64,000 bases of DNA. Source: Candidatus Heimdallarchaeota archaeon B3_Heim. GTDB lineage: Archaea > Asgardarchaeota > Heimdallarchaeia > Hodarchaeales > Hodarchaeaceae. The DNA lies in contig NJBF01000010.1 in the NCBI GenBank assembly GCA_003144275.1, forward strand, positions 27,861-91,860, read 5' to 3'. This document shows, one piece after another, positions 1-64,000 of this stretch. The position numbers were made by a program, and so were the translations under genes. Numbering within the stretch: the first letter of the stretch is position 1; each line of letters opens with the position of its first letter. The notes under the pieces were generated by a model that saw nothing but the letters and a program-made list of their open reading frames with translations, had not been told where the DNA came from and ran no database searches.

Positions 1-209
1 TTTGAATAAATTCTGAATTAATAATTTTCCAGTTAAAACTATTCCCTTCTCATCCCAATAGGAAGTAAGCAATTGAATTTATTCAATTTTTGATAAATCT
101 ACTCTAGGTACGAATTGGATTTCACATTTTTCCTTCTGGAAATATGGTGTAATATTTAAGGAACTGAGACTCTAATATATCAGACCCCAATTTGAAATGG
201 AGATAAACT

Positions 210-1424
210 ATGTCGGATGAAGATGATAAGAAGTCTTCTCCCCAGGATAGCCCAGATTATACTTCCATACTTGAGAAACAAATAGAATCAGATATTACCG
301 CCATGGAAATGGAAGAATTCTATTTAAAGGCACAAGTGGATCTAGAAAATGCGCTAACTGATGGTGGTGATTTTCTTCACATTCTAGAAGATGCCTACTC
401 CCATTCCCATACAACAGAGGAGGAAGAACAGAAGAAATTCGAACAATTTGGGTTATTTCACTCTCAAAAAACTGAAGAAATTGTAATGTTAACATGTTTC
501 AAGGATTCTGGACGTCCTTTATTTGAGATTTGTCTCTCAGATAAGGCTAGCTGCCAAACTTCCTTGAGTTTTATTTTAAATGCTATGAAAAATTACGTTC
601 GATATAAACTTGGGGAACTCATTGAAGAATTATCCTTGGAATCTCAAACAATTCATTTCTTTGTGATCGAGGAGAAATACATAATTTCAATTGTCACAAC
701 AAAACAAATCACTAGAGACAGAATCGGACAACTCGCAGTACAGATTGTTACGATCATGAAACGGTACTCCGATGAGCGATTACGGGCAAGTACTGACTTT
801 AAACAAGAAGTACTAAAAACAATAGACGGTTTTCAAGCTTCTTTTGTTAAAGAACACCATACACTTAAAATAATTCTAATCGGAGACGGTGCAGTCGGGA
901 AAACATCGATTAGAAGACAATATCTGGGAGAAGGGTTCAGGAATGATTATCAGATGACCATAGGAGCTGATTTAGCAAGTAAAGAGTCACCTGTTTTATA
1001 TTCCGGTGGAAGGCAAGTCAAATACTTAATTTGGGATCTTGCTGGTCAGCCTCGGTTTGAAGGAGTCCGAAAAGCTTATTATATGTCCGCTATGGGAGCT
1101 ATTGTGGTTTTTGATACCACTCGTGTTGAGAGTTTTCAAAACACTGTTGGGTGGATGAATGAATTTTGGAAACTTAATGGTAGGGGACCAGTTCCTATTA
1201 TTATATTAGGAAATAAAGCGGATTTACGTGATGAAGGGGTAATGGGTGTTTCTGATGCAAAAGCTAGAAAATTTGCTAGTACACTCTCTCATGTGGCTAA
1301 ACAATATAGGGGTTTTGACATTCATTATCTCCCAACAAGTGCGAAAACAGGTTTAAATATCAATTTAGCATTTGAGTTATTGGGAGAGGCAGTAATGGAC
1401 TTTTTTGAATCAGTAAAGAAATGA
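210..1424 (+). CDS. Rab/Ras-like small GTPase with an N-terminal roadblock/longin-like extension of about 200 aa
   Basis: All five G motifs are present in the C-terminal half: G1 GDGAVGKTS, switch-I YQMTIGADL (Rab-type TIGxDF), G3 WDLAGQPRF, G4 GNKADL, G5 TSAKTG. The N-terminal 200 aa have an alternating beta/alpha pattern (EIVMLTCFKDSGRPLFEICL...) that resembles a roadblock/longin fold. Confidence 0.75.
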   Translation: MSDEDDKKSSPQDSPDYTSILEKQIESDITAMEMEEFYLKAQVDLENALTDGGDFLHILEDAYSHSHTTEEEEQKKFEQFGLFHSQKTEEIVMLTCFKDSGRPLFEICLSDKASCQTSLSFILNAMKNYVRYKLGELIEELSLESQTIHFFVIEEKYIISIVTTKQITRDRIGQLAVQIVTIMKRYSDERLRASTDFKQEVLKTIDGFQASFVKEHHTLKIILIGDGAVGKTSIRRQYLGEGFRNDYQMTIGADLASKESPVLYSGGRQVKYLIWDLAGQPRFEGVRKAYYMSAMGAIVVFDTTRVESFQNTVGWMNEFWKLNGRGPVPIIILGNKADLRDEGVMGVSDAKARKFASTLSHVAKQYRGFDIHYLPTSAKTGLNINLAFELLGEAVMDFFESVKK

Positions 1425-1616
1425 TGAACTGTGGTTCAGAGCTTTAAGAGAAATTCTGGGATTATAGGCGAATCACAGTGTACTACGGGTTTTTTCTCTT
1501 CCTAATTGTGAGGATTTTTTAAGCATAGCAAGTAATGTTAACCTGACTAAGAGATAAAATGATAGCGGAGTATGCTTGAAGAAAAGTAATCTTCCTCCCT
1601 ATTTCCATAGTTTTAG

Positions 1617-2360
1617 GTGAAATTAATGGATAGAGACTTTATATTAGCGAGAGAGGCACAATTAACATATTCTAATAATGCTGCATCGGGATTCAATCCA
1701 GTAGGAGAATCTCTTGTTCGTTGGCAAGGAACATTAACTTATACAACAAACAGGGGAAGGAATATGTTCACATTTGAGATTTTCCTCCCAGAGTACTTTC
1801 CCAATGTACCTCCAGTTGTAACTGCAATTGGGTGGATGGATCATCCAAATATTGATAAAGATGGATTTATTCAGTTACGGATTCTGGATAATTGGCGAGC
1901 GGAATTTCATCTCTACCAGGTGATTATTGCTTTAAAAAATCTCATGTCTCGTGTACCACCAACCCCACGCGGAGAAACAGCTAAGTCAGTACGCGATACT
2001 ATGGTGAGAATAACTGAACCAGCAATTGAAAACAGAGATTCTAGATCAGCTGCAGAAACAAAAGCATTACGTACAGAATTAACTGCGAAGAATGCTCAAT
2101 TAACTGCAAAGGATGAAGAATTGGCCAGATTAAGAGCTAGGTCCATGATGAGCTCCGAGGAGTCATCAAAGACTCTGAGAATGAAAGTTACCGATCAACA
2201 AGTGCTAGAATCTGAACGAATTGCCATTTCTGATCTCCTATCATCATTAGAAGATCGATATACTGCTGGTGAGATCTCAATCTTTGAATATTCACGTTTA
2301 TACAAGAAATATACCAAAGAGCTTTATTTACTCCGGAAACAGTTAGAATACTTGAGCTAG
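1617..2360 (+). CDS. ESCRT-I Vps23/TSG101-like protein: UEV (catalytically inactive E2 fold) domain plus a C-terminal coiled coil
   Basis: The N-terminal ~120 aa follow the TSG101 UEV layout (beta-hairpin 'tongue', conserved ...YFPNVPPVV...HPNIDKDGFIQLRILDNW... segment, no catalytic Cys). A long heptad coiled coil follows (TELTAKNAQLTAKDEELARLRAR). The gene sits in the ESCRT cluster. Confidence 0.55.
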   Translation: MKLMDRDFILAREAQLTYSNNAASGFNPVGESLVRWQGTLTYTTNRGRNMFTFEIFLPEYFPNVPPVVTAIGWMDHPNIDKDGFIQLRILDNWRAEFHLYQVIIALKNLMSRVPPTPRGETAKSVRDTMVRITEPAIENRDSRSAAETKALRTELTAKNAQLTAKDEELARLRARSMMSSEESSKTLRMKVTDQQVLESERIAISDLLSSLEDRYTAGEISIFEYSRLYKKYTKELYLLRKQLEYLS

Positions 2361-2369
2361 GTAAAAACA

Positions 2370-2990
2370 ATGTCATTTCCTCAAAACTTATCACACAGAT
2401 GGGATCTAGAAGCCCGATTATTTGCGAATATTGGGACTCTCGATTTAATTTCACGTACTTATGATCGTGGAGAGATCGATTCGAGTACATATCATAAACA
2501 GCATAGAACCCTTCTAACTAGTATTATAGAAACACGTGCAGAGTTAGAACAGTATAATTTTGATGTTGATAGATTTATTGAAGAAGAAGGAATTAGCCAA
2601 CTTTTCCCTTCGGGTCTTTCAAAACTCAAAATGACTGAAGGAGCCGGTGATAATGCCTATAGTCGAATTGATTATTCAAGCATAAAGAAACTTCCAACAA
2701 TTGCTGCGGAGTTTGTAGCAAATGCGATTGAATTACTAGATCTTCTACATTTAGAATCAATCGCAACTGTTGATCGAGTGTTACCCTATCTTGATGAAAT
2801 TCACGATATCTTAGTTAGAGTACCAATGTATGGAAATGATCATTGGGTAACACAGGACATAAATCAGTGGATTAACTGGATGGATAAACAAAAACCAGGA
2901 CAATTATTGAAAAACAAGGAGATTAAGAAATTAGAATTACAAGGTTCTCGCTGGCTTTCTGACTTCAGAAGGGAACTAAAAAATCTATAA
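2370..2990 (+). CDS. putative ESCRT-I Vps28-like helical protein
   Basis: 206 aa, predicted all-helical, starts 10 bp downstream of the UEV gene on the same strand. Size and position match Asgard Vps28 homologues. No diagnostic motif was recognised. Confidence 0.35.
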   Translation: MSFPQNLSHRWDLEARLFANIGTLDLISRTYDRGEIDSSTYHKQHRTLLTSIIETRAELEQYNFDVDRFIEEEGISQLFPSGLSKLKMTEGAGDNAYSRIDYSSIKKLPTIAAEFVANAIELLDLLHLESIATVDRVLPYLDEIHDILVRVPMYGNDHWVTQDINQWINWMDKQKPGQLLKNKEIKKLELQGSRWLSDFRRELKNL

Positions 2991-2999
2991 GAATCGTTC

Positions 3000-4346
3000 T
3001 TATAAAAGATTAGTTTTACCAGTTCTTATAAGCAGCTCTGTCCTTTCTTCAGCAATTTTCGCTAATTCAAATTCAAATTGTTTCAAGAGTTCGAAATATT
3101 CACGACCCGCTACTTTTTTACGGCCTTCTTTTAGTTCCTGTAAGGCTCGTTTTGATGCAAGTTCATGAATGCGCAAGTCTCGTAGTCTTTCCTCTAAAAA
3201 ACCATTAACAAAATCTGGGATATTCTCTGGACTCTTACTTGGAGGCTTATTGGAGGAAGATGGGGTACTTTTATGGTTCTGAAAATTTAATGCTGCAAGG
3301 ATTTTTTCCTGATAAATTTCCGAAGACCAATCACGGAATGGTTCATTGATATACAAGTCACTTGGACGACCTAGATAACTCAACTTCAGTGAATTGAATA
3401 TCCGAATAAGATTTTGAGCATCAGACTGTATGACAAAATCTCGTTTAATAGCAGTTATTAAAAGCTTATCCCGCTTTAAAAATCCAGAGTTCTTTTTTTG
3501 TACATCCATTAGCGCTTTGGGAGAGAATTCATCACAAATGATAGTTTTATGGCTTAAAACATTAGTCCTCTTTTTCTGAAGTAATACAATCCTATCCGTT
3601 GTAATAATTAAATCAATAGTAGTCTTCCTAAAGCTATCATTATTGAGATCTAAATTTGAAAAATAGCCAATACCCAATTCACCTGGGATTAAGACGAAAA
3701 TATCGAGACATCGGGCTAGGTGTTTTCGCGTTTCATCAAATAAATCACATTTTTTCTCTACTTGTTCTATAAGGGCGGAGATAGTTTCAAGTTTCGATAC
3801 AACCGTCTGATCAAAGCTCGCTATATGTTTTTGAAATAGAGAGATTTGCAAAGATGAGTTACGAAAAGAATTCTCCGATATTGGGTGACGTACTACATTA
3901 TGGTAGATTCTTTGGAGCTTTGAAGCATATTCCTGAAATTCATTCAAAGTAAAATTTTCAATTTTCTTTGTCTCTAGAAAGATTTTATCAATCAGATTGC
4001 CAGGAATGAGAAATTGTTTGCGAAAGGAACGTAATCTTGACTCCAATTGGCCAGTTCGTTTTAAGAGGATAACAGGACGATATCCTACGTGCTTGAGAGA
4101 TCGTTTAAGGACAAAAATTTCTTCTAATAAGTCCGCTTTTCCATTTTTAATGTGGTCAAATGCTTCAATATTTGGTGATCCACAGGAACACTTGAGTTGG
4201 GAACCAGTCATAAGAGATCGTGTTGCGCATTGTTGACAAAAAGTAGCACCGCAATCTAAACACTTGTGTACCTCCGAAGAAACGAGTGCTGAACCACAAA
4301 AGGAACAGTAACCCGTCGACTCAGAAGAAGACGAACTAAGACCCAA
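3000..4346 (-). CDS. zinc-ribbon protein with a long helical/PH-like C-terminal region, unknown function
   Basis: The N-terminus carries two Cys4 zinc ribbons (CSFCGS...CLDCGATFCQQC...CSCGSP). The remainder is helical with a beta-rich middle segment. It is convergent with the Vps28-like gene inside the ESCRT locus. Confidence 0.5.
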   Translation of the reverse strand: MGLSSSSSESTGYCSFCGSALVSSEVHKCLDCGATFCQQCATRSLMTGSQLKCSCGSPNIEAFDHIKNGKADLLEEIFVLKRSLKHVGYRPVILLKRTGQLESRLRSFRKQFLIPGNLIDKIFLETKKIENFTLNEFQEYASKLQRIYHNVVRHPISENSFRNSSLQISLFQKHIASFDQTVVSKLETISALIEQVEKKCDLFDETRKHLARCLDIFVLIPGELGIGYFSNLDLNNDSFRKTTIDLIITTDRIVLLQKKRTNVLSHKTIICDEFSPKALMDVQKKNSGFLKRDKLLITAIKRDFVIQSDAQNLIRIFNSLKLSYLGRPSDLYINEPFRDWSSEIYQEKILAALNFQNHKSTPSSSNKPPSKSPENIPDFVNGFLEERLRDLRIHELASKRALQELKEGRKKVAGREYFELLKQFEFELAKIAEERTELLIRTGKTNLL

Positions 4347-4687
4347 AGACGTTCCCTATCTATCATAGAATGAATGTAGATTTTTAAGTAAATATAACAT
4401 TACAGAAAGATGACAAGAAAGGAACAAGTAGAGGAGGAAAAGTTCTAGCGCTATTTTGAATTTATCATTTACTAAGAACCTGAAATTCCAATTCTTCCAG
4501 AAAAAGCAATATCCTCCTCATAAATCCCATTTTTCATCTTCCTACTCTCCATAGAGAACTGTTTCTTGACGAAAAGAATAAACAAATTCTCTACTCTGAT
4601 TTCTAGTATCGTATTGTAAAAAATTATAAATAAAGAACTTTGAAGTCTAATTGAACTTAACATAATTAAATCTCGAGGAACAATAAG

Positions 4688-5407
4688 ATGGGCCTTAGAC
4701 GTATAGAAGAGAAAATAACTCAGGAAGCGGCAATGAAGGTAAAGGGTAGTCAATTGGCCCTCTTGTCTCTCAATGAGATGAGTAAAAAGATAAGAAATTT
4801 ACACAAAGAACTTCAGAAGCTAGAATCTCAATATAAATCTGACATTAAGAAGAATCCCGACCTAGCCCAGAAGGTTATGAAACTAAGGGAGGAGCTAGGA
4901 CTTCCTCTTGCAATTGGAATATATGATGTAGGTAAAAAACCTTCATTCAAATCACGACTGCAGGGAAATGATGAATATATTAACTATTTAGGACTAAGAA
5001 TTATAGAGATTGGTAAACAGATACGGAATCATACAGGGGGTATCTTAAGCGTATCAGAATTAATCTTGAAACTTAATGATGAAAGTAAAGGAATTGTGGT
5101 TTCTATTTCAGACGTCAATAACGCTTTGGAACTTTTAACTTCGAATGGATTAATTCATCAGATACGAACACTCGTAGGAATGAAAATTATCGAGTTTATT
5201 GACCCAGAACTGACACAAGATCATCAACGTATACTTGAGTTGGCAGCACAGGCTAATGGCCAGCTTTCAATGACTGAATTAGTTCAAAAATCAACTTGGA
5301 CAATAGAACGAGTAGAACGATCTATAGAAGTTTTGATCAATAAAAAAGTAGCAATCAAATCTAATACCTTAGATGGCATATTAATATCATTTCCAGGTGT
5401 AGGATAG
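4688..5407 (+). CDS. ESCRT-II Vps22/EAP30-like protein (tandem winged-helix)
   Basis: 239 aa with an N-terminal helical hairpin followed by two winged-helix-like units, which is the EAP30 size and architecture. It lies directly upstream of two ESCRT-III genes and Vps4. Confidence 0.5.
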   Translation: MGLRRIEEKITQEAAMKVKGSQLALLSLNEMSKKIRNLHKELQKLESQYKSDIKKNPDLAQKVMKLREELGLPLAIGIYDVGKKPSFKSRLQGNDEYINYLGLRIIEIGKQIRNHTGGILSVSELILKLNDESKGIVVSISDVNNALELLTSNGLIHQIRTLVGMKIIEFIDPELTQDHQRILELAAQANGQLSMTELVQKSTWTIERVERSIEVLINKKVAIKSNTLDGILISFPGVG

Positions 5408-5606
5408 TTCTCTTACATTACAATACAGTCATTTAGAAATAATTTTATGCTTAAAAAGGTGTAAAACATTCTCCTATTCTCTCTGAATACTCTTCTGGTA
5501 ACATTTAGAGGAGCACTATAGTAAGTCTTAAGAAGAACTCCTTGTTTACCTAGCTTAAGATATTTAACTGAAAGAAGATACTCATTTCAGATAAGCTAGA
5601 TGAGAG

Positions 5607-6287
5607 TTGAAAATACAAGTGAAACGACTTAAAGGGTTTTTAACGGGATCGAAACCATCTTCATCAACTGAAACAAAAGCGAAGTTAAAAAGAACCATAA
5701 ATCAAATGGAAATAAAGGTAAAAAACTATTCAAGGCAATCTGATGAGCAATATGAGTTAGCACGTCGACTGTTAAAATCTGGGAACAAACCTGGAGCTCA
5801 ACAAGCTCTGAAGCGACGTGAGCTATATTTGACCCAGACAACGAACACTCATAGCAAGATAGCAAACTTACAACGTATCATTGAAACGCTTGATATTTCT
5901 GCAGATAACGTTACTTTAACAGAGACACTAGCGCAGGCACAAATTGCAATTGATAGCAATGTTGAAGCAGCTTCGCCTGAAAGGACAGAAGAAGTAATGA
6001 TGTCCTTAGAGGATTCCATAGAAATGGTTTCAGATATGGAGGACTCTCTTACAGATACCTCGATAACTGAAATCGGAATGGATGTTGAAGCAGATGATCG
6101 AATATCTATGCAAATGGCGGAATTAGAAGCGGAATTATCATCGGGTTCTCTTCCAGCAAGTGAAACAAGTGTTTCTGCAACACCTAGTTCCCCAATATCA
6201 GAAAACACCGCTGGAAAAAAACGTGAAGCAGACAAAAAGAAATTAGATGAGATGCGGAAACAGATTGAAGAAGGTTTGAGGTCATAA
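5607..6287 (+). CDS. ESCRT-III / Snf7-family protein (Vps20/32/60-like)
   Basis: Basic N-terminal helical hairpin (KAKLKRTINQMEIKVKNY...ARRLLKSGNKPGAQQALKRRELY) and an acidic C-terminal half (EDSIEMVSDMEDSL...ELEAELSS), as in Snf7/CHMP proteins. Tandem with a second paralogue and Vps4. Confidence 0.6.
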   Translation: MKIQVKRLKGFLTGSKPSSSTETKAKLKRTINQMEIKVKNYSRQSDEQYELARRLLKSGNKPGAQQALKRRELYLTQTTNTHSKIANLQRIIETLDISADNVTLTETLAQAQIAIDSNVEAASPERTEEVMMSLEDSIEMVSDMEDSLTDTSITEIGMDVEADDRISMQMAELEAELSSGSLPASETSVSATPSSPISENTAGKKREADKKKLDEMRKQIEEGLRS

Positions 6288-6289
6288 AC

Positions 6290-6904
6290 ATGGTTTTTGA
6301 TAAATTTGGTCAATGGCTTAAAGGTGGAGGAAGTGGAGCCAGTTCTACACGGAAGTGGATCGTTCGACTTCGAATGGTTGAAAAACGAATGTTACGTCAA
6401 CGGAAAAAATTGCTAAAAGAAGAAAAAAATATGTTAAAAGAAGTTGAGAAATCCATAGAAGATGGTGATATGTCAACTGCTAGACTATTAGCAAAGGATG
6501 TAGCCAAAAACCGTAATATGGCCCGCGCATGCCAACAAATGGCTAGCAGGGTAAAAGGGATCAAGTTTAAGTTAGAACAAGCAGCTGCTACACAAGCAAT
6601 TGGAAAGGATTTGAAAGGACTCGTACGCACACTTCATACAATGAATGCCGAATTAAAAATTCCACAGCTTGAAGGTGTTCTTCAACAAATGGAAATCGAA
6701 ACAGAGCGAGTTGATATTGCAACAGAAGCAATGGATGAAGGATTTGAGATGATGACAACCGATGGAGAAGAAGATGAAGTGGTTGAAAAAATCCTTGGAG
6801 AGATAAGCGCGTCTAAAGCAGCTACAGCTGATTTTGGTCTTCCTTCTCCCGATATACGGTCCCAAGAATTACAAAAAGAACTAGAAAAAATAAAGAAAAG
6901 CTGA
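6290..6904 (+). CDS. ESCRT-III / Snf7-family protein (Vps2/24/46-like) with a C-terminal MIM-like helix
   Basis: Shows the CHMP-like polarity (basic N-terminal, acidic C-terminal) and a C-terminal amphipathic helix (DIRSQELQKELEKIKK) resembling a MIM1 motif that would bind the Vps4 MIT domain. Start is 2 bp after the preceding ESCRT-III stop. Confidence 0.65.
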   Translation: MVFDKFGQWLKGGGSGASSTRKWIVRLRMVEKRMLRQRKKLLKEEKNMLKEVEKSIEDGDMSTARLLAKDVAKNRNMARACQQMASRVKGIKFKLEQAAATQAIGKDLKGLVRTLHTMNAELKIPQLEGVLQQMEIETERVDIATEAMDEGFEMMTTDGEEDEVVEKILGEISASKAATADFGLPSPDIRSQELQKELEKIKKS

Positions 6905-6956
6905 CTACAAATCACTTTTCTTCTTAAGTAGGTAAGTATGTTTACGTGGTGATACC

Positions 6957-8099
6957 ATGGGTTCTCCTTTATTTGAAGCAGCTAAAAAGAATGCTAGCTT
7001 GGCTTATAAGCTGGATCAAAGTGGACAGACTCAGCAAGCAGTCAAATATTATGTATCTGCAGCTGAACAGTTACAAAAACTCATTAATTTTACTGACGAT
7101 TCAAATATGAAAAATCTCTATTATCACAAAGCAATGGAATATATTTTGCGTGTGAAGGAAATTCGAGGAATAATCGAACCATCTGAAACCCCGACCCCTT
7201 CTTCCGCTCCATCCCCAAAAAGTGACGAAATTTCCGATGCTATTTCAAGTGTTATCGTTCGAGAGAAACCAAACGTGAAGTGGGAAGACGTTGCAGGAAT
7301 GGAGGAGGCTAAACGTGCATTAAGAGAAGCCGTCATCTTACCTATGTCTCGACCTGATTTATTCAAAGGTGCACGTAAACCATGGAAAGGAATTTTGATG
7401 TATGGTCCCCCTGGTTGTGGGAAAACTTATCTATGTAAGGCGGTAGCTTCTGAAGTGGAATCAACCTTTTTTTCAGTAAGTGCAGCGAATTTAATAAGTA
7501 AATGGTTGGGGGAGTCAGAAAAGCTCGTAAATGAACTCTATGAAAGAGCAGTAGAAGAAGCCCCGTCCATAATTTTCTTTGACGAAATCGATGCTTTGGC
7601 AGGAACACGAGGCGGGAGTTCTGAAGGAGAGGCAATGCGAAGAGTGAAAACACAACTATTACAAGCAGTAGAAGGTTTTGCTACTGGTGATGAACTACTG
7701 GTCACTATAGGAGCAACGAATACGCCTTGGGATATCGATGCTGCAATGCGTAGACGTTTTGAACGTCGTGTTTATGTAACACTCCCAGCAAGGGAAGCAA
7801 GGGAGGTAATGTTTTCAATTCATACAAAAGGGATTCCCATGGGTGCAGATGTTGATTTTAAAGCATTAGCTGAAATTACAGGCGGATATACGGCTGCAGA
7901 TATTGCTTTAGTGTGTCGTGAATCCTTGATGCAACCGATTCGTGAACTGGATGCAGAAGGGGCCCTAACCGATATGACTGTACAAGTACGAGCTCCGAAA
8001 GCAGTTGATTTTCATAATGCCATGATGCATATTCGTCCCTCAGTCGCTCCAGATGAGCTTGCGCGATATGATAAATGGCGCGATAAATTTGGAGGGTAG
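6957..8099 (+). CDS. vps4: Vps4-like AAA+ ATPase (MIT domain + AAA cassette)
   Basis: N-terminal three-helix MIT-like domain (AAKKNASLAYKLDQSGQTQQAVKYYVSAAEQLQKL), Walker A GPPGCGKTY, Walker B IIFFDEIDAL, second region of homology ATNTPWDIDAAMRRRF, and a C-terminal Vps4 helix. Confidence 0.9.
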   Translation: MGSPLFEAAKKNASLAYKLDQSGQTQQAVKYYVSAAEQLQKLINFTDDSNMKNLYYHKAMEYILRVKEIRGIIEPSETPTPSSAPSPKSDEISDAISSVIVREKPNVKWEDVAGMEEAKRALREAVILPMSRPDLFKGARKPWKGILMYGPPGCGKTYLCKAVASEVESTFFSVSAANLISKWLGESEKLVNELYERAVEEAPSIIFFDEIDALAGTRGGSSEGEAMRRVKTQLLQAVEGFATGDELLVTIGATNTPWDIDAAMRRRFERRVYVTLPAREAREVMFSIHTKGIPMGADVDFKALAEITGGYTAADIALVCRESLMQPIRELDAEGALTDMTVQVRAPKAVDFHNAMMHIRPSVAPDELARYDKWRDKFGG

Positions 8100-8141
8100 A
8101 GAAACCTCATCCATCTTTACCAATTCATGAGCTGTTAATGG

Positions 8142-8915
8142 ATGGCCGAATTACAACGAAAAAAGGAAAAGGTTGACAAGAAAAAAACTTCAGTTGATGT
8201 ACTTGAAGATGTACTTCAGCAAGTAACAGCAGACAAACCGAAATCAACTAAGATAGAAGCTCCAAAAATCAAACAAAAACCTTTAACGAATACTTTACCT
8301 TATTCCCAGTTTCATAAATCGCAATCAAAGGTCGAACAAACGATAACTGTGAAGTCCGAACGAATTTCATTAGCTGAGCTAAAACCTGGTACCGTTCATC
8401 CTAATGTAAAACCGATTTTACCTGGTTGGGTTACAAAGCCATGGCGATGGATGATTCCAGAGGATCCTGAATTAAAACAGCAGTGGTTGCTTACCTGGGG
8501 GGATTTCTTACTTGCATTTGCACGTGTGTTAAACCAACATATACTCGATCTCCAGGAAGTTAGCCTAGTCTACCCATTTCAAAATGGGGTACTTCATAAA
8601 AAGCTGTCAATTCCACAGTTAAAAGCTATTTCTGAGTATTTAATTGAGCAAGAAAATGCCTCATGGTGGGATACAGACGAAACACAACTTAGGGTATACT
8701 GGAAGACCCTCAATTCTTTTGCCGAGGAAATTTTCAATTATTCCTTCCAAAACGGATTTGAAATGATCACACTTTATGATATGGTCAAAATGAATCAGTC
8801 TTGGTCATCCCTTCCACCTAAGGATCTTGCTATTATTATGAAACTCATGGTAAAGTCAAAGAAAGCTACATGGGCGGACTCAGAACAGAAAACAATAGAA
8901 TTTGTTTTTTTTTAA
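8142..8915 (+). CDS. hypothetical protein at the end of the ESCRT locus (possible Vps25-like winged-helix protein)
   Basis: 257 aa, same strand and 42 bp downstream of vps4. Basic N-terminal tail followed by mixed alpha/beta. No motif recognised; the Vps25 suggestion rests on synteny only. Confidence 0.3.
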   Translation: MAELQRKKEKVDKKKTSVDVLEDVLQQVTADKPKSTKIEAPKIKQKPLTNTLPYSQFHKSQSKVEQTITVKSERISLAELKPGTVHPNVKPILPGWVTKPWRWMIPEDPELKQQWLLTWGDFLLAFARVLNQHILDLQEVSLVYPFQNGVLHKKLSIPQLKAISEYLIEQENASWWDTDETQLRVYWKTLNSFAEEIFNYSFQNGFEMITLYDMVKMNQSWSSLPPKDLAIIMKLMVKSKKATWADSEQKTIEFVFF

Positions 8916-9026
8916 TGTATCATTTCAGGTGTAAAAGACATCTACAAAACTTCTTAACATCGTTTTTTAATGGATTAACTGTCACTTAAATGCAGAAAGG
9001 ATTGATATTATAAGGAGTTTCTTCAA

Positions 9027-9680
9027 ATGACAACCCCTATACAAGAAGAAGAATTGCTCACGCCTCTAGAAGATTATTTAAAAGCAGGTGTCCACATTGG
9101 AACATCTAGCGGAATGAAAAGCATGGATTGGGCGATCTATCGTACTCGAAACGATGGGCTTTACGTTTTAGATGTCCATAAAACTGATGATCGTATACGT
9201 ACTGCAGCAAAATTCCTTGCACGTCAAGATACGTCACGAGTGGCTGCATGTAGTGTCAGGGCATACGGAATTTATCCTGTAGAAATGTTCTGCAAAGTGA
9301 CAGGAGCAGAGCCTATTACTGGAAGATTTATTCCGGGAATTTTCACGAATCCAAGCATCAAAGGAAGATATAATTTTATCGAACCCACTAGCATATTAAT
9401 TACTGATCCTCACTTCGATCATCAAGCTCTGAAAGAAGCTTATCGAATGGGAATCCCTGTTATTTCTCTTGTTGACACTGATAACACAATAAGTAATATT
9501 GATCTTGCTATTCCTTGTAACAACAAAGGGCGTAATTCCTTAGCCATGATATTCTGGTTATTAACAAAGGAAATTCTTAGAGAACGTGGTGAATTAACAC
9601 CAGAAAAAGATGCTCAATTAAGGGTAGAATTATTTAGAGCCCCACGAGGTCGACGACCCCTGAGCGATGATGGATTTTAA
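9027..9680 (+). CDS. rps2: 30S ribosomal protein uS2
   Basis: Archaeal S2 signature segments YLKAGVHIGT...DGLYVLDVHKTDDRIRTAAKFL...LITDPHFDHQALKEAYRMGIPVISLVDTDN. Confidence 0.85.
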   Translation: MTTPIQEEELLTPLEDYLKAGVHIGTSSGMKSMDWAIYRTRNDGLYVLDVHKTDDRIRTAAKFLARQDTSRVAACSVRAYGIYPVEMFCKVTGAEPITGRFIPGIFTNPSIKGRYNFIEPTSILITDPHFDHQALKEAYRMGIPVISLVDTDNTISNIDLAIPCNNKGRNSLAMIFWLLTKEILRERGELTPEKDAQLRVELFRAPRGRRPLSDDGF

Positions 9681-9696
9681 CAGGTGAATTAGCACT

Positions 9697-9900
9697 ATGA
9701 TGATCCCTATACGGTGTTATACTTGCGGAAAAGTTATTGCCCACTATTATGATGATTTTTTAGACGGCATGAAAGCTGGTAAGGAAGCATCAGAACTACT
9801 AGATTCATTTGATCTAAAGCGATACTGCTGCAGAAGAATGTTAATTACACACGTAGAGCTTATTGATGATATTCTTACTTTTTCAAGCCCAGTTCGTTAA
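9697..9900 (+). CDS. rpoN: DNA-directed RNA polymerase subunit N (Rpb10 homologue)
   Basis: 67 aa with MIPIRCYTCGKVI...YCCRRML, the conserved zinc-bundle CX2C...CC motif of RpoN/Rpb10. Lies directly downstream of rps2. Confidence 0.85.
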   Translation: MMIPIRCYTCGKVIAHYYDDFLDGMKAGKEASELLDSFDLKRYCCRRMLITHVELIDDILTFSSPVR

Positions 9901-9904
9901 TTTC

Positions 9905-10013
9905 AGCCCCGTAGTGTAGTGGTCCATCACAGAGAGTTCTATAGTACGAGTTCACAAAGCGTAGAACCATGGAGAAATACTCTCTAACCTCAGTTCGAAT
10001 CTGAGCGGGGCTA
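9905..10013 (+). tRNA. intron-containing tRNA gene (about 109 nt with a ~43-nt intron in the anticodon loop); anticodon not resolved
   Basis: Perfect 7-bp acceptor stem (AGCCCCG / CGGGGCT), U8, D-arm GTG...AGTGGTCCA...CAC with G18G19, anticodon stem GAGAG/CTCTC, T-arm CTCAG-TTCGAAT-CTGAG, discriminator A. A 43-nt insertion (9937-9979) sits between the anticodon-loop 5' side and the 3' stem. The mature loop could read U-U-C-A-A or U-U-C-U-A depending on the splice junction. Confidence 0.7.
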
Positions 10014-10029
10014 TCTTAGGAGGAATTAC

Positions 10030-10941
10030 GTGGTCAAACAAATAGGTATCCTAAGTAGAAATAAAGACTATTTCCCAACAACACGATTACTTAAGGATAT
10101 CAACCAAAGAAATGATATCTCTGGTGTTTTTCTATCAACACAATATGTTTTTCCATTAATTAGTTCTTCAGGTGCTGATGCTCGATTTGCGAACCAATCC
10201 TTACTCCCACTCTTGGGGATTGTTCCACGTATTGGAAGATCTCAAACAGATTTGGGTATATTATGTTTGAAGCATTTTGAATTAATGAATATTCCAAGTA
10301 CTCTTTCAGCAGAGGCTCTTTTTCTTTCACGAGATAAGTTTCGCTGCTATCAGGCGTTATCAAAGATAAAAGGTGTACAATTACCTAGAACTATATTAAT
10401 TAATAACTCATTTCAGGCCGACCAGTTGTTAAAAGCTTTTAAATTTCCAGTGGTCATAAAACTACCTGACGCGACCCGAGGAAGTGGAAGTATGTTAGCG
10501 CCTAATCCAAAAACAGCAGAAGAGATCATTGAATCACTATTTATGCGATCTTCTGAACCAATTATGATCCAAGAATATCTTCGATCTGGGCCTCTACATA
10601 CATCTCCTCCGTCTGCGGATATCCGAGTAATCTACATAGGAAAGGAGATCATTGGCAGCATGAAACGAATAGCCCCAACTGGAGAATGGCGAACAAATTT
10701 TGCCCTTGGAGCTAATTGTGAAGCATATCAGTTGTTGGCTGAAGACGAAGAGCTAGTACATCAAATAGCAGAAAGAATTGGAATTGAAGTAGCTGGAATA
10801 GATCTTTTTCCTACCCAAAATGGGTTTTACATCCTTGAGGTAAACGCCTGTCCAGGATGGAAAGCATTTGAAATGGCCAATCCCAAGATAAACGTTGCTC
10901 AAAAAATAATTGATTATCTACTGAGAAAAATACGTCGGTAG
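10030..10941 (+). CDS. ATP-grasp family ligase (RimK/LysX/CofF-like)
   Basis: C-terminal ATP-grasp signatures (VVIKLPDATRGSGSM..., IMIQEYL, DIRVIYIGKEIIG, AGIDLF...FYILEVNACPGW). Start codon not verified. Confidence 0.7.
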   Translation: MVKQIGILSRNKDYFPTTRLLKDINQRNDISGVFLSTQYVFPLISSSGADARFANQSLLPLLGIVPRIGRSQTDLGILCLKHFELMNIPSTLSAEALFLSRDKFRCYQALSKIKGVQLPRTILINNSFQADQLLKAFKFPVVIKLPDATRGSGSMLAPNPKTAEEIIESLFMRSSEPIMIQEYLRSGPLHTSPPSADIRVIYIGKEIIGSMKRIAPTGEWRTNFALGANCEAYQLLAEDEELVHQIAERIGIEVAGIDLFPTQNGFYILEVNACPGWKAFEMANPKINVAQKIIDYLLRKIRR

Positions 10942-11039
10942 AGAGAAAACCTAATATATCCCACGGAGAAATTTTCTCAATCTTAGGAGTCATAATACTC
11001 AAATTTTGAAAATAATAACTGATTCCACTGAAAGGATTA

Positions 11040-12005
11040 ATGGTGAGCAGTACTAACGATTTTACCAAGCTAACAATAGCAAAAGAGGTACGAGGTCGAC
11101 TTCAAGAAGAATTTCCCAGTTTAATGGCACTAGCTGCGACTCCTCCTGCGGAAGTAATGAAACGCTGTGAAGTAAGTAAGTCTTCCGCGGAACGGGCTGT
11201 CAATCAAGCTCGAAAAATCATCGGGATGAATCAACCGACTACCGCAGCATCATTATTAAAGAAAGAGTTAGATAGACCAAGAATTACGACCTCTTCACAG
11301 TCTCTAGATGATATATTGGGAGGAGGTATAACAGTAGGATCCATAACGGAGTTTAGTGGGGCATTTGCGACAGGAAAAACTCAGATATCATTCCAGTTAT
11401 GTTTAAACGTTCAAAGATCAGTGGAGGATGGCGGGTTAGCAGGAAAAGCATTATTTTTAGATACTGAAAACACTTTTGCACCAGCTCGAGTAGCAGAGAT
11501 GGCATATTCCTACACAGATGATCCAAGTGAATATTTACAGAATATCTTAGTGAGTCGAGCCTATAATACAGATCATCAGATACAGCTCATAGATAAGGCA
11601 GACAAAATACTTGAGAAGAATAATATACGACTAATAATAATTGATTCTATGGCCTCACATTTTCGTGCTGAATTTCCCGGTAAAGAGAATCTTCCACGGC
11701 GTCAACAGACACTAATGGCCCATGCAGAAACCCTCCAAAGATTAGCTGAATCATACAATTTGGCTATAATCACAACTAATCAAATCCTCAGTAATCCTGA
11801 TAATTTATTTTCGGGGGCGAATAATTTAGAACCTGCATTGGGATTCGCTTGGGGTCATAGACCAACTCATAGAATTTTGTTACGAAAATCACGAGGGACG
11901 GCACGTATTGCACGAATATTTGATTCTCCCGAACTGGCAGAACGAGAAGCAGTATACCATATTACACCTCAAGGTATACGTGATGGCCCTCCTCTTGATT
12001 ACTAA
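11040..12005 (+). CDS. radA: DNA repair and recombination protein RadA
   Basis: N-terminal HhH-like domain then a RecA/Rad51 core: Walker A GAFATGKTQ, Walker B LIIIDSM, L1/L2-like loops. 321 aa. Confidence 0.85.
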   Translation: MVSSTNDFTKLTIAKEVRGRLQEEFPSLMALAATPPAEVMKRCEVSKSSAERAVNQARKIIGMNQPTTAASLLKKELDRPRITTSSQSLDDILGGGITVGSITEFSGAFATGKTQISFQLCLNVQRSVEDGGLAGKALFLDTENTFAPARVAEMAYSYTDDPSEYLQNILVSRAYNTDHQIQLIDKADKILEKNNIRLIIIDSMASHFRAEFPGKENLPRRQQTLMAHAETLQRLAESYNLAIITTNQILSNPDNLFSGANNLEPALGFAWGHRPTHRILLRKSRGTARIARIFDSPELAEREAVYHITPQGIRDGPPLDY

Positions 12006-12138
12006 CATCGGTATATTCTTATTTCATAAAAAGAGAAAGCCGTAACTGTCTCGAATACTCATTTGAGAAAATTAAGACGGTTTTTCCGTAACCTAGTCAA
12101 TAAAATAAAAATGACAAACAGATAACTGAGGCACAAGA

Positions 12139-12909
12139 TTGAACAAATCAAATGGAAATTCTTTCAGCTACTTTCATAAGGTAGCAGAAGTAAAAATAAA
12201 GTCCCCTACTGTCGTTATCCAAGGGTTACCTGGCATGGGGCTAATTGGGAAGATTGCCGCTAATTTCTTAATCGATCAGTATGATGGTGTTGAAATAGCC
12301 CGAATATACAGTTCATTTTTCCCCCCCGTTGTCCAAATTGACAATGAACAGGGGATTGGTCAATTAGCTCGTATGGAAATTTATGCCATAACCAAATCGA
12401 CTCCGAACTTATTAATTTTGACAGGAGATGCACAACCTCACGATATAGGTATTATTCAAGTACTAAACGAAGTACTTGATTTCGTCATTGAACTGAAAGC
12501 TGAAACGGTTGTGTGTTTAGGTGGATTAAGGGCATTGGAAGAAGGACCAGAAGTTGCTGCATTCGGATATAATGAAGAAACTATGAAATGGTTAGAGGAG
12601 TATGATATCACTCCATTAAAGGGAGGAGAAATAACAGGAGCGGTTGGTGTATTCTCGGCCTTAGCAGCTGAAAAAGGGTTACGAAGTTTCGGATTACTTG
12701 GAAAATTAACGCTTGTCGGTACTGACCCGTTAGCCAGCAAAAATCTGTTGAAACACTTAGCAAAACTCTTCTCACTGGATTATAAGTATGAAGATTTGGA
12801 TGGAATCATAGAGGAAGCCGTTCAGAAAAATGACTTACTTCACAAAGCTGAGGAAGCAGAAAGCTCATCAGAGGATGAAAGCTCCCGAGGACCAAGTTAT
12901 TACATTTAA
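12139..12909 (+). CDS. PAC2-family protein (proteasome assembly chaperone-like, COG1938)
   Basis: N-terminal VVIQGLPGMGLIGKIAANFLI matches the conserved GxPGxGxVG motif of archaeal PAC2/PbaB-type proteins. ~250 aa with an acidic C-terminal tail. Confidence 0.55.
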   Translation: MNKSNGNSFSYFHKVAEVKIKSPTVVIQGLPGMGLIGKIAANFLIDQYDGVEIARIYSSFFPPVVQIDNEQGIGQLARMEIYAITKSTPNLLILTGDAQPHDIGIIQVLNEVLDFVIELKAETVVCLGGLRALEEGPEVAAFGYNEETMKWLEEYDITPLKGGEITGAVGVFSALAAEKGLRSFGLLGKLTLVGTDPLASKNLLKHLAKLFSLDYKYEDLDGIIEEAVQKNDLLHKAEEAESSSEDESSRGPSYYI

Positions 12910-12910
12910 T

Positions 12911-14209
12911 TCAATGAGAGAATAAATTATTCCTTTCAGCGAATTGTAACCGTCGTCGAAATAGCGCGGTAATAAAAAAAGATGCAATCATCAGTGATAG
13001 CATAAATAGTAATCCACCAACTGGGGACTGGAACATATCAAGTAATGCACCAAAGACTGTGGGAGAAATAGAGCTAATAACAAGCCCTAGGGAAAAAACA
13101 ATTGAATAAAAAAAGGTTCTATCTTTCGCAGGAACTAAATCAGCCTGTAATGCTTGTAAAGTGCCTCCAGCCAAATAAAAACCAACAGCAAAGGTAGAAA
13201 ATCCGAAAATAATAACCAAAATCTCCGAAAAACCTAGAGTAATTATAATTAGTCCCATGATCGCAATACTAGAGATTAGTGCGGAAATAAGTATTATCCG
13301 CGTTCTTCCACGCGGACCCAATCGATCTGACTTGACAGCACCATAGATATCAGAGATAGATCCAAATAAAAGGATCAAGCTTGTTAAGACTCCTGCAAAG
13401 AAAGCATCCACAGAATAGAAATTTTTCAGTAGGGTCGTTGTAAAATAGCTAATTGATCGGTAAACTCCTCCTCGTAAAGCGCTAATTAAAATAATGAGTG
13501 CTAAACTAGTTAAAATCCAGTTTCGATGGGGAGAAGATCGAATTGAAAGGTTGTTTGATACATTAGTTACCAGTTTCTTCTCTTCCTTCGCTATTACTAA
13601 AGATTCAAAACGAGAAACCAGATTTTGAAGAAAAAGCCATAACATAAGGAATATTACAAGAAGTATACAAAATACTCCAAGGAAGAAAAAGGTTAAACGC
13701 CATGTGAACACAAAAATGGCTAGGGTTAGGGTACTGAAAGGACTCACAGCAGTTCCAATGACACCTGCTGCATGGTTGATAGCCATAGCTTTTCCACGAT
13801 TGTGTTCTGAGAAAGAATTCGCACAAACGCCTAATCCTACAGGATGATAAGTTGTACAACCAAGACCAAGAATAATATTTCCAATAAATAATCCAAAAAA
13901 GTCATTGGCTGTCGTGATACTAAAACAGGAAACAGCAAAAAGAAGGACTCCCATAAGGACAATGAAAAATCCTGTGACTGGTTTTTTACCTAAATAACCA
14001 ATTAATGGGGAGGTAAAGGCCATGATTAAAGAAGGAAGAGAACCTAAGATACCCATTTCAAGATAATTGAGAGGAATGTCATCAATAATGAGAATAAGTA
14101 AAGCTGGAAAGGCATACAATAGCACATGATGAATAAAATGAGAGATTGACATAAATCCTAGCAATTGGTGCCGAATATTCAAAGCCAAAACAGATACCTC
14201 TGGTATCAC
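12911..14209 (-). CDS. MFS-type transporter
   Basis: 432 aa, about 12 predicted TM helices in two 6-helix halves, hydrophobic composition typical of the major facilitator superfamily. Confidence 0.65.
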   Translation of the reverse strand: MIPEVSVLALNIRHQLLGFMSISHFIHHVLLYAFPALLILIIDDIPLNYLEMGILGSLPSLIMAFTSPLIGYLGKKPVTGFFIVLMGVLLFAVSCFSITTANDFFGLFIGNIILGLGCTTYHPVGLGVCANSFSEHNRGKAMAINHAAGVIGTAVSPFSTLTLAIFVFTWRLTFFFLGVFCILLVIFLMLWLFLQNLVSRFESLVIAKEEKKLVTNVSNNLSIRSSPHRNWILTSLALIILISALRGGVYRSISYFTTTLLKNFYSVDAFFAGVLTSLILLFGSISDIYGAVKSDRLGPRGRTRIILISALISSIAIMGLIIITLGFSEILVIIFGFSTFAVGFYLAGGTLQALQADLVPAKDRTFFYSIVFSLGLVISSISPTVFGALLDMFQSPVGGLLFMLSLMIASFFITALFRRRLQFAERNNLFSH

Positions 14210-14225
14210 AAGGAAAAAAGGATTC

Positions 14226-14828
14226 TTAATTTTTCTTTCGGATTTTTACTAGTTTGATCCCCACACCAAGAAGAACACCACACAAAAGGACAATAGACAG
14301 AAGAATTAAAGTCCATGAAAATGCATGTTCAAATGCAAACCGAAGAATAGCCCAAGGTAGACAAATAAAAGCGGCAAATAATTCAATTATTAGAATACGT
14401 AAGCCCCATTTCTGCCAAAACCAGACACGGTCTAGTGTGCCGCTTTTTCCTTCAAGAACTTTCATGTGGGATAATCCTGCTTGGATATAGCATGCATAGG
14501 AAAACATAGCAAGAAGAAACAAGAGAATAAAAATTATGATCATATAAGAATAATGACTTGGCCAGTAATCTGTAATAATTGAATCGGGTAACCATTGACG
14601 AATCGTATCAACGAAACCAAACTGATCTCCAATTGGTTCATCTAAAAAATTATACTGATTGGAACCAATTCTTTCAGCATTTACTGAAACCAGAAAAATT
14701 GAAGCTGTTAAGAAAAATCCTGCTAAAATAGCAGCTGCGGTAGAGAAATGGCCGAGTAAATCCAAAGCGGATTCTTTAACTATCAATCCTTCATCATAGG
14801 CTTTCTTGCGGTCATCATCAGACATCAA
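14226..14828 (-). CDS. membrane protein, unknown function
   Basis: 200 aa with 4-5 hydrophobic helices. Co-directional between two MFS genes. Confidence 0.45.
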   Translation of the reverse strand: MMSDDDRKKAYDEGLIVKESALDLLGHFSTAAAILAGFFLTASIFLVSVNAERIGSNQYNFLDEPIGDQFGFVDTIRQWLPDSIITDYWPSHYSYMIIIFILLFLLAMFSYACYIQAGLSHMKVLEGKSGTLDRVWFWQKWGLRILIIELFAAFICLPWAILRFAFEHAFSWTLILLSIVLLCGVLLGVGIKLVKIRKKN

Positions 14829-14912
14829 AATTAATCACCCAGAAATGAAATGAACTTACGAGTCATTAGACGATTATATTTTTTAACTCTTTGGCCACTA
14901 AATAGAGGGAAT

Positions 14913-16280
14913 TTAACTTATCTTGGATTCAAGATTTGGTTTAACAGGTTCATCAACAAAATAAAAGGCTAATCCACCAAGGATCCGTAACAACATCACT
15001 ACAAGGACAAGAGTATAAATTGCTGGCCATTTACCAAGAATAGGAATGAGAAATTCAGCGAGGACACCCATAGACAAAGATCCAAGGAACGTAGCAAGGC
15101 CCATAATGAGTTGATATGCACCCACATACTTACCTTTTGAGTCTTCAGGAGCAGAGTCAATGATATAAGCGGTTGTGGTGATGAAATACAACCCGTAACC
15201 AATTCCACCAATAAGGTTACCGATGGCCAATTCTACCCAATTTCTCGCAAAGAACAGAACTAATGGTATTAAGAACATTATTTTACGTCCATTAAATCCA
15301 ATTTTCTTGCCGTATTTGTCAATCAACTTTCCTCCAATAGACAGGGAAAAGATTTGGAACGCCATATGCGTTGCCCAAAGAAAACTATATTGACTTGGAG
15401 TGGTATATCGCTCACGAATAAACCCAAAAATAGGCCAACCAGTCGACATACTGAAGTCCATGAAGGCACTAATTAATACAAAACGAGTAAAGGTGGGATT
15501 TTCTCGAAACGGAGCCAGAATGTTTTGAAAAGAAAATCTAGCCGCCATTCGATCCGAGATACCATTAGGTGGATTGTGAGAATGCAATTTGAGTTCAGAA
15601 TTTCCATTGGGGTTTGTTTCTTGTAACCAGAAGAGAGAAATTAGGCCAGCGGTAAGAAATCCAATGCCTCCAATGCGATAAATTATCTGATACTGAGACG
15701 CATAGTCTGTTGAAAGAAATGGAATAAGCCACCCTGAAATAAGAAAGACTATCATGGTAAAAATAACGGTTATCGTTGTAATACGACCAATATAAGAACC
15801 TCTTGTTTCCTCATGAGATGAATCACCCAAGAATGCGATCCAAGAAGGGGTAAAGATACTGAAAGCCAACGAATAAATGATCATGGCAATCAGTAAGAAA
15901 ATAGGATCAGTGATCATAGGAAAAAGAAAGCTCATGACGGCAGAAATTAAGAGACCTGTCACTAAAAATGGTTTTCTGCCATATTTATCACTTAAGTGAC
16001 CAAAAGGTAATTGAACTGCTAACTGAATTAAATTTCTCATACTAGTGATGATTGAAAGAAGAATCGGGGAGGCCTGAATAAAAACCGCATAAATTTGGGA
16101 ATAAGTAGACACGATAAAATGGCCAGTGTCTTTTCCAATGGCTATTCCATAGATAGCTCCCTTCTTATTCTTGATTGTCAATGGTTCATCAGAAATAACC
16201 TCTAAGGGAGGATTAATCGCAATATCTGTCACGGTCTTCTCGAAAAAACGAATTCTCAGTGAAAGGAAATAGATTGTCAC
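14913..16280 (-). CDS. MFS-type transporter
   Basis: 455 aa with 12 TM helices and an MFS-like loop motif after TM2 (GHLSDKYGRKP). Confidence 0.7.
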   Translation of the reverse strand: MTIYFLSLRIRFFEKTVTDIAINPPLEVISDEPLTIKNKKGAIYGIAIGKDTGHFIVSTYSQIYAVFIQASPILLSIITSMRNLIQLAVQLPFGHLSDKYGRKPFLVTGLLISAVMSFLFPMITDPIFLLIAMIIYSLAFSIFTPSWIAFLGDSSHEETRGSYIGRITTITVIFTMIVFLISGWLIPFLSTDYASQYQIIYRIGGIGFLTAGLISLFWLQETNPNGNSELKLHSHNPPNGISDRMAARFSFQNILAPFRENPTFTRFVLISAFMDFSMSTGWPIFGFIRERYTTPSQYSFLWATHMAFQIFSLSIGGKLIDKYGKKIGFNGRKIMFLIPLVLFFARNWVELAIGNLIGGIGYGLYFITTTAYIIDSAPEDSKGKYVGAYQLIMGLATFLGSLSMGVLAEFLIPILGKWPAIYTLVLVVMLLRILGGLAFYFVDEPVKPNLESKIS

Positions 16281-16718
16281 TAAGGAAGGAGAAGGAGAAG
16301 AAAGAGTCGAGATCGACTCTGTTTCTTACTTTTTTTTGTTCAAGCTCTCTGATAGAGAACTGAGAACTCGATGAAATTCAGAAGACTTTCTCTAGTAAAA
16401 AAAGAAATAAATTACAAAAATCACAATAAACTATACTGAAAAACGATTTACTTAATAAAGTCAGATGCAAAGTTTCAAACAAGGTGGGAAAGGGAAAATA
16501 GGGCACCCGGCACAGAAGAAATCGTATATAAGTCTTGCGAAAAGGTTTATAAAGAAGGAAAAAGGCATTGTGTACAGTGGTGATTGAGGTCAGGCGCTCA
16601 CCCTAGGTGGCAATTTATTTTCCCCGTGGTTTTAGCAAGAAAGAGAATATTCTCGCATTTATTTATTGCATTAAAGTGAGAGAGCCCTAACGTATAGAGC
16701 AGAGAATCCCAATACGGA

Positions 16719-17738
16719 ATGCTAACGCCTCGACCAGAAAATCACAAGTTAGAGAAGGAACGTTCAGGAATGGCACTTATGAAAGAGGCAAAAGCAAAAC
16801 CACAGAAAAAAGGCCAAGTAGAAGACGAGGAAGAAATCCTCGAATGTAAAAACTGTGGATCAACAGATATCGTAGCAGATGAAAATAGAGGCGAATTGAT
16901 CTGTGAAAAATGCGGGTACGTACTGGAAACACGACTAATAGATGAAGGACCCGAATGGCGAGCATTTAATAGCGAAGAACGAGATAAACGAAGTCGAGTA
17001 GGATCGCCAAGCACATTTTCAGTACATGATAAAGGATTATCAACCATTATAGGATATGAAAACCGAGATACATTCGGAAATAAACTAACCGCATCACGAC
17101 GAGCACAAATCTACCGATTACGAAAATGGCAGATACGGACAAGAGTCCATAGCTCCATGGATCGAAATCTGGCATTCGCAATGTCAGAAATGGATCGGCT
17201 AGCATCACAACTAGGCATCCCACGAAATGTGAAAGAAACATCCGCGATCATCTATCGAAAAGCCATAGAGAAACGGTTGGTGCGCGGACGCTCCATAGAA
17301 GCTATGGTGGCAGCAACGATCTACGCATCCGCACGGGTACGACGAGTCCCCAGAACACTCGATGAAATCGCAAAAGAATCACGGATCACGAAAAAAGAAC
17401 TGGGACGCTGTTATCGACTCTTATTACGCGAACTATACTTAAATATCCCGTTAGCCAGCCCAATAGACTATTTGGTGCGCTTTGGAACAGAACTAAGACT
17501 CTCAGGAGTATGTCAACGAAAAGCCGCAGAAATCCTAAAACGCGCGAAAGCCGGGGGATTGACAGCAGGGAAAGACCCAACCGGCCTAGCCGCCGCCGCA
17601 ATCTATATCAGCGGAATAATCAACGGAGAACGACGGACACAACGGGAAATAAGTGAAGTTGCGCACGTTACCGAAGTTACAGTGAGAAATCGCTACAAAG
17701 AGCTTGTGCGTAAGCTTAGTATTGAGATTACCGTCTAG
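16719..17738 (+). CDS. tfb: transcription initiation factor IIB (TFB)
   Basis: N-terminal Zn ribbon (CKNCGS...CEKCG), B-finger/linker, then two cyclin-fold repeats (KETSAIIYRKAIEK...RSIEAMVAATIYASAR and ...AAEILKRAKAGGLTAGKDPTGLAAAAIYISG). The true start may be the internal Met (MALMKEAKAK). Confidence 0.9.
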   Translation: MLTPRPENHKLEKERSGMALMKEAKAKPQKKGQVEDEEEILECKNCGSTDIVADENRGELICEKCGYVLETRLIDEGPEWRAFNSEERDKRSRVGSPSTFSVHDKGLSTIIGYENRDTFGNKLTASRRAQIYRLRKWQIRTRVHSSMDRNLAFAMSEMDRLASQLGIPRNVKETSAIIYRKAIEKRLVRGRSIEAMVAATIYASARVRRVPRTLDEIAKESRITKKELGRCYRLLLRELYLNIPLASPIDYLVRFGTELRLSGVCQRKAAEILKRAKAGGLTAGKDPTGLAAAAIYISGIINGERRTQREISEVAHVTEVTVRNRYKELVRKLSIEITV

Positions 17739-17951
17739 ACGGTATCTCCATTCTTTTTTATCTTTTTCGGGGAGTTCGAACTACTTACGGATGATTTAAT
17801 AGTAGTCCATTTTTTTTTGTCATTAGTAATTCTAAATATCAAGGGTTTCTAACACCCTCCGTATCGAGTCTTCTTGACTGGAGACAATGAAAACGCAAAA
17901 ACGTTATAATCTAGAGGAATTTCATAAAATGAGCTATGGAGGATTTCAAAT

Positions 17952-18836
17952 ATGACTGCAATTAGAGAGCCAGGCAAAATAAATCCAGACACTACGTTAA
18001 TCGATTTTGGCTTTTCAGATGTTCTTGGGGTTGGAGGAGTTTATCTGATTGAATCAGGAAAATCATGTTTAATTGATAGTGGGACTACAACTGGAGCTCC
18101 ACGTATCATTAAGAAGTTAAAAGAACTAAATGCCTTTCCGCCTGATTACATCCTATTAACTCACTCTCATTGGGATCATTGTCAAGGTGTTCCTTTATTA
18201 AGGGAAAAAGCTATGAAAGAGCAAAAATCCGTACAGGTGCTAGCCTCTGAGGTAGCTATTCCTTTACTAGCTGATCAATCCTTTAATGAAGTATTTCATG
18301 CAAAAGAGAGGTTTCAGAATATTCAAGATGTAGGTTCCTTAAAAGAAGGGGATACAGTAGATCTCGACGGAATTTTACTGAAGATATACAGCACACCTGG
18401 GCATTCAAAAGATCAAATTTCTATCCTTGACGAGAAAAATAAAAATCTCTTTGTCGGTGATACCTTTGGTATGAAAGTAGCTAATAATGCTTTTCTGTCC
18501 TCAATTATGCCTCCTTTTTGTAATAAAGATGATTTCACTTCTACCATTCAAAAACTAAAACAAATTGATTATGACAGCATTAGTTTAGCCCACTTTGGTT
18601 TAATTTATGATAATGAAGCTAGGAGTATATTAGATGAGGCACAGACGATTTTTAACCAGACTTGGCAAATTTTCGAAACAGCGGAACAAAATAACCAACT
18701 AGATGATATGAAATATGTTTATCAGTTAATTATGCAAGAGATAAAACCCACCATACCTGAATTTGAGTTACAGAAAACCTCTATGCGAATAATACTAAAG
18801 GGAATTAATGGTTTTAGGCGAATTGTCAGGAAATAA
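17952..18836 (+). CDS. MBL-fold metallo-hydrolase
   Basis: HxHxDH motif (LTHSHWDHCQG), downstream His/Asp ligands (TPGHS, GDTF, AHFG). Confidence 0.75.
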   Translation: MTAIREPGKINPDTTLIDFGFSDVLGVGGVYLIESGKSCLIDSGTTTGAPRIIKKLKELNAFPPDYILLTHSHWDHCQGVPLLREKAMKEQKSVQVLASEVAIPLLADQSFNEVFHAKERFQNIQDVGSLKEGDTVDLDGILLKIYSTPGHSKDQISILDEKNKNLFVGDTFGMKVANNAFLSSIMPPFCNKDDFTSTIQKLKQIDYDSISLAHFGLIYDNEARSILDEAQTIFNQTWQIFETAEQNNQLDDMKYVYQLIMQEIKPTIPEFELQKTSMRIILKGINGFRRIVRK

Positions 18837-19031
18837 CCGATTTCCACCGCGACTATAATGATGAAAGAGGTTCTGGGATGGCAGGTGGACGGATATAAAA
18901 TTGCTAATGGTATTATTTGAGCCTTTCATTCCATCGTCTTTTCTACAGAAGACCAGGTAATATTACGTGCAGGAATCATTTCTTTTTTGAACTCATTAGG
19001 AATCTTCATATCATCGTCAGGTGATTTATGA

Positions 19032-19640
19032 ATGTATTTTTCTAATAAACTCGGAAATCGGGAGGTTCTTGGATTTTTACTCTTTTTTGGTCCACTCCAG
19101 TTTATCATAACAGTGTTAATTGCAGAAGGAATTGCAGATTCTTATAATTCTAGTCTTTATTATGTTAGTTCATTAGGTGTGGGTACAACAGCATTCCTTT
19201 TCAATACTACTGTGCTTATCCTCGGATTATGTGTCCTTTTAGGCACATATTTTTTCTACAAAGAATATGCAGTACGAGTACCCACCCTTTTCCTTTTACT
19301 CACCGCCATTTGTGCCATCGGAGTTGGTATCTTTCCTGAAGACAGTCCTCCTTTTCACGGAATTTTCACAGGCTTTGTATTTTTATTTGCTGCGATTTTT
19401 CTAATTTCTTCAATTAAGATAGACCAATCGTTCACTCTTGTTTCCATGACAATTTTAGGAGGAGTTATTCTCAGCGCAAGTATACTCTTTCTTCCCTATC
19501 TTGGTTTGGAGGTGGAAGATCCTCAAACATTTTTAGGTTTTATGAAGGGTACACTGGAACGCTTTATTATATATCCCACCTTATCAGGCTTTCTTGTCCT
19601 CAGTGGGTATCTAAGTAGAAAGACAGAAGCTAATGGATAA
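19032..19640 (+). CDS. integral membrane protein, unknown function
   Basis: 202 aa with 6 hydrophobic segments. Confidence 0.45.
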   Translation: MYFSNKLGNREVLGFLLFFGPLQFIITVLIAEGIADSYNSSLYYVSSLGVGTTAFLFNTTVLILGLCVLLGTYFFYKEYAVRVPTLFLLLTAICAIGVGIFPEDSPPFHGIFTGFVFLFAAIFLISSIKIDQSFTLVSMTILGGVILSASILFLPYLGLEVEDPQTFLGFMKGTLERFIIYPTLSGFLVLSGYLSRKTEANG

Positions 19641-19733
19641 TCAAATGGAATGAATTTTCCATCATCTGATCATTCCAAATGATTTTTGGCTTCTTGAATT
19701 TCCACATGTACAAATATTTTTAAAGAATTCTCG

Positions 19734-20234
19734 TTGTCCCTTGAAAAGAATGATGGGATACTCTTGGCTGTCCGTATACGAGAAATAACAGAAAACGATT
19801 TCACCGCGGTTCGAAAGATTTTTGTTGAATCCAGTAGCTTTCATGAACAGGTTGACTCAATATTTGCTTCTATTAAAGAGGCGGATCAAATATGGCTAAA
19901 TTATATTACTACTATTTTACAGCAGGATGATTTCAAAATCTACGTTGCGCTACACGGCGAACAGATTGTCGGTTTCTGTGTTGGTCAGATAATTGAAAAA
20001 CCGCCTATATATCAAGTGAAAAAAATTGGCCAGGTCAATAATATTGCCGTGAAAGAAGGCCATAAACGACAAGGGGTTGGTAAGGCATTATTAGAGACAA
20101 TAAAAGCTTGGTTCATGACTCAGCAGGTGAATCACATCGAACTATTAGTCGCTACAAATAATCCCCAATCTCTAGGGTTTTGGAAAAAAATGGGAGGGAG
20201 AGAGTTCATGAAAAAGATGGTTATTCGATTCTAA
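19734..20234 (+). CDS. GNAT-family N-acetyltransferase
   Basis: Acetyl-CoA binding motif A (Q/RxxGxG/A: RQGVGKALL) and typical GNAT beta-strand spacing. Confidence 0.7.
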   Translation: MSLEKNDGILLAVRIREITENDFTAVRKIFVESSSFHEQVDSIFASIKEADQIWLNYITTILQQDDFKIYVALHGEQIVGFCVGQIIEKPPIYQVKKIGQVNNIAVKEGHKRQGVGKALLETIKAWFMTQQVNHIELLVATNNPQSLGFWKKMGGREFMKKMVIRF

Positions 20235-20302
20235 GTCTTTACATGCAATAAATGTGAAAAAATTAAAAAAAAATAGGTGAAAAGAGGATTTCTATTCACT
20301 GA

Positions 20303-20878
20303 TTAAGACAAGATCTGGTCAACTTCAGGACGAGTGAGAACATACAAACTAAATATACCAAATATTGTCCCCATTGGCATTGCTAATAGACTGAGGACGC
20401 TGATGAGGATAGAACCAGAATGGCCATTTTTCTGATAATTCATTAAGCGACGGCCGTTGATGATTGCTAGAACGCCATAAATTAGGATAAATATGGCTAC
20501 AAACCCGAGAACAAGCATGATAAACAGGAAAATTCCATAAGAGTTTTCTAACGAGCCTGCAGGTACAGAAGACATTCCCTTAAATAGATCAGGCATTGAA
20601 ACCATAGTTTGGTCAGAGAAAAACATGGACATCAAGGCCGCAATGAGTCCAAGTATACCAGCAATTAACAAAGCGAAAACTCCGAAGATTACTTCTACTA
20701 TTCCAACCACTTGAATATATCCTCGGTATTCACTTGCATGAGATTTCGGGTCATTATAGGTTGAATATTTATGTGATGAATACTTTGATCCACATTCTTG
20801 GCAAAATAGATCCTCACTGCCTCCGGTAGATCCACAATTAGAGCAAATATATTTTGACATGATAGGTTCATCCTCCAA
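20303..20878 (-). CDS. zinc-ribbon membrane protein
   Basis: N-terminal CxxC...CxxC ribbon (CSNCGS...CQECGS) followed by 4 TM helices. Confidence 0.5.
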   Translation of the reverse strand: MEDEPIMSKYICSNCGSTGGSEDLFCQECGSKYSSHKYSTYNDPKSHASEYRGYIQVVGIVEVIFGVFALLIAGILGLIAALMSMFFSDQTMVSMPDLFKGMSSVPAGSLENSYGIFLFIMLVLGFVAIFILIYGVLAIINGRRLMNYQKNGHSGSILISVLSLLAMPMGTIFGIFSLYVLTRPEVDQILS

Positions 20879-21113
20879 TTTCTTTTTAGTTAAGGATGGT
20901 TGTGTATAAACACATGATTGAGACTTATTTAAGAATTAAGATAGGGGCGAAAATGCTCTCGTGAATATTAGCTTCAAGCGTTCAGAATATTTTTTCTAAT
21001 TCCGATCATGATTACCAGTTCAGTCATCAGTCTAATACATGAAAAAGACTTATTGAGTTATTGTAACTATTGTTCTTAGCTTTTCTGATTAGTAAACTTA
21101 TTTACATTTTTAC

Positions 21114-22658
21114 TTATATCTCAATTTCAACGGTAGGCTTTTTTTTCTGTTCTGTTTTTGATGCCAGTCGCGCTCGTGCCTGAACCCAGGTACGTAATGC
21201 CGTAATATCTTCCTTCATCAATCGGGATAGTGGAACCATATTTTCCAAGGCATTCATGATATCTGTGGTTTCGACTTCACGATCCTCAGAAAAAGCATCG
21301 AACATAGCTGTGATGAGGGTTTGTTCTATTTCTGCTCCGGAATAGCCTTTACTTAACCCAACCAGTGTTCTCATATCAAATTTTTCTGTTTCACGCCCTC
21401 TTTTCTTAATATGGATAGAGAAGATATCTTCACGTTCCTTTGGGGAAGGTAAGTCTAAAAAGAAGATTTCATCAAATCTACCTTTTCTCATGAGTTCAGG
21501 AGGCAATCGCTGGACATTATTGGCGGTTGCGATTACAAATACTGGTTTTTTCTTCTCTTGAAGCCAAGTAATAAAAGTCCCAAACACTCTGCTTGTTGTT
21601 CCTGCATCCGTAAGATTACTGGACTGTACTCCCGCAAATCCTTTCTCTATTTCATCAATCCATAGAATAGAAGGAGAAACAGATTCAGCTGTTTTTATAG
21701 CGTTCCGAATATTCTGTTCACTCTCACCAACAACTCCTCCAAACACCTTTCCTACATCAAATCGTAGTAAGGGTAATTTCCATAATGAAGCTACTGCTTG
21801 GGCAGTAAGCGATTTTCCTGTTCCAGGAATGCCAATCAACATCAGACCTGAGGGAAAGGGTAATCCATACTCTCTTGCTTTTTCAGTAAAGCCTCGATTA
21901 CGGATGGTTAACCATTCTTTTAAGTGTTCTAATCCTCCAATATTATCAAAGTGTTCGCTAGAATGATAATATTCCAGTATTCCTGATTTACGAATAATTT
22001 GTTCTTTTTCTTGGATTATAATTGCAGGGTCAAACCGTTTTACTTCGACAAGTGATTTGGCAAAGACATTTTCTGCCTCATCCACAGTAAGTCCAAGAGC
22101 TGATTTTAGGACAGCTTCCCTTTCTTCCTCGGTTAAACTGATATCAACTCTAGGATTCATTTTTAATGGTTCAATAATTCCTTCTAGAACAGTATCCAAT
22201 AGCTCTAAGGTTGGAAAATCAAAGTCGACAACATTAATCATTTTTTCTAATTCAATTGGTACTTCCAAAACTGGAGAAACAAGAATACATGTTTTTTTCA
22301 AATTATTAAGGTGAATTTTGAGGTCACGAAGTTTTCGAATAACCACTGGATCTTTCATAAAAGGATGAAAGTCTTTTAACATGAAGATCGCGGGCCTCGG
22401 GTAATCGGTAATGAATGTTAACGCAGCAAAAGGATCCACTGCTTCCCCATCCAATTTTTTACCTAGAAAATCCGAAAACCCTTCTGTCGTACTCCAAATG
22501 ATCAATTGTTTCTCTGATTTTACAGCAAGAGTATTCAACATAACAGCCACCCTTTCCTCTTCCCAAGTGGTGATATAGATGAGAGAGTAACGAGCACGAA
22601 TTAAAATATCAACCTTTTTTTGTTGATCCTCACTAACCTTTTTCATAGAGGTCACCAA
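21114..22658 (-). CDS. Ycf46-like AAA+ ATPase
   Basis: 514 aa with a ~250-aa N-terminal domain, then Walker A GIPGTGKSL and Walker B ILWIDEIEKGF, with sensor-1/arginine-finger regions. Length and layout match the Ycf46 family as I recall it. Confidence 0.7.
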   Translation of the reverse strand: MVTSMKKVSEDQQKKVDILIRARYSLIYITTWEEERVAVMLNTLAVKSEKQLIIWSTTEGFSDFLGKKLDGEAVDPFAALTFITDYPRPAIFMLKDFHPFMKDPVVIRKLRDLKIHLNNLKKTCILVSPVLEVPIELEKMINVVDFDFPTLELLDTVLEGIIEPLKMNPRVDISLTEEEREAVLKSALGLTVDEAENVFAKSLVEVKRFDPAIIIQEKEQIIRKSGILEYYHSSEHFDNIGGLEHLKEWLTIRNRGFTEKAREYGLPFPSGLMLIGIPGTGKSLTAQAVASLWKLPLLRFDVGKVFGGVVGESEQNIRNAIKTAESVSPSILWIDEIEKGFAGVQSSNLTDAGTTSRVFGTFITWLQEKKKPVFVIATANNVQRLPPELMRKGRFDEIFFLDLPSPKEREDIFSIHIKKRGRETEKFDMRTLVGLSKGYSGAEIEQTLITAMFDAFSEDREVETTDIMNALENMVPLSRLMKEDITALRTWVQARARLASKTEQKKKPTVEIEI

Positions 22659-22671
22659 TGTTCAGTATATG

Positions 22672-22890
22672 TTATCGTCTAGCTGTAACCCGAGTGGTGG
22701 CCTCTACTGGACGTTGATAGTAATCTCTCTTGAAGTCTCTATTTGTAACCTCGCCGAGGGCCTCATCAAGAAATCTGGTTGTTTCTGTACAGGATTTTCC
22801 TTTTACCCCATTCACTGTATATGAAATATCCCCTTTTTCATCAATAGTGATTTCTAATTCTATATTGTCAGCACTCATTGACCTACCCAC
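22672..22890 (-). CDS. small conserved hypothetical protein (DUF2997-like), co-transcribed with the AAA ATPase
   Basis: 72 aa. Its start overlaps the stop of the upstream DUF1257-like ORF by 16 bp, and it ends 14 bp before the AAA gene start. Confidence 0.4.
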   Translation of the reverse strand: MGRSMSADNIELEITIDEKGDISYTVNGVKGKSCTETTRFLDEALGEVTNRDFKRDYYQRPVEATTRVTARR

Positions 22891-23285
22891 CCTCGTTTAA
22901 CAACTAGTAATTTAATTTCCCCAATTTCATTGATATACCTTGATTTAATGCGATATCCCTTTTTCCTAAGTTCACCCAAAACTTTGGTGACTGCGTATTC
23001 CTTCTGGATTTCATTTGCAAATTGCCGTCGGTTTTTTCCAATCGCTGCTGCTGCGCCATACCAATCTGCTAAAATTTGATATGACGAATCTTTCGCTTTA
23101 ATGAAACCTACATCAAATTCTCCAGTTGTTTTGATAACAATATCCCCTTTTCGGGTTCTTCGATTATAACCTCTTATCGTCGAGTTCTCTTCTACTTCAT
23201 ATTGTAGATTTTCAAGGGTTTTCAATAGACAGTTTCTGTCTGTGATCTTTGTTTTAAGTTTTGTAAAATGTGACATGATTTTCAT
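22875..23285 (-). CDS. conserved hypothetical protein (DUF1257/Ycf35-like)
   Basis: 136 aa, first gene of a three-gene co-directional unit (this gene, the 72-aa ORF, the AAA ATPase). From memory, this family is the small protein encoded next to ycf46 in cyanobacterial operons. Confidence 0.4.
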   Translation of the reverse strand: MKIMSHFTKLKTKITDRNCLLKTLENLQYEVEENSTIRGYNRRTRKGDIVIKTTGEFDVGFIKAKDSSYQILADWYGAAAAIGKNRRQFANEIQKEYAVTKVLGELRKKGYRIKSRYINEIGEIKLLVVKRGWVGQ

Positions 23286-23463
23286 ACTCCTCTAATTGTT
23301 ACATTCATTGAGAGACACAGGTGTATTGATAAATTCAGAGACGGACTGAGTTAGGATGATGAATGCAAACTCTACGAAAAATTCGTTCGCATATCAGAGG
23401 AGCAATTTCATTGAGATTCGTATACGGATGACATGAAAGGTAGAATTTTTTACACTTTTTCAA

Positions 23464-23478
23464 CCCGTGTAACACGGG
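23464..23478. promoter_or_regulatory. perfect 15-bp palindrome CCCGTGTAACACGGG, candidate operator; a half-site repeat CCCGTGTAAC lies at 23664-23673
   Basis: Read directly. A 7-bp inverted repeat around a central A, with a second copy of the left half 200 bp downstream and about 25 bp upstream of the small RHH-like ORF. Confidence 0.35.
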
Positions 23479-23698
23479 ATACTACTCTCTTAGAAGTATG
23501 ATTTACTCTTTCCAAATGTTTTTCGTCATTTTCACTGACCTCTCCCATTTATGGCACACATGGGCTCACCAATCCCCCCCCATAACCACCACTCCAGCAC
23601 TAATCTTGGAAGTATTTAAATAAAAGAGAAAAAGTACCTGTTGACACGTCATTACCAGAAATACCCGTGTAACCTGGATTTGATGGGGATATTAAGAT

Positions 23699-23899
23699 AT
23701 GAGTACTCAGAAACGAGATCAACAGGGAAAATTTACGTCTGAAAATCCTAGAAGATTCATTATGAGAGTAACAGCCCAAGAAAAAAAATTAGTTGAAAAA
23801 TTCCGTCAAATAAAACCTTCTAAAAGTACTAATAATAATCACTCTTTAGAGGAACTTCAAGCCTTAATTCGTAAACGGGTCGACAATATAGAATTGTAA
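23699..23899 (+). CDS. small basic protein, possible ribbon-helix-helix DNA-binding protein
   Basis: 66 aa. RRFIMRVTAQEKKLVEKFRQ fits a beta-strand followed by a helix, as in the RHH/CopG/MobC-like N-terminus. Preceded by palindromic sites. Weak. Confidence 0.3.
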   Translation: MSTQKRDQQGKFTSENPRRFIMRVTAQEKKLVEKFRQIKPSKSTNNNHSLEELQALIRKRVDNIEL

Positions 23900-24279
23900 T
23901 ATTCAAGTATAAAATCAGTCTGAAACGTGAAATAACGGTGAATTTAAGAAGATAAGCGGGTATTATTGCTCCTCCTCAACAAGTGCTCCTAGATAGGTCA
24001 TGAATGGGAGGAACCAGCCTAGAAATCAAGCTACCGATGGGCAATATTTTGATTTCTGGGTCTTTATATGTATTGAATAGACTTCGCCGAATTTGAGTTT
24101 TTCATTTTCGGAAAAAATCACATTTTTTCGTCATTCTATAATGATTTTTGGGAGTGTATTAATGATTTAATATCAAGATGACCGAATATCAGAAAAAATC
24201 CTTTGTACCCCATTTTATTTCATAATGGGGATCTCTTATGGGGTAACAAACTTTTTCACACTCGTTATAAACCCCAATT

Positions 24280-26172
24280 TCAAGGGTTTCGCCGTTTTCT
24301 GATTACAGGAAAAACTGCTAGGACTAGTAACAAATATGTAAAGCCTGGAGAGATGGTAGGAGTTGTTGGTTCTGTTGTGGTGGTAACTGTGGATTTTTCC
24401 GTGGTTGATATAATTTCAGAAGTTGTTGTATTTGTTGTAGTGGTGGTCGTTGATGTTGTGGTGTTCGTCGTGGATACATGTTCAGAAGCATCATATACAA
24501 TACTTAGCAGTTCTACTTGAAAATAGAGATCTCCATCACCATATGCCTCTTCTGAGAGTATAGTGAAATTCTTTACCTGATTGATTGCCATGCCAATTAA
24601 CGCTTCTTCAAATTTTAGGAGGAAAGCAGAGCGGGCTTCTGGATAAAAAGCTAGTATATCAGGGGGGACAGTTTGTTCTATGGAGAGATAGATATTGTTT
24701 AGTTCGACATTTGTATATCCAGGAACTTCAACACTATAATTGTTATCTTCATATAATGTATGACGGACATTGACAATATCTCCCCAATCGGCAGTATTTT
24801 CTTGGGGTTGATCAGACCAAGCAATGGCTGTATAAGTTGGATCATGATAGATTTCTCCACCGTACCATTCTGGAAATTCTGTAAACGTCAAATAAAGGAA
24901 TTGGTTTACCACTTCAGTGTGTTGGCCTGCTCCTGGAAGTACGATATTTGGTGCTATTTTAGATGCCACAAACACGGTAGATGACCAAGCAAGCGAAAGT
25001 TCTACCGTAAAATATGCTTTTGCTACATTGGTGAATGTCCAACCACTTGGATCAAACAAAGTAACGTATACATCACGATTTACGTCAGGATCAATGTTGA
25101 AGGGGGCGAAATCTAACTCTCTAAGTTTGTAGGTCATCTTATCCTTAAAACTAGTCCAAAAGAATACATTACCATTGTTTTCAACGTCAATTGTTGGATT
25201 TTCTGGATCATCTAAGTGAGTAGCATATTGAGGATTGCTAACTGTCTCTACATCAAACCAGTTTGTGGCAGTGATAACAGTCAAACCAAAGGCATCAGCC
25301 CTGCTCATTCTTAGTTTGGCATCATTCTCAATATAGAACGCCATTTCTGGTAGAGTAATGCTTACACTGTCCGGAAATATCCCTGAACTTCCATATGTAC
25401 TCATATCAATACCTTGTAAAGCAGCAGGAACATCTAGAGTATAGCTGGGGGATTCTATAAAAGGAGAGCCTTCCCAAATCCCTGCGTTGGCAGCAATAAA
25501 GGCAGCATCATCACCTATCGTCGCAAAGAAACTTGATTCACCGATGTGATACTTTGTCTCAACTGTTCCTAGATTGATTGTAATTGCAGGAGTGGTTGGT
25601 AATTCAATCTCTTCTACCTCAAATGAGTATTCAAATGCAAGATGATCAAGAACTGAAACAGCCACAATATCTTGCCCATATATATTACCTTTAGTATCTG
25701 GAAGCTGCAAACCAGCTGCACTGAGGATATCTGGCCCTCTCAGTTCCACATCAACATCTTGCCATAAAACTAACATATTAGTATAATTGATTCCAAAGTT
25801 ATACCCTGTTACAGTTTGTTCAAAGCTAGCTTCATAATCAAAGTGAGGAATTCGATAGGAAGTATGAGGAGCTAAGTTAGCGTTTAACGCATCAGCCAAT
25901 TCTTGAACTGCAAACGTATATCCCATATAGAGATTATTGCCACTATCCATTCGTAAGGAATCTGCACCAGTACTTTTGGAATAAGCAATTAATCCCATAA
26001 AATTGTTTGTTACGAAAGCCTCAGTCCCCCAAGGAGTATTGTAGTGTTGAACTAATTGCTGGAAGGGGGCTGTTGCATTGACATGGAATATATTTGACTC
26101 AAGAGCTGCAGATGAACCTGGTAAGAGAGAATCCCCAAGAGCCTCGAGAATGGTAACTACATCAAGAGGCAA
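24280..26172 (-). CDS. cell-surface (S-layer-like) protein with a Thr-rich linker and PGF-CTERM sorting signal; N-terminal part apparently supplied by 26173..26508
   Basis: C-terminus is ...TTTSTTTTTTNTTTSEIISTTEKSTVTTTTEPTTPTISPGFTYLLLVLAVFPVIRKRRNP (PGF + TM helix + basic tail). The predicted start is a TTG immediately after an in-frame TAA. No signal peptide at this N-terminus. Confidence 0.6.
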   Translation of the reverse strand: MPLDVVTILEALGDSLLPGSSAALESNIFHVNATAPFQQLVQHYNTPWGTEAFVTNNFMGLIAYSKSTGADSLRMDSGNNLYMGYTFAVQELADALNANLAPHTSYRIPHFDYEASFEQTVTGYNFGINYTNMLVLWQDVDVELRGPDILSAAGLQLPDTKGNIYGQDIVAVSVLDHLAFEYSFEVEEIELPTTPAITINLGTVETKYHIGESSFFATIGDDAAFIAANAGIWEGSPFIESPSYTLDVPAALQGIDMSTYGSSGIFPDSVSITLPEMAFYIENDAKLRMSRADAFGLTVITATNWFDVETVSNPQYATHLDDPENPTIDVENNGNVFFWTSFKDKMTYKLRELDFAPFNIDPDVNRDVYVTLFDPSGWTFTNVAKAYFTVELSLAWSSTVFVASKIAPNIVLPGAGQHTEVVNQFLYLTFTEFPEWYGGEIYHDPTYTAIAWSDQPQENTADWGDIVNVRHTLYEDNNYSVEVPGYTNVELNNIYLSIEQTVPPDILAFYPEARSAFLLKFEEALIGMAINQVKNFTILSEEAYGDGDLYFQVELLSIVYDASEHVSTTNTTTSTTTTTTNTTTSEIISTTEKSTVTTTTEPTTPTISPGFTYLLLVLAVFPVIRKRRNP

Positions 26173-26508
26173 TTAATCTCGAAAAGTTATCCATTGTTCC
26201 AATTTTTCTAAGGCTGAATAAGACAATTCAATCCCAGATCTATTCACATAATTCATATAGAATTGGAGATCAGTTTCAGGGACTGAATCTGTTCCTTCCA
26301 CTCCAGATCCAAGATCGTAAATTACATCAGGGTTAGCCGCATTTGGGTAAAGATCAATTTCAACAGCAAAGTGATCTTCACTGAAATTATGACCAGCATA
26401 ATCGGTTGCTTCACTAATAGTGAAATACGGACTAATTAACGCTAGAATACAGAAAATAACTAAGAAGAAAGACTTAGGGTTTCTCATATTTTTTTCTCTC
26501 AACCACAT
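26173..26508 (-). pseudogene. signal-peptide-bearing N-terminal fragment in the same frame as 24280..26172, separated by a single TAA
   Basis: MRNPKSFFLVIFCILALISPYFTISEA is a clear Sec signal peptide. The stop at 26173-26175 is in frame with, and directly abuts, the downstream 630-aa ORF. Possible disrupted gene, readthrough or sequencing error. Confidence 0.45.
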
Positions 26509-26781
26509 TCTATCTAGAAAATTTGCTCAAAATAATTTGTTCAAAACAATATTTGATCTCTATTAAAAGGTTTTTTTCTATTACGTGAATCCCTATTAAC
26601 AAAATCTTACGGTGGGTATATCAATCTCTCTTCTCTACGAAGTATCCTTATTCTATTATCCAATGTGATGTTTTTTTAACGGATTTCACAGTTTAGCATT
26701 TATTATAAGCTCGAGGGAAACCCTCTCCTTATGCAAGGACTTAGCCCCAAAGTGGCAATCAATGGGAGAGAATATTAATTT

Positions 26782-27873
26782 ATGGCACCTTCCTTTATCC
26801 CTGGATTGGAATTATCTCGTATTTTTTTTGAAGAAGCAGTTAAACCAATTTTAACTCAAAATTATCCTTTATTGAGGTATGATGCGGCATTGATCGGTCC
26901 TGGATCCGAGGTGTTGGAGTTCGATGATCCTGTATCCTCAGATCATCACTGGGGGCCCCGTCTGCAGTTATTCTTAGAAGAAACAGACTACTCAAAGAAT
27001 AGAAATGAGATAAGTTTACTGCTACGGCAAAAATTACCTTATAGTATCCGAGGTTATTCGACACATTGGAGCGAACCTGACCCATCAGACGCCATGAATC
27101 AGTTCTTAGAACCAAGATCTTCAGGCCTAGTAAACCATCGTGTGGAAATCTACAGCATAAGCGCTTATTTAATGAAGGTTTTAAACATTGAAACCACTGA
27201 GTTAACGAATATTGATTGGCTCATTTTACCTGAGCAAAGACTATTAGAATTAACATCTGGTAAAGTGTACCATCATGGCCACGGGGAAATACTAAAGGTA
27301 CGAAAATTCTTCAATTATTATCCTGACAATGTCTGGCACTATAAACTAGTGTCCGAATGGGATCACATTGCGGAAGAAATCGCTTTCGTTGGTCGATCTG
27401 TTACAAGAGGAGATGATTTAGGATCTAGACTAGAAGCAGCTCGACTTGTGAGAAGTATTATTAGACTAGCATTTATCTTAAGCAAGAAATACATTCCTTA
27501 TCCTAAATGGTTTGCCTACTCGTTTTCTTTCATTCCTATTGCCATTCATCTACAACCTGCATTACTTGCTATTTTGAAACAAAATAGTTGGCAAAAACGG
27601 GAGGAACTTCTTTGCAACGCCTATCTTCTTCTACTTGATTATCAAAATTCACTACAAATTACTCCTGAAATTGTTTTGAAACCTGCACAATTTCACTCTC
27701 GTGATCAAACTGTTATTGATGTTCAGAAGATAATCGTAGAGTTAAAAAAGCTACTAAACTCCCCCCTGGATAAAGTAAAATACTCTATAGGTTCTGTAGA
27801 TCAATTCATTGATGATACTCATATACTCACTGATGCTAGTTTTGCAGAAAAAGCAAGGGTTTTTTACTACTAA
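26782..27873 (+). CDS. hypothetical protein (363 aa)
   Basis: Long ORF with coding-like composition. No motif recognised. Confidence 0.4.
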   Translation: MAPSFIPGLELSRIFFEEAVKPILTQNYPLLRYDAALIGPGSEVLEFDDPVSSDHHWGPRLQLFLEETDYSKNRNEISLLLRQKLPYSIRGYSTHWSEPDPSDAMNQFLEPRSSGLVNHRVEIYSISAYLMKVLNIETTELTNIDWLILPEQRLLELTSGKVYHHGHGEILKVRKFFNYYPDNVWHYKLVSEWDHIAEEIAFVGRSVTRGDDLGSRLEAARLVRSIIRLAFILSKKYIPYPKWFAYSFSFIPIAIHLQPALLAILKQNSWQKREELLCNAYLLLLDYQNSLQITPEIVLKPAQFHSRDQTVIDVQKIIVELKKLLNSPLDKVKYSIGSVDQFIDDTHILTDASFAEKARVFYY

Positions 27874-27917
27874 TTTCATTACTAAACGATAATAAGCGTT
27901 GAAATTTTATTTTCTTT

Positions 27918-28886
27918 ATGCGAAAACTGAGCCCTAAAGTCGCAATCATTGGGGGGGGAAATGTTGGGATCCGTTATGCTTATGCCTTAATGATTAAAGG
28001 GCTTGCACGTCATATTATTGTTGTAGATATCGATATACAAAAAGTACAGGGAGAAATCATGGATTTATCCCATGGTATTCCATATACTTCACCTGTTAAA
28101 TTAGAAGTAGGAGCTTACGAGGATATCCAAGGTTCTGATCTCGTGGTGATTACTGCAGGAAAAAATCGTAAACCTGGAGAATCACGCTTAGAATTAACTA
28201 AAGCTAATGTCGCCCTTTACAAAGAAATTATACCTCAAATCATGAAATATGCTCCTTCAGCTCTTTTTCTGGTAGTGACAAATCCTGTTGATATTTTATC
28301 TTATACCGCATATAAAATCTCAAATAAACCTGAATCAGAGGTAATCGGTGCGGGTACAGTTTTAGATACTGCTCGTTTTCGCAATCTCATCGCTGCTCAT
28401 TGCAAAGTTGATCCTCGGAATGTTCATGGCTATATCTTAGGTGAGCATGGTGAAACAGAATTTCCTGTCTGGAGTAGAGTTCTAGTTGGAGGTAACTTGA
28501 TTAAAGACTATTGTCCTATCTGTGAGAACTGTGATATCTGTAATCATGAAGAGGAACTTGATAAAATCTTTATTGAGGTACGTGATTCTGGTGCAAAGAT
28601 AATCAAGAAGAAAAGAGAGACCTCATATGGTATCGGTTTAGCACTTGTAAGGATCACCGAGGCTATCTTTAATGATGAAAATGCAATTTTACCTGTTTCC
28701 TGCTTAGTGAATGGCTTTCTTGACATTCATGATGTGTATCTGAGTTTACCCGCAATAATTACTAAAAATGGTGTTAAGAAAGTTCTGGAAATCAAGCTAA
28801 ATGAACAAGAACAACTACTATTAATAAAATCTGCCAATAAATTAAAGGAAAAGATAAAAGAAATTATGGCCCTTCTGGAAAAATGA
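27918..28886 (+). CDS. L-lactate/malate dehydrogenase family oxidoreductase with an inserted Cys4 cluster
   Basis: NAD-binding KVAIIGGGNVGIRYAYAL, ITAGKNRKPGESRLEL (substrate-binding Arg), catalytic GEHGETE. Insertion DYCPICENCDICNHEE between the catalytic loop and the C-terminal domain. Confidence 0.85.
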   Translation: MRKLSPKVAIIGGGNVGIRYAYALMIKGLARHIIVVDIDIQKVQGEIMDLSHGIPYTSPVKLEVGAYEDIQGSDLVVITAGKNRKPGESRLELTKANVALYKEIIPQIMKYAPSALFLVVTNPVDILSYTAYKISNKPESEVIGAGTVLDTARFRNLIAAHCKVDPRNVHGYILGEHGETEFPVWSRVLVGGNLIKDYCPICENCDICNHEEELDKIFIEVRDSGAKIIKKKRETSYGIGLALVRITEAIFNDENAILPVSCLVNGFLDIHDVYLSLPAIITKNGVKKVLEIKLNEQEQLLLIKSANKLKEKIKEIMALLEK

Positions 28887-29165
28887 ATATCTGAGAAAAA
28901 ATCCCTCTGTTTATTTTCTGGAGAAAGAATCACATACCAAATCTTACTTATCTCTTTCTCAAATTATCTTACCATTTTCCTGATCTTTTGACATAAAAAT
29001 TGTCTAAATTAATAAATATTTAGTTAAACTCAATTGTTTATAATTTGTGATAATATTTGTCTTTTAAATATTATAGGGAAATAATTTCTATCTCCAAATG
29101 TCTGTTACTTTTATAGGGTTAGATTTTTAAGGAAAATTTACCTAAATCTACAAAGTGATTAAAAT

Positions 29166-30461
29166 ATGGCAGCTGGCAAAACTGATTTATTATATATTTT
29201 TTTAGGATTGGTTCTTACTATATCTGTTTTTGCGTCTGGAACAGGAAAAATTACCCAGATTACAACAAATGTGCAGATTCCATCAGTAGGGTTGGTTGGG
29301 ACATGGATGGATGACACAGGATATAATGAAACATTTGAAATTGTCAATGAAAATGCTACCCATTTCATATTAGATATTTATGGAAATGATACAATTCCCA
29401 TTACCTCTTATGTTAGTAAAGCTGTATGGATTGATTATTCGTATCTATGGGAAGGAATTATGGGGTGGCCAGGCTGGATTAGTGTTAATGGGTTAACCAT
29501 AGGAGAAAAAGTAACAGTAGGTGATTCATCCTTTGAAGTTGTTAGCGTAGATTACCTCACCACCCCGTTAGGCACATATTCAGTTTATATAGTTAATGCA
29601 ACGGACGGTCGTTCTTATAATTATGGCGTGAACACTGGATTTCTGCTTGGATACCGTTCTGGTTCTAGTTTCCACTTTCTTACCGCAACCAACGGAGATT
29701 TGAGTAAGGATTCTTACCAAGGCGGTGTCCACGTTCCTTTTGTGGGTTTTCGTGCTGTTTATCTACTGGATGGAGGTGTCAATGAAACTGTCGTGATTAC
29801 AGGGGAGAATTCTTCCCATTATTTCGTAGATCTGTTTACTGATGGGATTCTCATTGATCAGTCCTTTATTTCTAAATTCATTTGGATGGATCGAGTGTAT
29901 CTATGGAATGGAATTATGGGGTGGCCTATTTGGATCAATGTCACGGATTTAACTCTCGGTCAAAATGTAACACTCGGTATAGAAAGCTATGAGGTTATCG
30001 ATAAGACTAGCCTTACGGTACCGGTTGGTGATTTTGTAGTGTGGAATATATCAAGAACACTAGAAAATAGGACGTATTGGTATGAAGTTAGCTCCGGCCT
30101 TCTTATTGCCTATGCCTTCCCTAATGAATATCACTACCTTGCTGCTACTAATGCAGTTAATGAAACAGAATCTACAACCACTGAACCGCTAACTACTACA
30201 TCTCCTCCTACAACTACTACACCGGGAACAGAAACTACAACCACTGAACCTGAAACGACAGAACCACTAATCAGTTCTACTACGACTGCCTCCTCGGAAG
30301 ATTCTACGAGTGATGAATCTGAAACTACCACTTCAGAAAGTGATTCATCCATAACAAACGATTCCACTGTTCCTTCACTCTCACCAGGCTTTTCTCTTCC
30401 TGTAGGACTAATAACTATCGGGATAATATTTCGGATAATTAGGAATCGTAAAAAGAAATAA
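29166..30461 (+). CDS. secreted glycoprotein candidate with an internal tandem duplication, Thr/Ser-rich linker and PGF-CTERM anchor
   Basis: Signal peptide (LLYIFLGLVLTISVFASG). Two homologous ~95-aa units (VWIDYSYLWEGIMGWPGWISVNGLTIGEKVTVG... / IWMDRVYLWNGIMGWPIWINVTDLTLGQNVTLG...). More than 10 NxS/T sequons. C-terminus ...TTTEPLTTTSPPTTTTPGTETTTTEPETTE...SLSPGFSLPVGLITIGIIFRIIRNRKKK. Confidence 0.65.
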   Translation: MAAGKTDLLYIFLGLVLTISVFASGTGKITQITTNVQIPSVGLVGTWMDDTGYNETFEIVNENATHFILDIYGNDTIPITSYVSKAVWIDYSYLWEGIMGWPGWISVNGLTIGEKVTVGDSSFEVVSVDYLTTPLGTYSVYIVNATDGRSYNYGVNTGFLLGYRSGSSFHFLTATNGDLSKDSYQGGVHVPFVGFRAVYLLDGGVNETVVITGENSSHYFVDLFTDGILIDQSFISKFIWMDRVYLWNGIMGWPIWINVTDLTLGQNVTLGIESYEVIDKTSLTVPVGDFVVWNISRTLENRTYWYEVSSGLLIAYAFPNEYHYLAATNAVNETESTTTEPLTTTSPPTTTTPGTETTTTEPETTEPLISSTTTASSEDSTSDESETTTSESDSSITNDSTVPSLSPGFSLPVGLITIGIIFRIIRNRKKK

Positions 30462-30508
30462 ATTTCTTTCTCTTCTTTTTTTTTGTTTCCCCAAGTAAAT
30501 AGAGGGAA

Positions 30509-31090
30509 TTAATTAATAGCTTGAAAATCTACATCAATCTTCGAGTTTAATATACTGATTTGTAATTGTGAGTTCTTTGTTTGCTGCACACGCCAAATAG
30601 GGTGCTGAGAAAGCAAGCTTCTTTCTACAAATGTTTGATTCATTCTATTTAACGTGACTCCAATTAGCTTCACATTCGTTGAATCCGAAAATGCTTTAGT
30701 TTTTAATTTTCTCTTTATATAGTGATTTAGATGAAACCAATAAATTTTAGTTGAGGGTAAAGATCGTGCAAGTTTCATTAATTTTGATAATTTTACTTTC
30801 TTACATTCTATCCAAATGTCAATCTCAGGTTTCATTTCGTGGGGAATTTCTGGATTTCTGAAAGCCACCAAATCAGGTTTAAATCTTCGATATCGAAACT
30901 TAGGCTCTATAATGAGTTTTCTATTCATCTTGTAGAAATAGAGATAGGCGAGGAGTTTAAGGGTAATGTGTAAGGTTGATTCAGTTTTTTTCTTTATTAA
31001 AATCACAGTTTGTCGATTAACACATCCATTATCTAGAGAATACTCAATCTTCAAGTTGATTTTTAAGGGAATGGGCACTACATTTTCCAC
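30509..31090 (-). CDS. hypothetical protein, possible PD-(D/E)xK nuclease fold
   Basis: ...FKPDLVAFRNPEIPHEMKPEIDIWIECKKV... fits PD-x(n)-D/E-x-K. No partner methyltransferase gene adjacent. Confidence 0.3.
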   Translation of the reverse strand: MENVVPIPLKINLKIEYSLDNGCVNRQTVILIKKKTESTLHITLKLLAYLYFYKMNRKLIIEPKFRYRRFKPDLVAFRNPEIPHEMKPEIDIWIECKKVKLSKLMKLARSLPSTKIYWFHLNHYIKRKLKTKAFSDSTNVKLIGVTLNRMNQTFVERSLLSQHPIWRVQQTKNSQLQISILNSKIDVDFQAIN

Positions 31091-31125
31091 GCAATCAGTC
31101 TTATTTGGTTGATAAACTTAGGTTG

Positions 31126-31995
31126 TCAAGAAACTATTCCAAATATTTCCTTGATAATCTTAGCTGCAGCATATCCAGTAATACCAGATTTATCATGTTT
31201 AGGGTTAATTTCGACTATATCAAAGAATTTAATTGGTAATCCTGCTAATTCATGTATTAAGTCTACAACATTGGAAGTTGATAGTCCCGCTGGTTCAGGA
31301 TTTCCTACACCGGGAGCATATGCAGGATCAAGAACATCTAAATCGATGGAAAGGTAAATTTGATCTAAATGGCCCGTTCTTTCCTTAATTTTTTTCTCCA
31401 AATTCTCTATTCCAAGGCGAAGGACTTCCTTTCTTGTGACAATTAAAATTCCTTTTTCGTTTGCAAAATCAATTTGTTCTTTTGTTGCAGCTCTAATGCC
31501 AACTTGAACAATATTTTGAGATTTAATCTCCGTATACTCTAAAACTCTTCGTAATACACATGCATGGGAATATTTGCTACCTTCATAGGTATCATAAAGA
31601 TCAGGATGAGCATCAAAGTAAATTATACCCGTATTTTTTGGGTTTATTGCATGTAAGCAAAGATAAGTGATTAAGTGGTCACCCCCTAAGAACATTATTG
31701 GTTCTTCGGTCCTATGTTTTTCTATCTGGTCACTAATACTGCTGATGATCTCGCTAAAATTCTTATCTTTTGTGTCTATGTTTCCAAGATCATTAATTTT
31801 CCATCGTTGGGATAATTCAATTCCTGTCTCTGTAAAAGTGTTGTAAATCTTTGATGATGTAGCGTTTCTAATATAATTCGGACCTTGTATAGCACCAAAT
31901 CTGTAAGAGGATGACTTATCCCATGAAATTCCAAGAACAAGAAGATCTCGCGCTTCTTTGTTAATATTTGTAGTTAAACTGAAAAAATCACTCAT
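31126..31995 (-). CDS. speB: agmatinase / arginase-family ureohydrolase
   Basis: Mn-binding motifs GGDHLITY, DAHPD, SIDLDVLDPAYAPG. Confidence 0.8.
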   Translation of the reverse strand: MSDFFSLTTNINKEARDLLVLGISWDKSSSYRFGAIQGPNYIRNATSSKIYNTFTETGIELSQRWKINDLGNIDTKDKNFSEIISSISDQIEKHRTEEPIMFLGGDHLITYLCLHAINPKNTGIIYFDAHPDLYDTYEGSKYSHACVLRRVLEYTEIKSQNIVQVGIRAATKEQIDFANEKGILIVTRKEVLRLGIENLEKKIKERTGHLDQIYLSIDLDVLDPAYAPGVGNPEPAGLSTSNVVDLIHELAGLPIKFFDIVEINPKHDKSGITGYAAAKIIKEIFGIVS

Positions 31996-32205
31996 AGGTT
32001 CACCTACTTGTGCTTAAACAAATTCTGACTTCACTATAGATGTCATTAAGAAGATTATCTAGATTCTATTTATTTACCTCTAATGAGTAATAATCCACTA
32101 TACTGGTGTAGGTAGAATTAGTGGTTGAGGGATAATGGCAACCGTGGGAGACTAATATTATGAAGAAACCTATACTGAATTCTCTGTATTAACAGGTGCA
32201 ACAGG

Positions 32206-32787
32206 TTGAGTAAGAAGAAACAACGATGTGAATGGGCGGGTGAGGAACCACAAATGCGAAATTATCATGATGAGGAGTGGGGAGTACCAGTTCATGATGA
32301 TCGAGAGCTATTTGAATTGTTAATTTTAGAAGGAGCACAGGCTGGTTTGAGCTGGGCTACTATCTTAAAACGACGAGAAGGTTATCGTAAAGCTTTCGTG
32401 AATTTTGACATTAATAAAGTAGCTCAATTTTCAGACAAAGATTTCGATCATTTAATTGTGAATGAAGCTATTATACGTAATAAATTGAAGGTCAAGAGCG
32501 CAATAAATAATGCACAGAGATTCATTGAAGTACAAAACGAATTTGGTTCATTTAACAAATATATCTGGTCGTTTATTGATCATAAACCCATCCATAACCA
32601 ATTTGTTTCGCTTTCCGAAATCCCAGCATCAACACCTCTTTCAGTAAGAATAAGCAAGGATCTGAAAAAACGTGGTTTTAATTTTATTGGTCCGACGATC
32701 TGTTATGCGTATATGCAATCCATAGGTATGGTTAATGACCACGTAGTAAATTGTTTTCGATATAACACCATTAAGAATATGGAATGA
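32206..32787 (+). CDS. tag: DNA-3-methyladenine glycosylase I
   Basis: CEWAGEEP..YHDEEWGVP...ELFELLILEGAQAGLSWATIL, the Tag Zn-snap/HhH family signature. Confidence 0.8.
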   Translation: MSKKKQRCEWAGEEPQMRNYHDEEWGVPVHDDRELFELLILEGAQAGLSWATILKRREGYRKAFVNFDINKVAQFSDKDFDHLIVNEAIIRNKLKVKSAINNAQRFIEVQNEFGSFNKYIWSFIDHKPIHNQFVSLSEIPASTPLSVRISKDLKKRGFNFIGPTICYAYMQSIGMVNDHVVNCFRYNTIKNME

Positions 32788-32899
32788 AGTTTTTGGCGAT
32801 TGTTATGTTGCTTGATTAGATTTCTTATATATTTCCACTAATTAATCAGACTGACGAACAATTTTAAAACCTAACAAGTTTTTCAAGAATTGTTTCATT

Positions 32900-34564
32900 A
32901 TGTCTTTAGTTTACATGAAAGTATTGGAGAAAGATCCAAAGACATACGATTGGGAGTTTAAAAAGAGATTCCCTGAAGTTGAACATATTTATGAGTTGAT
33001 AAAGACCAGAATTGGGGAACAGGGACGTGTTCTTGAAATTGGGAGTGGAACAGGACGATTAGCGATTGATATAGCTAAACAGGGGTTAGAAGTAACTGCA
33101 ATTGATGTTTCTGAAGAGATGATCAACCATGCAAGAATAACTGCGGGAAAAGAGAATATAGACTTGGAGTTCATCATTGGTAACTTCCTTGCTCTTCCTA
33201 TATTCGAACAACTTCAAGAATCTGGATCATTTGATTTCATTATCTCCACATTTGCTTTATCTGAAATGTCTCCTCTTCAACAAACATTATTCCTGAAACA
33301 AATATCCCTTTTACTAAAACAGGAAGGAATTTGCTTTCTGGTTACCGATACCGCCCCTAGTTCAGGAATATCCAAGATAGGTTTTTCGATTAGAAATTTT
33401 ATTCGTGCGCAAGTTTCGATTTTTAAGGACATCCCCTCCACAAACCCTGTAAAGAAAGTAGAGACTAAAATCGATCCCTTTTTTGAAAGTACACTTCAAT
33501 TTCAAAAGAAAACAATCAAGTTATTCGAAATCACTAAGAAAGTTGAAGACTCAGCCATATCTGAAGAGCTTCCATCCGTTAAAGCTATTTTAGGATCATA
33601 TTCACAATTAAAAACTGCTTATTGTATCGTCAATGGAATATTGACAAGAAAGAGCGTACCTCCTGGCTTATATCGGATTGGGAATCCACGAAGAAATTCA
33701 CCAGTTCTGGTAACTGCAAATTACTATTGGACGGTAGATTCTGTATTTAAACTTCTTCACAAGGAGACTATTGATTGCTTTCTATTAATAGTAGATTCAA
33801 ATGGAATAAATGTGTGGTGTGCTGCAGGGGGAGGCCATTTTACACATACACAAATATTAGACGCAATTAGGTTATTTGATGTCAAAGAAATGATTGATCA
33901 TTCTACCATAATATTACCTCAATTATCAGCAACAGGAGTAGATCGAAAGGAATTGTCTAAAGCAGGTTGGAAACCAGTTTTTGGCCCCGTAGATATCAAA
34001 AATGTTAATACATTTCTAGAATCATTCACAAAAAAATCTAAAACAGCGATGGTTGAGTTTAACTTAGCATTTAGAACTCTAATGGGAATACAACATGCGT
34101 TCTTTATTAGTTGTGTTCTTTTCCTCCCTTTGTTACTGATTCTTGGTATTTTAGCGGCTATAGAGATTCCATTGACATCTTTTTGGTTTTCTGTTGTATT
34201 TCAGCTGTTTATCCTCGGTTGGATTATTAATATGCTATTTATTTGGGGTTACCCAATTTTTAACTTCACATCTTCTTTCTTTAAAAAGGGCCTTTCAGTA
34301 GCAATAATCAACTCAATTGTGGTTTTATTTTATCTGATAACTCAGATAAAGATCATATCTTTGTATAGCTTAATTTTCTGGGTCGCTTTGGTTACTGTAG
34401 TGAGTTTATTCATAATTCTAGATCTTGCTGGGAACACCCCTTTTACTAATCACTTAGATGTTGAAAGCGATCTGACTCTGTTCATGGTACCGGCATTGAT
34501 TCTTTGCCTTATTGCGATATTTATTCCGTTGGTTAGTTCAGATATTAAACACTTATTATTTTGA
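32900..34564 (+). CDS. hgcA: fusion protein: N-terminal class-I SAM-dependent methyltransferase domain + HgcA-like corrinoid-binding domain + C-terminal 5-TM domain
   Basis: aa 40-160 carry MTase motif I VLEIGSGTGRLAID, post-I acidic residue (EVTAIDVS) and motif IV-like FDFIIS. aa ~250-370 carry SPVLVTANYYWTVDSV...DSNGINVWCAAGGGHF (HgcA cap-helix motif N(V/I)WCA(A/G)GK, with K replaced by G). aa ~390-554 carry 5 hydrophobic helices. Confidence 0.7.
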   Translation: MSLVYMKVLEKDPKTYDWEFKKRFPEVEHIYELIKTRIGEQGRVLEIGSGTGRLAIDIAKQGLEVTAIDVSEEMINHARITAGKENIDLEFIIGNFLALPIFEQLQESGSFDFIISTFALSEMSPLQQTLFLKQISLLLKQEGICFLVTDTAPSSGISKIGFSIRNFIRAQVSIFKDIPSTNPVKKVETKIDPFFESTLQFQKKTIKLFEITKKVEDSAISEELPSVKAILGSYSQLKTAYCIVNGILTRKSVPPGLYRIGNPRRNSPVLVTANYYWTVDSVFKLLHKETIDCFLLIVDSNGINVWCAAGGGHFTHTQILDAIRLFDVKEMIDHSTIILPQLSATGVDRKELSKAGWKPVFGPVDIKNVNTFLESFTKKSKTAMVEFNLAFRTLMGIQHAFFISCVLFLPLLLILGILAAIEIPLTSFWFSVVFQLFILGWIINMLFIWGYPIFNFTSSFFKKGLSVAIINSIVVLFYLITQIKIISLYSLIFWVALVTVVSLFIILDLAGNTPFTNHLDVESDLTLFMVPALILCLIAIFIPLVSSDIKHLLF

Positions 34565-34567
34565 AAT

Positions 34568-34843
34568 GTGATAGAGATGGTAGCTGTTATATTTATTGAG
34601 AGGTGTAATGGATGTGCTTGGTGTCTAGATGTCTGTCCACATCAAATAATAATTTTAACTAATGATAAAAAGGCTGAGATCGTTAATGAAGAACGATGTA
34701 TAGAATGTGGGGCATGTGCATTACAATGTCCAAGAGATGCAATACTAGCTCATCCACTTGGATGTGGTTGTGTTTCTAGTGTGGTACGGAAGAAGGTTCG
34801 TAAATTGCTACATCTACCTGAGAAGTCCAAGCAGTGCTGTTAG
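34568..34843 (+). CDS. hgcB: HgcB-like 2x[4Fe-4S] ferredoxin with a C-terminal Cys-Cys
   Basis: Two CxxCxxCxxxCP motifs (CNGCAWCLDVCP, CIECGACALQCP), an extra Cys (GCGC) and a terminal ...SKQCC. Starts 4 bp after the hgcA-like stop. Confidence 0.7.
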   Translation: MIEMVAVIFIERCNGCAWCLDVCPHQIIILTNDKKAEIVNEERCIECGACALQCPRDAILAHPLGCGCVSSVVRKKVRKLLHLPEKSKQCC

Positions 34844-34918
34844 TGTTTCGAATTATCAAGCTTTAAATTCGTAATTCTAATGAAATTCTTCTTAAAAAAC
34901 TAAATTCTCTTAATAATC

Positions 34919-35455
34919 ATGCTGCGTAGCGAATTTCCTTTCAAAATTTCAGTAGTAAGTTCCCCTGATAAACTAGCAGAGTCTATGTTGCAAAACTACA
35001 GAGAATTAAAACCTAGCGATGATACATCGCCTCCTAGTTATGAGATAAAGATGGATGTCAGCGGCATTTCCGTTCGTCTCCATATTAAGCAAATCCAGTT
35101 AGGAAACAAAATTCCGACCTCTCGTATGAAAGAATTTCAAGGATCCATAGGAATGATATATATTTTTGAAAATAAAGATTTAACTTTGTTCAATGAAGTT
35201 AAAACTGATTATTATACCTTCGAACATCTTTATAAGACTGTGAATATACAACCTGTATTTCTAGGGGTGGGAAATAAACAAGATTCAAACGTAATGAAAC
35301 ACATCCACCAGACACTAAAAGAAATGAATCATAAGCTAGATGAGCTTGAACAGAACAGAAATAATTCTTTCACTCAACTTATTCGATCTGTTATCATTAA
35401 GTCTAAATCTTTTCAATCTACAACTCAAGGATCGTGTGATATTAATTTAGAATAA
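34919..35455 (+). CDS. small GTPase-like protein with a degenerate P-loop (possible pseudo-GTPase)
   Basis: Retains a G4-like FLGVGNKQD (NKxD) and small-GTPase size, but G1 is degenerate (KISVVSSPDKLAES) and G3 is absent. Confidence 0.3.
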   Translation: MLRSEFPFKISVVSSPDKLAESMLQNYRELKPSDDTSPPSYEIKMDVSGISVRLHIKQIQLGNKIPTSRMKEFQGSIGMIYIFENKDLTLFNEVKTDYYTFEHLYKTVNIQPVFLGVGNKQDSNVMKHIHQTLKEMNHKLDELEQNRNNSFTQLIRSVIIKSKSFQSTTQGSCDINLE

Positions 35456-35490
35456 TTATACAGTTAAAATAACGATACGGTAGAGGAATA

Positions 35491-36630
35491 TCATAAATCT
35501 GATAAAAGCCTTCCCCAGACTCTTAATAATTGATTAATTTGCTCTTCCCGTATAAGTTCTGAATCTTCTTCATCATCACCAAAGGAAAACTTCATTGTTT
35601 CTGTTGTTTCACCAATATAAAGATCGAGTAATGCCTCAGCTGAGAATAATCTGAGTTTCGCCTCACTATGTTGTGCAATCTCTTCAATGATTAGATCTTT
35701 GAGCCCAATGGCGATATCCTTTATTACGGAATAACCTGTTTCAAAGAACTGTTTCTGAAATTTTCGTGTTAGAAGAAGATCAAGCATGAAAGATTTATCG
35801 ATTGCCATAAAAAACTCGTTACCATAGATAAAACGGAGTTTCCTTATACTAGAAGTACCAAATACAAGAAATCGAGGCTTAGAGTTAAATAATGTTGAAA
35901 GTAATCCAATTATTGCCGCAAAATATCCTCCAAGAAGTACATCATCCTCAACATCATAAGAAAAGGGAATATCTCCCCCATCTTGATGAGAGATTAAACA
36001 CCAACTCGTTGGAGAAATATAATCAGCTTTTTCTGCCTTTTTTCTTAAATAATAATGAAATAACAAACATTCCTCTAAGGATAGAACTCCAAAATTTGAT
36101 CCTGATCTTCCAACAATTACTTCAACTTGGTTATTTTCAATGTAAGATGGATTGATATCAAGGATGATATTTTGGAGCTGCTTGGTTATTTTTTCTTGAT
36201 CTTGCTGGTTTGCGTCTTCAATACTCGTGGCATAAAGAATTGATGCTTGACCAACTAGTACAGCGGTCATGATTTCCTTAATATTGAACGGAATCCCCTC
36301 TTTTGCTGAGATTAACATAAGAGTTGTCGCTGGATTACTAATGATGAAATAAAAATGATTATGTAGCGAGACAATAAAAATTTCTGCCGTTTTTGTTCCT
36401 GAGTACTGCGGAAGATCGAAAGTTATACTTGCAATGCCTTCACCAAATAACTCCTCTCCGAATGTGCCAAGACCTTTTAGAAAATCTACAACAATTTGTT
36501 GAAATTCGTCTCTCGGTTCGCCGAATGTCCACTTTACTTCCTCTCCCTCAACAAAGATTGCCCAGTGTTCATGTTCTGTCATTTGCAATATAATCCTTAA
36601 TTCTGGAAAAGGAGTATCAGGCTTCTCCAA
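35491..36630 (-). CDS. hypothetical protein with repeated roadblock/longin-like modules
   Basis: 379 aa. Three segments of about 110 aa with a beta-beta-alpha-beta-beta-alpha pattern. Convergent with the GTPase-like gene. Confidence 0.3.
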   Translation of the reverse strand: MEKPDTPFPELRIILQMTEHEHWAIFVEGEEVKWTFGEPRDEFQQIVVDFLKGLGTFGEELFGEGIASITFDLPQYSGTKTAEIFIVSLHNHFYFIISNPATTLMLISAKEGIPFNIKEIMTAVLVGQASILYATSIEDANQQDQEKITKQLQNIILDINPSYIENNQVEVIVGRSGSNFGVLSLEECLLFHYYLRKKAEKADYISPTSWCLISHQDGGDIPFSYDVEDDVLLGGYFAAIIGLLSTLFNSKPRFLVFGTSSIRKLRFIYGNEFFMAIDKSFMLDLLLTRKFQKQFFETGYSVIKDIAIGLKDLIIEEIAQHSEAKLRLFSAEALLDLYIGETTETMKFSFGDDEEDSELIREEQINQLLRVWGRLLSDL

Positions 36631-37165
36631 GCTTCGCTGTTGAGATCATTAGATTTTCTACATTATTAGGTGTAAAAAAGCCATCAAAATCTCCAAATCG
36701 TTGAATATATTCAACAATATGATTGGTTGTTCCTATTGGCATCGTGAAAATTTGTTTAATTCCTTCTGATTCACTTCCAATTACTCCATCAGATGTAAAT
36801 TGCACACCACGAGATTTTTGGATTTCCACAACCTTAACTATGTCTTTCACGAGGTATGCCAGATGATGCACGCGAGAATCATATTTTTGACAATATTTCT
36901 CTACAATAGAATCTTCATTTAACCCCTCAGAAATGACTATTACAGGCGAAGTGTCATGAAGTTTGATACATGTGGTAATGGCATTCGCTCTGAGGATTTT
37001 AAAGTTCTTAAATTCACGATAGGGTAATAAATTCATCATAGCTCGCATTGTTGGTATTCGTTCTCCCATTTTCACCCTGTAGGCAACATGATCCAATTTA
37101 ACAATCAATTTATTTAATCCTGATTCATTAAAGTTCTCTATTACCTGTTTGAGGTCATTTGACAT
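36617..37165 (-). CDS. VOC-family protein related to the 4-hydroxyphenylpyruvate dioxygenase C-terminal domain
   Basis: HHLAY...GIKQIFT...EYIQRFGDFDGFFTPNNVENL resembles the HPPD C-terminal metal-binding motifs (H, H, E; FIQR; GF..GNF). Confidence 0.5.
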   Translation of the reverse strand: MSNDLKQVIENFNESGLNKLIVKLDHVAYRVKMGERIPTMRAMMNLLPYREFKNFKILRANAITTCIKLHDTSPVIVISEGLNEDSIVEKYCQKYDSRVHHLAYLVKDIVKVVEIQKSRGVQFTSDGVIGSESEGIKQIFTMPIGTTNHIVEYIQRFGDFDGFFTPNNVENLMISTAKLGEA

Positions 37166-37343
37166 GATATTTCCTTTCCTAATTCTAAAGCTTCATTAGA
37201 ACTTCTGAATAGAAGGTGTTTATATCTTTAATAATAGGTACGATTAACAGTTTATTAATAATTATCTATTTAATAATTTCTGGATATTTTGATATAGTGG
37301 TTTATTGAAAAATGATAGACTAGTTTATTCACGTGGTTAAACA

Positions 37344-39077
37344 TCAGGAGTCGTTACTAATCCACCAAAGTTTTTCATAGGGTGATTCTTTGTAGGTGTT
37401 ATCGATTACCGAGAATTCCGTACCGATAAACTTCATCATTGTTTTTTTGACTTCGTTGGGATTAAACGTTAAAAGAAGATTTGACTCATACAATTTCTTG
37501 TATAAAAAAGGATCAAGTTGATTTTGGAGTTGATTATAAGGCAGTGGTTTTCCTTCTGCGATAAGAATATTCTTGACAATATCTATTATCCATTCTTCCA
37601 ACTCTTCGCTTGTAATTGGGCGGTAAATCCTTTTTTCTTCTTTTAATGGCTTTTTGAAGATGAAAAAATAGTCCCCTTGCTGAGAGCCCTCAGGTTGAAA
37701 TAAACTTTTAGCCGATGCACGAGCTGGAGGATGATAAACTACTCTTTCAAACAAAAAACCTGTTTGAATTACGGATCGGTATAGGATATTACGAATTGAC
37801 AAACTTGGATTATGGAATGTTACCGTACAGTATTTTTCCCGTTTTAATATTGAATATATTTTGTGAAAAGCCTGTCTGAGAAGCTGCTCGTAAATTGCAA
37901 GGTCTTTGTTCTGTCTGGAATTAGCGATTATTTCATTACGTAAGATATCATCATACCCCTCTAGGATGTTTATCCAGGCCCCCCAAAGGTATAATAGTTC
38001 CCCATACTGAATGGAATGTCCATATGGAGGATCAGTAATAATAAAATCTACTGAATTTTGAGGAATGAGCTCTAATTGAGTGATGTTGGAATTTATTAAG
38101 AAAAAACTTGGTAGAGTTGCTTCGTGGAGCTCTTCAATACTGTTTACTTCTTTTATATGTTTTATCTTCAGTTTCAAGTCCTTTTTAGCCCGATATAATC
38201 CTTGCTTTCCCATAACTGCACGTTCGAATAATTGCCAAACATTTGATTCCATATAATGGGGGCAGTACCAATAGCTAGGTTGAATCCAAGACGAACTAAA
38301 GGGGCGGGATGGCCGCACGGGGGTCATCTTTGAGGCTAAGTGAACCAAACTAGAAAAAGCAAAAAGAAATGATTCTCTAAGGTCGGATTCACAGATCTTT
38401 TTAATCCGATCAAGTAATTTAGCAAGTGCAATCAGGTTTCTATATGTATAAAGATCATCAATGTTGTCATACCGCTCTTTTTTAAGGAAGGCTTTCCCAC
38501 CTGAATAATAAAGAGGGTTTTCAGGAAACCAATAGTTCAAGAGCCCTTTAGAATTAAAAAAACTGTCTATGGAATGATTTTGTATTTCATTATACCTATC
38601 GCGATCAAATGACTGTACCTTTTCTACTTTTTTTCCGTCTTGAGGACAGACATAACGCCTGTCGAATAACTTTGAATCTTGCCAAGAAAAACAGGTTGCA
38701 GGTATAATATTTCCACATTTTGGACAATTTGTTGAATAAAGATTCGAAATATCATTTTTTACATCCGCTTCTATAGCTCTAAATTCTTTTACTATTCTCA
38801 TATGTGAGATATAGCGCAATGTGTTTCTCGTGACAAATATTGAAACAGGATTAATGTCAATCCCAATAGCTTTTCTTCCTAAATGCAAGGCTTCTCCAAT
38901 AGTAACTCCACTTCCACAAAATGGATCTAAAACGATCTCTCCTGAATCATGAGTGTAGTGTTTGATATATTCTTGTATGAGTCGTTCTTGTTTTCGTCCA
39001 AAAAATTTGTGCATTACATACATTGACGAATGACCTTGAGAGGGAACTACTTTCTCAATAGGTGAAGAATTAGTCAT
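37344..39077 (-). CDS. DNA methyltransferase (N6-adenine/N4-cytosine, alpha-class order), apparently orphan
   Basis: Motif I LDPFCGSGVT (aa ~50), motif IV IITDPPYG (aa ~340), intervening region with a Cys4 ribbon (CPKCG...CPQDG). No restriction endonuclease-like neighbour. Confidence 0.75.
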   Translation of the reverse strand: MTNSSPIEKVVPSQGHSSMYVMHKFFGRKQERLIQEYIKHYTHDSGEIVLDPFCGSGVTIGEALHLGRKAIGIDINPVSIFVTRNTLRYISHMRIVKEFRAIEADVKNDISNLYSTNCPKCGNIIPATCFSWQDSKLFDRRYVCPQDGKKVEKVQSFDRDRYNEIQNHSIDSFFNSKGLLNYWFPENPLYYSGGKAFLKKERYDNIDDLYTYRNLIALAKLLDRIKKICESDLRESFLFAFSSLVHLASKMTPVRPSRPFSSSWIQPSYWYCPHYMESNVWQLFERAVMGKQGLYRAKKDLKLKIKHIKEVNSIEELHEATLPSFFLINSNITQLELIPQNSVDFIITDPPYGHSIQYGELLYLWGAWINILEGYDDILRNEIIANSRQNKDLAIYEQLLRQAFHKIYSILKREKYCTVTFHNPSLSIRNILYRSVIQTGFLFERVVYHPPARASAKSLFQPEGSQQGDYFFIFKKPLKEEKRIYRPITSEELEEWIIDIVKNILIAEGKPLPYNQLQNQLDPFLYKKLYESNLLLTFNPNEVKKTMMKFIGTEFSVIDNTYKESPYEKLWWISNDS

Positions 39078-39170
39078 TATTACATCCAGCTTAGAACGAG
39101 CTACTTTGAATGTTTCTTTTATTTATCGCTAAGAAGTACCTTACAAAACTTTATAATAAACCAATTAACG

Positions 39171-40619
39171 ATGCTCAAACCAGTTGAGTTAATCATGGCT
39201 AATATTACAGCTCCTATAAATAAACGTTCAACCCGCGGGAACATATTATTATGGTCTATGTATGATTTGGCCAATACAGTGTTTTCTATGGGGATAGTTT
39301 CCCTAACAGTGATTAAATTTTTTACTTTACTTGGTATGCAGCAAGGATTAAGCTGGAGTGAATCAAATTTCCTTGCTGGATTGGCTGGTTCAATATCTAC
39401 GATATTTGTGGCTTTAACAATACCTTTTATGGGAGCTATAAGCGACAAAAGTGGAGAACGAAAAAGCAAAGTTGTCCTTTTAGGGGTTCTTTGTATACTA
39501 TCTACAGGAATTGTTTATTTCTTTGTTAATTTTTGGATTGCTTTTTTCCTATTTATCATCGCTAATATTACTTATCAGTGGGGGAACCTATTCTATGATG
39601 CCATGATTCCTCATATTTGTGCCGAAGATGAAATTGGTAAAGTTTCAGCAACTGGAGTGGCTATTGGATATGTAGGATCATTTATTGCTATTGCAATTCT
39701 ATTTATATTGCCATTTGTCGGAATACTAGATCATACTCCATTACGAGAGGATGGAGTCCCATTAAGCGCTCCAATTGAAGAAGGAGGAATACCTATTTCC
39801 TTTGACCAGATTGTTTTAGGTGAGTTTCAGTGGATGTGGTTAATTTGCGCACTTGCTTTTCTTATTACAGCAATACCTTTTCTCTGGGTAACTGAAAGAA
39901 CGAAGAAAGAAACTCACTCCACTAGTAGTGTAGTAAAGAGTGCGTTTTCTGAACTAAAAATAACGACCAGAGAAGTAGTTACTTATCGCGATATGTTATT
40001 TTTCATGATTGGTTGGATTTTAACGGTAGATGTAGTTAATACAATTATTGCATACATGCTACCTGCAGCAGAGGATGCTTGGGGACTCTCAGGTACAATG
40101 CCCCTTATACTAATTTTCGTAGGGGTTATCGGAGCCAGCGTATTGACCTTAGCAATTGGTCCAGTATCTGATAAACAGGGGCCTAAAATGGCATTCCTTA
40201 TAGTAGGAGTAGGATACTTATTCACCCTTGTAATAGCGGTTTTAGCTGATACAAATGATCCTAGCTTAGGTGGAGTTTGGCTTGTTTTACTATTTATTGC
40301 AGCATTAATTATTGGTGGAGCTCAAGGTTCAACTTGGGTCGCCAATAGACAGATGGTAATTGAATTAGCCCCTGAAGATAAAGTGGGACAATACTTCGGG
40401 TTTAGCAAATTAGTCAGTAAAGGTGGCAGTGCTATAGGTATGTCCATTTTTGCAGCAGTATTATCAATTACTCAGGAGATAACTGGAAGTATACCAACTT
40501 CGTATCGTGTAGGATTCATCGTTCTTGGTGTAATATATATTATTGGACTGTTTTTCTTAATGTTAGTTAAGGATCATCACAAAGACTATTTAGCTGGTAA
40601 AAGAGCTCCCTTTGACTGA
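39171..40619 (+). CDS. MFS-type transporter
   Basis: 482 aa with 12 TM helices. Confidence 0.7.
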   Translation: MLKPVELIMANITAPINKRSTRGNILLWSMYDLANTVFSMGIVSLTVIKFFTLLGMQQGLSWSESNFLAGLAGSISTIFVALTIPFMGAISDKSGERKSKVVLLGVLCILSTGIVYFFVNFWIAFFLFIIANITYQWGNLFYDAMIPHICAEDEIGKVSATGVAIGYVGSFIAIAILFILPFVGILDHTPLREDGVPLSAPIEEGGIPISFDQIVLGEFQWMWLICALAFLITAIPFLWVTERTKKETHSTSSVVKSAFSELKITTREVVTYRDMLFFMIGWILTVDVVNTIIAYMLPAAEDAWGLSGTMPLILIFVGVIGASVLTLAIGPVSDKQGPKMAFLIVGVGYLFTLVIAVLADTNDPSLGGVWLVLLFIAALIIGGAQGSTWVANRQMVIELAPEDKVGQYFGFSKLVSKGGSAIGMSIFAAVLSITQEITGSIPTSYRVGFIVLGVIYIIGLFFLMLVKDHHKDYLAGKRAPFD

Positions 40620-40648
40620 ATCACTTATGAAAATTGTTTTAGATTCCA

Positions 40649-41290
40649 ATGAAGCAAATAATCCTTTCGGATTTCGATGGAACTATTATCCTCAAAGATA
40701 GTGCTCTATACATTTTAGAACGATATGGTTCTGGAAATTGGAGAAAATATGACGATCAGCTGTTAAAAGGGGAAATTTCTTTAGAGGAGTGCCTTTCTAA
40801 GCAGTTTTCGTCAATAAATGTCACACAAGCTGATATTATACATGTGCTTGATGGAAAGATCGCTTTCAGACCGAATTTTAAAAATTTCGTGCTTTCTTGT
40901 GAAAAATTTCAAATTCCACTGGTTATTGTGTCAGCTGGACTAGATTTTGTTATTGACCATTTTTTAAGTAAAATTGATATCAGCTATCCCATTCCAATTA
41001 TTTCTGGTGTTCCTAAATATAATTTAAAGGGACTTTCGTTTGACTTTCCAAAATTGAAGCACAAATATTCTAAAAATTTTAAAGAAGATCTTGTGATCCA
41101 ATATCAAGTGAAAGGTTATTCTGTTATTTACATTGGGGATGGAAGTGGGGATTTTCACGCAGCTAAAAGAGCCGATATTGTATATGCTGTAAAGGACTCC
41201 GCTTTAGCAAGGATCTGCAGTGAGAATGAAATTAGTTTTCACTCATTTCTAGATTTTGCATCAATTATACAATATCTAAGAACACCTTGA
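40649..41290 (+). CDS. HAD-superfamily phosphatase (PSP/MtnX-like subfamily)
   Basis: Motif I ILSDFDGTI, motif II VVSAG, motif III/IV K...IYIGDGSGD. Confidence 0.7.
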   Translation: MKQIILSDFDGTIILKDSALYILERYGSGNWRKYDDQLLKGEISLEECLSKQFSSINVTQADIIHVLDGKIAFRPNFKNFVLSCEKFQIPLVIVSAGLDFVIDHFLSKIDISYPIPIISGVPKYNLKGLSFDFPKLKHKYSKNFKEDLVIQYQVKGYSVIYIGDGSGDFHAAKRADIVYAVKDSALARICSENEISFHSFLDFASIIQYLRTP

Positions 41291-41389
41291 GATCTTATGA
41301 TCTAAAACAAATTTCATCTTTGTTCCGAATTAGTATTGCTTATTAATTACTAGTAATGAGAATCAGATACAACCAATATTGAGTATGAA

Positions 41390-42127
41390 TTGAGTGAAAA
41401 AATCATGTTAAGAGATAAAGACAAATCATTTCTTAAATACGAAGTGACTGGTGCCCCAGCGTTCGCAGTGGTACGAATTACGATAGATAATCCAGGTCAA
41501 AAAGTTCGAGCCGAAGGTGGATCCATGGTATACATGGATGGACATGTTAACATGGAAACTAAATCAGCTGGTGGAGTTATGCGTGGTTTGAAGAGGAAAT
41601 TTTCTGGCGAATCAATGTTCCAAAACTTTTTTTCGATTCCTGATGGTTCTCCACCAGGAATGGTAGCTTTTGCTCATGGAGCTCCAGGGGATATTGTTCA
41701 CCTTCATTTAGCACAAGGAGAAGAATGGATTCTTAGTCGAGACGCATATATCTGTGGAACAACTAGTGTCGCAGTAACGTCGAAATTTGGAGGATTCAAG
41801 GGAGTTTTGGGTGGTGAAGGTCTAATGCTGACCAAAATCATGGCTGAAGCTGACGGGGATGTGTGGATAGGGGGGTATGGATATGTTGAACGACATGAAT
41901 TAGAACCAGATCAGGAGTTTGTCGTGGATAACGGAGTTATGATGGCATATCAAGCAGGCATGCAACATAAAGTTTCAAAAGTAGGTGGTCGGAAGAGTTT
42001 TATGCTCGGTGGAGAAGGAGTGGTGATTCGTTATACTGGTCCCGGTGTTGTGTATACACAGAATCGTGAGATTGGATTATTAGCTTCCTTACTTCTCCCA
42101 TATCTCCCAGTGGGTCGTAGTAGCTAA
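41390..42127 (+). CDS. AIM24/DUF124-family protein
   Basis: 245 aa, Gly-rich beta-rich repeats (GGEGLMLTKI...GGEGVVIRYTGPG) typical of the TIGR00266/AIM24 family. Confidence 0.5.
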   Translation: MSEKIMLRDKDKSFLKYEVTGAPAFAVVRITIDNPGQKVRAEGGSMVYMDGHVNMETKSAGGVMRGLKRKFSGESMFQNFFSIPDGSPPGMVAFAHGAPGDIVHLHLAQGEEWILSRDAYICGTTSVAVTSKFGGFKGVLGGEGLMLTKIMAEADGDVWIGGYGYVERHELEPDQEFVVDNGVMMAYQAGMQHKVSKVGGRKSFMLGGEGVVIRYTGPGVVYTQNREIGLLASLLLPYLPVGRSS

Positions 42128-42193
42128 CTTACCCCTTTATCTCCCTTCATTCCCTTTTTTCTATTTCTAAAAAAGATAAAATCTCCCTTTTAC

Positions 42194-43465
42194 ATGTTGC
42201 AGATGGTGCCCATAATGCCATCAGATGTTCTAGAACGCTTTTTAAAATACGTTACAATCCACACAACTAGTAAGGAGGATGAGGAAACTATTCCAAGTAC
42301 TAAACGGCAGTTTGACCTTGCAAATTTACTTGTTCAGGAGCTCAAAGAACTTGGAATAGTGGATGCCACTGTATCCGATGAATGTTATGTCATTGCAACT
42401 CTACCATCAAATTTAACACCCGAGATTACCAAGATTGTACCTGTAGTTTGCTTTTTTGCTCATATGGATACTTCTCCAGAAGAAGCAGGAGATAATATCA
42501 AACCCCAAAATGTTAATAACTATCAAGGAGGTGACATACAACTTCCTGGAAATCTAGACCTTGTAATATCACCTAAAGAAACACCCGCGCTGCTGAAATT
42601 CGTTGGTAGTGATATAATAACATCTGATGGGACTACATTGTTAGGAGGAGATGATAAAGCCGGAGTGGCTGCAATTATGGCTGCTTTAACAAAATTGAAG
42701 GCCGATCCTAAATTAAAACACGGAACTATCAAAATTGTGTTTACTCCAGATGAAGAGGTAGGTCGTGGTGTTGATGGACTTGATGTTGACTCCTTAATGG
42801 CAGATTTTGGATATACGATTGATGGGGATGAAATGGGAGTTTTAGAATCTGAAACATTTAATGCCGCAGGAGGGGATATACAGATAACGGGTTTTAACTG
42901 TCATCCAGGGTATGCTAAAGGTAAAATGATAAATGCTATCAGAATTCTAGCTGATATTATTCAAAATTTCCCTATAGATGAGTCACCTGAAACAACAGAA
43001 AAGAAAAAAGGTTATTATCATCCATATGAATCTTCAGCTTCTGTTAATGAGGCAAAGTTAAAGTTTATTATTAGAGATTTTGATTTTGAACAGCTTAAAC
43101 AAAAGATTCGGAATGTAGAAGAGTTTACAAATCATATTCAACAAAAATATCCTTCTTCCCACATCAATTTAACTATCAAAGAATCGTACAAAAACATGAA
43201 ATATAAGATAGATGAAGTCCCTGAAGTTATGATGAATGCCGAGGAAGCAATCAAACGAACAGGCATTCCTGTTATCAAGAAAGCTATACGTGGAGGAACA
43301 GATGGCGCTCATTTAAGTTATCGTGGTCTACCAACTCCGAATATATTTTCTGGAGCGATGAATTTTCATAGTAAAAAGGAATTTGTTCCCGTTATCGCCT
43401 TGGAGAAATCAGTTGAAACAATTATAAATCTAGTGCAAATTTACGTTGAGAGAGCTTCTGAATGA
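42194..43465 (+). CDS. pepT: peptidase T (tripeptide aminopeptidase, M20B)
   Basis: HMDTSPE, GGDDKAGVAAIM, FTPDEEVG, RGGTDGAHLSYRGLPT M20 metal-ligand motifs. Confidence 0.8.
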   Translation: MLQMVPIMPSDVLERFLKYVTIHTTSKEDEETIPSTKRQFDLANLLVQELKELGIVDATVSDECYVIATLPSNLTPEITKIVPVVCFFAHMDTSPEEAGDNIKPQNVNNYQGGDIQLPGNLDLVISPKETPALLKFVGSDIITSDGTTLLGGDDKAGVAAIMAALTKLKADPKLKHGTIKIVFTPDEEVGRGVDGLDVDSLMADFGYTIDGDEMGVLESETFNAAGGDIQITGFNCHPGYAKGKMINAIRILADIIQNFPIDESPETTEKKKGYYHPYESSASVNEAKLKFIIRDFDFEQLKQKIRNVEEFTNHIQQKYPSSHINLTIKESYKNMKYKIDEVPEVMMNAEEAIKRTGIPVIKKAIRGGTDGAHLSYRGLPTPNIFSGAMNFHSKKEFVPVIALEKSVETIINLVQIYVERASE

Positions 43466-43614
43466 TCACCAATGGAAGAATTTTGTTAATACAGTCCACC
43501 TTAACACTCACCTGTATAGAAACAAACCTATACAGATATTAGCCTTGTTTAGAATTAGAAAATCTTTTAGAAGATACAATATATCATTTATCTACATAGG
43601 ATGAACGAGTAATT

Positions 43615-46600
43615 ATGGCAACCCGAAACGAAAAACTGGTTCGGATAGAGCTTCCCTCTACTTCTGGGGTAGAAGTTGAGATTAGAGAAAGCAGAGATCG
43701 GTACGTACTGAATTTTTTCCAGAATGATAGACAAATAAATACCGCTTCTCTCTCTCAAAACAAGCTTAATCAGGATAGGCTAGTGGATCTCTTAAGTGAG
43801 GCCGGAGTGGAATTTTTTAGTTTTTCTGCAATATTTGAAATCGCTGATCTACTTGTGAATACAATTAAAGATGAATTTCAAGCTTTTTCCATAGAAGATG
43901 AACCTGCTTCAACTCCAATAACGCATGATGTTAATGATGTGACTGAAAAGTTCGGTATACTAACTGAAGATGTACTAGAAGAGGAGGATGAGATTGTTGA
44001 AGATACAGTCTCAGCAACATCAAGTAAGATTCTGACAATTCCTCCTGGAGATAAAGAACTAAAAAAGATCAAAATGCTACACTCGAAATCAGGATTTGCC
44101 ACAATATATTATACTCCCGAAGGAAAATTTGCTATAGTCTTATCTCGCAATGATGAATTGTTACTGAGAAAAGTCTATTCTAAAGACGATGTAAATCAAG
44201 ACAAGGTTGTAGAATTAATCAGTGAATCAGGAATTGATTTTCTTTCCTTTTCTGCAATATATGATTCTGCAGAGCAAATTGAATCACTAATCTTAAATCC
44301 AGAGAAATTTGAATCAGAAGATACTGTCTCAATTCCTCAAATGGACACTATAGTTGATGTCGCTGATCCTTCACCTATTTTAAAGTCGAAATCAGCAGCT
44401 ACCTCAGAACAAGATGAAGTGACACTCGTTGATTTATCCGATTTTGATACGTCTGAATTCAATAAGGCTGATGATTTTGATAAATTTATCAACAAGGTTA
44501 AAGAAGTCGTAGAAGTAGGACAACCTCTTCCTGTTAAGGAAGTGGAGATTGCTCATTCGGGTGGAGTGGATTGTATTATCCTCAGAAAATTTGATGATTG
44601 GTTTTTACGTTTTCGCAAGTCTGATGGTTCAATATCTGCCCCTACAGAAATAAAAATTGATCAGGATGAAATCGCTCGTCTGATAAATCAGGAAATCCCC
44701 CAAATTTCTTTTAGTTACTTGTATGATGCTTCAGAATTGATTTTTCAAACTATTGGTGGTTTAGCAACAAAGCCAATGGACCAAATCATCATTAATGTGG
44801 CTGTTGGTCACTTCTTAAGAATTATTGAACAGAATGAAGCAAAGGGGAATCTTAAAGCCGCATCGAAAATCACTGAGGTTTTGCTTAAGCGTTTTCGTAA
44901 AGAAAACAATTCTAAGGGTATTCTACGATTTGGGAGAAAACTTGTAAAGTCTCTGATAGATCAAGGAAAAGATTCCAAAGTTGTGAAGCTCCAATCTGAA
45001 TTGATCTCAGATCTACTCAAAATTGATTTGGAATCATCTGTTGAATTCGTATTTGAATCTATAGAGATGCTGGCCGATCAAAATAAACATCTTAATGCAG
45101 CTAATTTATGTGATTTAGTTTTGGATTACTACTTGTCTGAAAAAATAGTACCTGATTCAATATCAACAATCTTACTCTTAGCTAAAAAACAAGCGGAGTA
45201 TTATAAGCATGCTCGACTACCAGTAGTAATGTGGGAGAATGCTCTTCGTTATGCCCACTTTGCCCTAAAAGAGATAGGAGCAAGTGGGGACACATTCTCA
45301 AAGGAACAAAGAGATGGATTCTTGGAGGACATTATTTTCTTAGTTGACTCTGCACTGGGAGTACAAGAAGAACGTAAAGCTAATTTTGAAATTCTGAGCA
45401 CGCTTGAAGAGACAACACAATTATTAAAAGAGATTCAAGAAAAATCCCATTATCAAAGATACGTTAATCGATTAATCCTCACCTTGGAGACTCAGGGAAA
45501 GAAGGAAAAAGCTTTAGAAATCACATTGGAAGCTTCAAAAGCACTAATGAATTCAGAAACATATGTAAAAGCGTGTGAACTTAGTAATCAAGCAATAAAA
45601 TTGTTTTATGAATTGAAAAAGGTTGAAGAAGCTGTTGATTTTAGTCTTGGAGTAGTGAGGGGACTCACTGAATTAGAAGAAATAGAGGCTGCAAAAAATT
45701 ATTTGCAGTTTGTTGAAGATCTCATTAGTAAAGCATACAAAGATAGTGATTCTCGTCGAATAGAAAAACAGCTCGCAATGGGCGATTTACTGGGGAAATT
45801 AGGGATGAAAGATCGCGCTAAATCCTTTATTCAGACCGCTCTTCAAACAATTGCAGATCCTAAGAAAAGGGAGAAAATTGTTCTGAAATATGTAGATGAA
45901 ATGCATGTGAGTCATGCTTTTCTTACCGCTCAAGAGATGATTAATTTAGAATTATCTCGGTTGTTGGAAACAAAGAAAATAAAGGATGTAATAAAATTTT
46001 GTTGCCAATTTATAGACAAATTAAGAGAGTATGGCCAAAGCGATATGATTTTCGAATATATTCGGTACATCTCTAGTTTAATGTTACAGTCAGATCATAG
46101 TGATTATAATTTACTGCAGAAGTTCATAAAAGATCTATTGACAACGAATGAGGTTGATAGAGCGGCGTTAATCTTGGATCAGCTAGTAATCCTCCAAGGT
46201 AAACAAAGTGATTATACGAGAGCAATTGATTCAATAAGTCGTTTTGTTGACCATCTTTTGGAAAGTACTCAAAGAGTCGATCTTGTCCAAAAATACGTTT
46301 TTGAGATTGCTGAAGCTTATAGACGGATGGGAGACGATCAAGGAGCGCTCGAAGTGTTGGTAAAATATCAGGAAGTCCTACTTGATTATTCAGTTGAATT
46401 ATCACAGAAAATTACTGACATCATACTAAAAGAATATGAGGCAAAAGAAGAGTATAAGAAATGTATAGAAATTGTGACTAACATCATTGATAGGCAATTA
46501 GAACAGAACATGTTTCAAGACGCATACATTTTTAGTGTTCAAAATGCTCGTTATATAGAGAGCTCTGGCAGCATTCCTGATGTCATCAAATATCTCGGAA

Positions 46601-49212
46601 AAATGAGAAATAGATTTTTAGAATTTGACAGGTTTGAAGACGCAGCTAAAATGACCGATTTAATATTTAGATTCGGTAAAACTCATCAACAATACAAGAT
46701 CGCCATCCAATCAATAAAAGAATATGCAAAAATTACTCTAGATAACGAAGACTATTTATCTGCTATCAAATTCGCTCTTAATGTCGCAAATCTCTTTGAG
46801 GAAGACAATAAACCAGATAAAGCACTTGAATTTCTTCATATGATATTCAATATTACTTTTAAACATATCAAAGAGCCTTCTCTTCAAGTATTTCGCAAGA
46901 TAATAGAAATTCATCGCGAGAAAGATGACTTCAAGAAAATCACAAAGAAAGTCGTTGATCCGTTATTAACAAAATATCCAGATGTCGCGCTACTTACGGT
47001 CGTGAATGAGGTTCTTTCTCCTCCACTCGGGGATTACATTAAGTATTCTGAAAAGTTCTTTGATCAACTAATTGAATCTTCTTCATTAACCTTTGACAGT
47101 GCAGATGGTATAATTTCATTAGTTAACCTTGTGTATGGAAGTGCGTTTGTAGATCTAGGAGATAGGTTGGTATATAAATACACAAATAAACTGACAGAGT
47201 TCGGTTTTGCTGTTGAGGCAATGAAATTAATGTCAATATTGTCAGAAAGATCAAGTTTACCATTTTCGGATCTTTTAAATAAATCTCTGGACTTCGTTCA
47301 AAATTTAGTTCAAAAAACTAACATTGAAAAAGCAAGAGAGTTTACAGATAAGTTGATTCAACATATTACAACTAACCCTGAACTATCTGCAGAGAAAAAT
47401 CACCTAGGAGCAAAAGTCAGTGATAAATTTGCACAAATGGTAGCGTTTGAGAATCCTGATCTAGCCTCAGAGTATGCTTATCTTGCTGCAGATTATCTAC
47501 GAGGAGCAAATGACTTTGATGGAGTAGTTACTATCTATAATAATCTCGCAACTCAATATTCATCCTCAAAAAGAGCCATTCGTACATTTGAGAGAGGAAT
47601 ATACATTTGTAGTAAATTTAAGGCCAAAAAACACGAAGCACAACTACTAGTTTTACTCACAAAATACCTTTGCACTATTTCAGACGACTCTGTTTTAGCA
47701 GCTTTTCAACAAACAATAGAAAAACTGGAAGAATTGGAGGATCTGGATGAACTCTTCAGAAATTGTTGTGAGATAATTACCGTGGCAATTTCAACTGATA
47801 ATCTTAATCTCGTATCAAGATATCTAGAATATATGAGTAAATTAGCCAATATGATAAACCGTTCAGAGGATATAGGTGGAATTCTGGTTTTCATGTTAAA
47901 TTACGTTACTGACATAAACGATACTGAGAAAGCAAAGAAAATTAGAAATAATATTGAGGAATTGGGTATACAGCCCAAGAAATTTAAGAAGGACTTTAAA
48001 CGCCTTTCAGAAGAACGTAGCAACTTTTTGAAGTCAAAATCAGTAAAAGACAGACAATTAATCGAAGTTGAAGCAGTAACTCCAACTTTGGTTAACACAG
48101 AGGAAATAATTACACCGATTGAAGAACCCCTTTTAGATAAAGTCATTGAGCCCGATACCGAAGAAGAAGATAAAGAGATTGTCGATTTCATTAAAGGAAT
48201 CAAATCAGAATCACCACTACCAGAACAAATGGAAACTCCACAGGTAATTCAAGAACCAGAACCTCAAATCTCTCAATTATTGGAAGATAAACCATCTTTG
48301 AAGGGGCAACCGCAAATAAGCGGTGAAGTTTTGGAAATCCCTCCGAAAGAGGATGGGACCGAAGTATCCACCATACTGAGTGATGATGAAGTTTCGAGCT
48401 TATTTTCACTTGATCCTTCCCCTGAAGAGGTTTCACAAGTGTCATCATCAATTGAAGAAGAATTATTCCCTGAAGTTGGCCAACATGGCAAAGAAGGTGT
48501 AACACTATCCGATAATGAAGTAACCACACTGTTTAGCGCTCGAGAAGATTCCAAAATGAGGGGAGCTGATGTGTTACGATCACTGTCTGAACAAGAACCC
48601 TCTGCTAGTGAGGAAGAATGGGAAGTCGATACATTTGGGCGTTTATTGAAAAAAGAAGCAACAACTCCTTCACCAGATAAAATCAGTGAACCTAAACCAG
48701 TAATATCTCCTACTATTGTTGAAGATACGTCTGGAACTCCAGATATAAGTACTCTAGAATCATCCTATAAACCCAAAGAAGAAGTAGTAAAACCCACCCA
48801 ATTAAAGTCGCTTCAATTAGAACCTGATTTGGAAAGTGAGAAAAAGAAACAGCTTCAAAGTCTACCTGATCTTGAAGAATTAGAAATGGCGCTAGTAGAT
48901 ACAGAGAGCGTGTTACCTCCTAGACACGAACCAGAACCAACTGAAGAAACGAAAAGTCTGTTCGATAAAGACATAACCAGTTCTTTAGACTCTGTTGTGG
49001 ATGCCCTTGTTGAAGACGAATCTGGTGACACACAAGATATCTTTGGAATTCCAGAAGTGTCCTACGAGGAAATCTCCGAACCACAAACTTCAAAACCAGC
49101 TGAAGTGAAACCACCTGATTTAATAGATTTATTTTCAGACGCGTTATCTGAATTAGGATCAATAACTGGGGAATCTGGAAAGAAAGGCAAGGAAAAGAAG
49201 AAAAAGAAGTAG
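43615..49212 (+). CDS. giant (1865 aa) protein: triplicated N-terminal domain, long alpha-helical solenoid, acidic disordered C-terminal tail ending in a poly-Lys stretch
   Basis: Uninterrupted 5.6-kb ORF. Three N-terminal repeats share the core ...(F/I)(F/L)SFSAI(F/Y)(E/D)... (aa ~60-80, ~200-220, ~355-375). aa ~400-1450 are helical. aa ~1480-1865 are P/E/S/D-rich with repeated [ST]LF motifs and a terminal KKGKEKKKKK. Confidence 0.8.
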   Translation: MATRNEKLVRIELPSTSGVEVEIRESRDRYVLNFFQNDRQINTASLSQNKLNQDRLVDLLSEAGVEFFSFSAIFEIADLLVNTIKDEFQAFSIEDEPASTPITHDVNDVTEKFGILTEDVLEEEDEIVEDTVSATSSKILTIPPGDKELKKIKMLHSKSGFATIYYTPEGKFAIVLSRNDELLLRKVYSKDDVNQDKVVELISESGIDFLSFSAIYDSAEQIESLILNPEKFESEDTVSIPQMDTIVDVADPSPILKSKSAATSEQDEVTLVDLSDFDTSEFNKADDFDKFINKVKEVVEVGQPLPVKEVEIAHSGGVDCIILRKFDDWFLRFRKSDGSISAPTEIKIDQDEIARLINQEIPQISFSYLYDASELIFQTIGGLATKPMDQIIINVAVGHFLRIIEQNEAKGNLKAASKITEVLLKRFRKENNSKGILRFGRKLVKSLIDQGKDSKVVKLQSELISDLLKIDLESSVEFVFESIEMLADQNKHLNAANLCDLVLDYYLSEKIVPDSISTILLLAKKQAEYYKHARLPVVMWENALRYAHFALKEIGASGDTFSKEQRDGFLEDIIFLVDSALGVQEERKANFEILSTLEETTQLLKEIQEKSHYQRYVNRLILTLETQGKKEKALEITLEASKALMNSETYVKACELSNQAIKLFYELKKVEEAVDFSLGVVRGLTELEEIEAAKNYLQFVEDLISKAYKDSDSRRIEKQLAMGDLLGKLGMKDRAKSFIQTALQTIADPKKREKIVLKYVDEMHVSHAFLTAQEMINLELSRLLETKKIKDVIKFCCQFIDKLREYGQSDMIFEYIRYISSLMLQSDHSDYNLLQKFIKDLLTTNEVDRAALILDQLVILQGKQSDYTRAIDSISRFVDHLLESTQRVDLVQKYVFEIAEAYRRMGDDQGALEVLVKYQEVLLDYSVELSQKITDIILKEYEAKEEYKKCIEIVTNIIDRQLEQNMFQDAYIFSVQNARYIESSGSIPDVIKYLGKMRNRFLEFDRFEDAAKMTDLIFRFGKTHQQYKIAIQSIKEYAKITLDNEDYLSAIKFALNVANLFEEDNKPDKALEFLHMIFNITFKHIKEPSLQVFRKIIEIHREKDDFKKITKKVVDPLLTKYPDVALLTVVNEVLSPPLGDYIKYSEKFFDQLIESSSLTFDSADGIISLVNLVYGSAFVDLGDRLVYKYTNKLTEFGFAVEAMKLMSILSERSSLPFSDLLNKSLDFVQNLVQKTNIEKAREFTDKLIQHITTNPELSAEKNHLGAKVSDKFAQMVAFENPDLASEYAYLAADYLRGANDFDGVVTIYNNLATQYSSSKRAIRTFERGIYICSKFKAKKHEAQLLVLLTKYLCTISDDSVLAAFQQTIEKLEELEDLDELFRNCCEIITVAISTDNLNLVSRYLEYMSKLANMINRSEDIGGILVFMLNYVTDINDTEKAKKIRNNIEELGIQPKKFKKDFKRLSEERSNFLKSKSVKDRQLIEVEAVTPTLVNTEEIITPIEEPLLDKVIEPDTEEEDKEIVDFIKGIKSESPLPEQMETPQVIQEPEPQISQLLEDKPSLKGQPQISGEVLEIPPKEDGTEVSTILSDDEVSSLFSLDPSPEEVSQVSSSIEEELFPEVGQHGKEGVTLSDNEVTTLFSAREDSKMRGADVLRSLSEQEPSASEEEWEVDTFGRLLKKEATTPSPDKISEPKPVISPTIVEDTSGTPDISTLESSYKPKEEVVKPTQLKSLQLEPDLESEKKKQLQSLPDLEELEMALVDTESVLPPRHEPEPTEETKSLFDKDITSSLDSVVDALVEDESGDTQDIFGIPEVSYEEISEPQTSKPAEVKPPDLIDLFSDALSELGSITGESGKKGKEKKKKK

Positions 49213-49215
49213 TGC

Positions 49216-50364
49216 TTAATCTTTCCTTGATTTTCCATACATATCAGGATCATAAAGAGGATATTTCTGTATTTTTACTTCATGCATCTTATTTCTGACT
49301 TGGAATTGTATAATTTCATTTTCAATATTGTACTCTGGTAGTATGTAACCCATCCCAATACCAATGTTTAAAATGGGAGAAAAACCTCCAGATGAAATGA
49401 CACCTATTTCTTTTTCCCCTTGGAACAATTTTAATCCTGAACGGGGGCTAGGCCCTCTTTTCATAGAAATTAAGCCTACTCGAATCTTTTGGAGAGGTTT
49501 TTCTTTCAATATTTCAAGTTGGGGCTTACCTATAAAGGAAGATTTGTTTATATGAATAAACGGAGGAAAAAATAAGTCCGCTTCAAGTGGATTAATACTT
49601 TCTGATATATCATTTCCATAGAGATGATAACCAGCTTCCAATCTTAGAGAATCGCGTGCTCCCAACCCACAGGGTTTTATGTTAAATTGCTTACCTTCCA
49701 CAAGTAATTTCATCCAGACATTGACCGCATTTGTATTTTCTTCATTTGATGTATTAAATACAATAATTTCATAGCCTGACTCTCCAGTATACCCTGTACC
49801 TGAGACAATTACATCACAGCTTCCAATTGTTGTTTGTAAAATATTCCAAGAAGAAGGAGGGGATGCATTCTCTGGTATAACTCGTTTTAACACAGCTTCT
49901 GCCTTCGGACCTTGTAAGGCATACATCGCAGATGAAGGTGAAATATTAATTATTTCGATTTCCAATTTGGAAAAGTCATTAATCAAGACTGATAATAATT
50001 TAATCCAGTGTAGGATCTTTTCATAATTTCCTGCATTCCAAACCAGCAACCACTTATTTTCTTCGATACGTTCAAAGACTAAATCATCTCGAAAGCCTCC
50101 AAGTTCATTGAGCATGAAAGTATATGATGCTCTTCCTATATTAGTTTTCGAAAGGTCTCTTGGCACCAGAGCGTTGAGAAATTTTTCAGAATCCTTTCCT
50201 TGAATCCACATTCGTCCCATATGAGAAACATCAAACAAACCAACAGCATTCCTAACCGCCATATGTTCCTCAATAATGGATGTATACATTACAGGCATTT
50301 GAAAGCCTGCAAAATCTACGATATCGCCATTTTCTGCATGCCAAGCATATAATTGTGTTTGCAT
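49216..50364 (-). CDS. gcvT: glycine cleavage system T protein (aminomethyltransferase)
   Basis: N-terminal AVRNAVGLFDVSHMGRMWIQG and overall GcvT fold length (382 aa). Confidence 0.85.
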   Translation of the reverse strand: MQTQLYAWHAENGDIVDFAGFQMPVMYTSIIEEHMAVRNAVGLFDVSHMGRMWIQGKDSEKFLNALVPRDLSKTNIGRASYTFMLNELGGFRDDLVFERIEENKWLLVWNAGNYEKILHWIKLLSVLINDFSKLEIEIINISPSSAMYALQGPKAEAVLKRVIPENASPPSSWNILQTTIGSCDVIVSGTGYTGESGYEIIVFNTSNEENTNAVNVWMKLLVEGKQFNIKPCGLGARDSLRLEAGYHLYGNDISESINPLEADLFFPPFIHINKSSFIGKPQLEILKEKPLQKIRVGLISMKRGPSPRSGLKLFQGEKEIGVISSGGFSPILNIGIGMGYILPEYNIENEIIQFQVRNKMHEVKIQKYPLYDPDMYGKSRKD

Positions 50365-50544
50365 TTGTTTTCACAACATTTTTTGAATTTTTCTACGTTT
50401 CAAGCCTAAATTTGGCTATAAAAGGAGAATAATTATCTGAAAACAGGTTATTATTTATGAATTAATGAACTTTGTAATAAAGAAAAGAAGGATAAGAAAT
50501 TTTTTTTAAAACTATTGTCAATTTAATTTTATAAACAGTAGAAT

Positions 50545-51891
50545 GTGTGTGGAATTAATTTGACCGATGATCCAACATTTAAAAAAATCCGAGGTATTCT
50601 TAAAGCTCATCATGAGTATTGGAATAATGCTATCCCCTTAATTGCTTCAGAAAATTTAACAAGCCCTGCAGTAAGAGAAGTAGCGATTTCTGATTTAGCA
50701 CATAGGTATGCAGAAGGATGGATAGGGGAACGAGTCTATCCAGGTAATGAATATTTCGATGATATGGAAGAACTAACTTTAAAACTCTTGAAACAACTAT
50801 ATAAGGCTCCTTTTATAGATGCCCGTCCTATATCAGGTGTTGTAGCCAACCTAACTGTCTATACTGCTTTTACAAAAGCTCACGATAAAATGATGGCAAT
50901 TTCAATACCTGTAGGAGGGCATATCAGCTCTGGCCCTCTTTCTGCGAAGTCAGGTTCATTTATTGGAGGAACAGCAGGTGCCGTTTCAAGGTTAGATGTT
51001 GAATATATACCTTTTGATCGATATGGATTAAATATTGATGTTGATGCGGCAATAACAGCATTCCGTGAAAAAGAACCAAAGCTTGTTCAGTTTGGCGCAA
51101 GTGTTTTCCTCTTTCCTCATCCGCTTGAGGAACTTATTCCTGTTGCTCATGAAATAGGAGCTCATGTGAATTACGATGCAGCCCATGTAGCAGGATTGAT
51201 AGCGGGAAAACAATTCCAAGACCCCATAAAGGAAGGAACAGATACAATGACCATGTCAACACATAAAACTTTTCCTGGTCCTCAGAAAGGAATTGTAATA
51301 GCATCTAAAGATGAACTTGCAGAAAGGATCAAATCTGCTGCATTTCCTGGAATGACATCAAATCATCATTTAATGCATGTGGCTGGTCTTGCGGTAGCAG
51401 CTGCGGAATTTTTAAAATATGGTGAAGCATATGCAAAGCAAATTATTCTTAACGCAAAGGCCTTAGGACAAGCACTATATGAGCGTGGATTTAAGGTAGT
51501 ATGTCCTGATAAAGGGTTCACCGAATCACACACATTGTTAGTTGATATCACCAATTTCCAAGATGCAATCGGTTTGGGGGCGGATGTTGAACAAAGGTTA
51601 GAAAAGGCTCATATTGTTGCGAATAGAAATTTATTGCCTTGGGACATCTTAGAAAAACGTAATTATTTAAATCCCGGAGGGATTCGAATCGGATCTCAAG
51701 AAATTACTAGGCTTGGAATGAAAGAACCAGATATGATCACAATTGCAGATTTCTTTAAGTCTGTAATTGTGGACAGAAAGGATCCGCTTATTGTTGCACA
51801 GGAAGTATCAGAATTCAGAAAAGAATTCCAGAATATTCACTACGGATTTGAGACCACAATAAAGGCTTATGAATATATAAAAATAGTTTAG
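50545..51891 (+). CDS. glyA: serine hydroxymethyltransferase (archaeal type)
   Basis: LIASENLTSPAVREV, PLP-lysine region TMSTHKTFPGPQKG, 448 aa. Confidence 0.8.
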   Translation: MCGINLTDDPTFKKIRGILKAHHEYWNNAIPLIASENLTSPAVREVAISDLAHRYAEGWIGERVYPGNEYFDDMEELTLKLLKQLYKAPFIDARPISGVVANLTVYTAFTKAHDKMMAISIPVGGHISSGPLSAKSGSFIGGTAGAVSRLDVEYIPFDRYGLNIDVDAAITAFREKEPKLVQFGASVFLFPHPLEELIPVAHEIGAHVNYDAAHVAGLIAGKQFQDPIKEGTDTMTMSTHKTFPGPQKGIVIASKDELAERIKSAAFPGMTSNHHLMHVAGLAVAAAEFLKYGEAYAKQIILNAKALGQALYERGFKVVCPDKGFTESHTLLVDITNFQDAIGLGADVEQRLEKAHIVANRNLLPWDILEKRNYLNPGGIRIGSQEITRLGMKEPDMITIADFFKSVIVDRKDPLIVAQEVSEFRKEFQNIHYGFETTIKAYEYIKIV

Positions 51892-51922
51892 AATGGTAAA
51901 ACCTAATTTTTACCTTTCTTTT

Positions 51923-52249
51923 TTATTTCCAATCGTTGGTTGACAACCATTCCTCTACTGTTCCCCTGAGAATCTCCCATGGTTTGCTTGAATTAAGATT
52001 GAACGACTTTGCTTGTGCCCAATAACTTGACATTTTCCCTTCTGCTTCAGGATCCGCTTTATTCCTTTTTTGCCATCTTTGAATGACAACTATCCGTTTT
52101 TCCGCGTCATCAACAGATTGTACTAATAAAACGGCCGTCCACCAACGTCCACGACGTGATATTGTTTTTCCTTTAATTAAATGATAATAATCAGAACGAT
52201 AAGGGAAACTTTCTTTTGTTTTTTCATCTACCATTAGTAACACTCCCAT
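51923..52249 (-). CDS. hypothetical protein (108 aa)
   Basis: ORF only; no motif recognised. Confidence 0.3.
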   Translation of the reverse strand: MGVLLMVDEKTKESFPYRSDYYHLIKGKTISRRGRWWTAVLLVQSVDDAEKRIVVIQRWQKRNKADPEAEGKMSSYWAQAKSFNLNSSKPWEILRGTVEEWLSTNDWK

Positions 52250-52392
52250 TTTGTCTACTTAGGGCACATTTAAAACCAAAATAAAAAACTGGCTAGTCAT
52301 ACACAATTCGGGATAGCTCTTAAGATATATTTTTAAGAGGTGTCATTCAATTATTCTAGCATGAGTGGCTGTAAGTTAGAGTTGGTGTTTTT

Positions 52393-53415
52393 TTGAGCGA
52401 GTACGAAAGCTATATTCATTATGGGCGATTGGTAGTCCTTTTACAGTTTATTTTGATCCCTATTTACTTCTATTTGTTATCTTTTATTTTTGTAGGGGGT
52501 GTAATCTGGTTTTTAAAAACCCCAGATCTAGTTTTTCTTTCCGATTTCATTGTTTACGGAATTGGACCTCTCGTAATGGCTGTGCCTTTCTTTTTTTGGA
52601 CGTACGGAAAGAAATATCAAATTGGTGATGCATATGAAACCTTTGGACGCGAAGTATGGCGTTTACCGACAACAATTAAAGCTTTTTATGGATTTAATTT
52701 TCTACTAGGCATTATTTTTTTGTTTCCGTTGCTGGTGCCTGTTGTTTCCTTATTTGGAGGGTATTTCATTGCAGTGTATCTTTTTGGGTGGCGAGAGGAA
52801 GATAAAAAAATTTCCAACCAAAGGAAGACGCGGCTACTAACTCTATTATATTTTCCTTTACCATTGTTAGTTGTAATCGGATTTTATTTTGGATATGATC
52901 TATTAGGTACGCAATCAGGAATTTTTTCATTCTTCATCCAACTTATTGAATACTGGACATCACAAGTTGACCTCTTATATACATCTGCACTCATTTTAGC
53001 TGATTCAGCAACAATCGGAGGGGCTATTTATTTGATATATGAGGGAGCACAACAGGTTGATCGTGAGGTAGAAATTCCTGAAATTTTAATAACTCTAATT
53101 TCATTAGTTTGTTTTATAATACTGGAAACACTCTTTTTATTCTTCTCCGATAGTTTTGAAGGATTTCTTGTATGGATTCATATTGTAGTCGTTATACTTG
53201 GAGTTTTATTACTCATAATCAGGTATTGGAAAGGATTGTTGACAAGTCGCGATACAAGTATCATTGGTTGGTTGACACTACTAATCTTTCAGCTTGTGAA
53301 CTTTGCCACTGGAGCGTTAGAAACCATTAGCCGTTCTAGTGCAATTTTTATTGCATTTGCTATCTTCTTGTTCCTCTTTTGGGTGGCTTATCAACGTGCA
53401 GGAAAACGTTATTGA
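52393..53415 (+). CDS. integral membrane protein (8-9 TM), unknown function
   Basis: 340 aa, hydrophobic throughout. Confidence 0.5.
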   Translation: MSEYESYIHYGRLVVLLQFILIPIYFYLLSFIFVGGVIWFLKTPDLVFLSDFIVYGIGPLVMAVPFFFWTYGKKYQIGDAYETFGREVWRLPTTIKAFYGFNFLLGIIFLFPLLVPVVSLFGGYFIAVYLFGWREEDKKISNQRKTRLLTLLYFPLPLLVVIGFYFGYDLLGTQSGIFSFFIQLIEYWTSQVDLLYTSALILADSATIGGAIYLIYEGAQQVDREVEIPEILITLISLVCFIILETLFLFFSDSFEGFLVWIHIVVVILGVLLLIIRYWKGLLTSRDTSIIGWLTLLIFQLVNFATGALETISRSSAIFIAFAIFLFLFWVAYQRAGKRY

Positions 53416-53460
53416 TGGAGGTAATTGTTTTATTAGCTCCTCAACCCCTTTGCTAGTAGT

Positions 53461-54492
53461 ATGAGCTCTCACCAGAAGATTCCCCCAACCCAACAATTCC
53501 AATTTCGTTTAACTATTGAAGAATGGATGGCTAATGAGTTTGAAAGAGTAACTTTACAGTACTCTGCATTGTTGGATGTCATTGAACAGGTTCGATTTTA
53601 TGGTATTAATGGATTGATACAACTAGAGAATCAGAAAATCAGTCCCTTTTATTTTCATTTATCCGAAGAGCATGATGAAAAGTTTTTAATTATCATTTTC
53701 TCTATTCCTGTTTTTCAGTCTTTAGATTCGAATGCCCTAACGACAGGGATGGAGTATTTCTCTGCTATTCTAAAAAATATCTTCTGTGAAAATAAATCAG
53801 TGTCAGAATCGGAAATAATGGCATTTAACGATATTAAAAATCTGCCTTTAATTAGATCTCAGGATCAAGATATTATTCCTTATGAGGACTACGCAGAAAA
53901 AATTGAATTACAATTACGTATGAAAGTGCGAACTGGTATCCAGATCTTTCCTGTTGCTAAATTAATTGAAGATATTTCTACCAAATCTATGCAACATTTG
54001 AAAGAATTAAGAAAAGCTAAGGCAGCTCTTGTCACCATTCAATCAAATCTTCGAGAATATTCTGCCAGGATTGCCAACAAATATCGTATATCGGTCAAAC
54101 CATACTTGTTTAGAACTGCATTAGAAAATCGATTTGAACCATCTTTTATTTCAGTATTTTCTTTAGATGCAACAAGTCAAGTAAAAGATGATTTTTCCGT
54201 TCTAGTATTTACTACTGAGGTAATAAAGAGAATTAGTAAAAATGAACTGAAAATATTAATTGCTTATGAAATTATATATGATTTGTTAAAGGATAAATTC
54301 TCAAGGGGTTTAGTAGAACGAGAAATCTATCAAATTCTGTCAAATGGGAAAAAAAATGATCCGAATTTCTTCATTGTAAATGAACTGAAAAAATTTTTTA
54401 CAGAGGAAGAAATTTCAAATGCTCAAAATGCAATTAAACAGACAATAGAGGATCTTCTAGAAGAAAAATATCCCATTATGAGACTTGATTGA
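53461..54492 (+). CDS. hypothetical protein (343 aa)
   Basis: ORF with coding-like composition, directly upstream of the subunit-E-like gene. Confidence 0.4.
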   Translation: MSSHQKIPPTQQFQFRLTIEEWMANEFERVTLQYSALLDVIEQVRFYGINGLIQLENQKISPFYFHLSEEHDEKFLIIIFSIPVFQSLDSNALTTGMEYFSAILKNIFCENKSVSESEIMAFNDIKNLPLIRSQDQDIIPYEDYAEKIELQLRMKVRTGIQIFPVAKLIEDISTKSMQHLKELRKAKAALVTIQSNLREYSARIANKYRISVKPYLFRTALENRFEPSFISVFSLDATSQVKDDFSVLVFTTEVIKRISKNELKILIAYEIIYDLLKDKFSRGLVEREIYQILSNGKKNDPNFFIVNELKKFFTEEEISNAQNAIKQTIEDLLEEKYPIMRLD

Positions 54493-55162
54493 AGTCGAAA
54501 GTGAGATAATAGGTAGAGGAAAAAGAGTTATGTCAGATATTCAACAATTAGAGCAAGAAATCCTTCAGGACGCACAAAATAATGCGGAAAACATACTAAA
54601 AAAAGCAAAGAAGGAAGCTGATGAGATATTAAGCCAAGCGAAAAGTAAAAATAAAGAGCTAATGCAAAAGATGGAGAAAGAACAACTCGAAAGACAAGAA
54701 ATCGAAGTACAGCGGGAACTTTCACGAATTAGGATCAAGAATAAAATTGAAATCGAGAATCTAAAAGAATCTCTTGTACAAGAGATATTTGATGATAGCA
54801 TAAATAAAATCAAACAGATGCGCGAACAAAAAGACAAAAGATACCTGAATGCTCTTTCTGATCTTATAATTTTAAGTGGAACGATCTTAGAAGGCGGAGA
54901 AATGAGTATCACTTTACACCCTAGTGATGCACAAACCATCGAAGAAAATTCCTTGGAAGCTGAAATCGCAAAAAAAACTGGAACCAGCACCAAAATCAAT
55001 GTATCTTCCAAGGAGCAAGATCTTATAAATGGCGGTGTGATTTTCCAAAAAGGATCTTTAATTGTTAATAACACTTTTAATGCTATTTTTGATCGGAGAA
55101 AAGAAGCAATAAGAAATAAATTGAATTCTGTCGTTTTCAACAAGGGGAGTAAAGGAGAATAA
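54485..55162 (+). CDS. V/A-type ATPase subunit E-like protein (lone copy)
   Basis: N-terminal ~110-aa coiled coil (IQQLEQEILQDAQNNAENILKKAKKEADEIL...) and a C-terminal globular part with GGVIFQKGSLIVNNTFNAIFDRRKEAIR, matching the subunit-E C-terminal signature. The likely real start is MSDIQQ at ~54530. No other ATPase subunits nearby. Confidence 0.5.
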   Translation: MIEVESEIIGRGKRVMSDIQQLEQEILQDAQNNAENILKKAKKEADEILSQAKSKNKELMQKMEKEQLERQEIEVQRELSRIRIKNKIEIENLKESLVQEIFDDSINKIKQMREQKDKRYLNALSDLIILSGTILEGGEMSITLHPSDAQTIEENSLEAEIAKKTGTSTKINVSSKEQDLINGGVIFQKGSLIVNNTFNAIFDRRKEAIRNKLNSVVFNKGSKGE

Positions 55163-55164
55163 AA

Positions 55165-55977
55165 GTGCATAAAAGATATAGACAGTATCAAAAAAAGAAA
55201 ATTTCAGTCTTAACGACACAAAAAGATTCTCTTCATAGAGTATATGGATCGGTACGCCCCATGATACGTAAAATCATTCGACCAAGCATCATCGTGTTTG
55301 TGATAATGCTTTCTTTAGGTATTTTGCCTTCTACCCAGCCCAAGATGATTCAACTGCATATTGCAAAAGCACAATCCATATCTCCACTATTAGAAATTCA
55401 ACAAGTGAATCTTGAAGTCGAAAAAAACGGCAAATATCAACTTCTGGAAGAATTAGTACTTGACGAACCTACTACAGGTAAAGAAACATTGATACCACAG
55501 CTCGTTAATAACTCTAAACTTCGAGTCAATGCTTCCTATTCAACAATTATTGGAAATCCAGAATCAATTGTTATTCACATCTTTGCGGTAAAGGTATACG
55601 AAGTCCTAACAGGACAAAGTGCCAACCTCACATGGGACAGTCACATGGGACAATCAAGATACAGTGAAGATAATCCTGAAGAATTAATATTACCTCCGAA
55701 TTCTTCGAAATCAGAAGTTATAATTATTCCATACCTTGCATTACCGACATATGGGAATTATAAATTCGTATTTACTGTTCAATATCATGTTTATGGGGGA
55801 GAAACGGTAGCTACAGAAGTTTATTTTGCTAAAAATATGTCTTTCGAGTTCGTTGAGAGTTTACCCGAGCCTCCGTATATTTTGTACTTCCTTTTTTACA
55901 GTGTATTACTTGTTTTAATTGCATTTGTCACTTTGGGAGTATATGGAACTCGTAAATATAAGGATTTAGAGATATAA
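55165..55977 (+). CDS. membrane-anchored hypothetical protein
   Basis: N-terminal TM helix after a basic leader, beta-rich body, C-terminal TM helix. Confidence 0.4.
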   Translation: MHKRYRQYQKKKISVLTTQKDSLHRVYGSVRPMIRKIIRPSIIVFVIMLSLGILPSTQPKMIQLHIAKAQSISPLLEIQQVNLEVEKNGKYQLLEELVLDEPTTGKETLIPQLVNNSKLRVNASYSTIIGNPESIVIHIFAVKVYEVLTGQSANLTWDSHMGQSRYSEDNPEELILPPNSSKSEVIIIPYLALPTYGNYKFVFTVQYHVYGGETVATEVYFAKNMSFEFVESLPEPPYILYFLFYSVLLVLIAFVTLGVYGTRKYKDLEI

Positions 55978-55981
55978 TTAT

Positions 55982-56878
55982 TTATTCTTGAGTCTTGACT
56001 TCAAATCCCAAAACTGGCGAATCTAAATATTTTTGATTATAATCAGTAATTCTCATATTGATTAGCTGTAAAAATATTCGATTTCTATTATTTGCAACAA
56101 GTGAAAAAACCGCCAATGTCCCAGAATCTAACGATTCATGAAAGTATTCCGATTTTTCCACAAAATCTTGCGTATGACTCGTGGATGCGTTGTAAATTTT
56201 GACTTTGTAAGTAACTCGGAAGAATTGAGGGTGAGGCATTTTTAAGACGAGTTTTAACAGGAAAGGTTCGTCCAGATGGGCATGCGATGGGCCCTCTAAT
56301 GATAACGTAATATCTTTCCACGATACTGTGTTTTCGGCTGTTAATTCTGGTAATATTTCCGGTATCTCGAATAGTTCTCGTGTGAGTTGCTCATGAACAG
56401 AAAGAAAGTCAAATTCTTCATTAAATAGATAATCAACGGTATATGGATGAGATGTGTAAGAATCTACTCTGTAGATATTGAAACCTGGTGATTGAGAGTT
56501 AATCTTAGTTGGATCTAATACAAGTCCAAAGGATTGGGAATGCATACTCTGATATGTTCGCTGGGTTTCTATATCTGTACCTGAAAAAAACAAGCCTAAT
56601 CCAGGATGAGTGTGAGCCCAACCTACGATTACCTCTCCTTGGTCAATTCGTTCAAAAGAAATTAAAGAAAAAACCTTTTCATAATCACTTATATCTACAA
56701 AGACAGATGAACCGGCACCAATGGGGATAATATCAGTTACAATTATCGATTCATCGTTAATTCGACCCAAGATTAATCCAATACATTCTCTCCAATAACG
56801 TGACCTTTCTAGAGGATTAGCATTCTCGAGTGCGAACTTTAGAAATTTTTTGTAGACTTCCTTTGGAATTTGGATCAT
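55982..56878 (-). CDS. JAB1/MPN/Mov34 (JAMM) metalloprotease-domain protein with a C-terminal extension
   Basis: JAMM motif E...HTHPGLGLFFSGTD (HxHx7Sx2D) at aa ~85-105, preceded by a conserved Glu. A ~150-aa C-terminal domain follows. Confidence 0.75.
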   Translation of the reverse strand: MIQIPKEVYKKFLKFALENANPLERSRYWRECIGLILGRINDESIIVTDIIPIGAGSSVFVDISDYEKVFSLISFERIDQGEVIVGWAHTHPGLGLFFSGTDIETQRTYQSMHSQSFGLVLDPTKINSQSPGFNIYRVDSYTSHPYTVDYLFNEEFDFLSVHEQLTRELFEIPEILPELTAENTVSWKDITLSLEGPSHAHLDEPFLLKLVLKMPHPQFFRVTYKVKIYNASTSHTQDFVEKSEYFHESLDSGTLAVFSLVANNRNRIFLQLINMRITDYNQKYLDSPVLGFEVKTQE

Positions 56879-56893
56879 ATAGGCATCCCAATG

Positions 56894-57673
56894 CTAGGAA
56901 AGAATTTTAATTGCGTGAATAAGGATTCCAGAGTAAACAATTGAACGAAATTTAGGCCGCATTATATGTTTTTTTGGGTTAACATTGAAATCTCTACGAG
57001 TAATCTCAAATACTTGCTGTAATTCAAAAGCCGAATTTTGATTGATTTTCTCAACAGTTTGTTCTACTTGTCCCCAATTAGGTACAAAGCAGATTAAATG
57101 CCCACCACCAATTAAAGTTGGAGCAATGGAATCAATTGCCTCGAAAGGGGTTGAAAAATCTAAAAAAAATGCATCAAGAAGTGGAACATTAAAAGATTCA
57201 CGTATATCTTGAACTTGGAATGTAATGTTGTTTTGCAATCCAGTCATTTGGATATTTTGCTCTGCGTTGCGTAGATGCTTCTCGTTTACATCAAAAGAGT
57301 ATACATGTCCATCAGGAGCTACTGCCCAAGCAAGAAATGTAGTTAAGGCCCCCGATCCAGTACCTGCTTCCCCAACGTTCATACCATTCCCTACTCCTGC
57401 TACGCTACAAGCTACAGCACAATCGTCCGCATACAATATTTGTGTTTTTAAGGTAAAAGAACGGAGGAAGTCTCTAGGTGAAGGTTTCAACAGCACTATT
57501 TGCCCCTTCGTTACTGAAATCACCTGTCCATATTTCAATCCGATAATCTTGTCATGATCTATTCGGCCAAGATGGGTTGATTTTTCTCCCTCGTTCTCTA
57601 GCCTGAAGATCCAAGATTTAGGTTTCCTCTCTGTGATTTCAACTGCTCTGACAATACACCCTTCTTTGAGCAT
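56894..57673 (-). CDS. trmI: tRNA (adenine-N1)-methyltransferase TrmI/Gcd14-like
   Basis: N-terminal beta-barrel region plus class-I MTase motif I VGEAGTGSGALTTFLAWAVAPDGHVYSFDVNE, as in TrmI. 15 bp upstream of the JAMM gene on the same strand. Confidence 0.65.
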   Translation of the reverse strand: MLKEGCIVRAVEITERKPKSWIFRLENEGEKSTHLGRIDHDKIIGLKYGQVISVTKGQIVLLKPSPRDFLRSFTLKTQILYADDCAVACSVAGVGNGMNVGEAGTGSGALTTFLAWAVAPDGHVYSFDVNEKHLRNAEQNIQMTGLQNNITFQVQDIRESFNVPLLDAFFLDFSTPFEAIDSIAPTLIGGGHLICFVPNWGQVEQTVEKINQNSAFELQQVFEITRRDFNVNPKKHIMRPKFRSIVYSGILIHAIKILS

Positions 57674-57682
57674 TTTATCCTC

Positions 57683-58069
57683 TCATGCTAAATTGGTAAA
57701 AATTGTGGGAGGTGATTTAAGATTGATAATTGGAATAAATCGAATTAAACCAGTGTGGGCGTTTTCTAAGTCTTGCTCTTTTAGAAATTGAAGAAATGTA
57801 ATTTGGTTAACAGATTTTTGTAAATCATATCGGACTAATGATTGCCCTTCTTCTTCAAGCTCGGACTCTGTAGTAATAAAAAAGAGTACAGGTAATGCTC
57901 GGTAATCGAAATATCCAGGAAAAATAGCAAAAGAACTGTAAAAATATTTTTCTCCCTCTATCTTCCATTTAAAAATGGTAGAAGGTCTATCTGGACTAGA
58001 ACTTGTAATTAAGCGTACAAGATCTACAAAGCTCGATAATTCAATTCCATAGGCACTCGGTAATTCCAT
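57683..58069 (-). CDS. hypothetical small protein (possible roadblock/longin-like)
   Basis: 128 aa, alpha/beta. No motif recognised. Confidence 0.3.
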   Translation of the reverse strand: MELPSAYGIELSSFVDLVRLITSSSPDRPSTIFKWKIEGEKYFYSSFAIFPGYFDYRALPVLFFITTESELEEEGQSLVRYDLQKSVNQITFLQFLKEQDLENAHTGLIRFIPIINLKSPPTIFTNLA

Positions 58070-58083
58070 TAATCTAACCCTCT

Positions 58084-58851
58084 CTAAGTGGTCCTCTTCA
58101 GCCCAAAGAAGTTAAGCAATTGCTCTATCTCTTCCTCTGAGTCAACAATTCGTTTGTTGAATCCACGTCGATATTCTTTCTCATTTAAAGTATCAATCAT
58201 TATACTTACATTTCTTTTTCGAACAGGTGATAAATGCTGATCATATAAAACGAAAAGAGTTTTCTTCTCGAGATCAGCAACGACGTAGGCATCCGATGGG
58301 ATCATAACTGGGTCTATATGTTCTATCAATTTGTCTTTAGATACACGATAGATTCGTATAGGATTTGTACTAATTAAAGCAGTTAAGCGGGAATCTATTT
58401 CTTTCATTTTATCTTGAATAAAGTCCTCCTCTGTCTTGAATATATCAGGAGTAACATTCGATAGATATGAGAGAATAAGACCATGTGCATGTGATATAAT
58501 ACGTTTAAGCTGTCTCTTGAAAATAACACAGATAACTGAAGGCCTCTTATTCAGACGAGGATCTATTGTAAACATTGCATTAACAAAGAATGCATAAGCT
58601 AAACAAAGAAATTCTTCATTTGAAGGAACAGGTAATGGTCCAAAGATATCTCCGCTAATTTCTTCCCCGATTAGTGTCATTATACGGATTGACAGATTGA
58701 AGGCTTGATCTTCTGACACATGTTTTTCAGCGGAGTTGAAGATCACTTGAGGTCCTGCATCGGTGAAAATGCTTATTATTATTCCGACTACTGGACTCTC
58801 TGTTTTTACGGTCATCTTGAATCGCCGTTGATTAAATATTAGGATTCTCAC
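58084..58851 (-). CDS. hypothetical protein with an N-terminal longin/roadblock-like domain
   Basis: VVGIIISIFTDAGPQVIFN...LSIRIMTLIGEEI...FLCLAYAFFVN...SVICVIFK is a beta-beta-alpha-beta-beta pattern typical of longin/roadblock folds. Weak. Confidence 0.3.
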   Translation of the reverse strand: MRILIFNQRRFKMTVKTESPVVGIIISIFTDAGPQVIFNSAEKHVSEDQAFNLSIRIMTLIGEEISGDIFGPLPVPSNEEFLCLAYAFFVNAMFTIDPRLNKRPSVICVIFKRQLKRIISHAHGLILSYLSNVTPDIFKTEEDFIQDKMKEIDSRLTALISTNPIRIYRVSKDKLIEHIDPVMIPSDAYVVADLEKKTLFVLYDQHLSPVRKRNVSIMIDTLNEKEYRRGFNKRIVDSEEEIEQLLNFFGLKRTT

Positions 58852-58903
58852 TTAAAAATACAGCTAGACAATATCCTCAATCATCAGATTCAATTTTTAT
58901 ATG

Positions 58904-59983
58904 CTAAGGAATTACGTTTGTTTGGGTTGCCAGAGTCTTTGCTGCTTTTTTTGATAATCCTGTTTCGCCTAGAATCGTATAAATTGAATCCACTTTATGA
59001 GCCTTTCGTAATGCGCTTATGATTGATTCTGAATCTACTTCTTCTTCTAAATCATCTATGTTTGTAGGACAACCCGCTGATTCTAATATTTTTATTATTT
59101 GTTCATAATCTTGACCCTGTAATTTTGCCATTAGAATTGTCCCAAGGGCGACTCGCTCTCCATGAAGAATATCAATTCCTGTTGTTTCTGAATGTAAAGC
59201 TTGAGAAAATAAATGTTCTGAACCATACCCTACTCTTATATCATTAGAAGTTCCCATAAGGACTCCTGCGATAAGTAAAGCTTTCAATACCACTTTTATT
59301 GCATGTTCTTGATCTAATAATGCTTCTGAAACTTGATGTTGAAATAAGGAATCTGCACTTTGTAAAACTCCCCCAACAAATCTTGAGAATTTGACAGATT
59401 TTATCCTATGAGCATACCTCCAATCCCAGATAGCAGTCATTTTTCCAACGGTGTCACCAACCCCTGCCGCTAAATATCTAGGTAAGTCAGGATGTTGGAT
59501 AATTTTATCAATATCTGCAACGATAGCAACTGGAGGCCGACTTTCTCCGATATATGTCTCTGTAGGATCATTTAAAAAGATAAAAGGAGAAGCTATTCCA
59601 TCATGAGAGGTTGTGGTAGGTACAGAGATCAATTCTGTCTTTTGGTTGGCCTTAAATGAACAATATTTTCCAACATCAATTACTTTTCCTCCTCCCGCAC
59701 AAATCATGATATTAGATCCAGTATCTTTCACTCTATCTTGATAGGTTATGGCCGCTTCAAGGGAAGCCTCTTCCACAATCAAGGTGTCAAAGGGGATATC
59801 TTTATCTTCTAAAATTGCATAGACTTCCTCCCCTACAATCTGACGTGTTTTGGTACCTGAAAGAACCATCACTTTAGGTTTGAATCTCAAAGAATCAATT
59901 ATTTGCGGGATTTTATCAAGAATCGAATTACCAATAATGATAGATCTTGGTACGATCGATTCTAGAATCTCTGATCCCGGCAT
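58904..59983 (-). CDS. egsA: glycerol-1-phosphate dehydrogenase [NAD(P)+] (archaeal lipid backbone synthesis)
   Basis: Fe-ADH/DHQS-like fold: MVLSGTKT...GGGKVIDVGK (Gly-rich NAD-binding), ...PTTTSHDGIASP..., conserved His/Asp metal ligands. 359 aa. Confidence 0.7.
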   Translation of the reverse strand: MPGSEILESIVPRSIIIGNSILDKIPQIIDSLRFKPKVMVLSGTKTRQIVGEEVYAILEDKDIPFDTLIVEEASLEAAITYQDRVKDTGSNIMICAGGGKVIDVGKYCSFKANQKTELISVPTTTSHDGIASPFIFLNDPTETYIGESRPPVAIVADIDKIIQHPDLPRYLAAGVGDTVGKMTAIWDWRYAHRIKSVKFSRFVGGVLQSADSLFQHQVSEALLDQEHAIKVVLKALLIAGVLMGTSNDIRVGYGSEHLFSQALHSETTGIDILHGERVALGTILMAKLQGQDYEQIIKILESAGCPTNIDDLEEEVDSESIISALRKAHKVDSIYTILGETGLSKKAAKTLATQTNVIP

Positions 59984-60501
59984 TGTGAATCTATCCCTTA
60001 ATCTTACCTTTATAAGATTAATGACGCAATCCTTAAAAACTCCTGTGTGCGGGGGAGAGAACAGAGGAATTTAAAGCGAAGAATCACATTTCTCTTCGGG
60101 GAATTATGCTAAATCTTGTAATGGTTTCTTGTATCCATTCTAATATCTCCTAAATTTGTATCTTACTTATAAGGTATTAAATTAATACTGGATCGGATTA
60201 TACTCTTCAATTATAATATTGAGCAAAAAAAGAAAATATATAATTCCCTTTTCCCTTATTATATTAAGGCTCCCCCAATCATTCAGAATATTACCAAAAA
60301 ATATGAGGACAGGAATAATTTAACCCTCTTATGCTAAGAAATTTAATTTCTAAATTATCAACCAAACTTAGAAATTTAGATATGTTACTTGTAGCAGGCT
60401 GAATCTTTATTCAAGAGTGGATAATTAAATTAATCTTTACAGTATTGGGCAAAACTACGGATAAAAACCGCAAAGAAACAATTTAAAGGATAGAAACATG
60501 A

Positions 60502-62430
60502 ATGGACAATAAACATCCCATGTACAGTCGCGAATTAGCCATTGATCATTTAAAAGCTGATTTGATTAATGCTCTTCCCCCAAATGCACAGATATCTAAT
60601 GTTGAATTCGAAGGACCATTTGTTGTACTCTATTCTTTGAATCCGACAGTACTTATGGAAAATGGGGATGTCGTCAAAAGCTTAGCTAAGACTCTTCGTA
60701 AACGTATAGTTATACGTTCTGATGTGTCTGTAAGAAGAGAAAAGGAAGAGGCTAAGGCCAGAATCCGTGAAATTGTACCAGAAAATGCTGAAATAACAAA
60801 CATTATCTTTGATGATGAATTGGGAGAAGTTGTAATTGAGGCAAAGAAACCAGGCGCTGTAATTGGGAGAAGTGGAACAACTCTTCGTGAAATTGCCAGA
60901 GAGATATCTTGGAGACCTAAAGTGGTTAGATCTCCTCCTATTCAATCACAACTTATTAATACTATTCGCTACACTCTCACTAAGGATTCAGATAAACGTA
61001 AAAATGCTTTACTTAATATTGGTAAACGTATACATCGCCCACGAGTAATTAGAGATAATTTTATCCGTTTAACAGGTTTAGGAGGTTTCTCAGAAGTAGG
61101 ACGATCGTGTATGCTCTTGGAAACAGCAGAAACAAAAATTTTAATTGATACTGGTTTAAATGTGGGTGCTCGGGATCCCGGAGAAATGTTTCCTTATTTC
61201 AGTGCACCTGAATTCGACATAGCTCAATTGGATGCTGTTGTTATAACACATGCACATCTAGATCACAGTGGATTGGTTCCGTACCTGTATAAATGGGGAT
61301 ATCGTGGGCCTGTTTATGTGAATGATGCAACACTCTCCTTAATGACTCTCTTACAAAAGGATTACATAGAAGTGGCTGAAAGAGAGAATAAACTTGTTCC
61401 ATATAGTCAGAAAAACATAAGGGACATGATTCTACACACAATAACAAGAAGATATGGAGAAGTAACGGATCTTAGTGATGATGTTAGATTAACAATGACA
61501 CCTGCAGGGCATATTTTGGGATCGTCCATCTTACATCTTCATATCGGGGATGGGAAGTATAATCTTGCAGTTGCGAATGACTTCAAAGGAAAACGGTCAC
61601 GATTACTAGACCGTGCAAATACTCGATTTCCACGATTAGAGACAATAATTATGGAATCAACTTATGGAGGGCCTCGTGATGTTATGCCTCGAAGAGAAGA
61701 TGCGGAAATACAGCTCGTAAAAATAATTAATCAAACAATAAGGCGTGGTGGCAAGGTTCTTATTCCAACCTTAGCTGTAGGGAGAGCACAAGAACTCATG
61801 ATTGTATTAGCTCATTATTATAAACGTAGACAGCTAGTAAAGGTTCCTATTTATTTGGATGGACTTATTGCGGAAGCAGTAGCTATCCATTCATGTCATC
61901 CTGAATATTTATCTTCTTATTTACAAGACCAGATATTCAATGAGGGTCAAAATCCCTTCCTTGCAGAAATTTTCCATCCTGTAAAACAAAACGAAAGAAC
62001 TGGACTCCTACGAGGTGAACCTGCCGTAATTTTAGCCACTTCTGGGATGTTAACAGGAGGAAATTCAGTAGATTATTTCAAAAGGATGGCTGAAGATGCA
62101 CGAAACTCCATAGTGTTTGTCAGTTATCAAGCTGAAGGAACACTGGGTCGACGTATTGCCTCTGGAGTGAAAGAAATTCGTAGCATTGAAGATGGAAGGA
62201 TGAAGATGATGAGAGTTAATATGGATATCCACCAAATTGATGGTTTTAGTGGTCATTCAGACAGAGGAGAAATTATGAATTTCTTCCGTGAATTGAATCC
62301 TAAACCAGAACAAGTAATATTGATGCATGGTCTTAGAAATAAATCCCAATCATTGGCTCAATCTCTTTCTAAACGGTATCATGTCAAGGTTAAGGTACCT
62401 TATAATCTTGAAACTTTACGATTCAAATAG
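60502..62430 (+). CDS. archaeal CPSF1/FttA (KH domains + MBL + beta-CASP RNase)
   Basis: Two N-terminal KH-like domains, then HAHLDHSG (MBL motif 2), beta-CASP motifs and C-terminal H, ~640 aa. Confidence 0.85.
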   Translation: MDNKHPMYSRELAIDHLKADLINALPPNAQISNVEFEGPFVVLYSLNPTVLMENGDVVKSLAKTLRKRIVIRSDVSVRREKEEAKARIREIVPENAEITNIIFDDELGEVVIEAKKPGAVIGRSGTTLREIAREISWRPKVVRSPPIQSQLINTIRYTLTKDSDKRKNALLNIGKRIHRPRVIRDNFIRLTGLGGFSEVGRSCMLLETAETKILIDTGLNVGARDPGEMFPYFSAPEFDIAQLDAVVITHAHLDHSGLVPYLYKWGYRGPVYVNDATLSLMTLLQKDYIEVAERENKLVPYSQKNIRDMILHTITRRYGEVTDLSDDVRLTMTPAGHILGSSILHLHIGDGKYNLAVANDFKGKRSRLLDRANTRFPRLETIIMESTYGGPRDVMPRREDAEIQLVKIINQTIRRGGKVLIPTLAVGRAQELMIVLAHYYKRRQLVKVPIYLDGLIAEAVAIHSCHPEYLSSYLQDQIFNEGQNPFLAEIFHPVKQNERTGLLRGEPAVILATSGMLTGGNSVDYFKRMAEDARNSIVFVSYQAEGTLGRRIASGVKEIRSIEDGRMKMMRVNMDIHQIDGFSGHSDRGEIMNFFRELNPKPEQVILMHGLRNKSQSLAQSLSKRYHVKVKVPYNLETLRFK

Positions 62431-62446
62431 TTTGAAACATTAGAGA

Positions 62447-62935
62447 GTGAAAATGTCATTTAGAAAAGAATTAGGGTCGAAACAAAGGAAAGACATCATT
62501 TCTGCGATCATAGCACCTGGAATTTCACCAAACGTGTTGAAGAATAATGTTCAGTTTGTTCTGCGTGATGAGAAGAAATTAATGAACTATTTATTCGACA
62601 AAGAACAGCAAATTTCTTTTTTTTCTTTTGAAAATATGTATCTACCCACCTTGAAATTTGTTCGTAAGCATGCAGAACTTGACTTCCCTTCTGTACAGGT
62701 CGATGAAGGTGCTGTGAAATTTGTGATTAATGGTGCGGATATATTTTCTCAAGGAATTGTGAAATTTAACAAAGATTTTTCTGAAAATACCATTGTTACA
62801 ATCATCAATCCACAGGATTCTGTATTAAGTATAGGAAAATGCCTGTTTTCTTCTAGAGATCTTTTAACCGCGAAAGGAAAGAGCATTATCAATCTCCATT
62901 ATCTAGGAGATAAAATTTGGGAAGAAGACGTATGA
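62447..62935 (+). CDS. PUA-domain protein
   Basis: C-terminal GAVKFVINGADIFSQGIV...VTIINPQDSVLSIGKCLFSSRDL is PUA-like. 162 aa. Downstream of aCPSF1. Confidence 0.55.
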   Translation: MKMSFRKELGSKQRKDIISAIIAPGISPNVLKNNVQFVLRDEKKLMNYLFDKEQQISFFSFENMYLPTLKFVRKHAELDFPSVQVDEGAVKFVINGADIFSQGIVKFNKDFSENTIVTIINPQDSVLSIGKCLFSSRDLLTAKGKSIINLHYLGDKIWEEDV

Positions 62936-63053
62936 GAATGTTCGGTAGTTAATGAAAAAATGACTAACATTTTCTAATAACAGATAAATAATCTCAATAT
63001 TTCTCTCGACGCGGATTACTTTCTCAATGATTTGACGGAAAGGTCGTATTTAC

Positions 63054-63443
63054 ATGTCTTACAAGGTTTTACCAGAGTTAAAATATTTACCAGAGCATGA
63101 TTGGGCAAAGCGTGACGGAGAATACGTGTTAGTAGGAGTAACAGATTTTGCTCAAAAAACACTTAAAGATTTAGTCTATATTGAACTACCTGAAGTAGGA
63201 GAGACATTTAATTTCAAAGATGTAATAGGGTCGATTGAAAGTGTAAAAGCTGTCTCTGATTTAGTCTGTCCAATAAGTGGTGAAATAATTGAGATTAATG
63301 AAGCAGTGGTAGATGCTCCCGAAAAGGTTAATCAAGATCCATATTCAGAATGGCTTGTAAAAATAAAACCATCGGATCTGGAAACTGATTGGAGTAAATT
63401 GATGACCCCCGAAGAATATACCATCCAAATTTCTGAAGATTGA
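63054..63443 (+). CDS. gcvH: glycine cleavage system H protein
   Basis: Lipoyl-lysine motif ESVKAVSDL and overall GcvH pattern (VGVTDFAQ...), 129 aa. Confidence 0.85.
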   Translation: MSYKVLPELKYLPEHDWAKRDGEYVLVGVTDFAQKTLKDLVYIELPEVGETFNFKDVIGSIESVKAVSDLVCPISGEIIEINEAVVDAPEKVNQDPYSEWLVKIKPSDLETDWSKLMTPEEYTIQISED

Positions 63444-63512
63444 ATGAACAATCCCTCTACATTCTGTATTATTAGATGAATTCTCTTGGTTATCCCCAGA
63501 ACAAATATTTAT

Positions 63513-64000
63513 TTCATTGGAATGGGACTTTGTGGACTAAAGAGCTGCTCATTGCAAGCTCTTAAAATCCTCAAAATAGCGGATATTATTTTTGTGGAAA
63601 CATACACAAATTTCATCTCTGAAGGTAAACCTGAATTTTGGAACGAAATAAAACAAAAATTAGAACCACTATCAAGAAAGGATTTAGAGGAAAACGACCA
63701 TCTATTCTTAGAAAAAATAGAGGGAAAAATAATTGCCCTTCTCATACCTGGAGATCCGTTCATCGCAACAACTCACAATTCTATACGGATTGCTGCCACC
63801 AAAAAAGGCTACAAATGCAGGTTAATTCATAATTCCTCAATAATTTCAGCTGCTTCGTCTATTTCTGGACTATCCTCGTACAGTTTTGGTCGAACTGTAA
63901 CCTGTCCCTTTCGAAATAATAAAAGTGAGTTTCCTTACAGGATAATACAACAGAATAAATCTATTAATGCTCACACATTAGTTCTTCTTGATATAAATTT
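63513..64000 (+). CDS. dph5: diphthine synthase (Dph5), 3'-truncated by the window end; start codon uncertain
   Basis: My translation of the frame gives ...YFIGMGLCGLKSCSLQALKILKIADIIFVETYTNF...PGDPFIATTHNSIRIAA...GLSSYSFGRTV...HTLVLLDIN, matching the Dph5/tetrapyrrole-methylase-fold signatures. This ORF is absent from the supplied track because it has no stop within the window. Confidence 0.7.

Follow-up and report, generated by a model that had tools for sequence, protein, structure and literature searches.

The nine open reading frames predicted at positions 210 to 8915 of the window, that is, the whole 64,000-nucleotide stretch of DNA analyzed, were all present at their coordinates and were judged to be real genes (Table 1), with intergenic gaps of 9, 2, 52 and 42 nt within the cluster. 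Domain assignments were judged by the curated gathering thresholds of Pfam, which all named families passed apart from the UEV model, scoring 23 bits where 27 are required. Seven out of eight proteins looked up were identical in sequence to GenBank entries within the range PWI48654.1 to PWI48663.1 of Candidatus Heimdallarchaeota archaeon B3_Heim, confirming the original attribution of the DNA to Asgard archaea; the product label of all of these cluster proteins is 'hypothetical protein'.

Table 1. Genes and intergenic region of the ESCRT cluster, with positions counted from the first base of the window.
Feature	Position	Strand	Evidence	GenBank
Longin-Rab-like small GTPase, 404 aa	210..1424	+	Ras 5e-36 (aa 220-395)	PWI48654.1
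UEV-Vps23-like ESCRT-I subunit, 244 aa	1626..2360	+	UQ_con 7.8e-14, UEV 7.8e-5	PWI48655.1
Vps28, 206 aa, full length	2370..2990	+	PF03997 8.7e-12	PWI48656.1 (exact match)
Zn-ribbon / three long helices / PH-like domain / C-terminal helical hairpin protein (Znr protein), 448 aa, TTG start	3000..4346	-	architecture	
Intergenic region separating the divergently oriented Znr gene and vps22, 341 bp	4347..4687	.	gap computed	
Vps22/SNF8-like ESCRT-II subunit (EAP30 family), 239 aa	4688..5407	+	PF04157 9e-20	PWI48659.1
ESCRT-IIIB (Vps20/32/60-Snf7 class), 222 aa from most likely start GTG 5619	5619..6287	+	Snf7 1.2e-10	
ESCRT-IIIA (Vps2/24/46-CHMP1/2/3 class), 204 aa	6290..6904	+	Snf7 1.4e-16	PWI48661.1
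Vps4 AAA ATPase, 380 aa, MIT + AAA core + Vps4_C	6957..8099	+	Pfam	PWI48662.1
Vps25 ESCRT-II subunit, 257 aa	8142..8915	+	PF05871 3e-16	PWI48663.1

The cluster itself is already known, since it has been deposited in GenBank and was drawn and analyzed in the literature. The ESCRT cluster of the B3_Heim genome is named in the legend of Fig. 1C of Hatano et al. 2022 (Nat Commun 13:3398; PMC9192718) and represents the same DNA, without any sequence difference. The gene composition and order, originally put forward as lineage-specific details worth documenting, are already covered by Hatano et al. 2022, Lu et al. 2023 (bioRxiv 10.1101/2023.07.25.550441), and Makarova et al. 2024 (PMC10936438). New here are the identification of the N-terminal domain of the GTPase as longin rather than roadblock, the deep conservation of the linkage between the Znr gene and ESCRT-I, the clade-specific position of the GTPase, and the corrections to two start codons (UEV gene and ESCRT-IIIB).

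In the Vps23-like protein, an E2-fold domain lacking the catalytic Cys is followed by a coiled-coil stalk and, at the C-terminus, by a hairpin resembling a steadiness box. The mechanical ORF of its gene begins at GTG 1617; the start is most likely ATG 1626, in agreement with the orthologues, and the protein read from there is identical to the GenBank entry. An active ubiquitin-conjugating enzyme, instead of a ubiquitin-binding UEV protein, might be proposed on the grounds that the general E2 model passes its cut-off and outscores the UEV model (51.9 versus 23 bits), that the top PDB matches are active E2s, e.g., UbcH5 and Ubc13, and that the HPN motif is kept. Such an activity is, however, highly improbable: Gln replaces the catalytic Cys in 'HPNIDKDGFIQLRIL' and the whole protein contains no Cys, so that a thioester intermediate is impossible. 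Three orthologues are likewise free of Cys throughout the protein, and 0 out of 25 aligned family members carry Cys at the catalytic position. The UEV domain of the original prediction was thereby borne out, and its small helical ESCRT-I partner proved to be a full-length Vps28 (aa 15-190 matching positions 2-175 of 188 in the PF03997 profile), encoded 9 nt downstream of the UEV gene. The Vps23_core model matched nine of the 25 UEV family members (best 1.6e-5); for the protein encoded in the window it gave no match, and a search of the PDB with a profile of the C-terminal region of this protein returned no Vps23/TSG101 chain. In their legend, Hatano et al. 2022 described the B3_Heim Vps23 homologue with the words 'only possess E2/UEV domains' (PMC9192718).

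Convergent with vps28, at a distance of 9 nt, lies the Znr gene, for which no Pfam family scored above its cut-off and only weak Zn-finger matches were obtained. Its product as read here has no exact match in the protein collection, so that the annotation probably uses a different start or divides the gene. The protein has the architecture of the published candidate ESCRT-I component Znr_CC_PH_SB (cog.011556), which was described by Makarova et al. 2024, mBio (PMC10936438): the modules follow one another in the same sequence (Zn-binding, coiled-coil helices, PH, C-terminal helical hairpin), and both the published members and the B3_Heim gene are located among ESCRT genes. This likeness was seen in the architecture, and by sequence the protein is no more than a candidate member. 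The Lokiarchaeum member comprises ~650 aa with three Zn ribbons, whereas the B3_Heim protein features one 8-Cys module in 448 aa, and the family profile recovered only ~20 relatives among 1.84 billion representatives, none of them Loki-type. The hairpin of the Znr protein aligns in register with the C-terminal hairpin of the UEV protein (hhalign E 3.6e-4, probability 37%), which is only suggestive of a relationship to the steadiness box. The divergent intergenic region beyond the Znr gene presumably harbors putative promoters in both directions.

The EAP30-like protein could be specified as Vps22/SNF8-like by its PDB matches to human SNF8 (2zme_A, 2e-17) and yeast Vps22 (9e-8); a Vps36-like identity was rejected, as the PDB search gave no Vps36 match. 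The candidate Vps25 following vps4 was confirmed by Pfam as well as by PDB entry 7pb9 'Tandem WH domains of Vps25' (4e-14) and human VPS25 (2e-6), its tandem winged-helix core (aa about 100-256) being preceded by a basic N-terminal extension of ~100 aa. For ESCRT-IIIB, the mechanical ORF begins at TTG 5607, whereas comparison with orthologues places the start most likely at GTG 5619 ('MKRLKGF...'). The two Snf7-family paralogues expected for the locus both pass the Snf7 profile and could be assigned to classes, the first one matching 'Heimdallarchaeota AB_125 ESCRT-IIIB' (9ftl, 3e-29) followed by yeast Snf7, and the second one, ESCRT-IIIA, matching CHMP2A (6e-15), CHMP1B (2e-13), and CHMP3. 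ESCRT-IIIA begins with an amphipathic motif, F3-x2-F6-x2-W9, comparable to F2, F5, and W8 of 'Hofund' (Espadas 2025), and ends with a conserved C-terminal helix '...DIRSQELQKELEKIKK', the C-terminus being identical or nearly so among orthologues. As predicted, Vps4 is a MIT-AAA protein, with MIT (1.2e-7), AAA (1.3e-39), AAA_lid_3, and Vps4_C (6e-6) above their cut-offs and intact catalytic motifs (Walker A GPPGCGKT, Walker B IIFFDE, pore loop KWLG). Accordingly, the prediction of a eukaryotic-type ESCRT locus is sustained by Pfam matches and, for several of the products, by PDB matches, including those of the two ORFs on which it had depended together with the Snf7 pair (1617-2360 with UQ_con 7.8e-14 and 4688-5407 with EAP30 9e-20).

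The genes follow the same order in four further Hodarchaeales/Heimdall genomes (loci L001-L004), with protein identities of 56-94% for eight out of nine genes and 60-88% for the Znr protein; this conservation is far beyond chance. In the syntenic genomes, the cluster does not end at what corresponds to window base 1 but runs on leftward through genes for Yip1, a ThiF/E1-like protein, ubiquitin, a KaiC-like ATPase, and another small GTPase; in L001-L004, ubiquitin, ThiF, and Yip1 lie directly upstream of the GTPase gene. In L006 and L007, which are more distant, linkage of the modules Znr-Vps28-UEV and Vps22-III-III-Vps4-Vps25 is likewise seen. Neither an E2 nor an E3 gene was found in or beside the cluster within the window. 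Heimdallarchaeota LC_3 (supplementary neighbourhood table of Makarova et al. 2024) shares the module Vps22-Vps20-Vps24-Vps4-Vps25 and the pair of Vps28 and E2/Vps23-core with B3_Heim. However, its two ESCRT modules are located on separate contigs instead of in a single 8.7-kb block as in B3_Heim, and its distant Znr homologue OLS27508.1 adjoins no ESCRT gene.

Yip1 is a Rab-interacting family in eukaryotes. The GTPase, which adjoins it in the syntenic genomes L001-L004, is composed in B3_Heim of a helical leader of low confidence (aa 17-79), followed by a longin domain (aa 91-183) and, at aa 215-401, by a Rab-like G domain with intact G motifs; it lacks a C-terminal Cys. Of the original description as a Rab-type GTPase with a roadblock/longin-like N-terminal domain, the Rab and longin folds were retained and the roadblock identity was rejected. 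In L006 and L007, the GTPase is missing from the place that it would occupy after Yip1 and before the UEV gene, and in the window it is separated from the UEV gene by 192 nt, so that it may be a neighbor and not a component, functionally unlinked to ESCRT, with the locus proper beginning at the UEV gene. We consider this a real possibility, if not the favored one. In addition to the above, the N-terminal half of the GTPase diverges rapidly (43% identity versus 69-73% for the G domain), and small GTPases are very numerous in Asgard genomes (PMC10307638). Against this, its place between Yip1 and the UEV gene is strictly kept in five genomes including that of the window, with protein identity falling as low as 56%, and Lu et al. 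2023, in their section 5, count a GTPase as part of the Hodarchaeia cluster. That section groups ubiquitin, Yip1, Rab-like GTPase, and UEV-Vps23 exactly as in L001-L004 and the left end of the window; it speaks of a 'Rab-like GTPase' only and mentions neither the longin domain nor the Zn-ribbon/PH gene. In Hatano et al. 2022 (PMC9192718), the GTPase is not discussed (word count 0). As a clade-specific accessory acting with Yip1, the GTPase would probably contribute to membrane targeting or regulation in a nucleotide-dependent manner.

In yeast, the ESCRT machinery consists of Vps23-Vps28-Vps37-Mvb12, Vps22-Vps36-Vps25, Vps20/Snf7/Vps24/Vps2, and Vps4. Compared to the eukaryotic system, UEV, Vps28, Vps22, Vps25, B-type and A-type ESCRT-III, and the MIT-AAA Vps4 are all recognizable by sequence in B3_Heim, whereas ESCRT-0, a recognizable Vps37 or Mvb12, and Vps36 are absent from the cluster. 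Further differences are the PH/GLUE-like fold residing on a separate protein without winged-helix domains, the presence of only two ESCRT-III paralogues, the N-terminal extension of Vps25, and the location of all genes in one prokaryotic cluster. Eukaryote-like gene content of this kind could also stem from eukaryotic contamination or a chimeric bin, but the chance of such an artefact is negligible: the genes are intron-free and tightly packed between archaeal housekeeping genes (uS2, RpoN, RadA, TFB, FttA), and the same locus occurs in the closed Asgard chromosomes CP070695 and CP070760.

The CdvABC system of TACK archaea has an ESCRT-III-type polymer and a MIT-AAA ATPase in common with the cluster, and ESCRT-III/Vps4 serve division in these archaea (PMC10936438). 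The locus might thus essentially encode a Cdv-type division machine, in which ESCRT-III and Vps4 perform a Sulfolobus-type cytokinesis, with the ESCRT-I/II-like proteins acting in recruitment to the division site, without ubiquitin-dependent sorting. The best NCBIfam match of Vps4 is indeed CdvC (7.7e-90), the CdvA coiled-coil model is weakly matched by two UEV-family members (0.0014), and a relationship between Vps23 and CdvA was proposed by Lu et al. 2023. Nevertheless, this explanation is unlikely, as the equivalog models are missed by a wide margin (CdvC 301 versus a cut-off of 650, CdvB 16 versus 370), no CdvA gene is present in the cluster, and both ESCRT-III paralogues fall into the eukaryote-type A and B classes. 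Moreover, the cluster contains ESCRT-I and ESCRT-II subunits, with ubiquitin and an E1-like gene adjoining in syntenic genomes, all of which are absent from Cdv. Positions 210-8915 very probably represent a complete eukaryote-like ubiquitin-ESCRT membrane-remodelling cluster of a Hodarchaeales Asgard archaeon.

How its products may cooperate can be proposed from homologues (AB_125, Odin, Loki, and other Asgard archaea), from which all interaction steps are carried over. The Cys-less UEV domain would bind ubiquitin on cargo, and the stalk and hairpin of the UEV protein would assemble with Vps28 to form ESCRT-I, which the hairpin of the Znr protein probably joins; the PH-like and Zn modules of the latter may give membrane and/or ubiquitin contacts, as the GLUE domain of Vps36 does in eukaryotes. 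Vps28 would pass to ESCRT-II, composed of Vps22, a putative homodimer as in the Heimdall AB_125 homologue, and Vps25, which would nucleate ESCRT-IIIB on the membrane. For homologues, interactions were reported for Ub-UEV, Vps23-Vps28, ESCRT-I-Vps22, Vps25-ESCRT-IIIB, and Vps4-ESCRT-III (PMC9192718), and UEV-ubiquitin affinities are among the contents of Lu et al. 2023. ESCRT-IIIA would be recruited by ESCRT-IIIB, as seen for homologous ESCRT-IIIB arrays (PMC11804906), and its aromatic amphipathic N-terminal helix would enter the bilayer, in keeping with fission by homologous ESCRT-IIIA and Vps4 via this helix (bioRxiv 10.1101/2025.11.28.690958). Finally, the MIT domain of Vps4 would bind the C-terminal helices of ESCRT-III, and ATP use would remodel the polymer, leading to constriction and fission. 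In all likelihood, the B3_Heim cluster thus encodes a complete ESCRT pathway of the eukaryotic type, in a version with two paralogues.

The original prediction was a compact eukaryote-like ESCRT cluster with an EAP30-like ESCRT-II gene, two Snf7-family paralogues, a MIT-AAA Vps4 followed by a candidate Vps25, and a gene set extending well beyond the Cdv system of other archaea. It was correct and well read from the sequence. All nine co-localised ORFs were found at positions 210–8915, eight on the forward strand and one on the reverse strand, and Pfam families were assigned using the curated cut-offs, the UEV model being the sole match that stayed below its threshold. Since UQ_con, EAP30 and, for both paralogues, Snf7 were matched, the case named as refuting, a locus with neither a UEV/E2 nor an EAP30 protein and with failing Snf7 models, does not apply, and the observation of the locus is confirmed.

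Features of the ESCRT locus and of selected genes elsewhere in the window (nucleotide positions refer to the window; aa positions to the Zn-ribbon/PH/hairpin protein)
Feature	Position	Strand	Evidence
Longin-Rab-like GTPase	210–1424	+	Pfam Ras, above curated cut-off
UEV protein	1617–2360	+	Pfam UQ_con above cut-off; UEV model sub-threshold
Vps28	2370–2990	+	Pfam VPS28, near full length, above cut-off
Zn-ribbon/PH/hairpin (Znr) protein	3000–4346	-	
Zn-binding module, eight conserved Cys	aa 14–55		AlphaFold2 model
Three long helices	aa 69–212		AlphaFold2 model
Beta-sandwich with helix cap	aa 225–325		AlphaFold2 model
C-terminal helical hairpin (predicted)	aa 378–442		AlphaFold2 model
Vps22	4688–5407	+	Pfam EAP30, above cut-off
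ESCRT-IIIB	5607–6287	+	Pfam Snf7, above cut-off
ESCRT-IIIA	6290–6904	+	Pfam Snf7, above cut-off
Vps4	6957–8099	+	Pfam MIT, AAA, AAA_lid_3 and Vps4_C, above cut-offs
Vps25	8142–8915	+	Pfam ESCRT-II, above cut-off
PAC2 proteasome-assembly chaperone	12139–12909	+	3e-31
514-aa AAA ATPase	21114–22658	-	AAA, 5.5e-30
DUF1257 gene	22875–23285	-	
Atg22-like MFS transporter	39171–40619	+	PF11700, 1e-24
AIM24 gene	41390–42127	+	1e-56
1865-aa ORF	43615–49212	+	no Pfam or NCBIfam match
gcvT	49216–50364	-	
JAB1/MPN-domain gene	55982–56878	-	PF01398, 4e-14

The UEV protein matched UQ_con with 7.8e-14 and the Pfam UEV model with 7.8e-5 (23 bits, cut-off 27). In the HMMER alignment, its stretch HPNIDKDGFIQLRIL was placed opposite the E2 active-site stretch HPNINKNGVICLDIL, with Gln at the position of the catalytic Cys. 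The protein and three of its orthologues are entirely devoid of cysteine, and the catalytic column lacks Cys in all 25 family members, the most distant of which has 39% identity, as expected for a UEV domain, i.e., an E2 fold lacking the catalytic cysteine. The rival assumption that this E2-like protein represents an active E2 therefore cannot hold. Ubiquitin binding has been established for the UEVs of AB_125, Odin and other Asgard archaea, as described in PMC9192718 and bioRxiv 10.1101/2023.07.25.550441. The gene most probably starts at ATG 1626, the mechanical ORF start at 1617 lying too far upstream, and the resulting 244-aa product is 100% identical to PWI48655.1 (CEE45_05440) of B3_Heim.

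The C-terminal 110 residues of the UEV protein are helical and conserved, with LEDRYTAGEISIFEYSRLYKKYTKELY at their end. The Vps23 core model PF09454 gave no match to the window protein at E ≤ 1 and was matched by 9 of the 25 family members (best 1.6e-5), while single-sequence and profile searches of this region against the PDB returned no Vps23/TSG101 chain; the label 'Vps23-like' is thus supported at the family level only. The family alignment also revealed a conserved motif, L-x-D/E-R-Y-x-x-G-E-I-S-x-x-E-Y, at the C-terminus (positions 2200–2360), which weakly matched the SHOCT model in 7 of the 25 members and whose best, non-significant PDB match (8whn_A, 'Ribophorin 1 superfamily protein', E 0.21) covered the same motif; it may represent a short helical-hairpin motif common beyond ESCRT-I. 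The neighbouring Vps28 matched PF03997 with 45.6 bits (cut-off 24.5), its residues 15–190 covering profile positions 2–175 of 188, and its only PDB match was a weak one to the Vps28 C-terminal domain (0.31).

The convergently oriented Znr protein was modelled with AlphaFold2 from 33 family members (pLDDT 76.6), and the model divides into the four parts listed in the table. Its hairpin aligned in register with the C-terminal profile of the UEV-Vps23-like family (hhalign probability 36.7%, E 3.6e-4, 63 columns), which is no more than suggestive of a relationship between the two hairpins. The architecture of Zn ribbon(s), coiled coil and PH domain is shared with Znr_CC_PH_SB (cog.011556), a family proposed as an Asgard ESCRT-I component by Makarova et al. 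2024 (PMC10936438). Sequence homology to the Lokiarchaeum-type members of this family was not found: a profile search of 1.84 billion representatives yielded 20 relatives, all ≤565 aa, and no Loki-type relative of 650 aa, a result that the sensitivity of HMMER may limit. Named profile matches belonged to Hodarchaeales, Heimdall LC_3 or one MAG labelled Thorarchaeota, and the labels of the homologues were nearly all Hodarchaeales, Hodarchaeota or Heimdallarchaeota. Among the eight cluster proteins looked up, the Znr product (448 aa from TTG) was the sole one without an exact deposited sequence; it was probably deposited with another start or split, because two tags, CEE45_05450 and CEE45_05455, lie between vps28 and vps22.

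Both ESCRT-II genes were assigned above the curated cut-offs. Vps22 matched PF04157 with 71.7 bits (cut-off 26.8), and its PDB matches were all SNF8/Vps22 chains (2e-17, 6e-15 and 9e-8), with no Vps36 chain among them, placing the protein closer to Vps22/SNF8 than to Vps36; a GLUE (split PH) domain fused to EAP30-type winged helices, as in Vps36, was not found. Vps25, a member of the tandem winged-helix family (PF05871, 60.3 bits, cut-off 27), matched Odinarchaeal Vps25 (7PB9, 4e-14) and human VPS25 (2e-6) and carries a basic N-terminal extension of ~100 residues.

The two Snf7 proteins reached 41.7 bits (5607–6287) and 61.0 bits (6290–6904) against PF03357 (cut-off 27.3). The former matched the solved ESCRT-IIIB of Heimdall AB_125 (3e-29), followed by yeast Snf7, and the latter CHMP2A, CHMP1B and CHMP3. 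These PDB sequence matches point to the B class (Vps20/32/60) and the A class (Vps2/24/46), respectively, and hence to the gene order B then A. For ESCRT-IIIB, GTG 5619 is the probable start, giving 'MKRLKGF' as in the orthologues, in place of the mechanical start at 5607. ESCRT-IIIA begins with MVFDKFGQWLK, in which F3, F6 and W9 show the same spacing as F2, F5 and W8 of the 'Hofund' N-terminal helix reported to drive fission in a Heimdall ESCRT-IIIA (bioRxiv 10.1101/2025.11.28.690958). At their C-termini, both proteins carry well-conserved amphipathic helices, KKKLDEMRKQIEEGLRS and DIRSQELQKELEKIKKS, which vary little or not at all among the orthologues and plausibly represent MIT-interaction motifs.

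Vps4 matched MIT (32.1 bits, cut-off 30), AAA (136 bits) and Vps4_C (26.6 bits, cut-off 21.3), and its Walker A, Walker B and KWLG pore loop are intact, as in a single-AAA-cassette Vps4. The CdvABC system, too, has an ESCRT-III-type polymer and a MIT-AAA ATPase, and one of the four rivals is a division-only, Cdv-like role of the locus. This role is not reasonably likely: Pfam revealed no CdvA among the nine genes, and the NCBIfam scores of Vps4 against CdvC (301.5, equivalog cut-off 650) and of the second Snf7 protein against CdvB (16.3, cut-off 370) fell far below their cut-offs.

The GTPase heading the locus possesses a Ras-superfamily G domain with motifs G1–G5 and is closest to Rabs. It ends in '...DFFESVKK', has Cys residues only at 96, 108 and 115, and is designated 'Rab-like' rather than canonical Rab because the C-terminal prenylation cysteine is absent. 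Its N-terminus had been predicted as a roadblock/longin-like domain; the longin half of this proposal was retained, as the beta2-alpha-beta3-alpha(-alpha) fold matched known longin domains, and the roadblock half was dropped, neither the fold nor the Robl_LC7 family being recovered.

To compare gene neighbourhoods, loci were fetched around Znr homologues in GCA_016839815, the closed chromosomes CP070695 and CP070760, and Ca. Hodarchaeum mangrovi. Gene order does not differ among the first three and reads GTPase-UEV-Vps28-Znr(opposite strand)-Vps22-IIIB-IIIA-Vps4-Vps25-uS2-RpoN-RimK-RadA; the Ca. Hodarchaeum mangrovi contig starts inside the Znr gene, leaving only the Znr-Vps28-UEV-GTPase side visible. 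Protein identities to the closed genomes ranged from 56–58% (GTPase, Vps25) up to 79–87% (ESCRT-IIIA, ESCRT-IIIB, Vps4). Upstream of the GTPase, all four genomes carry (PAP2)-Yip1-ThiF/E1-like-ubiquitin-KaiC-like ATPase-Arf/Rag-like GTPase (L001:14333–19440, L002:14477–19202, L003:14324–17891 and L004:4134–9166), the second small GTPase being ~188 aa long. The functional neighbourhood would therefore extend to about twice the 210–8915 span. Because the window begins 209 bp before the GTPase gene, the ubiquitin/Yip1 half lies outside it, and the B3_Heim side left of base 1 is known from the syntenic genomes alone. Lu et al. 2023 (bioRxiv 10.1101/2023.07.25.550441) already describe a Hodarchaeia UEV-Vps23 cluster including ubiquitin, Yip1 and a Rab-like GTPase.

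In two more distant genomes (L006 and L007), the Znr homologue likewise converges on Vps28-UEV and adjoins Vps22/ESCRT-III/Vps4/Vps25, Yip1, ThiF and ubiquitin, and no GTPase gene is located between Yip1 and UEV. Together with the four syntenic loci, this arrangement indicates that the linkage between Znr and ESCRT-I is old and that only the window's clade has the GTPase gene at this position. That the GTPase is a mere genomic neighbour of the ESCRT genes has a chance somewhat short of even, and it is the only one of the four rivals that stays reasonably likely. In Heimdall LC_3, the ESCRT modules lie on different contigs and no ESCRT gene adjoins the distant Znr homologue, whereas the window cluster forms one block. 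An EF-2 gene (L005:13276–15762, L006:7189–9657, L007:2287–4719) adjoins Vps25 in the two distant loci and lies near the LC_3 Znr homologue; in the window's clade, uS2-RpoN-RimK-RadA follows Vps25 in its place, so that the cluster's right end marks a boundary of rearrangement.

The best-supported reading of the locus is a eukaryote-like ESCRT relay, for which domain identities and motif integrity were taken from the window and interactions from homologues in other Asgard archaea, as reported in PMC9192718, PMC11804906, bioRxiv 10.1101/2025.11.28.690958 and bioRxiv 10.1101/2023.07.25.550441. By analogy, the UEV domain would recognise ubiquitin; the Vps23-like protein, Vps28 and probably the Znr protein would assemble ESCRT-I, which would hand over to ESCRT-II (Vps22 and Vps25). 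ESCRT-IIIB would then nucleate on the membrane and recruit ESCRT-IIIA, which would insert into it, and remodelling and fission would be driven by Vps4. A rather improbable extension is that the GTPase, Yip1 (just outside the window) and the Znr protein constitute an archaeal ESCRT front end. This nucleotide-switched membrane-identity/cargo-recognition module would recruit ESCRT-I, doing the job of Rab5/7-marked endosomal membranes, ESCRT-0 and the Vps36 GLUE domain in eukaryotes, with the Znr hairpin as the missing third (Vps37-like) subunit of the ESCRT-I headpiece.

The remaining window contains ordinary archaeal housekeeping and metabolism genes; contamination as the source of the region is not reasonably likely. 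Scans of the whole 64-kb window (GC content 33–41%) revealed neither tRNA genes nor any Rfam family scoring above the gathering threshold, and a naive search for TATA boxes in front of the genes was uninformative. The 514-aa AAA ATPase, considered as a divergent Vps4 paralogue, was rejected as a generic classical AAA (CDC48-D2-like) without MIT or Vps4_C; its N-terminal ~230 aa have no family assignment, a DUF1257 gene lies nearby, and in LC_3, too, a 532-aa AAA gene is found close to the Znr homologue. The 1865-aa ORF adjoining gcvT is homologous to a 2172-aa LC_3 ORF (L005:472–6990, -), also located beside gcvT (BLASTP 2e-47 and 7e-30, 23–27% identity over >1000 residues), and encodes a conserved giant protein, apparently of helical repeats. 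The JAB1/MPN-domain gene, ~47 kb from the ESCRT cluster, represents a candidate deubiquitinase; the window ORFs scanned showed neither an E2 nor a RING E3 gene. Eukaryote-style Pfam names were also obtained for the Atg22-like transporter, AIM24 and PAC2.

Exact-sequence matches placed the GTPase, UEV, Vps28, Vps22, ESCRT-IIIA, Vps4 and Vps25 at PWI48654.1–PWI48663.1 (CEE45_05435–05480) on a 93,451-bp contig of B3_Heim, where all seven carry the product name 'hypothetical protein', and the legend to Fig. 1C of Hatano et al. 2022 (PMC9192718) names the ESCRT cluster of this genome. The sequence and gene arrangement are therefore already public and published, and no new kind of system is represented. 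The present analysis adds that the N-terminal domain of the GTPase is longin and not roadblock, maps the domains of the Znr protein, shows how deep its linkage to ESCRT-I reaches and that the position of the GTPase is clade-specific, notes that the left edge of the window cuts the cluster, and corrects two start codons.

Asgard ESCRT clusters are central to the evidence that a ubiquitin-coupled membrane-remodelling machinery was already present in the eukaryotic host lineage, and the present locus offers a well-defined gene set for reconstitution. Its under-studied parts are the longin-Rab fusion and the Znr protein; if either proves to be a real ESCRT partner, this would be relevant to the question of how membranes recruited ESCRT-I at a time when ESCRT-0 and Vps36 did not yet exist.

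Follow-up and report, generated by a model that had tools for sequence, protein, structure and literature searches.

A longin domain fused to a Rab-like GTPase, encoded within the ubiquitin-ESCRT gene cluster of Hodarchaeales

In Asgard archaea, proteins that combine a small GTPase with a longin or roadblock domain are already well documented. In MK-D1, 26 of the 74 GTPases are combined with such domains, roadblock-GTPase and longin-GTPase-roadblock proteins included, and the order 'RB-GTPase' was reported for proteins of the same organism (Tran et al. 2024, PMC10933270). Asgard Arf-like GTPases were described with N-terminal extensions 'such as longin' (Zhu et al. 2025, PMC11914678), and Rag-family GTPases fused to longin were presented in a preprint (Liu et al. 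2020, 10.1101/2020.10.19.343400). The protein analyzed here resembles them in combining, within one chain, a G domain of the Ras superfamily with a domain of this kind. The original prediction, which was made from the DNA alone, had implied that the arrangement was unusual; this view had to be given up, as Asgard longin/roadblock-GTPase fusions are known in both orders (PMC10933270, PMC11914678). Two features of the present protein, a helical segment at aa 31-88 and a fixed place among ubiquitin and ESCRT genes, are unmentioned in the consulted papers on Asgard ESCRT systems and GTPases (among them PMC10933270, PMC11914678 and PMC10936438), which likewise contain neither a GTPase gene in an ESCRT cluster nor the longin-Rab family to which the protein belongs.

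Outside these fusions, the closest described systems differ in domain order or in the number of polypeptides. The Rag/Gtr GTPases (RagA-D, Gtr1/2, and LokiRagO 8yl2 and LokiRagM 9m28 of Lokiarchaeota) carry a Rag-type G domain at the N-terminus and a roadblock domain at the C-terminus, whereas here the order is reversed, as had been predicted, with the longin domain first and a Rab-like G domain second, and the appended domain possesses the extra C-terminal helix (a3) of a longin. Membership in the Rag/Gtr family was rejected on account of this reversed order and of the lack of a Gtr1_RagA Pfam match in the window protein, weak precomputed matches to this profile being present in some homologues. 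In the Rab7/Ypt7 system, the GTPase and the longins of its GEF Mon1-Ccz1 (5ldd, 9rs7), a heterodimer whose subunits have three longin domains each, are separate polypeptides, unlike in the fusion, and the likeness of our protein to Rab7 and to Mon1-Ccz1 is one of score, with small margins over other Rabs and longins, and need not mean orthology. The SRX domain of SRalpha and the Arf-like SRbeta are likewise separate chains, have a role in protein targeting and share no sequence similarity with the fusion. In the MglA/MglB pair, MglB is a separately encoded roadblock protein and MglA uses an intrinsic switch I arginine; an arginine of this type was considered for the fusion and rejected, since R244 is variable across homologues.

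The window, i.e., the whole stretch of 64,000 nucleotides that was analyzed, opens within a ubiquitin-ESCRT gene cluster of a member of the Hodarchaeales. The fusion gene starts with an ATG preceded by a GGAG about 8 nt upstream, and its product is named in public records only as a 'Rab family GTPase'; its closest relatives, from Candidatus Hodarchaeales/Hodarchaeota genomes and with an identity of up to 92%, bear the same name. The features of the gene and of its downstream neighbors are collected in Table 1.

Table 1. Coordinates of the fusion gene, its segments and motifs, and the downstream ESCRT genes
Feature	Window position (nt)	Protein position (aa)	Strand	Remarks
Longin + Rab-like GTPase fusion gene, complete	210..1424		+	404 aa plus stop codon
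N-terminal tail	210..299	1-30	+	Variable, charged, probably disordered
Conserved helical segment	300..473	31-88	+	Motifs EMEEFYLKvqVDLE..., D..L
Longin domain (by model)	474..845	89-212	+	b1 b2 a1 b3 b4 b5 a2 a3
Linker (KEHHTL region)	846..863	213-218	+	Joins longin helix a3 to G-domain strand b1
Rab-like G domain (by sequence)	864..1403	219-398	+	Contains G1, switch I, G3, G4, G5
G1, GDGAVGKT	882-905	225-232	+	
Switch I, YQMTIGADL	948-974	247-255	+	Includes T250
G3, DLAGQ	1035-1049	276-280	+	Catalytic Gln280
G4, NKAD	1212-1223	335-338	+	
G5, SAK	1338-1346	377-379	+	
C-terminal tail	1404..1421	399-404	+	Short, basic, without cysteine
UEV/E2-like Vps23 homologue (ESCRT-I)	1617..2360		+	Pfam UQ_con E 7.8e-14, UEV E 7.8e-5
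Vps28 homologue (ESCRT-I)	2370..2990		+	Pfam VPS28 E 8.7e-12
448-aa zinc-ribbon protein	3000..4346		-	Weak zinc-ribbon Pfam matches only; kept in all loci
EAP30/Vps22-like	4688-5407		+	
ESCRT-III, two genes	5607-6287, 6290-6904		+	
Vps4	6957-8099		+	
Vps25	8142-8915		+	

The prediction that the complete G1-G5 set lies in the C-terminal half only was confirmed: all five motifs fall within aa 225-379. G1, T250 of switch I, G3, G4 and G5 are invariant in the 70 members of the family, and the switch regions are near-invariant. The Pfam Ras profile (PF00071) matched aa 220-395 with an E-value of 5.1e-36 and 124 bits (cut-off 21.6), against competing scores of 93 bits for Roc and 40 bits for Arf, and the NCBIfam profile small_GTP (TIGR00231) matched with an E-value of 1.1e-18. 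Among the best 60 PDB sequence matches only Rabs were present, Ypt7/Rab7 ranking first (3.8e-28) and a Thorarchaeota Rab second. In the alignment with Ypt7/Rab7 the switch I, which had been recognized as Rab-type from the DNA, is nearly identical (YQMTIGADL vs. ykATIGADf), and there is an insertion of about 9 residues before b6. The RabF1-F5 family motifs were compared by eye with the consensus reported by Pereira-Leal and Seabra; four pairs resemble each other (IGADL/IGVDF, KYLIW/KLQIW, YYMSA/YYRGA, VVFDTT/LVYDIT) and one does so more weakly (RFEGVR/RFRSIT). Judged by its sequence, the G domain is a member of the Ras superfamily and of its Rab-like branch. The Arf consensus at G3 is D.GGQ, as opposed to DLAGQ here, and the published Asgard fusions were described for the Rag/Arf-like class, whereas this G domain scores far better as Ras than as Arf. 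Conservation is high (92 of 189 columns at ≥ 95% over aa 216-404, C-terminal tail included, in 70 sequences), and the entire stretch from a1 to switch I is among the strongly conserved columns. Since the P-loop, the switch I Thr, the catalytic Gln, NKxD and SAK are all intact, the domain should bind and hydrolyze GTP as a Rab does. No prenylation motif (CC, CXC) was found, as cysteine occurs among the last 6 residues in none of the 70 members; these residues comprise on average 2.6 K/R vs. 0.2 D/E. In sequence, the G domain is thus Rab-like, yet without the lipid anchor of its eukaryotic counterparts.

For the N-terminal 200 aa, the original prediction had proposed a roadblock/longin module with a regulator-like fold, to be recognized by structure prediction and by profile searches against the roadblock, longin and MglB families. 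The profile searches brought no support: aa 1-217 gave no Pfam or NCBIfam match at E ≤ 1, and the Longin, Sybindin, Sedlin_N, Clat_adaptor_s, SRX and Fuz_longin_1 profiles indicated no membership for the window protein. When 17 N-terminal homologues were searched against Pfam, one marginal match to Fuz_longin_1 (E 0.083) was obtained and nothing else. A PDB sequence-profile search with the N-terminal family alignment yielded nothing at E ≤ 10, and an exhaustive HMMER search of the N-terminal profile against 1.84 billion representatives recovered the longin-Rab family itself and two further proteins, P0005 (WD40-like) and P0007 (Thr/Ser-rich repeats), both rejected as repeat-protein artefacts.

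Structure prediction was more informative. While AF2 run on the single full-length sequence gave an unusable model (pLDDT 43), an alignment of 17 sequences covering aa 30-218, with homologues drawn from 12 species genomes, resulted in a model of this region with a mean pLDDT of 74 and of approximately 87-91 in the core (aa 89-212). Its elements (in model numbering, to which 29 has to be added) are E62-69, E74-79, H83-102, E111-113, E117-124, E128-135, H140-154, and H166-183, i.e., the order b1-b2-a1-b3-b4-b5-a2-a3 of a longin domain, in which five strands form a sheet flanked by a1 on one side and by a2/a3 on the other. The core superposes on solved longin domains, with structural comparison values of 12.8 for Sec22b and AP-3 mu, 12.7 for TRAPPC4, 12.5 for TRAPPC2, 12.0 for AP-2 mu, 11.5 for Ykt6, 11.4 for Mon1, 10.5 for SRalpha SRX and DENND1A, 10.3 for a Lokiarchaeota longin (8yqg), and 10.1 for Ccz1; roadblock-type domains were lower (MP1/LAMTOR3 9.1, Rag C-terminal domains 7.7-8.1, MglB 7.5, Asgard roadblocks 7.4-7.8). 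Foldseek retrieved chains of Mon1-Ccz1, CPLANE/Fuzzy-Inturned, adaptor and COPI complexes with E-values between 1e-4 and 1e-3, and TRAPP chains marginally above 1e-3. Because the element order, the higher longin values and Foldseek agree, the model identifies aa 89-212 as a longin domain. A roadblock/LC7 identity (as in MglB, LAMTOR and the Rag C-terminal domain) was rejected, as neither the a-b-b-a-b-b-b order, with its N-terminal helix on the sheet, nor the absence of a second C-terminal helix applies to this region, and the Robl_LC7 profile gave no match. Of the predicted module, the longin alternative has thus been borne out by the model and the roadblock one has not; the regulator-like fold is present but spans about 124 aa instead of 200, being preceded by a probably disordered tail and by helices of low confidence. 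The latter, at aa 31-88, were modelled as three helices with pLDDT 50-57. They were considered as a candidate steadiness-box hairpin, of the kind shared by Vps23, Vps28 and Znr_PH_CC_SB, through which the protein might plug into ESCRT-I; comparison of aa 30-90 with the steadiness-box regions of the neighbors (hhalign) reached a probability of at most 2.4%, but the positive controls failed as well, as those regions missed each other too.

Purifying selection is strong on both domains and clear for the N-terminal part, as far as the pattern of conservation among homologues can tell. In the longin domain conservation is moderate (18 of 127 columns at ≥ 95% in 70 sequences), with invariant residues in the b1-b2 hairpin (C96, G101, F105), in helix a1 and its exit (N128, Y129, L134, G135, E136, L137, E139), and in b3-b4 (L143, E144, I148, H149, F151), so that a1, the following loop and the strands form the conserved stretch NY..., LGEL.E.L.LE..IH.F. 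A further pair, R169-D170 at the start of a2, is near-invariant. In the helical segment, 9 of 58 columns reach ≥ 95% (motifs EEF..K..V.LE and D..L), whereas aa 1-30 have no such column and differ in length and sequence among homologues. Helix a3 of the longin runs nearly straight into b1 of the G domain, leaving a linker of about 6 residues.

The longin-Rab family comprises about 70 distinct full-length sequences (clusters from the full-length profile search together with genome loci), all of them Hodarchaeales-like. In the profile search approximately 60 two-domain clusters scored at 581-744 bits, followed by a drop to about 260 bits, where the single-domain Asgard Rab-like GTPases start; a word-indexed search with the N-terminal region alone under-reports the family (3-4 matches vs. 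~60). As these single-domain proteins, at ~50% identity, are the closest relatives of the G domain outside the family, the sequences fit an origin in which an ordinary Rab-like switch of Asgard archaea acquired a longin module. More distant proteins (P0082, P0083, and P0086, with 373-411 aa, and P0006) have the same architecture, and their N-terminal regions aligned with the family longin profile at a probability of 65% (hhalign, E 6e-5, 107 columns).

The ESCRT genes that had been expected next to the fusion gene were confirmed (UEV, Vps28, EAP30, two ESCRT-III, Vps4 and Vps25). The gene order reads E1 (ThiF), a Yip1-domain membrane protein (minus strand), PAP2, longin-Rab, UEV-Vps23, Vps28, the 448-aa zinc-ribbon protein (minus strand), EAP30, the two ESCRT-III genes, Vps4 and Vps25, and genes for a RING finger, an Arf-like GTPase, a KaiC-like ATPase and ubiquitin are located further upstream. 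The longin-Rab gene is therefore enclosed by the ubiquitin-ESCRT block, with the ubiquitin module on one side and ESCRT-I on the other. By position and size, the 448-aa protein fits Znr_PH_CC_SB, which Makarova et al. (PMC10936438) described as a putative component of ESCRT-I, and we infer this assignment tentatively. A survey of related genomes, as proposed with the original prediction, showed the fusion at the same place and in the same gene order in 12 of 12 GTDB species genomes and on six further contigs (L001-L004, L019, L020); contig L018 shows the order only partly, the GTPase gene being followed there by no more than a fragment of UEV. In every core-family locus that shows the downstream neighbor, this neighbor is UEV-Vps23.

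We tentatively favor the reading of the protein as a two-module switch, in which the longin domain would be a permanently attached platform for docking and dimerisation rather than a catalytic GAP, and the Rab-like G domain would make the protein a nucleotide-controlled regulator of the ubiquitin-ESCRT pathway of Hodarchaeales; taken as a whole, we consider it nearly as likely to be right as wrong. When bound to GTP, the protein would bring ESCRT-I (UEV-Vps23, Vps28, Znr_PH_CC_SB) to the membrane or license it there and, as the prenylation site is lacking, membrane contact would be made through partners, possibly also through the short basic C-terminal tail. Longin and roadblock domains have platform roles in the Rag/Gtr GTPases, TRAPP, Mon1-Ccz1 and SRalpha/SRbeta, and helix a1, one of the places where the conserved residues of the longin domain concentrate, is said (Levine 2013) to be the face by which longin and roadblock dimers pair and seat GTPases. 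Dimers of both kinds have been described as platforms with a conserved GTPase orientation (PMC10933270). By analogy, dimerisation of the longin domain is plausible; like GTP-dependent effector binding and the connection to ESCRT, it is something we infer.

The alternatives to this platform and ESCRT-regulator reading differ in how much of it they would overturn. That the fusion is an artefact, i.e., two neighboring genes, one for a longin and one for a GTPase, merged through faulty sequencing or assembly, or an over-extended start codon, is so improbable that it can practically be set aside. One homologue (P0002) is apparently split into products of 70 and 314 aa, but the split is due to a run of N in its contig, and the same unbroken ORF of 370-440 aa recurs throughout some 70 distinct sequences that stem from independent assemblies (NCBI, JGI, ENA, Logan), so the fusion is real; the selection acting on the N-terminal part speaks against an artefact as well. 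A self-regulating GTPase, whose longin domain acts in cis on the attached G domain or in trans on that of the other subunit of a homodimer, is a more serious candidate, be it as a GAP (FLCN/NPRL2/SMCR8-like or MglB-like), a GEF (Mon1-Ccz1/TRAPP-like) or an SRX-like lock of the GTP state. Longin and roadblock are the commonest folds of GTPase regulators, and the structural neighbors include Mon1, Ccz1, TRAPPC4, DENND1A, SRX, FNIP2, NPRL3 and MglB. In GAP-type longins, b2 starts with a GP motif of two directly adjacent residues, next to which a conserved arginine finger is found (PMC12290439; where this finger lies in the fold is our deduction from the description given there). In the fusion, the invariant G101 of the b1-b2 loop is followed by x-P in most members, recalling this motif, but G101-x-P103 is not GP, as x is variable and P103 is conserved in < 80%; the b4-b5 loop, where the finger should be, has no conserved Arg, and although R169-D170 is near-invariant, R169 is at the b5/a2 junction, at the end of the sheet opposite G101 as judged from the fold topology. 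Assignment to the GAP-type longins (FLCN, NPRL2, SMCR8/C9orf72) found no support for the same reasons, R169 being the sole near-invariant Arg. Moreover, the short tether would be attached at the pole of the G domain opposite the switches, as deduced, making contact in cis sterically hard, and the known longin GEFs and GAPs act as dimers with extra elements. The intramolecular GAP/GEF of the original prediction finds no support here; regulation in trans within a dimer may occur, and self-regulation in general we consider improbable.

A further explanation leaves the switch untouched and removes ESCRT: the protein would be a Rab-like GTPase of general trafficking or signalling, equipped with a longin adaptor but without a specific ESCRT link, its gene order being inherited within one archaeal order. 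In these genomes synteny extends over the entire 20-kb region, the flanks with ribosomal protein S2, RimK and a metallo-beta-lactamase being as conserved as the ESCRT genes; background synteny is therefore high, and the adjacency may reflect shared descent and not shared function. In addition, the four distant relatives occur in other contexts (no adjoining ESCRT gene on the short contigs of P0006, P0082, P0083 and P0086), the gene has the appearance of a separate transcription unit, as co-transcription with UEV is not evident across a spacer of ~190 bp with a T-run (nt 1487-1500), and the dozens of multidomain Asgard GTPases are generally not in operons with partners (PMC10933270). Against this, the gene lies inside the block and not at its edge, between E1 and ESCRT-I; its place is kept while the adjoining PAP2 is inverted in some genomes and absent in two, and despite insertions before EAP30 in two others; and all genomes in which the core family was found carry the ubiquitin-ESCRT cluster. 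We regard this explanation as unlikely, though less so than self-regulation. Because of the equally syntenic housekeeping flanks and the four relatives located elsewhere, the functional link of the longin-Rab gene to ESCRT is suggestive only. Far less probable than either, finally, is that the fusion preserves an ancestral unit in which a Rab7-like switch and a longin regulator of the Mon1/Ccz1/Fuzzy type were covalently linked; if it did, a Rab-to-ESCRT control axis, i.e., an endosome-like membrane identity, would be older than eukaryotes.

The protein belongs to a known kind of Asgard fusion, of which a previously unannotated N-terminal domain is now given a fold, and its distinctive feature is its fixed place in the Hodarchaeales ubiquitin-ESCRT cluster. 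Should the ESCRT link fail, it would be one more among many multidomain Asgard GTPases. Hodarchaeales belong to the archaea that are placed nearest to eukaryotes, and in the latter Rab GTPases and their longin-domain regulators define the identity of the membranes on which ESCRT sorting takes place. A Rab-like switch that carries its own longin domain and is encoded between the ubiquitin and ESCRT-I genes is therefore a candidate for GTPase control of ESCRT in archaea, for which the present locus is suggestive.

The UEV-Vps23 gene lies next downstream of the gene for the longin-Rab fusion GTPase, and its listed GTG start (position 1617) is probably 9 nt too early: when the protein encoded in the window is aligned with its homologs from most of the other loci, they match it only from its residue 4 onward (MDRDF...), making the ATG at 1626 the candidate start. 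On the other side of the GTPase gene, among the loci of related Hodarchaeales that carry the same ubiquitin-ESCRT cluster, a PAP2 gene is found directly upstream on the plus strand in the closest relatives of the window (L002, L006, and L007) and on the minus strand in L004, L009-L014, and L017, while L015 and L016 have no PAP2 gene at this position. Plus- and minus-strand PAP2 genes share only ~31% identity. The strand change or loss of PAP2 is local turnover immediately beside a fixed GTPase-UEV junction.

Farther upstream, beyond the portion of the cluster visible in the window, the gene order described for L007 (see table) was repeated in L006 and L011-L017. With the Arf-like GTPase and Yip1 located there, the ubiquitin-ESCRT block contains two small GTPases together with one Yip1-domain membrane protein; in eukaryotes, Yip1 proteins interact with Rabs.

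Genes discussed in the text, in window coordinates unless a locus is named
Feature	Position	Strand	Details
Upstream gene order	L007 3917-6660		RING finger (77 aa), unknown (129 aa), Arf-like GTPase (205 aa), KaiC-like ATPase, ubiquitin; then E1, Yip1, PAP2
Zinc-ribbon protein	3000-4346	-	448 aa; N-terminal zinc ribbon, C-terminal helical region
Vps25-type ESCRT-II subunit	8142-8915	+	PF05871, E 3e-16; after Vps4
Ribosomal protein S2	9027-9680		ends cluster, past Vps25-type gene
RimK	10030-10941		beyond ribosomal protein S2
RadA	11040-12005		beyond RimK
AAA protein	21114-22658	-	514 aa; single AAA domain PF00004, E 5.5e-30
Very large ORF	43615-49212	+	1865 aa

The zinc-ribbon gene is kept between Vps28 and EAP30 in every related locus, and the Pfam matches of its product are weak and restricted to zinc fingers. 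By size and position, this protein fits as a candidate for Znr_PH_CC_SB, a putative ESCRT-I component (Makarova et al. 2024, PMC10936438). Compared with the other genomes, the interval between this gene and EAP30 carries insertions of ~2.6 kb in L013 (14216-16812) and ~1.5 kb in L014 (14195-15670).

Elsewhere in the window, the AAA protein is weakly similar to Vps4 (26% across ~200 aa), its long N-terminal region being without a family match, and the very large ORF had zero Pfam matches at E ≤ 1e-4.

When only the N-terminal region of the GTPase served as query, a word-indexed protein search recovered 3-4 members of the longin-Rab family, vs. ~60 with the full-length profile, so absence from a search of the former kind is weak evidence of rarity. 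Two proteins of 320 aa from metagenomes (P0097 and P0100) are Rab-like GTPases whose G domain is ~50% identical to that of the family, preceded by a differing N-terminal extension (~145 aa, mostly low-complexity by eye) for which no match to the longin region was established. Such a differing extension on a closely related G domain suggests that this G-domain lineage gained N-terminal modules more than once.

Follow-up and report, generated by a model that had tools for sequence, protein, structure and literature searches.

The window, the whole stretch of 64,000 nucleotides from Candidatus Heimdallarchaeota archaeon B3_Heim analysed here, carries a complete Asgard-type ESCRT cluster, as judged from Pfam matches of the neighbouring open reading frames. 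Within this cluster, a minus-strand open reading frame at 3000..4346 encodes a protein of 448 amino acids plus stop codon from a TTG start. The frame cannot be extended at its 5' end because an in-frame TAG lies four codons upstream of the TTG. The locus comprises:

210-1424, plus strand: GTPase gene, 404 aa, with a C-terminal Ras/Rab-like domain (Pfam)
1617..2360, plus strand: UEV/Vps23-like gene (Pfam UQ_con and UEV), proposed partner of the target
2370..2990, plus strand: Vps28 (Pfam VPS28), proposed partner of the target
3000..4346, minus strand: target coding sequence, 448 aa, with homologues and dN/dS values described below
4347..4687, no strand: divergent intergenic region of 341 bp, common to the target and EAP30/Vps22
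4688-5407, plus strand: EAP30/Vps22 (Pfam)
5607-6287 and 6290-6904: two Snf7 genes (Pfam)
6957-8099: Vps4, with MIT, AAA and Vps4_C domains (Pfam)
8142-8915: ESCRT-II/Vps25 (Pfam)

The target and Vps28 are arranged tail to tail with 9 nt between their stop codons, while the 341-bp gap separates the target head-to-head from EAP30/Vps22. An A/T-rich, TATA-like element, TTATATTT, can be read directly from the sequence about 45 nt 5' of the TTG, and we infer that it is a putative promoter of the target. The original prediction had placed the gene between the ESCRT-I and ESCRT-II genes, and this is borne out by Vps28 on one side and EAP30/Vps22 on the other; the coordinates, the 448-aa length, the cysteines and the genomic context that it gave were likewise correct according to the reading of the ORF and the Pfam matches of the neighbours.

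The GTPase gene at 210-1424 (plus strand) precedes UEV-Vps28 in almost every Hodarchaeales locus and therefore looks like a fixed component of the ESCRT cluster. The Ras/Rab/Arf-like domain of its product covers only aa 214-395 of 404, and the N-terminal half of about 200 aa has no match in Pfam. To the left of the cluster, relatives encode Yip1, a ThiF-type E1 and ubiquitin (loci L001 12324-15891, L003 14023-17380, L005 14599-16849 and L006 13314-15686), in L001 and L003 together with a KaiC-like ATPase and a second small GTPase. Since Yip1, E1 and ubiquitin lie beside it, the ESCRT cluster belongs to a larger ubiquitin/trafficking island, which is cut off by the window edge at position 1. 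Elsewhere in the window, the products of 43615-49212 (plus strand, 1865 aa) and 24280-26172 (minus strand, 630 aa) have no Pfam family at E <= 1e-5. The 514-aa product of 21114-22658 (minus strand) has one AAA domain, at aa 272-402, and its long N-terminal part is unannotated. Close to the target homologue of Heimdallarchaeota LC_3, L004 16154-17752 likewise codes for an AAA protein, of 532 aa; divergent Vps4 paralogues in Hodarchaeota were mentioned by Makarova et al. 2024 (PMC10936438).

The first search for relatives of the target returned 52 homologues with 48-91% identity, all from metagenome-assembled genomes of Hodarchaeales/Heimdallarchaeia and none with a Pfam domain; homologues number about 75 in all. 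The family is small, since only 21 proteins emerged when 1.84 billion cluster representatives were searched exhaustively with an HMMER profile. About a dozen full-length relatives are divergent (17-32% identity), among them HeimC3_02860 of Heimdallarchaeota LC_3, and searches with broadened and with divergent-only alignments added no lineage beyond Heimdall/Hodarchaeales. In an alignment of 37 sequences, eight cysteines are invariant or nearly so, and the long helical, the beta-rich and the C-terminal blocks are also conserved. Compared with three orthologues, the target has a dN of 0.05-0.07 and a dN/dS of 0.025-0.05, within the range of the core ESCRT neighbours (0.02-0.09), these ratios being approximate because dS is near saturation. 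The gene is under strong purifying selection.

Conservation of the gene in related loci was examined with a synteny scan that was anchored on Vps28 in species-representative genomes, and thus did not select on the target, with nine genes located by tblastn. The scan covered 18 loci from Hodarchaeales-type genomes, the Loki, Thor and AB_125 loci lying outside this sample. In all 18 the target gene comes immediately after Vps28, in opposite orientation, and is followed by EAP30, Snf7, Snf7, Vps4 and Vps25 wherever the contig continues. Identity to the protein of the window ranged from 44 to 98% and tracked the identities of Vps28, EAP30 and Vps25. Three more loci, found via the target protein, have the identical gene order. 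The distant relatives P0056 and P0064 are likewise encoded tail to tail with Vps28 and UEV, even where EAP30 has moved away, as in L005. These data confirm a real, strongly conserved Hodarchaeales gene that in Vps28-anchored loci always has ESCRT-I genes on one side and ESCRT-II genes on the other, in fixed linkage with Vps28 and UEV-Vps23. A random insertion missing from the corresponding loci of relatives, which the original prediction named as its refutation, is clearly contradicted.

LC_3 is the only genome whose homologue sits outside the ESCRT cluster. Its gene HeimC3_02860 (L004, MDVS01000006.1, 10001-11407) lies near a PadR/S26e pair and a gene for an EF-2-like GTPase. Because these border the ESCRT cluster in L006, and the EF-2-like gene does so in L005, the displacement suggests rearrangement, not transfer. 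Some further loci show peculiarities. In L016 (~11981-14625) and L021 (~11949-13526), 1.5-2.6 kb of extra DNA lie in the divergent promoter region between target and EAP30. The nine cluster proteins of L007 (DXJL01000056.1, Candidatus Heimdallarchaeota archaeon isolate MAG_8) are 93-100% identical to those of the window, and MAG_8 is the same species or a near-identical one. In L006 (9875-11230), the gene called for P0064 (409 aa) is N-terminally truncated; tblastn similarity to the target begins farther upstream, at 9875, which corresponds to query residue 13, and an ORF of 105 aa is called separately at 9416-9733. The truncation may stem from a miscalled start site or from a frameshift in the metagenome-assembled genome.

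An AlphaFold2 model built from the 37-sequence alignment (mean pLDDT 80.3) shows a protein of four modules, namely a cross-braced zinc finger, a three-helix region, a PH domain and a linker-joined hairpin. The parts, all on the minus strand, are:

4161..4316: zinc module, eight-Cys binuclear, aa 11-62
3711..4142: three long helices forming the "coiled-coil" region, aa 69-212
3369..3689: PH-superfamily domain, seven strands and a C-terminal helix, aa 220-326
3279..3368: conserved post-PH block, a short helical segment, aa 327-356
3216..3278: disordered linker, pLDDT below 50 and highest column entropy, aa 357-377
3021..3215: C-terminal helical hairpin, modelled helices 378-406 and 414-442, aa 378-442

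The three long helices (69-106, 116-153 and 158-212) are modelled with pLDDT of ~90-97, and the last one continues into the PH domain. By column entropy, the post-PH block (PFRDWSSEIYQEKIL; RPSxxYIxEPFRDWSSEIYQEKILxxLNF) and the hairpin are the best-conserved parts of the family, with W340 retained even among relatives of 17-22% identity, while the low-complexity, variable linker is the least conserved. A conserved P(S/T)xP motif is absent from the linker by direct reading of sequence and alignment. The distant relatives have a collinear architecture identical to that of the target. Scans of the full protein against Pfam and NCBIfam gave only sub-threshold zinc-finger matches and no PH, GRAM or Vps36 model.

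The cysteine spacing of the zinc module, C-x2-C-x11-C-x2-C-G-x2-F-C-x2-C-x12-C-x-C, is that of cross-braced fingers. Among 19 family members, the sub-threshold Pfam matches were to FYVE (13), ANCHR-like B-box (12), zf-RING_2 (10), RING-like (7) and C1 (6) models, while zinc-ribbon models matched only 4-5. A profile search of the PDB with this module returned B-box1 of MID1, C1, FYVE and RING domains, and its fold matches were the binuclear cross-braces of RING, U-box and ZZ proteins. In the LC_3 homologue, cysteine pairs 2 and 4 are lost together with pairs 1 and 3 kept, which argues for a cross-brace since sequential ribbons would not predict it. In P0026 and P0032, the sixth zinc ligand C40 is replaced by a His-containing stretch (FCKR-HYH / FCQY-HYQ; alignment columns ~55-60), a typical ligand swap that supports metal binding at this position. 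Thus, of the two N-terminal Cys4 ribbons originally described, the eight cysteines stand, and by spacing, fold matches and the paired loss in LC_3 the module should be read as one probable binuclear finger of RING/ZZ/FYVE-like cross-braced type.

NZF domains are fingers of about 30 aa with the pattern W-x-C-x2-C-x3-N-x6-C-x2-C, in which a T-F dipeptide binds ubiquitin. An NZF reading of the N-terminus, which had been suggested for testing, was rejected: zf-RanBP had no match at E <= 10 in the 19 members, no NZF/RanBP signature is present, G-S-A-L-V follows C17, and the fold is RING/ZZ-like. The CxxCGxxFCxxC core spacing of FYVE domains matches that of the zinc module, and the FYVE matches in 13 of the 19 members all fall short of the threshold (14.4 bits, cut-off 27.8). 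In contrast to FYVE domains, the PI3P motifs WxxD and (R/K)(R/K)HHCR are absent from the target and the family consensus; at the position of RRHHCR the target reads S-E-V-H-K-C-L-D-C and the consensus E-x-Q-K-C-L-D-C.

For the middle segment, which had been described as PH/GLUE-like, the model yields a PH-superfamily domain at aa 220-326. The PH fold, of seven strands and a helix and GRAM-like as in GLUE of Vps36, is therefore retained from that description, but not GLUE specifically, which ranks 35th among the PH matches. R252 is invariant (ITTDRIV), and R240 and K241 in the beta1-beta2 loop are conserved. PH folds bind many ligands.

The C-terminal hairpin was compared by hhalign with alignments of all eight other cluster proteins. 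It matched residues 194-243 of 247 of the UEV/Vps23-like neighbour with P 0.0014 in an alignment of 48 columns that takes in the two helices and their loop; the seven control proteins gave 0.12-0.67, and no similarity to the Vps28 N-terminus or EAP30 appeared. The score of 24.8 was reached by none of 200 column shuffles (12.0 +/- 2.2, maximum 20.7) and compares with 12.9 for the reversed control; a second hhalign run repeated the match with P 9e-4. The match is nevertheless modest, with 21% identity and an hhalign probability of 18-23%, and convergence is easy for helical hairpins. Only profile-profile comparison reveals it: by BLASTP the hairpin had no significant match to the UEV and Vps28 neighbours, and HMMER searches with the hairpin profile gave coiled-coil noise in PDB and Pfam (Nup58, V-ATPase E), without a Vps23_core, Mod_r, VPS28 or CdvA signal. 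The matched neighbour has an E2 fold, continues with a stalk helix and ends in a steadiness-box hairpin; it is a UEV because Gln replaces the catalytic Cys of E2 enzymes (HPNIDKDGFIQL). Vps23_core matched four of 14 orthologous C-termini (best E 1.3e-5) and CdvA three, the copy in the window itself being below detection for Vps23_core; judged by these orthologues, the hairpin of the neighbour is a genuine Vps23 steadiness box. We conclude with moderate confidence that the target, too, probably ends in a Vps23-type steadiness box, the evidence for which is specific.

The architecture of the target resembles that of Znr_CC_PH_SB (cog.011556; also Znr_PH_CC_SB), an Asgard-specific family with zinc ribbons, coiled coil, PH domain and steadiness box, exemplified by Lokiarchaeum GC14_75 As_004-p_01543 (Makarova et al. 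2024, mBio, PMC10936438). From computation only, these authors considered the family "likely ancestral in Asgardarchaeota" and "a likely ESCRT-I component", with a PH domain expected to be membrane associated (PMC10936438). A 2023 preprint lists cog.011556 and cog.012202 among the "Steadiness/Vps23 box" families. The accessible part of the table of the 2024 paper gives cog.011556 only for the Loki protein, and the gene coordinates of the LC_3 homologue do not appear there (PMC10936438). The kind of protein encoded by the target is already known, because the domain order is identical: zinc module, coiled-coil/helical region, PH domain and steadiness-box hairpin, the last at moderate support. 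The association with ESCRT genes and the proposed role are also the same, and the protein of Heimdall AB_125, As_001-p_01324 of cog.006820, is close in size to the target at 435 aa. In contrast, Znr_CC_PH_SB is described with three zinc ribbons and a Loki example of 650 aa, whereas the target has 448 aa and eight cysteines for two zinc sites in one RING/ZZ-like cross-brace. Profile searches started from the target family never went beyond Heimdall/Hodarchaeales proteins, and the likeness to the Loki and AB_125 proteins is one of description. The Hodarchaeales protein is therefore a well-defined new example of a recently predicted architecture and, by its domain order, a putative member of cog.011556. 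New in comparison with the 2024 prediction are the cross-braced RING/ZZ/FYVE-like zinc module and the specifically Vps23-like nature of the hairpin. We found no experimental work on Znr_CC_PH_SB-type proteins in the literature.

We propose that the target is a lineage-specific accessory subunit of Hodarchaeales ESCRT-I, a reading, including the following mechanism, to which we assign a probability of roughly 0.55. The hairpin would be a paralogue of the Vps23 steadiness box and would pack with the Vps23-like and Vps28 hairpins in the ESCRT-I headpiece, in the place taken by Vps37 in eukaryotes and by a second copy of Vps23 in Odinarchaeota. By analogy, the PH domain, carried on a linker of ~20 residues, would contact the membrane via R240/K241/R252, and the PH domain and/or the RING/ZZ-like finger would recognise cargo, ubiquitin or a partner protein. 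The target would thus supply the membrane/cargo recognition which eukaryotes put in the GLUE domain of Vps36 and in ESCRT-0; these archaea have a Vps22-like protein only, without Vps36. Hatano et al. 2022 (PMC9192718) described a headpiece of 2 Vps23 : 1 Vps28 in Odinarchaeota and found neither Vps36 nor Vps37 in Asgards, proposing Vps37 as a eukaryotic innovation. Since a second Vps23 occurs in that headpiece, a protein with a Vps23-like hairpin could fill the position of Vps37. Like Vps37, the target is predicted to add a third-subunit hairpin to the Vps23-Vps28 headpiece, and Mvb12/UBAP1-type subunits bring ubiquitin or membrane-binding modules to ESCRT-I. Unlike Vps37, the target has no Mod_r match even at E <= 10, a disordered linker instead of a stalk helix continuous with the hairpin, and a zinc finger and PH domain that Vps37 lacks. 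Against our proposal also stand the modest hairpin similarity with its missing HMMER signals, the position of the LC_3 homologue and, for the membrane arm, the many ligands of PH folds.

The original prediction suggested that the protein may be a Vps36-like bridge between ESCRT-I and ESCRT-II. As an analogue of the Vps36 GLUE domain, it would use its PH domain and zinc finger to bind lipid, ubiquitin and the C-terminal domain of Vps28 and so link ESCRT-I to a Vps22-like (EAP30) homodimer without GLUE domain. Both modules are present, and the GRAM-like PH fold is common to the target and the GLUE domain of Vps36/EAP45. However, the tandem winged helices and the Vps22-pairing helical domain of Vps36 are absent (no EAP30 Pfam match), the post-PH part consisting only of linker and hairpin in the model, and the hairpin, which Vps36 does not have, matches Vps23 and not EAP30. 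In yeast Vps36 an NZF is inserted in the PH domain, whereas the target has an uninterrupted PH domain and an N-terminal, RING/ZZ-like zinc module. The low rank of GLUE and the distant relative in L005, which keeps its place with Vps28 and UEV and not EAP30, argue in the same direction, as do yeast two-hybrid results for Heimdall and Loki, in which Vps28/Vps23 contacted Vps22 directly without a bridge (Hatano et al., PMC9192718). We regard a bridge of this kind as possible but doubtful, though it overlaps in part with our proposal; the target may do a GLUE-like job, yet attached to ESCRT-I and not as a member of the Vps36 family. The original interpretation is in part supported. Clearly less probable is an upstream ubiquitin adaptor of ESCRT-0-like or E3-like character, which would attach through its finger to a protein with E2 fold (the Vps23-like UEV domain or a true E2~Ub), to ubiquitin or to N-degrons, so that cargo would be selected or ubiquitinated at the membrane and then passed to ESCRT-I. 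The cross-brace fold with its RING/U-box/ZZ matches, the recurrent sub-threshold FYVE, B-box and RING matches in Pfam, and the ubiquitin and E1 (ThiF) genes in the wider cluster of related genomes speak for it, as does F16, which is invariant in C-S-F-C at what is presumably the site where RINGs carry the hydrophobic residue that contacts the E2. Vps27/Hrs of ESCRT-0 also has an FYVE-type eight-Cys finger followed by helical/coiled-coil regions and an upstream role in membrane/cargo recognition feeding ESCRT-I, but the target is without VHS, UIM and RRHHCR and has a PH domain and steadiness box instead of P(S/T)xP.

The top 30 Foldseek matches in the PDB were DH-PH tandems (E ~1e-5, 310-386 aligned columns), and a Ras/Rab-like GTPase is encoded within the conserved cluster, three genes away at 210-1424, for which the target could be a DH-PH-like guanine-nucleotide exchange factor. 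A RhoGEF of this type was rejected, as three long helices and not a six-helix DH bundle precede the PH domain, and we consider an exchange factor very unlikely. At least as unlikely is a passenger gene that is unrelated to ESCRT and lies in the locus by chance. The opposite strand, the putative promoter of its own and the LC_3 homologue outside the cluster would fit this explanation, yet it is effectively refuted by the synteny in 18 of 18 loci and by distant relatives still beside Vps28; the Vps23-like hairpin also contradicts it, and so does the gene's evolution at the same rate and dN/dS as the ESCRT subunits.

Asgard archaea have Vps23, Vps28, Vps22 and Vps25, and we know of neither a recognisable Vps36 or Vps37 in them nor conserved components of ESCRT-0, for instance Vps27 or Bro1/Alix. 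Because these are absent, it is in question how Asgard ESCRT finds membrane and cargo. The target is the sole uncharacterised gene fixed in the ESCRT-I/II cluster of Hodarchaeales, the lineage currently placed closest to eukaryotes, and its PH domain, cross-braced zinc finger and Vps23-type hairpin are the kinds of modules suited to this task. In a more far-reaching version, which we offer as speculation with little expectation that it holds in full, one polypeptide would merge elements of ESCRT-0 (FYVE/RING-like finger and helices), ESCRT-I (steadiness box) and ESCRT-II (GLUE-type PH domain), acting as a genuine third headpiece subunit with its finger docked on UEV or ubiquitin. The Vps37-like position in ESCRT-I would then predate eukaryotes, and ubiquitin recognition, membrane binding and ESCRT-I assembly would be directly coupled.

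The concept of an accessory ESCRT-I subunit of this architecture is already in print as a 2024 prediction, and it is directly testable because the protein is small and soluble-looking with clear domain boundaries. If the hairpin of the target joins the ESCRT-I headpiece as we propose, a three-subunit ESCRT-I with a membrane-targeting arm would predate eukaryotes.

Follow-up and report, generated by a model that had tools for sequence, protein, structure and literature searches.

In the genome of Candidatus Heimdallarchaeota archaeon B3_Heim, two open reading frames (ORFs) of the minus strand lie in the same frame and are separated by a single TAA, which raises the question whether they are two genes or one gene with an internal stop and, if the latter, whether the stop is present in the organism or only in the assembled sequence. 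The stretch of DNA analysed here (the window) has a length of 64,000 nucleotides. The upstream ORF (26508..26173) comprises 111 aa when counted from its first ATG and ends with TAA at 26175..26173, and the directly following TTG (26172..26170) opens a 630-codon ORF that extends to TGA at 24282..24280. The upstream ORF encodes a typical signal peptide, MRNPKSFFLVIFCILALISPYFTISEA, with cleavage before TDYAGH. Its downstream counterpart opens with an acidic stretch (LPLDVVTILEALGDS...) unlike a signal peptide; at its C-terminus come a Thr-rich stalk, the residues SPGF, a hydrophobic helix and RKRRNP. This arrangement, including the missing signal peptide and the stalk of the 630-aa ORF, had been described in an earlier sequence-only reading and was confirmed here. 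The 630-aa product matches the GenBank entry PWI48680.1 exactly ('hypothetical protein CEE45_05570', Candidatus Heimdallarchaeota archaeon B3_Heim), and the upstream ORF is annotated from its second ATG (26487) as PWI48681.1 ('hypothetical protein CEE45_05575', 104 aa).

With near certainty, the two ORFs are parts of one gene that a point change has disrupted. By homology, the 111-aa ORF corresponds to the N-terminal part of the very family to which the 630-aa ORF belongs, and therefore the adjacency of the two is not a matter of chance. The syntenic orthologue (locus L001, protein P0002) shares 79% amino acid and 83% nucleotide identity with the window gene and has the same DUF4037 and Ldh neighbours. 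Since L001 carries stops where the window has its first ATG (26508), ATG 26487 is the conserved start and the gene comprises 735 codons; the single gene proposed in the sequence-only reading was thus retained, while its length of 742 codons was not. Positions 24280..26487 (-) of the window constitute one gene, its 735 codons being counted from ATG 26487, and the division into two hypothetical proteins in GenBank is an artefact of the internal stop. Judged from its sequence, the encoded product is probably a secreted, N-glycosylated and C-terminally anchored surface protein of a small family restricted to Hodarchaeales and the Heimdall group. The features of the locus are as follows:

26509..26700, minus strand: conserved promoter and 5′ leader, with identities of about 90% (L001) and about 95% (sibling contig L030); includes the non-conserved first ATG (26508).
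26407..26487, minus strand: ATG start (26487..26485) and 27-aa Sec-type signal peptide MRNPKSFFLVIFCILALISPYFTISEA, with equivalents in 54 of 54 homologues.
26176..26406, minus strand: first 77 residues of the mature ectodomain, cut off upstream of the stop; carries invariant columns, the N89 sequon and four beta-strands in the P0002 model.
26173..26175, minus strand: in-frame TAA in place of the Leu codon of relatives, the lesion, as identified by codon comparison at related loci.
24817..26172, minus strand: rest of the beta-rich ectodomain core (fused residues 113-564), beginning with the GenBank start TTG 26172; homology at E=0, 53 invariant columns, dN/dS 0.24.
24475..24816, minus strand: extra C-terminal module of about 114 aa, found in the long subfamily only and weakly FKBP-like according to sub-threshold FKBP matches.
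24352..24474, minus strand: Thr-rich low-complexity stalk, read from the sequence.
24280..24351, minus strand: putative sorting and anchor signal consisting of SPGF, hydrophobic helix and RKRRNP, with TGA at 24282..24280; read from the sequence and an NF045529 match of 12.4 bits.

A search with the fused sequence returned 67 homologues, all of which are continuous proteins and nearly all of which derive from metagenome-assembled genomes (MAGs) of Hodarchaeales or the Heimdall group; many bear the name 'Heimdall-CTERM domain-containing surface protein'. The homologues matched with E=0 and 40-79% identity, end-to-end over the ectodomain, and the family has 89 representatives among 1.84 billion. 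At the related loci L002 and L004, the family member of about 600 aa lies near Robl_LC7/ARPC4 genes. For the alignment, 55 sequences were used, namely the window protein and 54 homologues. None of the 54 homologues is interrupted at the junction, and the column of the stop is occupied by L (45), F (7), I (1) and V (1). Each of the 54 has its own N-terminal signal peptide with a basic n-region, a hydrophobic core and an ...A cleavage motif. Across the 55 sequences, the window protein included, 64 columns are invariant, 11 of them in the upstream ORF (F47, A48, E50, D52, P60, D65, D80, N89, S98, A99 and E101) and 53 in the downstream ORF. N-glycosylation sequons likewise lie on both sides of the stop, N89 being present in 53 and N144 in all 54 homologues. 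The family feature of an uninterrupted ORF with a signal peptide is lacking in the window gene, in which TAA stands at codon 105 and the signal peptide is found on the upstream fragment only. Continuity of the homologues, their own signal peptides, and conserved columns and sequons on both sides of the junction all bear out the earlier proposal of one gene with one internal stop. Separate conservation of the two ORFs in relatives, which that reading had named as the outcome speaking against a single gene, was not encountered. Short database proteins covering the N-terminus alone were considered as independent small genes and rejected, being contig-end or frameshifted fragments, none of which ends at the FRD position.

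The structure of the ectodomain was assessed with an AF2 model, which was made on the intact orthologue P0002 in place of the fused window protein. Residues 28-555 were modelled with pLDDT values mostly between 75 and 95 and the ectodomain core with values between 80 and 95. The stretch matching the 77-residue fragment was predicted to form four beta-strands (pLDDT 81-90). With respect to the fold, neither a comparison of the family profile with PDB sequences nor a Foldseek search against the PDB gave a match, significance being required in the latter. The long subfamily, to which the window protein, P0002 and P0019 belong, contains the extra module of about 114 aa and the Thr-rich stalk; this module scored 15.1 and 19.4 bits against Pfam FKBP_C, below the cut-off of 21.1, and its only PDB match was the FKBP 1ix5_A (E=0.023).

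The nature of the lesion was deduced from the codons found at the site in related loci. In all 25 related loci covering it, the codon is a sense codon (TTA in five, TTG in three, CTN in 15 and TTC in two). Together with the hydrophobic residues present in 54 of 54 proteins, this answers the check for a sense codon in orthologues that the sequence-only reading had suggested. No relative has a stop at this position, neither among the 54 homologous proteins nor among the 25 loci. In the five closest non-syntenic relatives (L002, L003, L006, L007 and L008; 68-78% identity) the site reads GAT TTA, and the next codon is TTG, CTG or TTA. The window reads GAT TAA TTG CCT there, and L001 has CTG at the stop position. 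One T-to-A transversion at window position 26174 would suffice to explain the stop. Relative to its intact orthologues the window gene has a premature stop, which is one property of a nonsense pseudogene.

As to the origin of the stop, the explanation that we favour, with moderate confidence, is a real loss-of-function allele of very recent origin, carried by the sequenced population. According to this explanation, the conserved Leu codon 105, which reads TTA in several members of the family, would have been converted to TAA by one T-to-A transversion. Translation from ATG 26487 would stop after 104 residues and leave the signal peptide and a 77-residue fragment comprising four ectodomain strands. 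Re-initiation at the abutting TTG, if it occurs, would yield a 630-residue product that lacks a signal peptide and stays in the cytoplasm; due to this lack, the product would undergo neither Sec export nor N-glycosylation nor C-terminal sorting. The surface protein would be lost either way, by truncation at codon 105 or because the 630-residue product could not be exported.

A sequencing or consensus error is a less likely but serious alternative, in which the organism itself would carry the Leu codon TTA at 26175..26173, nothing would interrupt the gene, and the stop would be confined to the deposited MAG contig. The TAA is the sole lesion in an otherwise conserved gene, in which all 64 invariant columns are kept. 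Relative to L001, dN/dS (Nei-Gojobori) was 0.20 for the part before the stop and 0.24 for the part after it, so the lesion is either recent or an error. At the 162 near-invariant family columns, the window protein deviates at 17 and the intact orthologue at 16, which is not an excess that would point to decay. Upstream of the gene, identity to L001 is about 90%, compared with 83% in the coding sequence, and identity to the sibling contig L030 is about 95%. Beyond the stop itself, no decay was seen elsewhere in the gene. A base-call or consensus error accounts equally well for these data, the absence of decay being expected from an error as well, and in a metagenome-assembled genome consensus bases may derive from minor or mixed strains. 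Against an error, no other split gene was found among approximately 54 long ORFs in 64 kb, from which it follows that the contig is not generally error-prone; moreover, the gene is apparently deleted in a sibling population. In prokaryotic populations, real nonsense alleles outnumber the substitution errors of short-read consensus sequences, which are rare by comparison. The weights given to a real allele and to an error are based on this general knowledge together with the observations made here.

The evidence from the sibling population consists of L030, a 621-nt ENA scaffold from sample SAMN18200497 that shares about 95% nucleotide identity with the window over the upstream region and codons 1-44 and then runs straight into the 3′ end of a GNAT acetyltransferase gene (91% amino acid identity). 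In the window, this acetyltransferase gene is found at a distance of about 6.1 kb. Provided that this single scaffold is not chimeric, the sibling population appears to have lost most of the gene and four neighbouring ORFs in an independent inactivation. The apparent deletion suggests that loss of the gene is tolerated and mildly favours a real loss in the window. Different lesions were observed at three other loci of the family (L022, L025 and L026). Further sampling of the same population was sought in four ways: the exact-protein contig look-up with the 630-aa product had none on record, scans of genome and metagenome contigs gave no match above 72% identity, cluster look-ups returned the GenBank entries and one 46-aa fragment and nothing else, and a search for homologues of a 194-aa stretch with the stop at its centre yielded no near-identical fragment.

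Stop-codon readthrough, which had also been offered in the sequence-only reading, is very improbable. It would imply programmed or tolerated decoding of UAA by a near-cognate or suppressor tRNA, with some full-length surface protein as the result, and if true it would be the first functional UAA readthrough in an Asgard archaeon. The preserved frame and the absence of downstream decay agree with it, and a recent mutation predicts the same. Against it stand the lack of a stop in all 54 homologous proteins and all 25 loci covering the site as well as an ordinary terminator context: TAA ends 23 of the 54 long ORFs in the window, and TAAT shares first place among the four-base stop contexts of its normal terminators. 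Searches of the window for RNA folds, tRNAs, Rfam elements and other split genes were all negative. The predicted folding of the 115 nt that surround and follow the stop is no better than that of shuffled sequences (z=0.28), and the 64-kb window, which is densely coding under the standard code, contains no tRNA, no Rfam element and no other gene with an in-frame stop. Six other long same-frame ORF pairs split by one stop are present in the window; in a Pfam scan covering 18 window ORFs, most of them proved to be two genes with complete, unrelated Pfam domains, such as UEV/Vps28, AIM24/M20 peptidase and TrmI/JAB, and the remaining pairs consist of a complete gene and either a non-coding open stretch or an ORF without a family. 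UAA is generally the least leaky stop codon, and we know of no UAA recoding in archaea.

The least probable explanation of all is that both ORFs are functional genes, one for a small secreted protein of 77 aa and the other for a 630-aa protein translated from TTG by termination-reinitiation coupling: the TAATTG abutment resembles coupled archaeal operon junctions and GenBank annotates two proteins, but the arrangement is absent from relatives, the downstream product has no signal peptide although its conserved sequons, stalk and sorting signal need export, and the upstream fragment is predicted to form four confident beta-strands that continue into the ectodomain and do not obviously make up a stand-alone protein.

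For the disrupted single gene, the C-terminal anchor remained to be classified, since it had previously been called PGF-CTERM. The C-terminus, SPGF-TYLLLVLAVFPVI-RKRRNP, has the layout of Heimdall-CTERM, that is, a PGF-like tripeptide, a hydrophobic helix and a basic tail. The earlier assignment was not upheld as regards model membership: NCBIfam matches at E<=1 (release 20.0, assuming that the model is in the library) include no PGF-CTERM model, which we take to be TIGR04126 for the ArtA substrates. The only related match was to Heimdall-CTERM (NF045529) and reached 12.4 bits (E=0.17), below the curated cut-off of 24. This cut-off is passed by the relatives of about 600 aa P0003, P0010, P0031 and P0053 (25.9-30.1 bits) and missed by the long-form proteins P0019 and P0059. 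On these sequence grounds the putative anchor is classified as Heimdall-CTERM-like rather than as model-positive PGF-CTERM. A halobacterial S-layer label found no support (TIGR04216, 13.5 bits versus a cut-off of 400), and the 'S-layer-like' of the sequence-only reading is a putative label; an S-layer role of the window protein is possible. The gene at 29166, previously described as intact and paralogue-like, encodes 431 aa and gave a best BLASTP match of E=0.027 over 55 residues; it was dismissed as a paralogue, having only the architecture of stalk and SPGF anchor in common with the disrupted gene. No paper mentioning 'Heimdall-CTERM' was found in the literature, and the papers citing B3_Heim concern ESCRT, ubiquitin or actin work and not this surface-protein gene.

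The locus is a case of ordinary recent gene inactivation or of a base-call error, and no new biological mechanism is involved. For annotation, PWI48681.1 (104 aa) and PWI48680.1 (630 aa, TTG 'start') represent the halves of one disrupted gene; the two entries call for merging, with a flag that marks a pseudogene or a possible error. Merging keeps truncated forms from the widely used Asgard genome of B3_Heim out of protein-family and phylogenomic datasets. Should the stop be real, then together with the apparent deletion in the sibling population it would hint that the long-form surface glycoprotein is dispensable and subject to fast turnover in this lineage, which is typical for surface proteins and raises no new question.

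Among known systems, the closest are the Heimdall-CTERM proteins of about 600 aa from Hodarchaeales (P0003, P0010 and P0031), which are homologous to the window protein over their full length with 40-79% identity. The signal peptide, the beta-rich ectodomain, the invariant motifs NATAPFQQLVQH and WYGGEIxHD, and the succession of PGF, transmembrane helix and RKRR are common to both; the window gene differs in its internal TAA, the extra module of about 114 aa, the Thr-rich stalk and the C-terminal signal below the cut-off. In cultured Hodarchaeales, the putative S-layer proteins KTGHC1_P6247 and KTGSC1_P0196 were described as N-glycosylated, mainly near the N-terminus, and as conserved across many Promethearchaeota lineages (bioRxiv 10.1101/2025.02.26.640444). 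Compared by description only, the window protein comes from the same archaeal order and has sequons at N89 and N144, but unlike those proteins of many lineages its family has only the 89 representatives given above. Haloferax volcanii HVO_2072 (TIGR04216), a PGF-CTERM and archaeosortase A substrate, shares the layout of signal peptide, glycosylated ectodomain, Thr-rich stalk, PGF, transmembrane helix and basic tail; there is no homology between the ectodomains, so that this is a likeness of layout and not membership. Archaeal recoding of UAG as pyrrolysine or UGA as selenocysteine likewise involves an in-frame stop within a conserved ORF, whereas the codon here is UAA, occurs in no relative, is unique in the window and is accompanied by no recoding element. 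In comparison with ordinary nonsense pseudogenes of prokaryotes and MAGs, the lesion is merely very young, with no relaxed selection seen; as in those cases, a point change has given rise to a stop and gene callers report two same-frame 'hypothetical proteins'.

The 621-nt ENA scaffold L030 (positions 1-621), which originates from a sibling population ~95% identical to the window, was aligned to window positions 19990-20234 and 26356-26684. In this scaffold, the interrupted surface-protein gene breaks off at codon 44 and runs directly into the GNAT acetyltransferase gene near the 3′ end of the latter, a junction that implies the deletion of roughly 6.1 kb in the sibling population. The following features of the window were noted.

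~20270-26355, segment absent from L030: remainder of the surface-protein gene, 66-aa ORF, DUF1257, AAA ATPase and 191-aa ORF
24475-24816 (-), additional C-terminal module present in the long subfamily (window protein, P0019 and the syntenic orthologue P0002)
29166-30461 (+), predicted surface protein of 431 aa with two tandem ~150-aa domain copies
1617-2990 (+), gene for a UEV/ubiquitin-conjugating-like domain and the adjoining Vps28 homologue gene
43615-49212 (+), very large ORF of 1865 aa

Alternatively, the same junction could have arisen because the short contig is chimeric. Lesions were also observed in other members of the interrupted gene's family, each at a different position and in other MAGs or contigs, namely an internal deletion together with a frame change (locus L022), a frameshift (L025) and an in-frame stop (L026). 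These may reflect recurrent decay of the surface-protein family, or they may be assembly errors.

The extra C-terminal module resembles, judged from its sequence, a divergent FKBP-type PPIase domain, with Pfam FKBP_C matching below threshold at 15-19 bits (cut-off 21.1). When a profile of the three sequences was compared with PDB, the sole match was the archaeal FKBP 1ix5_A (E=0.023). An extracellular stalk bearing an FKBP-like module would be unusual, if true.

With regard to the other genes of the window, one tandem copy in the 431-aa protein carries YLWEGIMGWPGWI and the other YLWNGIMGWPIWI, followed by a Thr/Ser-rich stalk and an anchor consisting of SPGF, a TM segment and a basic tail. 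Pfam and NCBIfam matches were looked for in this protein and none was found, and the protein, described as paralogue-like in the sequence-only reading, has no relation to the ectodomain of the interrupted gene. The UEV and Vps28 genes share one frame, with TAG and 9 nt lying between them, but are clearly distinct genes. This pair is the Asgard ubiquitin/ESCRT-I cluster previously described for the genome group of B3_Heim.

As seen at L002:949-1981 and L004:657-1691, in several Hodarchaeales MAGs the ~600-aa member of the surface-protein family lies within a conserved gene block comprising an HTH protein, an unknown protein of ~530-557 aa, this ~600-aa member, a second unknown protein of ~786-853 aa and a HerA/DUF87 ATPase, with Roadblock/LC7 and ARPC4 homologues a few kb away. 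Since this context differs from the DUF4037/Ldh context in the window, the long form probably represents a lineage paralogous to the ~600-aa members.
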